The position numbers were made by a program, and so were the translations under genes. A stretch of 49,425 nucleotides of DNA from Intoshia linei (lineage: Eukaryota > Animalia > Orthonectida), in the NCBI GenBank assembly GCA_001642005.1, contig LWCA01000128.1, positions 1-49,425 of the forward strand, in the 5' to 3' direction. The notes under the pieces are model-generated. The model searched no databases. It saw only the letters and a list, made by a program, of their open reading frames with translations, and had not been told where the DNA came from. This document shows, one piece after another, positions 1 to 49,425 of the stretch. Positions within the stretch are counted from its first letter, which is position 1; each line of letters starts with the position of its first letter.

Positions 1-126
1 ACCAATAATGTATTTGATAACAGACCAATCGTTGTTATGGACAATGTACGTTTTTACCATTGTTCTAAAATTCTAGAATTTCTTCGAAGAGAAAACGTTG
101 AAAAAATATTTTTACCTATTATTTAA
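1..126 (+). pseudogene. IS630/Tc1-superfamily (DDE_3-type) transposase fragment, truncated
   Basis: Frame 1 reads ...RPIVVMDNVRFYHCSKILEFLRRENVEKIFLP then stops. This matches the 'VMDNxxxH...FLPPYSP' segment of IS630-like transposases. Runs off the window edge. Confidence 0.6.
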
Positions 127-315
127 GACAATTATTTCGAATTTATTATTTCATGTAATTAATATTCGCCTTTACCACTAATGATTAACCGTTTTAATCG
201 TCACCTTATTTTCATGGTTATCATTGCAATATTTATATATGATATCGATTATTCTTAATTTATATCGATATTATTGGCGAAGGAAATTTAATCGAATCGA
301 ATTAATTTTTTTACC

Positions 316-516
316 AGAAGAATGATAGAGTCCTAAAGGATAATACTTATTTTACTATGGGATCCCTTTTTTTCATTTTTAACGAAGAGAAGAGTAGATT
401 TTGCCTACCGCTGTGGGATGACCTCATAAGAATGATAGTCATAAAGGATAATATTTATTTACATCATAATAAAGTCCTAAAGGATAATACTTATTTTACT
501 CTGGTATCCCTTTTTT
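316..516. repeat. Degenerate local direct repeat, three copies of a 'gtc(c/a)taaaggataata(c/t)tta' core
   Basis: agtcctaaaggataatacttattttact..gg.atccctttttt at ~329 and ~473, plus a partial copy at ~437. Confidence 0.6.
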
Positions 517-1236
517 TAATTTCAAAAATGTATATATAATATTTATATAGTATATATGTATATATAAGTAAAGGATGATATGATATTGATTATTTGTAAT
601 AGTGGTGCGCCATTTTGACTAATATTAATGATACTTTATAATTTTGATTGTACATAAATGTAATTAATAATTGACTATAAAGATTAATCGATATAATGAT
701 GGGTATAACGTTAATTAGGAAAATTCTACAATTTTTAAAATAATATTATTTAATTGCCATTAGGCATTATTATAAAAGTTAATAATTATGCCTATTGGCA
801 CAATAAGTAGATATAATAGGTTATTAATGCTATAATTACGTTTTTATAATGTATCGTATTGCGCAACTTTTCAGGAATGATTTGTCAACATGAAAAATTT
901 TTGCAACAATAATGATTATAAGAATTAAATTTCGCACAATAATTTTGAAAAATTCCACTTGGATATACCTTTTATAATTAATGTATAGCCTTTTAGTAAC
1001 TAAATATAAATGGCACATTGTTTATAAATTTTATTATAGTCTAATTTTAGATTATCATCTCAAAGATAAACAGTTAACTATTTTTTTGTTTATTCTCGGC
1101 ATGTATTATCATAGTTAAAAAAACACTTTTAAATTCTAATAATAAATGCACTTTACACGGTAGGGAGTCAATTCTAAATAAATAATGTTTAATATCACGT
1201 TGAGATAATTTCAAGTGTATAGTTATTTAAATTTGT

Positions 1237-4200
1237 CTAAATCCAACGGCTCTCTGAATTGAATATAAACGATTGTTTTTCAGCAAATATAGGTCGGTAA
1301 TAATCGGGTCCAGGGTCTATTTGCTTTGTATTTTTAATTCTACTGCAATGAGAAGGCATCATAAACTGCCACGATTTTTTGCAACCTTTTTTGGGGAATG
1401 ACTCTTTTGTTTCATAGGCACCTGGGCCAGGAATGGTTGGCTCTTCATCTAGCGGCATAGCCGGTGCAGATAAACATAGATAATGTTGTTTTCTATGAAA
1501 ATTAATTATAAATGTTAATATTTATCAACATGAATGGATATTTCAGTTTCTGCAATGCCATTTTTTTGTTTGGATAATAATAGTTTGGAGCAGGATTCTA
1601 AATACAACATGTATATATAAATACATTTGGTTACATTGTATATAGATTTAAACACGATTCTTTTTGTTGAAGAATTGAAGCACGATAAAAATTTATTACG
1701 GTCAACGGTGTCGTTTATGTTGTAGTAGCCTATGCATCAATTAATCATGTACAAGTAAAAACATACAAGGTGAAATTTTTGTAAAATTATTGCCATAATT
1801 TAAAGAGTTTCGAATTGTTTTTGAACTAAAAAAAGAACTCTTTAGTTTTTTCATTAAATCGTTTTCTCCCAATTTATTAACCTAAATAAATGTTTAGAGT
1901 ACATTCATGTCCAATTGTTAATACACATTGTGATATATATCAAAAATATCAAAGCAGTTTGGAAAAAAATTATGAAATTAGGAATAATAAACATTACATG
2001 ATATTTTGATGGAGACGGGGTGAAATGTTTATCCTTTCTTTTGTTAGTAGCAATGGGAAGTTTGAATGCTGCTGTATTATTACAACCATTTTCTTTTTTT
2101 ACAGCTTGGTCAATTTCTATTTCTGATGTATTTGCGATTACTGGCACGATTTTCGTTTTAACATTTATTTCCGTCTATAAATTATTTTTTAAATTCTGTT
2201 TAATACATTATTTCTCAACTTTTTTCCATTCGGTGCAATAAAAAATAAAAAAATCTTTTATATTTTATCAGATTTAACAAGACCAAGCCACAAATTGAAA
2301 AAAAGTTGTTTCGGTACACAAAAAAGAAATAATTCTGATATAACTAACCCTCCGTGAAATGTTATATGGCTTGTCTTAAAATTTTCGTTTTCGTTGGGCA
2401 CACTTAAAATTTTTGTTGAGAAACACTGGTCTAATTGATGAATAAAGGACCAATAATTTTGGGGATTTTTCTGATGTAATAACAATCTTACACAAATAAA
2501 GGTATACGGTTTTAGCTAAAAATGTATGTTTGCATGACTGTAACCATTTGTTAAGTAAAATGCAGAGTTTTAAAAACTCTAATTTTTCATATATTTTTAC
2601 GAGAGTGATGTGTTATAATAAAATTTCAAATCATAACTTGAATCCTTCAGGGATGAAAACCCAAATTACACTTTTTTTGAAAAAAATGAGTGCTAGAATT
2701 AAAGAACACATACATTTTAGAGGAATTTTTAAAATCATTAACATTATATCAAATCGCAAACTCAAAAACTTGCATTTCAAAATAAAAAATTACAAATTAC
2801 TCATATTTTTTAAAAACGAAAAATGTCTTTAAAAAATATAATTTATAAAATTGCGAAGGAATGAATTATATAGATTTTCACCCATATTTCTTTATTAGAA
2901 ATGTGTAGACGTTCAATGCACATTTTTTTTGAAATTGTAGGATCAATATTTACATTTGCAATTTTTTATTTTAATCGAAATATTTGAAAAATATTGGTTG
3001 ATAATATATTAAAAATTATTTTTCACCGGGAATGCGTGGATTTCTGGGGTTGAAATTTTGTATTTATATCAACTGGAATAAGCTCTATCAGAATAATCTT
3101 AATTTTTTTAATTTGCGAACTTAATTATTTAAAATTTTTTGTTTTAATAAAATATTTGGAAAAAAATATATACGAATACTAAAATGCTGTTTTGACCGTG
3201 AAGTCGTCACTTATTCGGATTTAAATTTTTTGTGTGTGTTAACAGGATACAACTGTACCACCTGTAAATTTTTTTAATAGGGCTGTTTTCATAAAAAAAG
3301 GGTAATTTGTGGTTTAGGCTCTGAAGATATATTTTTTTAAATTTAAATTTATGATAATAATTGATTTTAAAATCGGAATCGAAGCGTATATTTTTTTAAA
3401 TTCTCGAACTCGTTTGATTTTCAAATAAAGGATAATTGGGGTTGTTGACCCGTAAGATGTGAGTTTGGGAAGTTGAAATTTATTTTTCTAACACTCCTGG
3501 AAAAAATTGTAATAGATATATGGACTTTATAAAATTTTAAGACTGGAAGTTATTGAAATAAACGATAACACACACTGACAAACAAACATTATATAAGTAA
3601 GGATATTAATATGATGTGATGTAATTACTTTGGATATGAATGGACCATATCCCTTTTTGTTAAAATTAACAGATTTTTGATTTTTTTGTTCAATTGAATA
3701 ACTTGCGGGTCCTGGATTGTCCGCCTATATCAATAGATTTTATTTAAAAACGGATATGCTAGATAAGGTGGTACAAAGTGGTGCGACTCGTGGTATAAAT
3801 TGTTCAAAATTATAAAAAAAATTATTTGTCGAATTTATACATTTTATATTATATTAATAATAATAAATATTTTAAATACAGCTTATATAGTTTCATTAAA
3901 TTCATTTGTAAGTTATCAAAATGGTTTGTTTTATAAGCATGTAATTATAAAAATGTTTATTATGTAAGTCTGTATAATTATAAGATTATAATCTTAGCAT
4001 ATCTAAGACATTTAGAACACTCAGACACAAAATACTTACGATACTCAAGAATCTTATTTTTTAAATGCTCAGTTTGGAAAAATGATTCCGCCATCTTAAC
4101 TTGGATATATTATATTGTATATATTATTATATGTCTTATCATATATTATATAATATATTATATAGCAAACTAATTTAAGTACCATATGATTGAATGATAA

Positions 4201-4726
4201 TTCAAACTATATTACAATATAATTTCCATAATAATAAACATAAATAAATAATAATATAGATTAACTTAATTAAAATAGTTACTAATTTTGAATAAAATCA
4301 TCCGACCCCAAAAATATTTTTGACGACCCCGCGGTTAAGAAACTCTGCTATATATGAATTTATGTAAGTTATACTTTGTAAACTTTTTCATCGGAGAAAC
4401 GTTTTGATTTTGATAAAAATCCATATTTGTCGGAATTTTCAATAAAATACGTTTGATATTTGGTGGGTATCGTAGATGATAAACCTTTTCTTACCATACC
4501 TACAAATTGTACATATATTAACAGTGTATTACAAATATTAAAATGAATACGGAGTCTGTTTATTTACATGGTTAATTAAAATTAATTTAATGTTAATGTT
4601 AACTAACGGATTAATGTTATGCATCATTTTTAAAATATATTTACCTCGACGAATTTTCATAGTTTTAGTGTCATATTTATGCAGACGTGATATCACTGCA
4701 TCTGAACGTACGTGTATGCTGTCCAT
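1237..4726 (-). CDS. STPG1: Sperm-tail PG-rich (SHIPPO) repeat protein, STPG1/MAPO2-like, multi-exon
   Basis: Exon 1 (4645-4726, MDSIHVRS...) splices in phase to 4499 (SSTIPTKYQ...SDKYGFLSKSKRF). Further exons carry NPGPASY and NKKGYGPFIS (~3630-3725), TPSPSKY (~2000), PAPNY (~1590) and PGPGAY/PGPDYY. The C-terminus KQSFIFNSESRWI resembles STPG1. Confidence 0.8.
2820..3603 (-). mobile_element. Non-autonomous Helitron family copy (5' portion) in STPG1 intron
   Basis: Reverse-complement homology to 41477-42430. On the - strand the 5' end reads TCcttacttatataatgtttgtttgtcagtgtgtg. Confidence 0.7.
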
Positions 4727-4790
4727 GTCACATTAATTTGTAATTAATGTTATTAAATTTTAGATTGCCAGGTTGCGACAATTTAACTTA

Positions 4791-5329
4791 ATGTGTTCCA
4801 AAACAACGCTTTTCTGGATCAAATTTTTCGTTTATTTAGGAAATTGATTTTTTTTATGTCGTCTTAATTTTTAATAAATTTTTATTATTTCAACAGAGTT
4901 GTAAACTACGACTTGTAGTTGTATTTATGAATACTGCATGACTAAATATTTTGATATTAATATTTAATTAATAATTCATATGTATTTATTTTTAATGTGT
5001 TTTTATATCTATATTTTAATCATGTCTTACAGATTAGCGTTAACCAACCTGAGCGATATCGCCCAATACATGACGATTTGACTTTTTCAGTAAGCGTAAA
5101 AAAATAAATAAAAATAATTTTCAATTCATCATTATAATGTTCAATTACAGGCTAATTCCTCGTTAACGGAATTTTTTATAAATAATGTATACATTAAAAC
5201 AGTAGTTACCGATTGGAGTCCAAAATTATATCTTGGGATTCGTCAGATTCAAATAAAATATAGAAAAGTTTTAATCAACTATGTTTATTTTTAATATTTA
5301 TTACATAGTTTTTAGAATCTAAATGTTAG
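4791..5329 (+). CDS. Putative ~85-aa spliced orphan ORF divergent from STPG1
   Basis: Five GT-AG-joinable phase-0 exons (4791-4829, 4897-4920, 5033-5089, 5151-5267, 5309-5329) give an open frame. No recognisable homology. Confidence 0.3.
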
Positions 5330-5882
5330 AAATTTATCCCAAAGCCTAGACGACCGCTACATTATTATTTCAAAAATTGCACTTTTATCCCACAATTAAA
5401 AATAACATGTCAAATAGTCACAGAAAAATTGACTTTTATCAATATTTTTTTTAAAAATGCACTTAATCAAACCACAAAATAAAAAGATTTAAAATTACGA
5501 AAAGAAATATAAATACCAACATCCTTGCGAAAACTGTATTAAAAATTGGATTTTTTAATTCTACGAATGAATAATTTTAATACGAAATAATAGTGTAATA
5601 TGGAAGAAATAAAATTTTAGAATTATTATTTACATCAATAGAGGAGAGAAAAATTTGTCCCACGGATGAAAAATAATGACTATCCCTATAATCTACCAAA
5701 TATCATTTTAAATTTTATTTTACACAAAATTTGCAATTAGATTACAATTTTTATAAAGATGGTAATTTCTTGGAAAATAAACACAATGGATAATTTAAAA
5801 AATAGGGCGCACAAATTTTTTTTATTGTGCATAGATCTACAATTTTTATCTAACATGTGTCTATTTTTGATTTTATGCCTTA

Positions 5883-6447
5883 CAGTGTGCTACATAAGTC
5901 TCTAATTTATAAGAGGTAATCGTATAAATTAATTAAAAGATTGACCGGTACAAAGTCCACATTTAAACATTATTGAAGACATGTGAAAAATTTGAAAGAT
6001 ACAGTTTATAAGCTACATTCAGTCAACTTAGAAGAACTATGGAGATATATACACGACGAATGGGACCACGTACCTCTAAAAACTATTTAAGGGTTGTATG
6101 CCTCATTGCCCAGAAGAATTGTATCAGTAATTAAAAATAAATAATGGAATGCTAAATATTAGTAATTTTATATATATTTATTTAATATTTTAACTTAATT
6201 AACATAATTAATTGTATTATTATATAGGTGCCTAAGACTTATGTCGCTCGGAATTTTGCAATTTTAATTCAAAATACCTATATTTCATTAATTATTAAAT
6301 TTTTTTATAGCTTTTACTTTTTTATGGTTGTTAAATGTTTGTTCTTGATCATACACTAGATATGATATAAGAAAATGTCTTAAATCATGAACCAGGAGTG
6401 TTTAAATTAATTACAATTGGTGTGCCTAAGACTTGTGTCGGGCACTG
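5883..6447 (+). mobile_element. Internally deleted Tc1-family transposon with TA target duplication and IR/DR-type end
   Basis: Ends are TA|cagtgtgctacataagtct and agacttgtgtcgggcactg|TA, with an inner direct repeat gtgcctaagactt at ~6228. Decayed transposase C-terminus *PVQSPHLNIIEDM*...LEELWRYIHDEW...SLPRRIVSVIKNK at ~5940-6160. Confidence 0.8.
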
Positions 6448-8648
6448 TATAATATACAGTGTATATTCATAAATTAAAAAAGTAGGCCTTCATGATTGTT
6501 ACATATATATATTTGTTTGGACATACATTTGTTTGGTAAATTTTCTTAAAATTTTATTATTTTCCTGAAATTTTACAATTTTTATTATGATTAAAAAAAA
6601 TATATCTGGAAACGTCCACTCTTGAAAGTTAATTTCAAGTTGGATTAATCGTATTTTAACATCAAGTTTATCCATATTACTATTATAATAGAATATAATA
6701 ATGTAATATAAATAAATAATTATGGATTGTATCAATTCTTCTGTATAGTTATAATTAGGGTAGTTTTTTATGGCAAAATGCCATAATTTATATGATAATC
6801 AGCACGAAATTACAAGCATCATGATATCAATATTATGTTTATTAATTAGCTAATTAACAATTTATAAAGTCATTAAATGCCATAAAGTAAGTTTTTTTAA
6901 ATGCAAAAAAGTCAATATTTTTTTTAAAGGGTATTCGACTTAAAAAAATGATATTCATGATATAATGAACAATAAAATTGAACAAATACTACCTTATCTA
7001 TACAATTTATTAAGAAAAGCGCTGTCTACCACAAATAGTGTTGTAATTTGTTTAAAAAATTGCTAACTAAACAGAGGCAATTTTTACCAGATAATGTTAA
7101 GAAGTATATTATTTGCAGTTGTTCATTATTCATATTTATTATAACACGCATAAATATTCCTTATTTTAAGTTTTATTCATATTAATTTATTATGTAAAGT
7201 GACCGATACCATCATGATCGGGGCCTATGCAAATATTAAAATTAAGGTGTATTAAATATTGTATTGATTTAATTTGAGGAACGGTAGATTCAGTTGGTAT
7301 TAACCATAGAAACAAACAAAGATTTTAAGGTCAGATAAAGTCAGTAAATTTAATTTTTAGGTCAGTTTTTTTGTTATTTTATAGGTCAATAAAAAATTGC
7401 CCTAGTTATAATTAAGAATGTAAATGAGTGCAATTAATTTATTCAGATTTATCTAACTTTTGTAGCTCTACCATACTCGTTTTAAGTGGTCATACTTGCA
7501 GATGAAACTCAAACTGTCCTAACCCCTATCAAGTTAATTAATTTCTGTAACCATGTTGAAAGATATTATGCTGCAGTCAGCCGAGGTGCAGATCTTTGTT
7601 AATGAGTTGTGTATATATAGTCTGATAAATTTTTTTATTTATTCTGTTCTTTATTTCTCTCTAATACTCGCCAATTCTGTATTTCGCCATATGATTATTA
7701 CCGTAATATAGAAATATTAACTTTTTATTCTATGTATATAACTCGCCATTCATTTAAAATATAAAAGTTTAAAACCATTTCTTAAATTTAATTATTATTT
7801 TATGTACGTAAGTTTAAATACGTAGTCTAAATACGTACTATCACAAATTTACGTTTATTGGTCATTTAATTTCACATGGAATAATTAATTTTGTACTAAG
7901 AAATTTTAAATAATGACAATTTTGTAACTGAGTAATTGTGATAATGTGTAATAAAATTTGTTAGTACCTTTTTATTCTGGTCGCTTTATCTAAATAGCAA
8001 AAACAATGGCCCAACATTTGTCAATAAATTATTGATAAAAAGGAAAAGAGCATCAACTTAAACTAACCCTTTCATATCAATATTATTAAACATTTTAATT
8101 AATAAACATCATAATTATTCTACTACCCAAGAATATTATTAAGTATCAACAAAATAGTCAAATTACGACAAACAATTATTAAAAATTCAAGACAGACTAA
8201 AATAATGTTAAATTATAATAATAAATATAAATAAAACTATTCAAAATTTTATTTCTCCATAGTTATTAAGAATTTAACGATAAACAACTTGTTAGTAGAG
8301 TTGTAGTAGACTTGTATTTAAATATAGCAGACAGAATCTGGCAACATTTTTGATGTCGTTTATTATTAATAATAATATAACTATATATTAACATTGAAAT
8401 TTTGCATTCGAAATAACATTTATTTTAAAAATTACGGAAAACTGAAAAAGAAAAAAGGTAAATATATAGGGATTATTATAGTAACGATTCTTTATACTTT
8501 TACAGTATTTACAGTTTTATTCATAATCATAAATGAAAATTATCCATCGTAACAGTTATTACAAAATTTATATATTTTATACCTCTTTATCGTTCAGTTA
8601 ATATAATAATCTTATATTTAAAATTTAGCAAATTATAATCTGAGAAGT

Positions 8649-11600
8649 ATGTCGTCGAAAGGCAAGCAAGCGAAAGATAATAAAAATTCACACCAGTCAA
8701 TGAACAATGAAAGTAGTGATGAATGCGGAAATAAATCGAATCCTCCATACGAATATTTTATGCAGAATTACGAAATCCCTGAAAACAGATTCAAAGAAGG
8801 AATGCGAGTAGAAACCTGTGACCCACGAATTCCGAATCAAATTTGCGTTGCCACCATTGTCGGAATGACGGGTCCCAGAATTAGGTTACGCCTCGACGGG
8901 ACTGACGGTACCAATGACTTTTGGCATATGGTAGACTCTTCAAATATCCAACCCATGGGTACTGCCAAAGCGCAACAAAAAATGGTTCAGCCTCCGTTAG
9001 GTTAATGTTTTATTATTAATTTTAATAATTAATCTAGGCTTTCAAATGAACAGACCCACATCATGGACAACATTCTATGAAAAAATATTATCTGATACTA
9101 CCAGTTTTGCTCCAGCAGACTGTTTTATACCGGAACCATCCCATCCTCCCATGAACCAATTTGAAATAAACAACAGTATAGAGGCTGTAGATAGAAAAAA
9201 CCCTCAACTAATTTGTCCTGCCACCATAACTGATGTCAAAAATGATGAAATATTTGTTACTTTTGATGGATGGAAAGGTGTGTTGGATTATTGGACTGAT
9301 TATGATAGTAGAGATATTTTTCCATCTGGTTGGTGTAAAAGTGCCAATCATCCTATTCAATCTCCCGGTGATAAAAGTAATTATATTACAAGTATTAATC
9401 AAATTTATTTTAGATTCCAAATCGACCAAAGTTTCGAATTATTATTACATAGGTAACAATGGAAAATTGATGCCTTCTAATTCAAATCGACAATCTGAAA
9501 ATGAAAATTCTAAAGTTGTTGGAACATATAGTTTCACCGCTGGAAACAACGGAAAGAGTGTTGTTAAAGCAGTAAGAAAATCAAGGCATTCTAAGGAAAC
9601 ATATAATTCTGTGTCACAAAATCATATTAACAGTTCACTTGATGATACTGTATTACCTACTATGGCCACAAAAAAACGTTTCAGAAATGAAAAACTCGGA
9701 CGAAGAAAACAACAGAAAGGTTATTATTAAATAATAATATTTAATATTTGTTTTTAAATAACAATGTAATTAATACTTTTAATTGCAAAGTTGTATTTAT
9801 CCATTTTCAAAGTCATTATTTATTATTATTTTCTTGTGTATGGAGAAGTGATGGTTTATTTATCAATGTAAATACGTTGTATGTAATTATTAGTTTTTAA
9901 AATAATGTCACAAATCGTCATTAACTATTATTATCCTGGAATAATACATTTCATGTTATTTGATCTTTAATCATTATTGATTTTTCATATTTTTATGTCA
10001 TAACAAAGTTACGAGTTGTTTTGCACAGTAAAAATAATTGCTTTTGACATATTGTAATTCTATATAAATAAAAATCATGATTTCACTTGACAGATGTTAA
10101 ATGCTCTCAAGTTGAGTATCTCAGAGATTAACTTTGATAACTTGATTATCAATCCAATTATTTATTGAATATTATTTGATAATATTTATATTCATTATTC
10201 TTTTTCAAATATCAATTTTAATTCAATTTATAAAACATTTGATTTTTTCTTTTTAAATGGGTTTTTAGGTCAATTCTTTTACTTAATTTAGTTTAATTAA
10301 CCTATAACTTGAGATTAGAAGTAAACTTTTTTGAATTTAGAATTTATTTATTTAGAATTTGAAAGTTGACTTACATTTTCAATTTACGACTACAATTGTA
10401 GACTAGGATTAAAATCCCCGAAAATTTTTCGTCGTTAACCCCAATTTTTATTATACAAATTAATGTTCCTATAAAAATAATAATTTTGTAATCCCAATGA
10501 TCCCTCAAAATCTAAAAATTTATGAATCTACAAGGGTTTATATAAACTAATAAGGCAATTCATTACTTGATCTTTAGTGTGTCCTATTAAGTATAAACTT
10601 GACTATTAAGAGTCTTGGCTTTTGAGCTTACTCGTATTATACCGATATTTAAATTTTAGAGAATTGCACGTTATATTATTTTTTATTGACGGGTATTATT
10701 ACATGAAAATAAATTTGTTTAGATTTAATTAGCATTAACGGTTTCACATTGAATAATCCATATATGAACCATTTAAAAATTTAATACTAAAATTTTAAAA
10801 ACCCAACGATTTTTACTAAAAATCAAAATTTATCAACCATTAAGGTAATAATTGACTTTTACCAACTATTAAACACGCTCTTTTTTCATTTTGGGTGTTG
10901 AATTTGATTGTTTTATGCAATAATTACATTCCATTTAGTTTACAAAATAATAATTTTTTGCATTAGATATGATATAACCTTTAATCCTATTGAATTGAAA
11001 AAGTGTATTATTTATGTATTGTATGAGTTACTGTGAATTTATATAAATGTAATTGTATATAATTATATGATTACGCAAGATTTATAAAATTGCATAAACT
11101 ATTTCATGAAAGATCAAAAATATTCCACTTTAAAAAATGATAATAGGTAAAATAGGAATTTTCTTTAAAGGGTTGGTAAAATTGAATTTTTCTCTCAATG
11201 GTTGGTTTATTTATGGCTCTAAACGTTATTACTAGGACGAACAATGTCATGAAAATAATTATTTTTTTAATATTAAAAAAATGTTAGAAATTTAAGAGGG
11301 AACTCTAAGAAAGGCAGCTATTGAACAGTCAAACCTCATCATCAAGTGTTAAAAGATCCGTTTTCGTTGTTGAAGAATATATTATCCGACGAAAGAAATT
11401 TTTTAATAACAAATATTTATAAATATATTCTATTGTACTATAACAGCAGTTCCCAACATACTCCACAGTTAGTACCCTATGCTAAAAATATTCTCGAACC
11501 CCATATAATTTAATTTAGTGTAACTATGATACCATATCAATTAAAAAAATTGTTAAAACTCTACTTGACGAAAATTAATATCTAAAAAATCGTTAATGAT

Positions 11601-13622
11601 TGAACTGACGAAATAAGGGCGTAACTGTATTTAATATACAATGTTAAAATTACAGAGACTGTCAAATAGGCGTAAATACATAAGGAACTAAGTATATTAT
11701 TACAAATTAATTTTTATTTTCAATTATTTTTGGGATTTAAAAAAAATATATAATTTATGAGTCATAGTATCAGACGAGCTGGTACTCTAAAATATTTTCT
11801 GGGTCTCTAGGGGTCCCAGTATCTTCATTTGGGATTCGCTGTACTATAATAAATGAATTTGTCATAAAAAGTCATTATTTTTGGGAAATGTCATATTTTT
11901 TTTGAATTTTTGGTCATAAATAAATTCCTGTAGTATAATATTTAGGTTTCATTGGTAAATTTTTAGAAATTAAAATTGAATTACTTGTGCGAGAAAGTTA
12001 ATAATCCCTGGTTTACTTTATTTTCTGACTAACAAAAATATTTAATACAGTAATTAATCAGTTACTATTGTGAGTGGATAAATATTTGTTGCTCAACTTG
12101 TGTAGACAAAAACGATTGAATTGATTTATACGTTTGATTTCTCATTTATTTGTATAGAAGAATTTATTAATCAAAAGATTGTAAGTTTATTTGATTGATT
12201 AGAAATGGTAAAATCATCTTTAAAAAGAAATAAGGAGAACATTATACATCTTAAAAATAAGTCAGATTGTTTAAATTTAATTTGCAATGAAGATATCCCT
12301 CTTACAGAATACGTGAAACATGAAAAGGATAAAGAAATGTTTACAATACTACCCAAAATTGAACACACTTCTAGTAATTCACATGTTTCTGTAAAAAAAT
12401 GACTAAAACATGAAAAGTCGACGTGTAACCTTCAACCTGAAAACTTATACATTTTATTGTTTCTTTTTTTGCGATTAGATTTAAGTTAATTCCACACATT
12501 GTATTTTTGTTTCTGACGCACAACCTTTAGAAATCAGGATGAAGGGTAACAATATTCATTTCATAAATCACATTAATTAATTGCTTTATGATTATTAACA
12601 TTGATTAAGGATGAAAACGGCTTTGTAATGACATGACTTTATATACTTTTGTAATTTGTTGAATTTTAGTGATTGTATATACAAATGCATTCCATAAAGA
12701 AGTCAAATTTGGAAAGTTTATTGATGTAGATAAGGCAAAAAAAGTTTTGCCCAAATGGTTTGGACCTTGTTCTGTAGGAAGGCTTTTGAAGGATATTCTA
12801 TATTCCTGTGTAAAAATGGCCTTAAATCCTCTCGAAATGTTCAATTCCATTATAGATGGAACTGGCTATTTAAATTTCCACGGTATGAATACATTTATAT
12901 TATTTTGATTTTTAATTTAGTGTCAATAGACAAAATAGTGTACCACAAAAACCTTCCAAATGTAATGAACATGTCTCAACTGATGAGTTATATAGACGAC
13001 TTGGGTGCTATTTTAGGGTACAAGTGCTTATTTACAGAAAATAAACTAACAGACGACGCAAATTCAACCGAAAATGAAGAAATAAAATCTAGTAGTACAT
13101 AAAGTGTTTAAATTTATAAAAATCTAGAAAGCAACAATGTTTCAAGGATTGATTTAGTGGAAAATGCGACGAGTGGTTTTTATTTTATATAATTAATTTT
13201 AATATAAATGTAGATTCTGACAGTGACAGTAGAGTTTTACGAAAGAGAATAAATAGAGAAGGTTACTATGATGTATCTAAAAAACATAAAAGTGAAAGTG
13301 AACCAGAAGACGACGTTGTGCATATGGAGAAAGAAAATAACATAAACATTGAACTCAAAACACCAATTGTGGAATACGATAAATGGTCTACTGATGATGT
13401 TATGAATTATCTCACCTCCCATTATCCTTCACTGGAGAATATTCGGGATTTTGTCATTTCTCATGTAATGAATTTAAAATTTGAAAATGACCTGTATTTT
13501 TATAGGAAATTGATGGACCTGCTCTAGTGCTTTTATCATGTGAAGACATGATAAAATACTTGAATATCAAATTAGGGCCGGCTCTTAAAATTGAAAGGTG
13601 TATTAAAAAAATGTTTAAATAA
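8649..13622 (+). CDS. Scm: Polycomb protein Sex comb on midleg / SCMH1-like (2 MBT repeats, SLED, C-terminal SAM), multi-exon
   Basis: MBT repeats (FKEGMRVETCDPR...RLRLDGTDGTNDFW; IEAVDRKNPQLICPATI...FDGWKG...SRDIFPSGWC). SLED-like exon at 12670 (LPKWFGP). SAM domain WSTDDVM...EIDGPALVLL...IKLGPALKI, stop at 13620-13622. Confidence 0.9.
11444..11841. mobile_element. hAT-type MITE with perfect 8-bp target-site duplication, in Scm intron
   Basis: TACTATAA|cagcagttcccaa ... ttgggattcgctg|TACTATAA. Confidence 0.8.
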
Positions 13623-13732
13623 GTATTAAATTTATATTTGTAAAATAAAGTATATAGTGTATTTATAATATACAGAAACTATATTTATCAACAATTTAAA
13701 ATTGTACCGATTTCATCTAAAATATTTACAAA

Positions 13733-16700
13733 TCATGATAATTTAAAATGACGTACCATTTCTTGGAGACAATGTGGAGTGTGATCAGTGAAGGAATTAT
13801 TTGATAAAGTAATTACATTGAATTTATCATTTTCTTCGAAATTGACATTGTAGCCACTATAATTAATTAAATTAAGTTTTCAAATATAAACTTTTTATGT
13901 TTTCCCGTAATGTATAAGATTTTTCCGGGAAGATAAAACTTTTCATCTACATAGGTTTCATCTATTTGGACGTAATCCTCATTGGCGTTTCTGTTAGTGT
14001 CGGTGAAAAATGAATTGTGGTGTGAAGTATTTTGGTAGTATTTTGTAACTTTTTTTTTTTTAAGAAAAAGTATTTCCAACTAAAATGAAAACTACTTTTA
14101 AAAAATACAAAAATACCTTTTTAAACGGACATTCGCTGATTAGATTGGAAATTCTTTTACATGCACGTTTTAAGGACTGTAAAGATAATCTATTTATGCA
14201 TTAAAAGTGTTACATTTGCAATACCTTGATATAATATCATTTCTAATTACAGTAGTCGTTATGAATGTTTTTGTATATTCCAGCATCTCTTTTCTGCAAA
14301 ATATTTAATGAATTTGATAAATTACTCAATCAATCCGTTAGGACATGCATAACAGTAAGCTTTGGTTTTTGGGTGAATCGCTTTGATTAATATTGACAAA
14401 ACTGCAGCTGTGGCTGCTCCCAGTGAATGCCCAACAATTACTATGGTATAATCCTGAATATTATTTAAATATAATTAAAATTATAAACCGGAAACTGACG
14501 CGTCACATCAACAAACAATCCCTTTTTAATTAATATCTCCTTTATTTTCACTGCAGCATTGACCATTCCCTAAAAAAAATACAATTATAAACACTTAATA
14601 TTACTTCGTGGCCAATTTTTATACTTTGATTCGTTTCGTCTATATTCATGACAGTGGATTTGGCTGAAAGGTCAATCAGTAAATCCTAACTTATTATTAA
14701 CAAAATGTAAATACAAAACATTGTAATTACATTTAGAGACATTGTGCCTCTGATTGAAATTATAACATCTTTTTTTGGGTGATCTAAAGCTACATAAAAA
14801 GCGGGACTGTCTAACTAAAATATTCATCAATATTATTTTATACAATAATTAATCACCTCATAGTTAACGTAAAGAATATCTGTAAAATTCAGACCAGTCA
14901 CTCTGAGAATTGTGTTTAGTGTTTGTTGAGAAACATTTCCCTCGACGGAATTCGAACTTTTTTTAAATATCTGACTTTTAGAACTAAAATACACCAAGTT
15001 GTAAAATAACAAAAGGAATACCTTTTACGGATAGATTGGTATAGATACTCGAAAGGGTCCACTGAAAACATGTAAGCCCAACCATAAGTTGCCAGTACAT
15101 ATTTCACATAATATTGAGATAACAAAAAATGTTGCTTCAGAGAATGGATATCTGTATTCTAAACCTTGTTAAAATAAAAATATATAAAAAACTTGCATCT
15201 TTTTTTGCAGGTAGAGGAGATGAAATGTTGTAATCACAAATTCTCATGATAAAAAGGCCTGCTAAGATGTCACCAAACACTATATTGTCGTTTCGAAACA
15301 GGGATGTCATAATTTCTGCAACCATTTCCATTAAAGCCTAAAATACACATTACTTTTCTACAAAGTTATTTTATAGGTAAATATAAAAAATCCATATACA
15401 AATATTAAATTTTCTAAAATTTAAATAACCAAAAATTTTTAATTATTTATTATTATATATTTTAATTTTTAAATAATTTACTATTCCTATTTGATATTGA
15501 TTGATACATCTCAACAGTATGGATAAAAATTAATATTGACAACTGATGATTATATGACAAGTAAATTTTCAGTCAACAAAAACAAAATTTTATAAGTTTG
15601 ATTTCAATCAGTAAAAACAATGTTTAATTTAAATTTATTTTATAAAATATTTCGAAAAGTCGCTGCCAGGAAGGACCATCGCTGATAACTGATACATACG
15701 CAACTCTTATATAATAATGTGCAGTCCTTCGTTCCCAAATACAAATGTAATGGAGTAATCTTACATTAACGAATACAGTTGAAATAAACCTCTTTATTGT
15801 CACTCTGAGTACAACAAAATAGTAATCGAATACGTTTTTTCCAAGATGTATGAGTTTTACCACTAAAAATACATTATATTTTATGCCAATTCTCAATATT
15901 TTTTACAAGTAATCTGAAGAGATCAGAAGACGGTACCTAAAAATATTTTAAATTTTCATCATACATTACACTTTTGTACTCAAATCTTGTCCTAAATAAT
16001 TGATCTGACAAAACGCGAGCTTACTTGGTATAAATGCACACGTTCAATTTTGAAGGTTAAATAAAATTTATTTCAAAGAAAAATGATGAAAGAAATGACC
16101 ACCATGATTAAACAAGATTGTCACGCATAGCATTAAAATTTCCAACTTATATTCACCCCTTAAAAGTGTTTGTTACTACAAAACCAAAAAATAATACATG
16201 TACCAAAATTAATAGTTTTGTTTGGTTGCGATCACTAGGCTATATGCTGACAATCTAGCTTAAATATTACTACAATGTTTCATTAGCTTTTGAGACTCTA
16301 CCATAAGGCACATACAAGGTCCAAACCGAAACAGCGACATACATAAATACGACAATTTCATATAAAACAGTTCCTAAAATTAAAATAAAAAATATTTACA
16401 CTTCACATTACCTATTCCAGCATAAATCAACAAATTATATTTTATTGGAACTTGAAACAGAAAAAATAATAAAATAAAAGCCGTCCAAATAATTTCAAAA
16501 ATGTAAATGACTAAAATTTGAAATATATATATTATAAATATTTATTGAATGCAATACTTTGTATATACATTTCAATATTAATTTACCTAAACGGGTATAT
16601 AAAAATATAGGAATTAGAGTACGTTTGCGATGTTCATAAATAGCACCTCGATAGCTAATTAGGGCAATCATTAATTGGAGGACGATAGATATCGATAAAA

Positions 16701-17447
16701 AAATCATAATAAGTAAAATCAAATTCCAAAATGTGTTATTTATTCCATCATGTGAATATTTTGAGCTTATTGGAAACAATATGCTAAAAATGTAAATAAA
16801 TGTATATGTATTAACCATCACATTTAACATTTTCAATTTAAATATAGAATTCTCTCTAATTCGACAATATTGTGACTTGGCATTTTTGACGCCTGGTCCC
16901 TTTTTTAATAAAATTTAGATAACACTTTTCCCAAAAATGTGAGTAACGTATAAGGTTGGCTAATAACAAAACTGCAGTGATAGCGACAATACGAATGTAC
17001 ATTTGAGGATAAATTTGAATATCATAACTACAGTGTATTCATGTTTTGGTAGTAAATTTAAAATATAAATCAAGACCGTTGAAGAGGTCCGCTGGAAGCA
17101 ATGACACAACGTATCGTTTGTCAAAATTTTTAATAATTACATTACCAACAGACGAAAATAAAGACCAGTCTATTATACATTGAAAATCTAATTTAATGTA
17201 CATGTAATGTTTATTATTAATAATATTGTAATGTAATTATATACAAAATCACCAGATGTATAACACGAAATCAACAATAAAGTATTGCTTAATATTTAAA
17301 ATACAGTTAGGTAAATAAATAAAATAGACAAAATGATTTAAATAACCTCAACACCACAGCCACAATTATGCACCATATAATCATTGGAACAGTAAAGTCA
17401 TCAGAAGAAATGTTCCATCTCCTTTTAAACAAAATTAACATGGACAT
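13733..17447 (-). CDS. sn1-specific diacylglycerol lipase (DAGL beta-like length, Lipase_3), multi-exon
   Basis: N-terminus MSMLILFKRRWNISSDDFTVP. TM exon with ISYRGAIYE. FRNDNIVFGDILAGL, LATYGW, ISIRGTMS, nucleophile motif VIVGHSLGAATA (~14420) and FYLPGKILYI. Confidence 0.9.
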
Positions 17448-18049
17448 TTTGAGAGTAAATACAAAATGTACAAAAATGAAAAATTTATTTCATTACCTAG
17501 TTGTGTAAAATGCACATGGAAATAAAATTGCGCATTTACAATTTTAAGTTAAAATTTTTAACTGCTTTCGCCACTAATTGGCTATATTGGATTATAATCA
17601 AGTTGTATTAGACTGTGAGTCGATTTATTTAAAATTTGTTTTTTGAATTGAATGACAAGATAAATATATATACTGTACGTTTAATTTTTTGGAAATTGTT
17701 GACATGTTTGATATTGACGTATAAACATTATTTCTAATAATTAAATTTATGAAAAATTTTGATACAATATGTTCTATTTTTATAAAATTTATTGTACTAA
17801 TGCAGCAGATTCTAAAAAATTTCCTCAAATAAAATGTAAAAATGTGAAAATAAACGTTAAAATAAATTTAAATAAGGTTACATAAACAAATAAATTATTT
17901 CGTTATTTTACTATAATACTGATTTATTGATGTAAATAGATATTATTGGCGTTTGTTGTGAATCTACAATCTATATAATTTTTTAAAATTTGTCTAAGTG
18001 TTAATTAATATACGACTGTAATTTTAACTGTAATTTGATTAACCTAAAA

Positions 18050-19248
18050 CAGGGTGGTCCAAAGCATGGCACGAGGGACGCATGCGACCCGCCACATTGA
18101 TTAGTAATATATTTTGAAAACCATTAACTTCAGAAATATCATAATTACCACATTAAATAGCATTAATTTAAATTTTTTAGAAATAATTACATCTTTCTGT
18201 ACTAATTATTCTCAACTTCTTACTTTTTGTACTTCACGATAATAATTTTAACTTTTTGGACCTTTTGTACGATTATCCTAACTTATATACAACTCTATAT
18301 TTGTCTGTGTGTTATCGTTTATTTCAATAAGTAAGATAAATTTCAATCTCAGAAACTTACAGCTTATCGGTCAAAAACCCCAATTATTTTTTTTTTGAAA
18401 ATCAAACGAGTTCTACAATTTACAAAAATATACACTCTCATACAGATTTAATATCATAAATTTTAATTTAAAAAAAAATATATATTCAGGACCAAAAACC
18501 CAAATCACCCTTTTTTAAAAACATTAATTTTCCTATAATTTTAAAGAAAATTACAATTTATAGTTATCTCCAGTTAATACACACAAAAAACATACGGGAT
18601 TTTTTTAATTTATTTTCAAAAGACTTTATGATATTTTTTGGATAAAATTTTTTACCATATTTCAAAGGGTTTTTTGATAATCTTTTTTTTATCAGCGAGG
18701 TTTTTAGTGAAATTTTTTTGTACGAAATTTTAAAAAGGGTTTTTGGGAAATTTTTTCAAAAAAACCGAATAGTCCCAGAATTTAAAAAAAGATCACATTT
18801 AATACTGCTTTTTCCAGTTAAAATATATAAAAAGTTTCAATGTTAAGTTAAGATTTCATGTTCAAAAAAAAAATTTACTGTTTCCCCTTTTTTGTTGGAA
18901 ATTAATTATGACAATTTGATATAATTAATAGTCCAAGAATTTAAAAATAAAAATTGTCTTGACACGTTTGGGAATCATTACTTTAAAGTATTGGTCATAG
19001 TTATAGTGAATAGTGCAATTTTTATGTAATATTTTATTTTTTGGTAGAAGTGTAAAAGTTAAACTCTGCAGAGCTAGGTGCTGTTTGTACGAAGTACAAA
19101 ACAGTGTCATAAAAACTGTAAATTTTATTTTGTATAATAAAAATTTAAAATAAATATATTAAAACCAAAAATTCTTAAAATTTTTTTGTCCGGCCCACCA
19201 TTTTATATAACAATCCGGCCCGCTATCACAGAAAGTTGCCCATCTCTG
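18050..19248. mobile_element. hAT (Charlie-like) MITE interrupted by a Helitron copy
   Basis: Ends cagggtggtccaaag and aaagttgcccatctctg, with subterminal (c)ggccc(g/a)c motifs. Flanks acctaaaa/acttagac may be a degenerate TSD. Confidence 0.55.
18276..19110 (+). mobile_element. Non-autonomous Helitron copy (diverged subfamily)
   Basis: 5' A|TCctaacttatatac...tgtctgtgtgttatcgtttatttcaata. 3' gcagagctaggtg plus hairpin ctgtttgtac-gaa-gtacaaaacag. No clean terminal CTAG. Confidence 0.7.
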
Positions 19249-19863
19249 ACTTAGACTAAGTAATACTTACTCTTAGTATGCATTAAATATTACGGCTTGT
19301 ATTTTCCATTTTACTGTATCAATTTTTATGAATATTCTGATATGAATAATTTGGATTTGGGTGAATATTGTTGGGATACTCATCTGAGATAAAAACAATG
19401 AAAACGTGACATTTGGATAATTTGTAAATTAAATTTTATTGACTGATATTTAGTACTGTTAGAAATGATTTAAAATTAAAATTATCGCGATTTAATGTAC
19501 TTAGACAAAAGTACATGAGTACCTTATCATAAGGCAACATGTTTAGTGGGGCTCAATACACAATTTGAGCCTTATATTTTGCTATATAGGAGTGTTTTTA
19601 AATTTAAATTCTTGATTTTTAAAATATTTATTGTTTTGATATAGATGATATTTGCTGCTGAAATTATTTGCATTTCAGTTTTATCCAAAAAAATACGGCT
19701 CGTAGTGTCTAAGGGTTAGTTAAACATGAAATAAACTAAATGTAACTTGCATTTAAGTACGACATCCAAGTTACACCCAACCACTCAATGTGCACTTTAT
19801 TTTAGCATTGTTAATTAGAAACATAAATTAGATTGTATCCTTTTTTAATATTTAAAACCACAA

Positions 19864-22800
19864 ATGGATGACCTTATAAAATTAATGAATGAAGTTCAGA
19901 ATATAATGAACATTGTAGGTGGAGAAGTGATAAATTTACCTCAAATTGTAGTCATTGGAATTCAGGTTTGTCTCTATAACATAAATTTACGACCACATTC
20001 AGAGTTCTGGAAAATCTTCAGTATTAGAAGGTATTGTGGGCAAAAGTTTTCTACCACGCGGTACTGGAGTCGTCACTCGAAGGCCACTCGTTTTACAGTT
20101 AATTAAAATTTCAGATGAACCTGAATCTAGAATAATCAATGGAGGTTTTTTAATTTTTTAATTTTTAATTAAATTTAAATGTTCGTACTACATTATATCA
20201 TTAGATGTTGTAAATGAAGAAGAATTTGGTATTTTTTTGCATAAACCAGAAACAATATTCAGTAATTTCGATGATATAAAAAGTGAAATAATTTCATGTA
20301 CTGAGGAAATTGCTGGAACAAACAAAGGCATAGTTGATGAACCAATAACACTTAAAATATTTTCAAAAAATGTTGTGAATTTAACCTTGGTTGATTTACC
20401 AGGTATTACCAAAATACCCATTGGTGACCAACCTGCTGACATTGAAGTTCAATTACGTCAAATGTGTTTACGATATATAAAAAACAAAAAATCTATTATA
20501 CTGGCAGTTACAGCCGCAAATACTGATATAGCTACCTCTGATGCTATTAAATTTGCCAAAGAAGTAGACCCTGATGGTATTTTTCACTTTTCATTTTATT
20601 TTTTTAGTGTTGATATGCACAATCATTTATAGTTCAGTATCTGGTCTATCCCGGGCATATCAAAATAATTTACATTAAACAAACATCAGTGTTTGTAAAA
20701 ATATAACTACCTAAATGCAATAGGGTTAATATATTATAAATTTGTAGTTAATTTTATATCTTTTTTAATTTGAATCGAAAAAGGTGTTGTAAATGTAGTC
20801 TGTTCATTTATTATTCTTTTATTTTAGGATACAGAACAATTGTAGTCGTTTCTAAGTTGGATTTAATGGACCAAGGAACTGACGCTTTGGATGTACTTAC
20901 AGGAAAAATAATTCCTGTGAAATTAGGCATTATTGGTGTTGTAAATCGAAGTCAATCTGATATTAATTGTAGCAAGGTTTACTATATTTTACTCCACAAT
21001 GTAGAGTCCACATTTTTAATCTTAATCCTAAAATTTGAAAAATATTGGTTGATAATTATCAAAATATTAAAAGTTATTTTTCACCGGGAATGCGTAGATT
21101 TCTGGGCTTGAAATTTTGTGTCTGTATCAACTGGAATAAGCTGTATGAGAATAACTTTTTTTAATTCAAAGACCGTTAATTATTTCAAATTTTTTGTATT
21201 AATAAATTCCAAATTAGTTAGTGTAGTTACAAAATAAAAAAATGAAAACCAGGTGCTTTTTTTACAGTGAAGGATAACTTTGTGAAATTAATTTTTTGTG
21301 TGTTTAAACTGGATATAACTGTATCAACTGTATTTTTTTAAATTATAAAACTATTTTCATTTTATAAAAAAAGATAATCTGAGGTTTTGATCATGAAAAT
21401 CTACTTTTTAGGGTTTGCCATTTATGATTTTAAACACTATCCCATAATTTACGTTGTATAAACTTTTAGGACTTCTTTTATTTTTAAAAAAAAGGTAATT
21501 TTGGGTTTTGGTTTTGGTAGTGAAGGTAGCAGCTTTTGGAATTGAAATTGATCATAATGTTGATGATTTTAAAATTTTTATCTAATTGTGCTTTTTTTAT
21601 AATTCTAGGGCTCGTTTATTTTTAAAAAAAGGATAATTTGAGTTTTTGACCTTGAAGGACTCAATTTCTAAAAATGACATTTGCAATAAAATCTAATAGA
21701 CGAAAGTTAGTATTGTGAAAATTCTAAGTATCTTATGTTTTAGACTTATAAACTGGAAGAAACAAATAATTAAATAAAAAGACATACATTTTTAACTAAA
21801 TTTTTTTATATAACACTGGTCAACAAAATGAAAACTTTTTTCGAAGATCTGTATGATGTGTATATCATTAAATAGCTGAAATTTTTGTGATATACACTGT
21901 AGAGTCTACATGATATTTTACTTTTATATTTTTCAAATCGCTTACATGTAGTATAAATAATGTATAAAGTGATATTTTTTATTTGTAAGGTTAATTTTTC
22001 ACGCAGAAAAATCTTATGATATTTGAATACACGATAACTTAATAATAAATAAATTATAGGTACCCAATAATTAACTGACCACTGACTCTTTAACAGATCG
22101 AAAATTTTGATCAGGTTATAGTAGACATTTAAAGGGGTATATTCAACTATCTAAATTCAAGAAAGTAAGGGGAGTTGAGTTTTACAAATTCCATATTGTT
22201 ATAACAGTTTTTTCAGAACATAATGATGTTTTATCGCAAATTTCAATTATAGAAATTGAGTCCTTCAAGGTTAAAAACCCCAATTGTCATTTGTTTTTAA
22301 ATTCAAAACCGTCCTAGAAATATAAGACCTAGAACCCGTCTTCAGTATATATATCGTTCGCACTCGAATCATTAATTTAATTTTTAATGGATTGATTTCT
22401 AAATTTTCAATTTTCCCCTATGAGGGAATTACCCTTGTTGAGAACCACTGCTCAAAACGGAAAGCAACATACACATCTAGATCTATATAGTTATTTTTTA
22501 ATAATTCATATTCACTAAAGTCGGGGAAGTTATGTGAAAAAAGTTCAAAATGTTTGTTATCTCGAAGTATATTTATTAATTAAATATAATTTTAATTGAG
22601 TTGAAATATATTAAAAAATTAATTAATAATAATAAAATTAAATTAAATAATGATTATTTTATTTTTAGTCTGTGGAAGATGGACTCAAGAAGGAGGAAAT
22701 GTTTCTTAAAAAAAAATATCCACGTTTAGGCGGTTTGTGTGGATCTGTATATCTTTCAAAATACTTAAATAAGGTATAATGATTAATTTTTTTATAATTT

Positions 22801-25800
22801 GTAACGTTTAGATTTTAATGAAACACATAAAAACCCATTTACCCGATTTAAGACTTCGTATGTCAACTATGGTCACTTATTATACAAATTCTCTAAAAAA
22901 TTATACCGCGGAAATTTTGGACGAGGTTAAAAATGTAAAACTTGATAATTTTTATTTAGCCACAATTTATTTTGGAAATTATCTCAAAATTGTGCTTTAA
23001 ATTTACTAAAACATTAAATGGATTATCCGATAATTTAGATATAACTGAATTGTACAATTTTATATATTGCATTTAAAATTATTTACCAAGATGCGGTGGT
23101 GCACGGATTTGTTACATTTTTCATAATATTTTTGCTAAAACCATTATGAACATTAATGTTTTGCAGGATCTATCAAAGAAAAATATATTGACTGCTTTAC
23201 ACAATGCTACGGTATTTTATCTATTGTATATAATTATGATTTGTAGTTTGTTTTGTAATATTAATCATTTATTACAGGGCCCTAGACCTTCGCTGTATAT
23301 ACCAGAAGCGACCTTTGAATTACTAGCTAAAAAACAAATAATGTTACTAAAAAAACCATCTTTATCTTGCACATCTTTAGTTTTCAATGAAATCAATAGA
23401 ATCATGAAACTATGCATGTTACAGGTTTATAAAATTTTTACTTTTAGTATAAGATTTAGGTAAACATTAACCAATATCCCAATTTGGAGAAAAAAACATT
23501 ACATGTCTTTGATAAACTCTTAAATGAACGTTTACCTATTACAGAAACAATGGTTTCCTTTAAATTAATATTTTATTTCATTTTTTATGATTTAGGTTAA
23601 TAATTTAATTGAAATTGAATTAGCTTATATAAATACACAACATCCCGATTTTGAAAATGTATTACATTCTTCTCCGGAACCTCAAGTCATTTTTTACATT
23701 ACTAGTATTAATATTATTTAGTCTAAAAAACAACCTGATTTTGATGATTTTGAATCTGTTAATAGTGAACACACAAAGGAGTCATTCGTTTCAAATCTTC
23801 AAGATGTTTAAAAAATTTATTATTTAGTTGATATTTTTTAGTTTCCACTTAAAATGAACCTTAGTAAAAAACAGAATCAAGTAATATTAATAGGTATTAT
23901 TTAATTATTATTATTATTTTATGCAGAATAATCAATATTTGTATTGGACTTGATAAACACTATTTTGTAAAGTGATTCATATACCCATCACGCATACCCA
24001 TTGCTAATGTGATACTGTAACAGACTTTTCAATATTATTTAATTTATAAATTTCGCGGACCACACTGGTTAAAATTTTTGTCTATCCTACTAATTTTTTA
24101 ATGTTACAAAATTACTTGGGGAAAATTACATTTAATTAAAATAAAAAAAATAAAAATATAATTAAATTAAAATTAATTTCATGTGTTTCATTAATGGGAC
24201 ACTAGATTTAATACAATATTGTGACTAAGTTATATCATGCTTTATTATTATAAAGATGAAATTTGATAAATTAAAATCTCCGTTTCATGGAATTGACATA
24301 TTTTTATTTTATTAATTAATTATATATATAATTAACGGTTGAATGTAGCTGAAAAAACATGTAAAAAAATTCATGTTTTGAAATAATTAATGTGCGGACA
24401 TTAAACGGTTAACTGTTTTTATCAAAATATGAATTTTTGGGATTTTTTCTAAATTGGAACCACAAAAAATTACACTGGGGTTACTTTGCATTAAAATATT
24501 AAATATTACGTTTAATAAAAACTTTTATCGATTTTGATTGTATTTTTTTAGAAAAATTGATTTCATCATATTTCAATGTGGTCCGAAAAAATATTATGGA
24601 TACTGTTCCCAAATGTATCATGCACTTTTTAGTCAACTTTGTGGAGAATAATTTACAAAGTTTACTTGTTAGAGAAATTTATGGGTAAATTTAATATAGA
24701 ATTAGAAATGACAAAATTTTAAAGATAGTGAATAATATGACCTTTTTTATAGTACTTAAGAGTGGTCGATCATGCGGGCCACAACACAAAATGTTGCACC
24801 CGTTGAATAATTATAATAAAATTTAATTTTGGAATTTTATAGACTTTTTTAAAATTAATAAAACCAAAGATAAAAATTGTCTACATATTTATAATTGTAA
24901 AAATTAAATGTGTAGAGATTTTCAGATTTATAAATACTAAAAATTAAAAATAGTGCTTTAACCAAAAGATGTGTTTAAAGCAGGGGTTCTCAAACTTTTT
25001 GAGCTATCGCCCCCTAGATTAAAAAAATTTAATTTTTTCAAGATTATCACCTTTTTAAAATATTTAATATGGATTATTTATTAATTATAATTAAAATTAA
25101 GCAATTTTTTTTTAATCGAATTGTGTCACATATGTATTATATTAATTTATGATATAGTAAAGGTCTTATTTTTGAACAGAATTTTAGAAATTTAGCAAAT
25201 TTTTTGTTTGACTTTTACGAATAATAATATTTTGATTTGAAATTGCAGAAATGACTTTACGCATTTTTATAAAAAAACTTTGTTGTCTTTTTTCTTAACA
25301 TAGACATTTTAAGCGCTTGGATTTAATACTTTAATACAAATTGAAGTTTCATTTCATGAATGCAATACGTATGTAATATATAAAGAAACTATAATATCAA
25401 TTAAAAAATATGTTTATTCTGAAAATAAATCGCCCCCAATATTCAAAAATCGCCTCAAATGGCGATATCGCCCAAGTTGAGGATCTGTTATTAAAATCGA
25501 CAACCGCTGTTATAAAAATAAAAACATTTTATCTGTTCACTGTTCAGGTCCATTTTTTTGAGTCTATCTAATAATAACATTCAATAATGTAGCGTGGTAA
25601 AAGTGTTTCAAAATGTTTTATAACGATGCGCAACGTCATATCACCCAAACTACTTCTACACAGGTCTGGACTTTACAGTTTAAATTTAACGCACAAAATC
25701 GTAGATTGTCAAAAATACAATTTTTTAATAAAGTGCTCAACTTAAAAAATAGGTCCCATTTTACAAAAATTTATTTGAGGACCTTCAAAAAGATATTTCG

Positions 25801-27508
25801 ATAAGATAGATTTGACTCTGCTATCGGTATTTACGATTATTAATTTTCCTTTTTAATATAATTTAACTTACATTTAAATTGAAAAAATATTTGTGGTAAA
25901 ATGCTATAATGTGTATGTGACCGGGAAGTGGTGAATTTCGGAGGTTAAAATTTAATCTCTATATTAAATGAAAGAAAACGGTCTTGTAAGTATTATTTTT
26001 TTAAATTCTAGATATTTTAATTAGTCAATATTGTTTTTTTAATTAATGAATTTTTCACAAAATTAAAAAATTAGTTTATTTTTGTGGAATAATTTATTGC
26101 AGAGTTGCCAGATGTTGGAATTTTACCCAAAAGCCTAGACTACAGCTAAATTATTTTTTTAAATAATGTTCTAGTAGTACCAACAAAGCGGACTACCCTT
26201 GCAAATGAGTGATTAATATTATCAAATTTAAAAGTAATTACCTAAATAAGCCGTTTAAAAGTAATAATAAACAAATATTACCTTTATGCAGAGGAGGTGA
26301 AGAGTAAAAATACTGACAGTCTATGACCGATGCACCCTTCCAATTTTGGCACTTCTTCCGTATCGTAAATACAAATATAAAACATTTTGAGTAAAATCGA
26401 TCAAAATTTATAAAAAAAGAATATATTAGTCCAATTACTAGTGAAGTGCTAGTTTTTCTTTGTAATTTACTAATAATAAGTCGAACTATTAGTCCAGAGC
26501 CGAACCTAACTGAGGCTGAGATTTAACAATGTTAATTGTTTTAAAACGCGTCCTAGAATTTACGTTTTTTTAAAAATTGTGCCAGTAGGTTTTTGACTCA
26601 ATTTCGGAAAATACAAATTAGATAAAAACATTCCCTGCGATTGTATTTGAATTTGTGGTTTTTTAATTCTAGGACTTAATTTTTGAAATAAACGGTGACA
26701 GACGCATAAAGACATTCAATTTTATATAACTTCTTTGTTTATACTGATGGTTGCAATTAATAAATTAATTTGTACCATTACCCTCGGTTTTTGACCACCT
26801 CGATTTTGGAGTTCTTTTTAATATTAGGGACTCAAAACGAGTTGATACTGTATTATAATGAGCATGAATTATCTTGATTATAATTATTATTTTATTTATT
26901 ATAAATCAATGCAATTTGTATTACATTGAAAATATTATATTATGTGCATTAATTTAATCTAATTTATTGTTTAAAATTGATTTGATTGATTATTTTAATT
27001 AACACACTTTTACTTGAATAATTTAAATTTAAAAAATATTATCCTTATAAGTGAATACTTGATAATTTAAATGTAAGATGAAAAACTTATTTTTATGTAG
27101 GTTATTTATGAGACATTATTTTGTAGATTATTAACATTTTTGTTATCCTGTTTTCTGCAACTTTTCCAGTTTTTTATGTAAAATTTGTGTCGTTAAATTC
27201 TCCTATTTATAATGTTAAAATTTAATTTATTTTGGTAGTGTAAATAAACATTTAAAATTGTAAATTTTTGTAAAATGTAAGTTTTAAGTTAAATTTAACT
27301 TAAAAGGATAATTGTATTTAAGTATCAAATAACTGCCCATAATTTTTAGTAATAAAAGTCAAGACTTGTTTGAACAATCCGAAATGGTAGTCAAGAATCG
27401 AGCACGAGATAAACAGATGCTTAGTGTGGGTAAATCTGTTTCTCATTTAATAAGTTTTAGGCCTTGGAAACCTGCAATAAAAAAATTAACAGCATCAGTA
27501 ATGTTTGA
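19864..27508 (+). CDS. DNM1L: Dynamin-related protein 1 (Drp1/DNM1L-like), multi-exon
   Basis: G1 [49 protein letters not shown], Drp1-type [16 protein letters not shown], middle domain ([12 protein letters not shown]) and GED ([24 protein letters not shown]). No PH/PRD seen. Stop at 27506-27508. Confidence 0.88.
20985..21810 (-). mobile_element. Helitron family copy in Drp1 intron
   Basis: Collinear with 2930-3600 (ttcaccgggaatgcgt.gatttctggg.ttgaaattttg...aactggaataagct). Confidence 0.7.
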
Positions 27509-27712
27509 TTTGTACATTTGTTTATAAATAAATATTTTTGATTATTATTTGGCCCGGGGACAGTCGTAATGTATTTGGCCTATTAAATAGCTGTATAAAT
27601 ATTTGTTTACATTGAGAAATAAAGTAGAGTGAATATTTATTTTGAACAATTTAAATTTATTTAAAAGTATAATTTATGCTATTTTTTTCGTTTCTATTTG
27701 TTCGAAGACACC

Positions 27713-30700
27713 ATGGATAACCTTATAAAAGCCATTGGTAAACGCAATTCTGCTTTTCAATGTCTTTGTTGTCGTTCATCAGACGGTTTACCTCAAAAAT
27801 GCTCATGGAACTGTCGATGGATGGCTGTAGGAGGACATAAAAGTACAATTGTAGGAGTTGGGCTTGTATATATTTAGATCATTTTGTCAAGATTGATGAA
27901 AAGACTGTTTTAAAACTTTATGATGAAAACGAATATAAAAACCTTGTATCACTTCGCAAAGTTTCGCTGTCTAAATTTATCCCATATGTATACTCAGTCA
28001 AGACGTATCACTCAAAAAGTTTTATTACGATTATATTCATGATTTCGGTTTAGAATACATAGTGATGCAGGATATGACATTTGGAATATCCTCTCCTTCG
28101 ATAATTGATATCAAATTAGGATGCATAACCTTTTCTCGTAGTGATCTTAAGAAACATTATCGAGAGAAACCTAGCCGCAGAGTAATTTTTGTGTATTATA
28201 AAAATACATTAACATAGGATTTGTTTCAAAAAATAAGGAAACACAACGACGAACGATATTTTACCACTACCGAATTAAAAAATAAAGAAATTTCTAAATA
28301 TAGATATCTCAATTGGCGCGATATCACCACCACCACTAGAAAATTTAGCATTCGTATCAGCGCCATGAAGGTTTAATGACTATTATATCACCGTTTATTT
28401 CAACTTTTAGATTGGTGATATTGTAGAAAATAATTTTAATCATGTACATAGTCTCGAGGAAATGTCCCAAATTCTCAATATTTTTATACAAAATTCTCAA
28501 GAATTAAAGGTAATCCATTTAACCCTATTTACTATTATCTAATTTTACTTTTTTACTGTTTATTTACTTGTTGAGATTAATTGTAAATAATACATTTCGT
28601 AAATTTTGCTAAAGGTAATATTCACACGAATTTACAAAACAGAATAACGTTAAAACCCAATCATTTCTAGATGTACGTTTGCACTTAACGGTTCAAAGCT
28701 TTGAACTGTACGGATCCCCATTCATAAAATTCTTTAAAAAAGCAGTGTTCTTTTGATTAGAACTAAAAATTCTTAGCCTACACGAATTTAATACCATCCA
28801 GTTGGTAAACAATGATTGATTATAATTATTCTAATTCAGGGTAATCAACATTTTTTAGGCTAACGCCCCTATAAAATTATATTGTATGCATGGATAAATA
28901 ATACTATTTACTCAACACAAATTAAAATTTAATAGATACTTTTTCTAGGGTGTACACTGCATAGATTTTAATGTATTCTAAATTTTTTTATATCCGGTTT
29001 CAAATTGGTTTGATTTTATCACAGATCTCCTCTATTAATAATGTTTAATCGGTTTCTCTTATTAGTGAGTATATTTTCCACATTTTATATATCAATTTAG
29101 CATGGAATCTTTGCATACCACTTTACCCGTTTATCATAAGAATAACATACCAGTTTACCCACATACCTGTTTTTTTCATAGCCCCTTTAACTATTTTATA
29201 TTATTCGTGGTTCTACCTTACTTATATAAAGTAATTTAACTAAAAAGAGTATCTGTCCGTATCCATATATTTGGAACGTAAGTTTTAGGAGTTTTAAAAC
29301 CAATTTATAATACAGATTTTCGCGAGTTAGGTTTGATGGAATTTTTTTTTGAAATAAATAAATAAGTTGTAGATTTTTTTAAATCATACACTCTGATACA
29401 AATTTTAAAATCATGAGCATTATCATATGTCAACCTCAACAATTTATATCTTCACGACCAAAGGTCAAATATGGGGAAAACTAATACTAATAATGTAGTC
29501 ATAGAATTTTTGAAAATATCTCATTCAATACAGATTTTCCAGTTAACCGCTTACTGTCCGCACAGAAACCAGGTGATTTTGGAAAAATTTGAATGGAATT
29601 ATTTTGCTAGCAATATTGTTATAAAAAATTTCATACGCAATAATTGTAGTTGTTCCATAAATAGAAGAATGGGCCCAAATTAACTTATATATTTTTTAAA
29701 ACACATACATTTACATTATTTATTATGATATTTGATAAAACCTATGATAATCTTTAACTGAACATCGTGTCTGTTTTTAATGACTTATCAAATAATGATT
29801 AAATCTATAAAAGCAGAGTTCTTCAGGCGGTTTTGAACTAGATCTCTAGTCGGTATTTTTCATAGGAAATTTTTCTTAACAAGGTATATTGCAAGAGTTG
29901 ATCGAAGTTGTTAGGTGCGATTTATTTGTATTAATTCTTAAATGAATACGTATAATATACCGTAGGGACAGATTAAATGGACCTTATTTTGAAAAAGGTG
30001 GTTCGTTTTTAGCAACTGTTTTATGTTGTTTTTATATTTTTGTATATGTGTAATTACTAATTATAGATGTAGTATACAATTGAATCGTTACAAATATATT
30101 TTGATGATAATGATTTAATTCATTTTAAAATTTGTATGTACATGTTAATCAGACGCGCTTACATATAGAGTCCACGTTGATAAATATTATGATCGAAATG
30201 ATAATTTTGAAAAAAACATTCTTTCTTTTAAATTTTTTTCAGATTTTCGAGAGCACATAGTCCATTTTTTGCCTGGAAATCCACAGGATTCTATAATTAT
30301 ACATATCAATAATTCTTATAAGAGCAAAATTTTGACTGCTGAAGAGATTCTCACCTAGATTTCGTTAATATTAACTACATTATATATTAAGATTTAATCC
30401 ATATCCTTAGTAAGGATTTGGATTCCTTACTTATATGATATGCTACACAATTTTTGTTTGTGTGTGTGTTCCACTTTATTTAAATAACTACCCGTCTTGG
30501 AATTTTATAAAGTCCACATTTCAATTACAGTTTTTTCCGGAGGTGTTCGCAAAATAAATGTCAACCTCACATCTTACTAGTCAAAAACCACAATTGTCCT
30601 ATTTTTTGAAAATCAAACGAGTTGGAAAATTTAAACAAATATATACGCTGATACGGATTTTAAAATCATAAACATTATCATAATTTTAAATGCTGATGCG

Positions 30701-33700
30701 GATTTTAAAATCATAAACATTATCATAAATTTAAATTTAAAAAAATACACTGATGCGGATTTTAAAATCATAAACATTATCATAAATTTAAATTTAAAAA
30801 AATTATATTTTCAAAGCCAAAACCAAAAATTACCCTTCTTTTTTTAATGAAAACAGTCCTAGAATTTAAAAAAATTTACAGGTGGTACAGTTGTATCCTG
30901 TTAACACACACCAATTCAATCCGAATAAGTGACGACTTCACGGTCAAAAAAGCATTTAGTATTCATATATTTTTTTTCCGAAATGTTTTATTAACAAAAA
31001 CAACATATTCAATTACTTCTTTGGCCTCGATTACTACAAATATTTAATTAAGATTTTGGATAAGATTGATAGTAAGTGTAAGTGATTATGTCCTTTCCTC
31101 TGGTGCATATTGAGACCCAACGAAGCGATTGGCAATACCATGTTTGAATGCCATAGAAACAGATCATATACATTATGTATATACGTTAATGTGATTACTT
31201 CCTGATTCGATGCAATTATAGATAATGATGTATCTCCTACATTAAGGGTATCAACCTTTTCTCTAGGTAATATGACGTTACTGATTCGGAGAATTTCCTT
31301 AACTTTCTCGATTGTACGGGATTTATAATTGGCAGTATCTGCATTTGTATCCTTCTTGATACGTAAATGAGATATATAATATAGAAGAATTCCATATGTA
31401 TATTTGGTGGAATCTGGACAATCTATGGAATTTTCTAATGTATGATTGGCCTCTTTTATTTTTATAAAATCTCCTACACCAGCCTGATCACCGGCCTTAC
31501 AAACAGTTACTGTCCCCCAATTGACATATTTTATGAATGTTCCGAAGTTTTGCTCTGCCAGAAGATACATGTAGCTGACCACTATTAATGGATCAACTTG
31601 TTCTCCTGTCCAAATTTTGTTGTAAAGGTAATTTCGTAATGTTTCAACTGTGTTATTTGTATACTGTAGATCCATTGTAATTTTTTCTTTATAAAGATTC
31701 TCATTATATGGAACTGCTTGAGAATCAAGAGAAGGAACAATATAATTCACACAACTTTCTTTATCAAATACTTATTTTCCATTTAGCTCTTTGTATGACG
31801 GAATAATTCCTTGTTTTAAATAGGCCCTCATTCGTTTATCAGCATCTCGCTGAAATTGTTTACTTACCCCTATCTCCTTGATAGCTAAATTTTTTTTTAA
31901 CATGTAGCTTCAGAAATCCAATGTCATAAGCATTGAATAGATTATTTCAAGCACACAATGACAATCTTAATGAGATGGCAGAGTAGACTTCTTCGTTTGT
32001 AATTTTCATGTCATTCGCCAATTCAGTAAATTTGGCTAGGCTGATCTCATCCAAGTTAACATGTTCTGTATCTGGATTTATGGTCTCCAGTACACATGTC
32101 CTCACGGCTAGTAAAATCATTTGGTAGTATGAGGTGCCTCCGAGTCTGGTTCCTCCAAGAGTGTGAACATACTTGAAGTACATCCTCGTTGCAATGTACA
32201 TGTAACTATTTGGACATGAAATGGAGGAGTATGCTGATTTGGGAACTAAGTTAAGTGATCTGTGATACCAAACTAGACTAGTTGAGTCATAGTGTTTCGC
32301 GTCGAGTGAAAACATTTTGTGTAATTCAGGTTTTATAAACTTAGTGAACATCATTGATATTATACGAGCGTGATCGTCTTCATGGTACATCGCCATGTAT
32401 TCGGTCCATAGATTGAGAGTGAAAGTAAAAGAATTATGTGAAACCCTGGGTATAAAACAAATGGCAATATACAAGTCGAACGAGCCAACAGAAAGTTAAA
32501 TAAGAGAACATCTCATAGGGATGAGGAACAGTAATTCCTAAAAGTGGTTTTCCCCAGATCTAGTTCTGAGATTGTCGGCGTAAGTGGATGAACAGTCCTA
32601 CATTTGGTATACTTGTCCATTGTTATATTCAAGATTCTTTATTATTGACGCCTCTGATTTGAGTAATCTTAGCTACACTACTACTGAGAATTTCCGTGAA
32701 AAGGCAAGTCGAATCGTTTTGGCGTTCTGTATTATACTATAAATGGAGTCTGTGTACCCATATAAGATTGATCCGAAAAAACTAGAAATAAATCTAGGAA
32801 AAAGGGTTTAATCCTATATAAATAATTAAAAAAAGAATTCACGGACCTATGAGTCATTTCTATGCTGTCTTTAATTAATACATTCTTTATTGTTGGTGTC
32901 CTACTAATTATTTTCTTTTTAACTGATTCCTTAATGATGCTTTAAACTGAGACTGGGTTTATTAAGTTAATAGTGACTGGATTCTCTATTAATTTAGATA
33001 TATCTGCTGGTTCAAAGGTTCTAAGATTGAACCTTAAGGAGTTTAATATGAGTGTTTTAAAATGTATATTTTTGGAAAAGTCATATATCCCTTTTTAAAA
33101 AGATAGTGATTCAGTTATTTCATCGGGAATTATCGAGTTAGAGTCATTCCTCCTATTACTTCAATTCCTGGGTCAATAAATACAATTATCATCCATAAAT
33201 GATTTTCTTTTTCGGTATTCGGATATGCACTCCAATGTTTTAGGTACACAAAACTAGGTCCATCAAAGATGGATTATAAAACATTATTTTCCTAAGAGAA
33301 GAGCTTACATATAATAGATAAAGATCTATTGATCTTTGGTATGAAGATGAGTGTTGAACATTGGTGAGAGCAGTCGCCCCAATTGATGAAATTGTGTTGG
33401 AGATATTTATTATCATATCATTAGAGAAATATCCTACTCTTGCGACCCTTTTAGATTCCGGACATAATATTCTGCCCCTAAATAAAGAATATTTCCCATA
33501 AATCAAAAAATTAGTAGAATACCAAGTTTCATCAGCCTTTATCAATAAGCCAAATTTACAAGCCCCATTTTGTATGGATTGCATAATAGTCTTTACGTCT
33601 AGTTTTATGGACTTGGTTTTTCTATCATCTGAGTTGTTATCCAATTGACTTGGATTATTGTAGGTTAAACAAATAATTTGATTGTCCCCTTGGGCTAATA

Positions 33701-34810
33701 TTTTGCTACATACATTACGTTAAGATGTTTCATATTCAATTATTAATAAAGATACAATTTTCTATCCTTTTTGTCTAAGTCCTTCCAAGCCGCCGAGTTG
33801 TCCATTCCATGATACGAATTTTTCTTTTTTTGTTGTTCACATTGAGGTTCGAGTCTATGTTGATTAAGTCTAATCGATCGAAATAATATACTAGATACTA
33901 TACTAGATAATGGGTACTATGAATTTGTTCTTAAAATTCTCTACATAAATGTTAATAATAAAATTAAGTGGGTATAATTCACTTTAAATTAATAGGTAAA
34001 GTGAAGTCACCGGTCCATGATGACAAAAGTTTGGGAACCAATTTTTTAACGATTGGGAATAGTAAATAAATTTTCTAGCATTTTTATGTAAGATTTTATT
34101 ATTTAATTTATTTTTTGGTGGAATTGAAATAGTTCGTCCTCGGCAGAGCTACGTGTTGTTTATACCAAGTACATAATAGTCTAATATATATAGTCATAAT
34201 ATTACGTATATAATAAGTATCAACATAATTTCCATATTTAGAATATTTATGAAGAAAAAATAAGCGAATTAGTCCAATTAGCACCTGATTGTTCGTATTT
34301 AAATGATAAAGAGGTATTTCCATCATATCCAATATTTACATTAATTACAGCAGTTTCCCGATCCACACATCTATATATAGAAAATTATCAAAATTCTAAA
34401 AGATTTTTTTAATATATAAGAAATACAAACCAGTATTTTCTAAATTTGATTTAAAAGTGTGGATAATGAATTATATTATATATAGGACTTGCATTTTATG
34501 ACCTTGTTTATTTGACATTTAGATAATAGGATGCTCTTTACTATTGGTGCATAATCCAATTAACTCAGGTCAAGTACAAGCCAGCTTAATAGATTTTGCA
34601 AAATTAAATAATATATCAAAAAATGAAAGGCTTATAAATTTCGAAGTAAATGCACCACCCAACTACAATGTAACCGTAGACGATTCAAAAATCAACGTAC
34701 AAGATAGTGACTATCAAATATTAAAATTGTATCAGGATACACATAAAAACGGATTTTTTATGGGTCTCGATAATGTTATTAACCTTGTTAAATCAATAAA
34801 AATACAATAA
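27713..34810 (+). CDS. Inositol-1,4,5-trisphosphate 3-kinase (IPK family, ITPK-like), with a 5.7 kb intron at 28510-34241
   Basis: WMAVGGH; PSIIDIKLG (PxxxDxKxG); IP-binding lobe DLFQKI...SKYRYLNWRDITTTT. Exon 34242-34313 (NIYEEKISEL...NDKE) joins in phase to 34523-34810 (IIGCSLLLVH...SLIDFAK...GFFMGLDNVI). Confidence 0.85.
30424..31005 (+). mobile_element. Helitron 5' arm abutting the viral insert
   Basis: Highly similar to 41477-~42090, including the same internal triplication of a ~50-60 bp unit (30646-30802 vs 41710-41868). Homology ends abruptly at ~31005. Confidence 0.85.
31034..31903 (-). pseudogene. Endogenous rhabdovirus-like nucleoprotein, N-terminal half (copy N2)
   Basis: TVETLRNYLYNKIWTGEQVDPLIVVSYMY and VNWGTVTVCKAGDQAGVGDFIKIK align with vesiculovirus N (SLSDLRGYVYQGLKSGNVSIIHVNSYLY; SSFGINIGKAGDTIGIFDLVSLK). 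YDLFL aligns with VDMFF. 238-codon open frame, which continues upstream to an ATG at 31903 past one TAA (31772-31774). Confidence 0.85.
31947..32474 (-). pseudogene. Endogenous rhabdovirus-like nucleoprotein, C-terminal half (copy N1)
   Basis: SLVWYHRSLNLVPKSAYSSISCP matches the conserved rhabdoviral N motif SYMPYLIDFGLSxKSPYSSVKNP. Intronless, with visibly higher GC than the host intron. Confidence 0.8.
32495..33895 (-). pseudogene. Endogenous rhabdovirus-like L protein (RdRp core through the GxTVPHP region), with stops and frameshifts
   Basis: WNGQLGGLEG LRQKG* (motif B, ~33762-33810); KILAQGDNQII (GDN at 33681-33689); FGLLIKADETWYSTNFLIYGK; PDEITESLSF; KLIENPVTIN; FPRFIS; IQNAKTIR; CSSTYADNLRTRS.GKPLLGITVPHPYEM (~32510-32595). 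All are collinear with vesiculovirus L. Confidence 0.95.
34020..34184 (+). mobile_element. Degenerate Helitron 3' arm/terminus downstream of the viral insert
   Basis: cctcggcagagctacgtgttgtttataccaagtacataatagtCTAA|t is homologous to the termini at 43056-43106 and 19065-19110. The preceding ~120 bp aligns with 18960-19050. Confidence 0.65.
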
Positions 34811-35055
34811 TCTTATTCAAATCTTGTATATTTAAAAATAAATATATATTGAAATTAAACTTTCATTTTTTATACAAAACTTTTGTAACAAAAGAATGCA
34901 ACATTGACTAACAGCAACAAAATAAAATGAATTGACAAATCAATTGAATTGAATCAATTCTACAAATACTAATGTAACTGCAAAGTTGATAAAATTGCCT
35001 TAGTAATTGTAAATAATCGATTACTATAGTCTTAATATAACTTTATTCATCCAAA

Positions 35056-38000
35056 ATGTCAAAAAGACCTTTCACAAATTATGTACAACCAGGTTTAACG
35101 CGTGTAAGCTCTCCAAAACATTTTAAATCTAACATTGACCAATTTAAAAGTGTAAGTACATTTTATTTTAAAAAAAATAAACTTTCAGGATTCACCGTGT
35201 AAAACTATAGTTGTCGACAATGTTAAAGATGTAACTGAAAAAAATATACTTGGAGCATTTAAAAAATTTGGAAGAATGGCGTAAATTTGTCGAGTTCAAT
35301 ATTTCATTATATTTAGACGAGTCCTACTTTTGCCACATTTTTTTCGTGCTTTAGTAGAATTTGAAGTAAATTTAAATTTGTTTTAATTGATGTAAAATTT
35401 GTTTAGGAATTGAATTTTGCAATTTCTGCTGTAAATAAATGCAAGGTACGCGAATAACATTAAAATTTAATTATATTTAATTTTTTCTAGGAAGATCCCT
35501 TAAAAGTGTGTACAAACTTTGTAAAAGTTTATTTTTCGCGATATCCAACAATTTCAGAATATATGTAATACTTACCAAATTCGATTAGTGTATTAAGATT
35601 TAGATAATTTTATTTATGTAGATCTAATGAAGGAACCGTAAGTGTGCTTAAAATTGATATTGACAAACCAATTTATCCCATTACTACTGTACGATTTTTT
35701 TATTTTAGTATTTTAAATATTTAGAATGTAATGCGGAAAATTTTGGCACCATATGATACCAATTTAAAAATTATTATAGTTTCAAATTCTCAAGTTTTAG
35801 TAGAGTATGTATTTTTTATATTTTTGTAAATCTTTATTAGATTTTCCTCTGTCGTGGGGGCTAACAATGCAAAACGATATTTAGATGGCGAAGATATTTA
35901 TTCTGGATGTTGTACTCTGCGAATTTCTCGCGCTGAGGTAATATTCACACAAAAGGAAAATAAATCCTAATAATAATACCAAAAACAAACAATTACGAAT
36001 TAAAAAATTTAGTTTTCAAATTTAAACATCAGAGAAAATAGTGAATTGGAATACGCTTATAATTTAAACAGTGGTAACGAAATTAACACAATAATACAAA
36101 ATAAAAAATTAAAATTAATCTAATCAAAAATAAACCAAGAAATGCATAATAGTATTATGAGTGCAACGTTAATTTTTTTATTTAGATTATCACAATGATT
36201 CTTTCATAAATCCACATTTTGGCAGTTCCTCCAATTCAGTAATTGATTATGATTTTTTTATTTATTTTTTTTAGCGTAATATTGTGCAACCTATCCCTAA
36301 TGCCGTTCAGCAATATGATGAAAATGGAATCGAGCCTGGAAATGTGATTATCGTTGTTGGTTTGACTGATAAATTTAATTGCAATAAATTGTTCAATTTA
36401 CTTTGCCAATACGGAAATGTTATTAAGGTTTACATGTAATTTTTTGGATCACATTTATTCCCTAGATAAAAATTTTGAAAACTAGACAACGATCCGCCAT
36501 GATCCAAATGGGAAACCGTGTTGGGTGCGAACGAGCCATTAATTGTTTGAATGGCTGTAGTGTTTTTGGAACTAAACTACAATTTACGTAGATCTATTGT
36601 CAATATAATATATATTTTGTTTAGATTTTCTAAATTGGACTTTTTAGTCTTTCCTCGTCAAAAAGCTCATCCGCTGGCCGATGATACTCCTTCATTTGAG
36701 TCTTTTGCTGGTTCAAAATTGAATAGATTCAGTACACTTGAAGATGCAAAAAGACACGGTAATATTTTTATTTATTATAGTTTATACGCTAGGGTAGAGG
36801 TGTTTAGAGAGGTGATCGTTAAATAGTTTTGGCATAATAGGTTCTGCATACATTTTTTACAATAAAATAAATTTTTTTCTGGCAATGCGTAGATTTCAGG
36901 AGTTGAAATTTTGTATTTATATGAACTGGCATAAGCTGTATCGGAATAATCTTTTTTTTAACTGTTAACGGACTGTTAATTATTTCAAATTTTTTTATTT
37001 TATTACAATTGTTATCAAATATTAATAAATGAATACCAACGTGCTTCTTGACCGTGAAGGCGTCACTTCGTCAGATTGAATTTTTTTTAAAAAGGTTAAT
37101 CTAAGTTTTTGATAGTCAAAATGGACTTTTTTGGGTTTTATATTTATGATAATTTTAAAATCTTTATCAGATTATGTATTTTTTATAATTCTAGGACTCG
37201 TTTGATTCTTAAAAAAAAAAGGATAATTGGGGTTTAGACCTTGAAAGGCTAAATTTTTGAAAATGAAATTTGCGATAAAACATTACACTCACAAATGGGT
37301 ACTTTTAAAACTTTACACCTTTACTTTTTTAAATAAATGGTGAAAAACAAAAAAATAGACATTTATTTTTAACTAAATTAATTTATATAAGTTAGGGTTT
37401 AAAAGTGTAGATCAGAGGTTAGGAAGCATTTACTGTTCCAAGACAGCGCTAACATCCCAAAAAATTTAATAAAATACAGCAGTGCGTCTCATGGGGGTGA
37501 CTGGTCACCCTGTCGTGAAAAATTTTATACCTACCAATTGAACGATAATTGATATCAATATAGAAACGGCATTACACTAACAAAATAAAGCAATTGAGCA
37601 GTGACAAGCACACATAACAAACAAAACATAAGCCAGATTAATTTTAGGTTAAATAACAGCGTGCAAAATGAACGAAATTGTGTATTATTATAAGCCAAAA
37701 TTATACTATACTATTTTAGTCACAAATATTAATTAAAATTAAATCGGTAGGCATAAAATTTTTCACGACGTGTTGATGTTGAAAAATTTTCGACTTACCA
37801 AAAAAAAATTTTTTAAACATAATTCACTCTGAACTGGTTAAAAAAAAACCCTTAAAAATTTTACAGTGATTTATTTTATAAATTTAGTGGGCTTTAATTT
37901 TATTTTAATTTAATATTTGTGACTAAAATAGTATAGTATAATTTTGGCTTATAATAATATACAATTTCGTTCATTTTGCACGCTGTTATTTAACCTAAAA

Positions 38001-39299
38001 TTAATCTGGCTTAAAATACACTGCTCAATTACTTTGTTTTGTTAGTGTAATGTTGTTTTTATATTGATATTGCTAAAATTTTTCACGACAACCCCAAGAG
38101 GTGAATAATTTTATTAGTGGGTGAATACGAAAATTTTATATGATTCGAATGATACATTTTTAGCACATTTTATTCAATTTAGTAAAATTTTACTAACCCT
38201 TAAGGAAAAAATCTTCTTTTATCAATATTTTTTTGAAAAATTCTATTTAACCAAAAATTAATATTTTTAAAATAATTCAAATTGTTCAGAAGTCGCACTT
38301 TTCCCACTTTTGTTGTAGATAATAAGGCGGGGTTCCAATGCTTTTTTCACGGCGAACAATAATACATTATAAAATTTAACTCTGACCATTAAAAGTAAAT
38401 TGCTAGGAAACATTAAAAAAATGTTTAATAAAAACGTAATAAATTGGCTTGCATAATAAATGTTAATAATAATATCAGTAAAAATTATTTCGCAGACCTG
38501 TAAATTTTTTTATGGATCAGCATTGAGAAGACGCTACAACAGTAATATTAATCATTATTAATATAAAAAACTTTATTTGATTGATTTTCTGTCTTTAATG
38601 AATTTACAATGTTGTTTTGTTCATTTTATTTTTTTAGTTCAGTTATACCTCATTTATTCTGGTTTTACGAAATTTATTTTGAAGTTTATTTATAGCTTTT
38701 GAAATTAATTATGAGGAATGTTAACTACCCTGTTTAATATTTACCAAATATTGTTTTCCCGTACCCGTTGCACAGCTCTATGTAATACAAGTATATTAAC
38801 AATAACGATTTTGATTAACCAATTTGTAGTGGGTGTGTATTACTGCAAAAATATATGTTAATAAATATATTATATTTACATGTTTATTATTGATTTAATT
38901 TAGAAATTAATCGCCCAAATAGGACTTTGCACTTTTATAATATTCCTACTTCATTCGACCAAGAAAAAATTAACAAAGTAAAACTAATTTATTTTTCATT
39001 TTAATTTGTAGACGTTTAACGATATGTCCTTAAAAGAACCAAATAAAATACAATTTTACGGAAACAGTGAGTTTATTATATTAATGAATGAATTATAATT
39101 AGGTTCGAAAAGTAAACACGGTTTAATGGAATGGGTTAAATTTGATGATGCTATTGATGCTATTTTGATAGCTCAGCATCACTCTATTTCTGATTCAGGT
39201 AAATTCGATTCATTCATTTTACATTTTTTAGCTAGCAAGTATCCATACATTTTAAAAATGAATTTTGCTTCTTGTCTGATTAGACCTACAAATAGATAA
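35056..39299 (+). CDS. HNRNPL: hnRNP L-like 4-RRM protein, paralog 1, multi-exon
   Basis: PIYPIT, LDGEDIYSGCCTLRI, FNCNKLFNLLCQYGNV, FAGSKLNRFST, PNRTLHFYNIP, HGLMEW, YPYILKMNFA. Stop at 39297-39299. Confidence 0.88.
36860..37396 (-). mobile_element. Helitron family copy in hnRNP L intron
   Basis: Collinear with 21070-21810 and 3015-3600. Ends in ttatataagttaggg, the reverse complement of the 5' end. Confidence 0.7.
37484..38103. repeat. Long inverted repeat / foldback-type element (arms ~37510-37745 and ~37895-38090)
   Basis: aagccagattaattttaggttaaataacagcgtgcaaaatgaacgaaattg...gtcacaaatatta is present as a near-perfect reverse complement about 150 bp downstream. Confidence 0.85.
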
Positions 39300-40239
39300 G
39301 GTGGATTAACTAACGCATTTTAATAAATATTTTGTATTACTTATTATTATTATCTTAATATCTCTTGAAAATCCGACTTAGTAACAAGTAGGGTTGAATT
39401 TTTATCAATTATATTGGATAAACCAATTTCAATATATTTGTAAATATACAGTACATACCCTGTTCTACGCTGCAAATAAAGATTTTCCTAAAAAATATTG
39501 AAAAATAGTTTATTATCTGAATTCTCATTGGTTGATATATCAAAATTAACAACAAATATGAATATTACACGAATTATCTTTATTTTTTGAGTTAAACAGA
39601 GAAAGACGTCGAACAGAGGTGTAACACTTGTAAGACTTACAAATTCAATTAAAAAAATATAACAATGTCCACTTAAAAGTTTTTCTAATCTTAATTTAAT
39701 AGAAACTAAAATTTTTAATAATAAAACGAATACGCATTATACCTAATATAACTTAAATACACTATAAATCAACTATGTATTCCTATTCTAATAATTAAAA
39801 ATATGTAAAACAATATTTAATTGTAATTATTTATCTATTCGAAATTAAATTAGAATAGTCTAGATTCCTGTCTTCCATAATAATATTATAATACAGTGTA
39901 ATCCATAAATTTGTCTTAAAATCCAAAAATATAGATGAATTTATCAATTAAAAAGGATTAACTTCTGATACACATCGAGAATTAGTTCTTTTTTTAAATT
40001 TGAGATATTTCTGGAGCGATCTTTTAAAATATTTAGCTTTGAGAGGATCGCTCAGCTACCTCATTTGTCAAAAGTACGTCCAATCTCGGTTGAGACGTAT
40101 ATTTGCGTTTATAAGAAAAAAAATGCATTTTTTTGCCCTTTTAAGAGACAAATTTAGTTAAACGTACATTTTTGATTGATGTATTATTGATACACATTTA
40201 TTTCATACATCAAACCAAATATTTACAACATTCTTCCAA

Positions 40240-40860
40240 ACTTTATGTTTCTAAAACCCAAAATATATGCCATTAATGCTAAATTAGCGCGAATGTTCTA
40301 TCTGACATTTGACATATTTGATAATTTTAACTTTCTTTCCACTATTTTATAGGCATTACACAGTTTTTCTCATTCAGCATAGTCATCGTTGTATTAATTT
40401 CCACCTTTTGGCATATCAATTTCTCCTATGTAGAATTTTCCATTCCAAATTAACCATAATACAAATTCATAATTAAAATTTGAACTGCATTAGGACAAAA
40501 AATTTCATCCATATATATTTTTAACAATCTATCTAAAATATGGCGCTGGCAGCCATAATATTGAACATTATAATTTTAACATTTTTATCACTATATTTTT
40601 TCCGTTGTATAGACGTTGCATGTATTATATATAATCATGTAAATATTTTCTGCTACACTATACATTTCGATGGTATCTTTTATAGCACAGAAAATTGTGG
40701 CTGCAGTTCCAATTTTTAAATGAATTAATTAATTTAGATGAACATCAATTGGAATGCTTCTATTTTCTTCGCATTGGACGTATATCACCAATTACTCAAC
40801 TACTTGATTTGACAAATTTTTACATCGACGACCATCAAAATGTAGACTCATTTTTTTATC
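40240..40860 (-). pseudogene. Decayed DDE DNA-transposase relic with CxxH motif (superfamily unassigned)
   Basis: A single frame at 40860-40501 reads MSLHFDG...GTAATIFCAIKDTIE...MIIYNTCNVYT...QYYGCQRHILDRLLK with stops. MSNVR*NIRANLALMAYIL follows at ~40260-40315. The element probably extends beyond these bounds. Confidence 0.55.
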
Positions 40861-41476
40861 CGATATTGAATATTTGTATTTGTTATTTAATACTACTTAT
40901 TTATTATCTATTTCAATTATTTAAGACTTAGATTGAGTTTAATTTAAACTCTCAATGAAAAATATGTATAAATTATAGAAATATTATACAAAATAAACTA
41001 TAATATACATGACAAGTTAAAAACTTTAAACCTCGTGCGCAACTCAACCCCACAATTTTTGCAGATTTTAATGCTGACATGATGTTTGTAATTATAATAC
41101 TAGACTGATTTTTACTAAGGCTAAAAGAGATTCCATTATGTAAAACACCCTAGTGAAGATATAACATATCCAGAGTTATCAGAATATCTAAGTTTAACTG
41201 AAAAAATAAAAGTCATGACCTCAAGGATCTCTCCATCGGCTCTAATTGATATTTATACCCTTGAAACAAAATTATCTCAAATAAAAAAAACAAACCAAAA
41301 TATTCCAATACATTCAAAAATCTGATAAATTTATATATAAAAAATATTAAATGTAAATAATTTTTTAAATTTCAGTAACTAGAATTAACATTTCATCTAT
41401 TTTATTTTATTGAGCGATATTAAAAAAGTCTAAAAATAACTTCTCTTTACCCCACTTATTTGAATAACTATTTCAA

Positions 41477-43106
41477 TCCTAACCTATATAAATTGCGACG
41501 CGATTTTTGTTTGTGTATGTGTTTGTTCAACTTTATTTAAATAACTATCCGTCTTAGAATTTTTTAAAGACCACATTTCAATTACAGTTTTTTCCGGGAC
41601 GTATAATAAGATATATTTCAACCTCCAAATTTTACATTTTAAGGGTCAAAAACCCCTGTTGTTCCTATTTTGAAAAGCAAACAAGTTGGAGAATTTAAAA
41701 CAATATATACGCTGATGCGAATTTTAAAATCATAAACATTATCATAAATTTAAATTGCTGATGCGGATTTTAAAATCATAAACATTATCATAAATTTAAA
41801 TTTAAAAAAATACACTGATGCGGATTTTAAAATCATAAACATTATCATAAATTTAAATTTAAAAAAATTATATTTTCATTGCTAAAACCACAAATTCCCT
41901 TCCTTTTTTTTGAAAAAATCCCTAGAATTTCAAAAAATTTACAGGTGGTAGAGTTGTATCATGTTAACACACAAGTACAGTTGTATCCTGTTAACACACA
42001 TAAAAAATTTCAATCCGAATAAGTGACGACCTTCACAGTCAAAAAAGCATTTAATTCATATATTTTTTTCTGAAATATTTTATTAAAACAAAAAATGTGA
42101 ATAATTTACAGGTCCGAAAATTAAAAAAAAAAATTATTCTGATAGAACTTATTCCAGTTGATATAAATTGTTCGAAAATTTAAAAAAATAATTATTCTGA
42201 TAGAGCTTATTCCAGTTGATATAAATACAAAATTTCAACCCCAAGAAATCAACCATTCATAGTGAAAAATAATTTTTAATATATTATCAACCAATATTTT
42301 TCAAATATTTTGATTTAAAATTAAAAATGTAAATATTGATCCTACAATTTCAAAAAAAATGTGTATTGTACGTCTACACATTTCCAATTATAATAAAAAT
42401 CTATATAATTCATTCCTTCGGTATTTTTTTCATTGCTACGCAATTTTTAAATTTTTATTTTCCAAACATTTTTTATAAACTTTAAATTTTAATACTACAG
42501 CAACGAATTTATAAAATTAAATTTATATTAACTGAAACGTTATGTTTTTTATTGATAATTTTTACAAATTTAACATAAAATGGTAAAAAAAAAAGTAACA
42601 TTTACAAGAAAAAAGGCCAAAAGTATGGTAAAATTTTTAACATCAATCATTTTTATATTACAATCCTTTGCAATAATGGTAAAATTCGACTAAAGATTCA
42701 TATAATTATTTATACACAATTTGTATTTTTAAGTATTTATTAAATTAATACTGAATATATGTCATCAGTGATGACATATATGATGATGATAACTCATCAC
42801 ATTGAAAATGACAAAATATGTTTTTATAATTTTATTTTTTTTGGAATTTATGACAATTTTTAGGATTGAACTGTTTTTACTTTATTTTTAATATGATACA
42901 CACATTCTGTCTAATAAATTAAAAAAATGGGATAATAATTGTTTATAAATTTTTTACGCAAATGTTAACAAAAAAAAGGATTGATAATAGTTAATAGTAG
43001 AATTTTTAAGTTAGATTTTCAACGTGAAATTTTTTTGGTTTAATAAAAAGAGTGCCCTCGGCAGAGCTAGGTGCTGTTTGTACGTAGTATAAAACTGTCA
43101 AGCTAG
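41477..43106 (+). mobile_element. Apparently full-length non-autonomous Helitron (~1.63 kb)
   Basis: Inserted at A|T: 5' a|TCctaacctatata followed by a GT-rich microsatellite-like tract; 3' imperfect hairpin then aagCTAG|t. No TSD. Several internal tandem duplications. Confidence 0.8.
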
Positions 43107-43602
43107 TTCATTATAAACATTCATATGTATTTACAATCTCCAATAAAGAAATATATCTATTCATAACTATATTTAATAATTTTAATTTTTAAAATAATTC
43201 CGTTAAATACGACGTTTCTATAGAAAAACATCCTGTTTAGCGGAATTCCTAAATTTTTGAGTTCCAAAAATTCCGTTAAATAGGACTTAGACTGTACTAT
43301 AAACCAGTGGTGGGCAAACTACAACCCGCGAGATCATGGTTCATACTTATGTTTACATTCAAATTTTGAAATTGATTGTTTACATCAGTGATTCTTAACC
43401 TGGGCGGTAGGACCCCCTTGGGGTGTATTTATACTCACATAGCAGTTTAAATATAAACACTAGCTTAATTTTTCCTACCTCAACAAAAAACTCCAAAATT
43501 TCTACTTTTTGAATCACCCTACTATACATACATTTATTTACAATTTACATTTAATTGTTAAAAACCAATACATTAATGTATACTTTAGTGAACATAAAGT
43601 CT

Positions 43603-46600
43603 TTACGACCGAATAGTAGTGCTTGCAAATGATAACTTTAACGTGGATGAATTTTGGAGAGCTAAATAAAAAATTAAACTTTAATAAAATAGGAATTAAT
43701 GGAAATTACCTTCATCGACAAACCGGTAATGCTGAATTCCCATAATAGCAGAAATAGCGTCATCTAAATTATCCCATTCCATTAAGCCGCTTTTACTTAT
43801 TGCAGCTAATTGAAATTTATTAATAAATATGATAAACAATGTTTATTAAACATACCTCTTCGTAGACATAATATTTCATCTGGCTCCTTTAATGATAATT
43901 TTTTAAACACCTAGAAAATTAATATTAAAATTTAAAGTAAGAGTACTTGGTTTATTTTATCCGATTTGAATGAAATAGGCACATGGGAAAAGAACAAGGT
44001 CCTTTTAGGGGCATAAAAACCTAAATACATAAATAATGAAAATGTAAATATATACATTCTAGCAGATAATTTTGTGGTTGAATATTTTGGTCGTGTTTTA
44101 AATTTACTATAATAATTTGAATAGGAAATTTAAAAAATAAACGCTCATCGAATGCAGGCCGTTACATGTTTTAATTTTAAAATAAAATTAGTGATAATGA
44201 CTGTAGTGCTGACAGTGGGTAAAAATTTTCCATATTAATTTTGAGAAAAATTATTTCCAAAAAGCATCAAAATATTAAATTAATTTACATTTAATTGTTA
44301 GTTTAGATTTTTTATCGATAAAATTAATCATTAGTTTGCATGCTGGCCCTCTATACAGCATATACATTCCTGGGTTACAAAAATATAATTACTCACAGGC
44401 TATCTAAACTAACATTTACAAGTAATAATTTATTATACTAGTAATTGAGATCAATCCTAATAATTTCAAATGGTAACCACATAGAAATCATCAATAGTAT
44501 TAGGCATGTTATAACAGAAACAAATAATGCGAAAATAAATAAAATTACGGGGACTATAATTTAATTCTATATTTATACTAAGCTTTAATTTAAGGTCATA
44601 TTGATCATAGTTTTATTGGGTAATCCGTTACTTTTTTAGAAAATATTTCTAATCAGTAAATTAGGGCAGAGGCGGCTCCACACTTTGTTAACGGCGGACT
44701 GGTAATAATTATAAAATTCATGCGAAATTACTATTCAACGTTAAAAAAAATTTTCCGACCAGCATTTGGGAAACGCTACATTAGTGTCTTAAATACAATG
44801 TCGACAGCATATCTTTATACCAGTATTACCGTACAGATGCTTATATTCATTTAAATGAGTGGTTCCAAGTTGGGGTCCCTGAGCCATTTGGGTTCAAAAG
44901 ATATTCAAATAAAATATACAAAAAATATTGATATCATCGCTAATATTAATAATTATTAATAGTAGTACTAATATTTGTTTATATTATAAATTTTAGGGTG
45001 TCAGACTCAATTTGCTTGGAATGCCAAATGTGAAAAAAATTATTACGCAAACCGCACAAGAAAAATCTTTAATCAAAACTATATTAAAGCTAACAATTTT
45101 AATAAAATGCAATAATTGTACAAATAATGTTAAAATTGAACCTATTATACCCAGACTTTTGTAAATCAAAAATAAGTCCTAGCAATCTCTCATAAGGTTT
45201 GGACTTTACAGTTTATATCTGAGACGCAAAACAGTTGAATAACATGAAAAAATTTAATACAGTAGACTCTGGAAAAGTGGTCACTTTTCGAGCGTCTAAT
45301 GTAACAAGTATTTGTCAGTGTACGATAAAACTGCCCACAGATGTGCCATAGTAAAGTTCAAAATTGTCCAAGATTGTGCCGTAATATTTTCAAATTCTGT
45401 GGCTCTAATTATCATGCTTAATAATATTACTATGAAATTTTGTTTTCTTAAATTTATTGAATGTAGTGGGTGCATATTCTGCAGATGAAAGAGTGCCATC
45501 GGCAAGTGATTGGGAATCATTAGAATGAAAGATTAAAAATGACAATTTGGAAAAACTAAAAGAACTATATAAAAGAAATACTGAAAATCAACATACGATA
45601 ATTCGAGTTTACTGCCATAAATACAAACACCATTCAAAAGCATAATTGTTCTTTTGCACTCAGAACGGTGTCTCATTTGAACCATACCACAATTTCGTCT
45701 GTTCAAAATTTTTATCTAGACAATTAACAACTGGGACAATTACAATTAAACCTTTACAATATTCCCGTATTGGCACATTAAATTGAACAATTTAGTGCAA
45801 TTAAATGCATTAGCCAAGCCCATAATCGCAAGGACACAACCAGATATGATACCGATATTCTTATACCCGGTAGGAGTATTAGGAATATGTACATTTTTAG
45901 TCCTCTAAATAATATTATAACTAATAAGGTAATAAAGTACCTTTGGATTAATTTCCCTAAAGGAAGATCCTTTTTGATAATCTAAGAAAGAAAATTTACT
46001 TGCCATTATGATGCTTAAAAATTTAAATTTAATTTATTTGTCAGCATTGTAAAAAATTTTCAGCTTTGGAAGCACTATTTCATCAGAGTACACTAATAAC
46101 ATAATACCTAGAACGAGTTTGAATGTTAATTTTCTCAGTGTCGACTGTATTATCATCTTTTTTTTCGATGATTCATTAATTAGTTAATTTAAATGTATTT
46201 CTTTTATTATTATTTACCAGTGTCCATCATATAATCGTATTCCGTTTCGGTATTTTCTCTGATGTATAATTGTGAAAACTATTAAAAATATAATATTATC
46301 CACTATCATTTAGTTATTTATTAGAAAGCTTTATTTTTATTTTTTGCCAATATTACCTCAGCGTAAGAAGTTCGTATAGTACAACATTCTAAATAAATAT
46401 CTGCGTCATTTAAATTTTTTTTTGCATCATTAGCTAGCGATATAGAGGAAAATCTAGTAACTAATTACCATATGAATTTGATAAAAAAACTCTACTAAAA
46501 TTTTAGATTTTGAAACAATAATGATTCTTAATCGAGAATCATACGGCTTTAAAATTTTTTTCATTACATTCTAAACATTTATACTAAAATCAAAAAGTGT

Positions 46601-47213
46601 TTACAATAGTGATGGGGTAAATGGGCTTTTCAATATCAAATCTGATTATTTTTACGCATCCATCAGTAGATCTACAATTAATAAAATCGTAATAATGGAC
46701 ATATAAGGTATTACATATAATCTTCAATGGTTTTATAGTACGAAAAAGAAGGTTGTCTAAAATTGTTCAACTTTCCTAAAGAGTCCGACTATCCAAGATT
46801 AAATTTAAACAATAGATATATTATTCATGTACCTTGCATGAACTTATCGCTAGAGTTGAACTGGCCACTTTCTAACCAAATTATAGCAAATAAGAAAAAT
46901 TAATTTTACCTCAAACTCAATTAAAACACGATCGAAGTTAGGCAGGATAAATATTCGTCTAAATAAAGTTAAATATTGAATTTGAGGAATTTACGTAATG
47001 TTTCCAAATTTATATCTAAATTCTTTATCAATATCTTCAATTGCCGCATTTTTACAGTGGAAAACAATAGTTCTACAAGGTTTTTCCTAAAATATAATGG
47101 TAATCTTTACAATGCAACATAATTACCCATTTAAATTTATCAACGTGACAAAGATTATTTCTTGTTAAGTTCATACGTTTCTTTTTACTGTTTACACAAA
47201 TTCTTTCTTCCAT
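43603..47213 (-). CDS. hnRNP L-like 4-RRM protein, paralog 2 (diverged), multi-exon
   Basis: EKPCRTIV, KPIYPIT, LNDADIYLECCTIR, FNCTKLFNLMCQYGNIVK, PKRTLFFSHVP, SGLMEWDNLDDAISAI, TLKLSFAS. Exon boundaries mirror paralog 1. Confidence 0.85.
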
Positions 47214-47319
47214 TTTGAATGAAAAAATTCAAAATATTAATTCAAATATCCAACAATAAAGTTGGTTTAGTGATAATTTAAGTTGCCGAAGTAATTCTAT
47301 TAACTTTGTGTCCTTTAGA

Positions 47320-48133
47320 CCAGTGGTGATGCTGATTTTGAAACATTGTTATTACATACCCAAGTACGATGGTTGTCAAAAGGAAAAGCATTAAAACGAG
47401 CATTTATACTTCATAATGAAATTCTACTTTTTTTGGAAAAATCAAATCATTATTTGCAGGAAAATTTTCAAGATGCTATTTGGCTATCTTCTCTGGCTTT
47501 TCTGGTTGATATTTTTGAATTATTAAATTTCTTAAATTTATCTCTCCAGGGAAAAGGCATTACAGTAATTGATTGCAATGAAAAATTAAAAGTTTTCCAG
47601 ATAAAAGTTCAATTATGGATAAAGAAAATGGATCAACGTAATTTTGCAATGTTTTCTGTATTTAATTCATATCTAGATGACGAGCATAGTTTTTACAACA
47701 GAAAGTCCTTTGGATAAAGAAATTAAAGAACATCTTCTCACTCTTAAAAATCATTCACTACTTCCCAACTATTAATGATACAGATGTATATAATTCCCTT
47801 ATAAGAAATCCATTTATATTTGATTTTGAACAGTTACCAGTGAAGGAGTTAGTATTCCAGGAAAAATTCATATAATTAATTAATGATGGCTCTGCCAAAA
47901 TAACATTTCCTAAAAGTACGATAACTGAATTTTGGATAGCTATGGCACAATCATATCCAAAATTTTCTAAAATGATTTTCAAAATACAAATAAAAACAAA
48001 ATCTAGAAACAGACTATATGTTAGTGATGATTTGAGATGTGCTTTATCCAAAACAGAACCAAGAATAGTTGAATTGTCAAAAATCAAACAATTTATTAGT
48101 TTATTATCAATTTATTTTCAAACATTAGTTTAA
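47320..48133 (+). pseudogene. hAT (Buster/Charlie, SCAND3/ZBED8-like) transposase relic, C-terminal part
   Basis: LLHTQVRWLSKGKALKR, LAFLVDIFELLNFLNLSLQG, IKTKSRNRL..DDLRCALSKTEPRI, with frameshifts. A cagtggt TIR-like start lies at ~47320. Confidence 0.9.
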
Positions 48134-48626
48134 TAAAATTTAATTTAATTAATAATGTTTGTGGGAGCTAAGGCTCATAATATATCAATTATTCTTGATA
48201 TTATTCAGTGGAAATATTCTTCCACAAAATTTTGAATGAGCACACTTCGACCTGTTCTTGATTCACTTCAATTCACTGTTTAGTAAGACCTCTATTTATA
48301 ACAATTTTTAGGATTGGTCTGTTTTTACTTTATTTTTAATATTATACACACCTTCTGTCTAATAAATTAAAAAAATGTGATAACAATTGTTTTTAAAATT
48401 CTTTACGCAATACTTTATACTATATATTACGAATACTTTAATTATGCGATAATTATTGTTTATAACACTGAACAACACTGAAAAAAAATAAGATAATATG
48501 CAAATATGAATTATAATTTTTAAATTTAAAGTTCTTTTTAAATTAAAGGCAGCATAAAAAGTGCCTACCTCACATTTGCACTCATCTATAGAAACGATAC
48601 AAAATTTACACATCTTTTATAATAAA

Positions 48627-48837
48627 CTAGCTTGGCAGTTTCGTACTACGTACAAACAGCACCTAGCTATGCCGAGGGCACTCTTTTATTATACCAAAAA
48701 AATAAATTCACGTTGAAAATCTAACTTAAAAATTCACTATTCACTATTATCGTTTTTTTTGTTTTGTTAACATTTGCGTAAAGAATTTAAAAACAATTAT
48801 TATCCAATTTTTTTAATTTATTAGACAGAATATGTAT
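48627..48837 (-). mobile_element. Helitron 3' end (minus strand), facing a plus-strand internal fragment at ~48300-48411
   Basis: Reverse complement of 42895-43106, including the hairpin and CTAG|T. 48300-48411 matches 42852-42963. Confidence 0.8.
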
Positions 48838-49425
48838 AACCTGTGTCCAAAAACAGCTTTTTTTGAGTGAACAAAAAGTAGCCCACGGGAAAAGATGAGT
48901 AATTTTGTGTATGTTGCGAATATGCTTTTTAAAATTTTTGAAATCAAAAAAAACCACCCACTTTTACTATAATGTTCCCCAAAAAATGAAAATATTTTGA
49001 AAATTGATAGTAAATTAAAAATGTTGGGTATTAAATTAAATAATTGGTATTGTATTTACATTTATGATGTGAAGAAAATTGTTCTCTATCAGATACAATT
49101 TTAAAAATGACCCATCTATTGACAAAAATAGTCCTAAGATGGACTAAACAATATAATTAAAACAATAGAAAAAACTATAAATTGATATAAAAAGTAAATT
49201 TTATATAGAATATATTTATAAATATTTATTACATTAGTTTAATCTCATTCGAAGGTCATTAAGATATCTAATCAAAACTTGTTCCAAATATTAGTGAATT
49301 TTGAGTGGTATATTTTCTCATTGGCCGTTCTAAATACCCTCTCATCCAATTTGTTGAAGAGTTAAGATCAAAATCTGACAAATTATTCTTGATAAGAACA
49401 TTTTTGGAGGCATCACATATTATGT

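Follow-up and report, generated by a model that had tools for sequence, protein, structure and literature searches.

A decayed and rearranged rhabdovirus-derived element in a kinase intron of the orthonectid Intoshia linei

Positions 1 to 49,425 of contig LWCA01000128.1, the stretch of 49,425 nucleotides that was analysed (the window), carry a seven-exon kinase gene of Intoshia linei on the plus strand and, on the minus strand within its 5.7-kb intron, a rhabdovirus-derived element of 2.9 kb (Table 1). The kinase model encodes 336 amino acids, is stop-free and has GT-AG ends at every intron, and the Pfam IPK domain is recognizable in exons 3 and 7. The large intron is spliced out in a contig from run X2 that begins at 34240 and whose loose letters equal 28478-28507, so that the exon with its end at 28509 is followed directly by the one that begins at 34242. 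In protein comparisons, exon 3 best matches a multikinase (E 0.0014; IP3K-A 0.03), exon 4 matches IP3 3-kinase B from end to end but weakly (E 0.29), and exon 7 gave no kinase match. Judged by sequence, the host gene is an intact member of the IPK family and probably belongs to the IP3 3-kinase subfamily; the first-pass annotation had placed the element in an IP3 3-kinase intron, of which the intronic location stands and the subfamily is likely rather than firm.

Two host repeats flank the element. The left one is high-copy, with a summed contig depth in the thousands, and its copies at 41477-42094 and 3136-3590 (83-85%) extend past the point where the element-side copy stops. The order of left then right repeat recurs at 18300-19111 and 41477-43117, but three left-repeat copies on the minus strand have no right repeat behind them; there is at most a hint that the element is cargo of a single transposon with these two repeats as its ends. 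No reverse transcriptase or LTR was found at the kinase-intron locus, no Rfam family in 28000-36000, no repeat within the element and no target-site duplication at it, the longest shared word being 7 bases.

Table 1. Features of the kinase locus and of the element in its intron
Feature	Coordinates	Strand	Basis or remark
Inositol-phosphate kinase gene (IPK family), exons 1-5, introns 35-40 nt	27713..28509	+	Pfam IPK 1-33, E 3.3e-5; spliced joints
Kinase intron, 5732 nt, holds the element	28510..34241	+	GT-AG ends; run X2 contig joint
Left flank: high-copy host repeat, internal tandem units of 45-57 nt	30424..31000	+	Truncated where the element begins
N, N-terminal half; 245 stop-free codons, longest stop-free frame in the window	31037..31771	-	Rhabdo_ncap 12-194
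N, C-terminal half; 182 stop-free codons (31950-32495) plus broken tail	31772..32495	-	Rhabdo_ncap 237-294
Middle of rhabdovirus L, ~residues 665-1130 (polymerase core, including the GDN motif, and the beginning of the capping domain)	32500..33894	-	
Intron in L piece, 45 nt, GT-AG	33478..33522	-	Joint in X3 and X4; same cut in public gene model P0145
Intron in L piece, 50 nt, GT-AG, weak support	33706..33755	-	One X3 contig of depth 2.8, its shorter side 30 letters long; same cut in P0145
Right flank: second host repeat	34029..34186	+	71-78% copies at 18966-19111, 42976-43089, 48643-48733
Exon of spliced antisense host transcript	34206..34370	-	Joints and loose ends in X2-X5; GT-AG on the minus strand
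Kinase exons 6-7	34242..34810	+	Pfam IPK 126-166, E 0.006; joint 34311-34521 in three runs

The element differs from its surroundings in composition, with a GC content of 33.3% vs 26.0% elsewhere in the window, where the other 2.9-kb windows reach 28.9% at most. Host repeat sequence on the left runs to about 31000 and L homology starts at about 33894-33924, close to the ends (~31005 and ~33900) proposed in the first-pass annotation, which had described 31010..33900 as an endogenous rhabdovirus-like, higher-GC block with hallmark L and N motifs on the minus strand. The composition agrees with that description, all six motifs lie on that strand (GGLEGLRQKG at 33794, AQGDNQ at ~33695, GLLIKADET at 33551, TVPHP at ~32532, KSAYSS at 32240 and KAGD..G.D at 31498), and, with significant matches to mononegaviral L and rhabdovirus N profiles, the element is real. 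The L piece matches Mononeg_RNA_pol at 33243-33719 (Pfam, E 7.4e-33) and, among solved structures, rhabdovirus L best, far ahead of paramyxo- and filovirus L, and it is broken by eight stops and five frame changes. A comparison with 245 candidate proteins of 280-2000 amino acids returned nothing for it, full L being longer than that range, and 171 pattern matches in metagenome contigs included no relative.

The two N pieces match Rhabdo_ncap with E values of 2e-5 and 1.1e-4, each slightly below the Pfam curated cut-off, and the N-terminal half matches VSV N with an E value of 0.004. A profile built from 75 natural rhabdovirus N proteins and searched against the six frames of the window recovered the N-terminal half (25.7 bits), the C-terminal half (17.9 bits) and nothing else, the best of five shuffles scoring below 0. 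The broken tail of the C-terminal half, which is without profile support at 31775-31945, would on its length alone be N-derived. A fold model of the N-terminal half (pLDDT 72), for which 34 aligned viral N proteins served as a guide, matches the structures of VSV and rabies N (Foldseek E 1e-7); the ESM Atlas gave no usable match for this half.

On the minus strand the pieces follow one another as L, C-terminal half of N and N-terminal half of N, all in identical polarity, an order that is unlike viral gene order and not collinear within N. The motifs had been described as collinear, which is correct for L and incorrect both for N, where Pfam positions 237-294 precede 12-194, and for L before N. 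No rhabdovirus stop-start (gene-junction) signal was found between the pieces, and ORFs of 81 rhabdovirus contigs yielded no match for P, M or G in a search of low sensitivity that missed N too. The tail of the N-terminal half and the head of the C-terminal half share a 30-base resemblance, equalled by 21 of 300 shuffles, and their best protein match lies in another register and was equalled by 6 of 500 shuffles; the two pieces may be one circularly permuted N or derive from two templates. The rearranged order, like the transcription with splicing and the other I. linei copies described below, is absent from the first-pass annotation.

The element is present in five of the six listed sequencing runs, which come from two studies, with 0-1 differing letters in the runs of the second study. 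A DNA contig of run X1 covers 30965-34108 unbroken and enters both flanking repeats; the right junction is crossed well, in X1, X2 and X3, and the left one in X1 and X4 by 35-45 bases, inside the high-copy repeat. Neither outcome that the first-pass annotation gave as refuting its reading, a lack of significant L/N profile matches or unspanned junctions, was obtained. These spans are contigs, none of them reaching across the whole kinase intron, and overlapping ones connect the element, by way of the right repeat, with kinase exon 6. In X3 and X4 cover of the remaining intron is low or missing, which is not taken as evidence. An assembly chimera, or contamination by a living virus, is very unlikely: the element does lie between two repeats, a setting in which assemblers are prone to error, and the X1 contig over it has a depth of 20.8 vs 5-13 for its neighbours, about twofold, and lacks 17 bases at 32709, but a chimera would have to recur in the DNA run and, almost letter for letter, in the second study, with contigs bridging to exon 6. 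Both the depth and the 17-base variant would be accounted for by an allele or by another, near-identical copy; the depth may alternatively reflect GC bias and is not read as a copy number. As for a living virus, negative-strand RNA viruses have no known DNA stage, and one could not bear 13 breaks in L. With RNA-virus homology, joined to host DNA, inherited and decayed, the element is a non-retroviral endogenous viral element.

Contigs of runs X2-X4, called RNA-like because they contain spliced host joints and giving neither strand nor level, cover the element. Among the run records no RNA run is listed as containing it, a blank that counts neither for nor against transcription. The first-pass annotation had called the block intronless, which holds for the DNA, the X1 contig retaining the 45-nt segment of L, and fails for RNA-like contigs, which skip it. 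An antisense exon overlapping the kinase locus has its upstream joint at 34701 or 34784 and its downstream joint at 30290 or 30354, and some antisense forms, whose longest frame has 78 codons, skip the entire element. The element is thus likely transcribed and spliced by the host, and both strands of the locus are likely transcribed, as kinase pre-mRNA and as an antisense unit. Rhabdo-like viruses with introns in L do exist (PMC10101049), and the small introns could in principle have been inherited from such an intron-bearing, nucleus-replicating virus. In those viruses splicing completes the L frame, whereas here the unspliced DNA is the collinear form and 15 codons retained by the solved viral L proteins are lost with the 45-nt cut; because the unspliced L piece aligns with viral L without a gap, this origin is largely refuted and has hardly any probability left.

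In the L tree, built on 450 decayed columns, the element falls at the base of Alpharhabdovirinae plus the flatworm betaplatrhaviruses, nested with both in a clade starred in the tree (100/99), within which exact branching is unsupported; its branch is 1.24 changes per site long, decay included. Its best pairwise match is L of Frog lyssa-like virus 1 (Amplylivirus) and of lyssavirus-like viruses, with 46% identity over the core (E 1.6e-41) and 42% over 430 columns, the maximum for any virus tested. In the best tree the element nevertheless lies outside Alpharhabdovirinae (93/93); a joint clade with Lyssavirus and Amplylivirus was not rejected (p-AU 0.21). Identity to L of Betaplatrhavirus (triaenorhabdovirus 2, Himastelon rhabdovirus, Beihai dimarhabdovirus 1) is 38-39%, and these form no joint clade with the element in the best tree (one-clade p-AU 0.19). 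Alphaplatrhavirus, a group chosen after a first tree, was also considered, and a clade with it was rejected (p-AU 0.0016). By the placement of L inside the family and by the rhabdovirus-type N, the source virus is assigned to Rhabdoviridae. The divergent, possibly undescribed lineage proposed in the first-pass annotation is supported by the maximum identity of 42% over 430 columns; the data suggest an undescribed, deep-branching rhabdovirus once carried by these worms.

Betaplatrhaviruses are flatworm-associated (PMC12451637) and orthonectids have been placed in Annelida (PMC12249979); the hosts on both sides are animal parasites and differ in phylum. Since orthonectids live within host tissue, the virus might instead have been one of the animal that the worm parasitizes, or of another parasite in that animal, its DNA copy entering the germ line of an Intoshia that was no true host. 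The parasitic-flatworm viruses among its neighbours in the tree are reported as frequent host switchers (PMC9241645), which agrees with such a route. Lasting infection, however, fits better with the number of loci, four or more, and with insertion that may have happened more than once, and the viral pieces sit in DNA that has Intoshia genes and intron sizes; a foreign host is therefore rather unlikely.

A search for L among annotated I. linei proteins pointed to three more contigs (24251, 9947 and 954 nt) with L pieces 75-90% identical to the one in the kinase intron. In the gene model of one related copy, an Integrase_H2C2 motif (E 1.8e-5, 25.2 bits vs a cut-off of 25.5) is fused with L. Of 39 differences between copies, 6 hit strongly conserved columns, vs 28 of 1051 in 34 pairs of real viruses, which are not independent and were also used in defining those columns. 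This is as expected for decay in the host, and the related L pieces are probably decaying neutrally.

The element is most probably a decayed, rearranged fossil of L and N, likely made by a retrotransposon from viral mRNAs and likely lying in a non-coding antisense transcript that is spliced at chance sites. Behind the features observed (identity, order and breaks of the pieces, their intronic position, their recovery in two studies and the splice-type joints) would stand several steps. A host retrotransposon likely turned viral messenger RNAs into DNA copies, which then reached the germ line; template switching during reverse transcription, or else recombination, would have created the two non-viral joins (middle of L to middle of N, and end of N to start of N); repeated insertion or later duplication may have carried the pieces to at least four loci; L would have decayed without selection; and RNA transcribed from an antisense unit that probably starts beyond 34864 would be spliced by the host machinery wherever splice sites had arisen by chance. 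Host function is not required to explain the element. In arthropods endogenous viral elements are commonly sources of piRNAs, although this is no requirement of the class.

N has 2-5 breaks vs 13 in L over similar lengths (P 0.003-0.04, post hoc), which plain uniform decay leaves unexplained. Selection might have kept the N frames as protein, or a locus transcribed on both strands might feed small RNAs for antiviral defence; no other stop-free frame in the 49-kb window is as long as either of the two N frames, the N-terminal half is still predicted to fold as a rhabdovirus N-terminal lobe, and the RNA-like contigs cover the element, transcription of both strands being likely. The fewer breaks are, however, equally explained by a later insertion of N, and breaks are harder to detect in the weakly conserved N; more than 1 kb of broken L, itself rich in start codons, precedes the frames, and splicing that would bring them forward was not seen; the fold model owes its guidance to viral N proteins; and no I. 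linei small-RNA, peptide or Piwi-pathway data were found in the literature. Either function is unlikely, and similarly improbable is the compound proposal of an orthonectid rhabdovirus lineage at the root of the rabies and betaplatrhavirus group together with N halves domesticated in the antisense transcript, as selected frames or as a two-strand small-RNA source.

Rhabdovirus fossils are of a well-known kind and are common in arthropods. The rhabdovirus integrations of Aedes (NIRVS/nrEVEs) are described as rearranged and as lying beside Ty3/gypsy elements (PMC5497376); like the I. linei element, they are partial, rearranged rhabdovirus genes in host DNA, in several copies and, for I. linei possibly, near mobile elements. 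The I. linei element differs from them in its intronic position within an intact gene, where non-coding repeats flank it and no visible LTR element adjoins, in its spliced viral-sense RNA and in its orthonectid host. For the same species, Pinzon et al. (2019) reported a viral-family RdRP gene in the proteome, read as horizontal transfer from a virus, with PF00946 among their profiles (PMC6396948). The available part of that text names no family or locus and contains no N, phylogeny, structure or splicing, 'Intoshia' is absent from seven supplement files, and their filter for a nearly complete domain would reject the 212-aa model of the element (Pfam 705-872 of 1068). The public gene model at the locus (A3Q56_01665 / OAF70620.1) uses both small introns and bears the automatic labels 'hypothetical protein' and 'RdRp catalytic domain-containing protein', with no mark as a viral fossil. 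No earlier description of the kinase-intron element, and no mention of any of the four I. linei L-copy accessions, was found in the literature searched.

Viral coding sequence has here probably become host introns, in a genome of 35-57-nt introns, and misleads gene annotation. If the N frames were selected, they would represent a domesticated viral gene or an antiviral memory in an extremely reduced animal genome. The position near the root of Alpharhabdovirinae, beside viruses of parasitic flatworms, would, after flatworms, bring another kind of parasitic worm into the proposal that vertebrate rhabdoviruses came from parasites (PMC9241645). The element provides a record, datable in principle, of a rhabdovirus reaching an orthonectid germ line, no described virus of orthonectids having been found in the literature searched, and its sequence may serve as a probe for the living virus.

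Each of the six motifs on which a rhabdovirus-like element had been proposed (GGLEGLRQKG, AQGDNQ, GLLIKADET, TVPHP, KAGD..G.D and KSAYSS) lies on the minus strand where the first-pass annotation had put it, and the GC content of the element is higher, as noted there (33.3% versus 26.0%). Profile searches, with viral Pfam matches in three of the seven frames scanned, bear out the polymerase (L) through Mononeg_RNA_pol (frame 33243-33719 (-), E 7.4e-33) and the nucleoprotein (N) through Rhabdo_ncap (12-194 at 31037-31771 (-), E 2e-5; 237-294 at 31950-32495 (-), E 1.1e-4; both under the curated cut-off). Among solved structures, the L piece best matches 6ueb (E 2.9e-30), which we take to be rabies L, followed by VSV L (2.6e-18), with other mononegavirus L structures trailing both by far. 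A profile derived from 75 natural N proteins matched the two N pieces and nothing else in the six-frame translation of the window, and it scored no higher than 0 bits on five shuffles; single N proteins matched at E <0.001 in 9 of 75 cases for one piece and 4 of 75 for the other. The predicted structure of the N-terminal half (pLDDT 72), guided by an alignment of 34 viral N sequences, resembles those of VSV and rabies N.

Features of the element, its introns and the flanking repeats
Feature	Position	Strand	Remarks
L residues ~665-1130	33894-32500	-	six in-frame pieces, 8 stops, 5 frame changes
L frame changes	near 33843, 33235, 33131, 32811, 32557	-	
N, C-terminal half	32495-31772	-	after L
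N, N-terminal half	31771 to ~31000	-	after C-terminal half
Skipped segment in L	33478-33522	-	45 nt, GT-AG; X3 and X4 (one study)
Skipped segment in L	33706-33755	-	X3, weak
Kinase intron holding the element	28510-34241		5732 nt, GT-AG
Left flank, high-copy repeat	30424-31000		truncated at element
Other copies of left-flank repeat	41477-42427, 2847-3590, 18300-18840, 21010-21651, 36864-37278		
Right flank, second repeat	34029-34186		conserved GC-rich end
Other copies of second repeat	18966-19111, 42897-43117, 48616-48838		

The motifs had been called collinear, which holds for the L pieces but not for the whole, as L precedes N and the C-terminal half of N precedes its N-terminal half. Rhabdovirus genomes are ordered N-P-M-G-L, as were those retrieved for comparison, so that both joins within the element are non-viral. 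No rhabdovirus stop-start signal was found between the pieces. A comparison with ORFs taken from 81 viral contigs likewise gave no match to P, M or G, at a sensitivity that did not suffice to detect N. The halves of N may go back either to a single, circularly permuted copy or to two templates. No other stop-free frame in the window is as long as those of these two pieces, which carry 2-5 breaks versus 13 in L (P 0.003-0.04, post hoc), a better state that may reflect later arrival or selection, and domestication of these frames appears improbable.

Of the named viruses among 20 matches to the L piece (from 429 candidates), frog lyssa-like virus 1 matches best (46%, E 1.6e-41), followed by triaenorhabdovirus 2. 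The divergent source lineage that had been proposed agrees with a maximum identity of 42% over 430 columns to any of 134 L proteins (those under 1800 aa, including the Intoshia copies, left out). In an IQ-TREE analysis of 35 rows hand-picked from 135, the element falls in a starred clade (100/99) with Alpharhabdovirinae and two betaplatrhavirus-like groups, without resolution among these; Alpharhabdovirinae without the element receive 93/93, and the element's long branch is partly decay. Topology tests reject grouping with alphaplatrhaviruses (p-AU 0.0016) and reject neither lyssa-like viruses (p-AU 0.21) nor betaplatrhaviruses (p-AU 0.19). Genus labels follow the accessible parts of PMC12451637 and PMC12282299, and we infer that loci L004-L019 are lyssaviruses and the 17-row clade Alpharhabdovirinae. 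Named betaplatrhaviruses form two groups without support for a single clade, and two full-length L proteins from Logan (P0148, P0150) lie in the element's basal grade.

The surrounding gene encodes an IPK-family kinase (Pfam), whose seven-exon model of 336 codons is stop-free. Its six introns all have GT-AG ends; besides the long one holding the element, one measures 209 nt and the remaining four 35-40 nt. Of the proposed location in an intron of an IP3 3-kinase gene, the intron stands, since in a contig of public run X2 an exon that ends at 28509 is spliced directly to 34242; IP3 3-kinase is the likely subfamily, though single exons match kinase subfamilies weakly and in a mixed manner. The element abuts a non-coding repeat family of very high copy number, which contains internal tandem units of 45-57 nt and has a summed contig depth in the thousands; because the second repeat lies downstream of it in like orientation at three places, the two may be the ends of one non-autonomous element. 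The window also holds genes for SHIPPO-repeat, MBT-repeat and dynamin-like proteins (1-3700, 8600-13500, 19850-23500; Pfam) and, presumably, by motif resemblance, an hnRNP L/PTB-like RNA-binding gene (35050-39300 (+)), a diacylglycerol-lipase-like gene (13900-16900 (-)) and remnants of a hAT-type transposase (47319-48133 (+)), none of the last three matched by Pfam on scanned exons.

The element stretch is present in five of six listed runs from two studies. In X1, whose contigs pass unspliced through host introns, a single 3127-nt contig spans 30965-34108, and further contigs continue into exon 6. The proposed host-virus junctions are thus crossed, the right one also in X2 and X3 and the left one also in X4, the left bridge being of 35-45 bases only and ending inside the repeat; no single record among the contigs of the public runs extends over the entire intron. 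Depth in the X1 contig is 20.8, versus 5-13 alongside, and the contig lacks 17 bases at 32709-32725 that the window, X2 and X3 have, which likely indicates a second copy or allele. At position 33844, X2 and X3 read A where the window has G (low depth).

Runs X2-X4, not recorded as RNA, were treated as RNA-like because host introns are skipped at GT-AG ends; their contigs cover the element from ~31025 onward. The element had been described as intronless, which is true of the unspliced DNA, collinear with viral L, but not of RNA-like X3 and X4, which skip 45 nt. Given that collinearity, the skipped segments, similar in size and ends to 13 host introns, result from host splicing at sites that the viral sequence either already offered or later acquired, in which the element differs from the intron-bearing rhabdo-like virus described in the accessible text of PMC10101049. 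Both segments are also cut out in A3Q56_01665, the public gene model of the locus, which may be based on similar data. A separate minus-strand transcript (~30290-34900) begins beyond 34864, overlapping the last two kinase exons, and is alternatively spliced (two upstream donors, two downstream acceptors), some forms skipping the element inside a 3.9-kb intron; these contain no frame above 78 codons, and the transcript is apparently non-coding. Strand and adjoining cover suggest that the element RNA is an alternative form of it. This antisense transcript begins close to ~35050, where the next gene starts in the opposite direction. Run X5, listed as "DNA?", has minus-strand splice-type joints at 34370 and is therefore probably RNA.

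In a database search covering 1.84 billion representatives, 327 matches reached E ≤0.001; among the best 150 are four I. linei gene models, namely the element locus and three on other contigs (P0146, P0153, P0165), 75-90% identical to the element where aligned. Differences between these copies fall on conserved columns (at least 80% conservation across 92 reference L proteins) in 6/39 cases, versus 28/1051 for 34 pairs of viruses at comparable distance, the pairs not being independent; this is consistent with post-insertion decay in the host. In P0153, the L piece is fused to a 100-aa N-terminal part. P0146 bears an Integrase_H2C2 motif behind its L piece (E 1.8e-5, just under cut-off), the sole retrotransposon trace found. 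Most likely, mRNAs of a rhabdovirus infecting Intoshia would have been copied by a host retrotransposon, a route suggested by negative-strand virus biology, this motif and the analogy of Aedes rhabdovirus integrations (accessible text of PMC5497376). Joined fragments would then have entered the germ line at an intron and repeat site without harm, L decaying after insertion; at present, host transcription would cross the element on both strands, with splicing at chance sites.

Rhabdovirus fossils are a known kind, of which this element is a real and apparently undescribed example. The literature searched on Intoshia viruses, orthonectid endogenous viral sequences and annelid or lophotrochozoan elements, from which most subscription papers, possibly the genome paper among them, are absent, contains no description of it and no mention of the four gene-model accessions; the accessible text of PMC6396948 mentions a viral-family RdRP gene for I. 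linei, naming neither family nor locus. Flatworm parasites are proposed as the origin of vertebrate rhabdoviruses in the accessible part of PMC9241645, and the fossil adds a further parasitic worm lineage near the node of that proposal.
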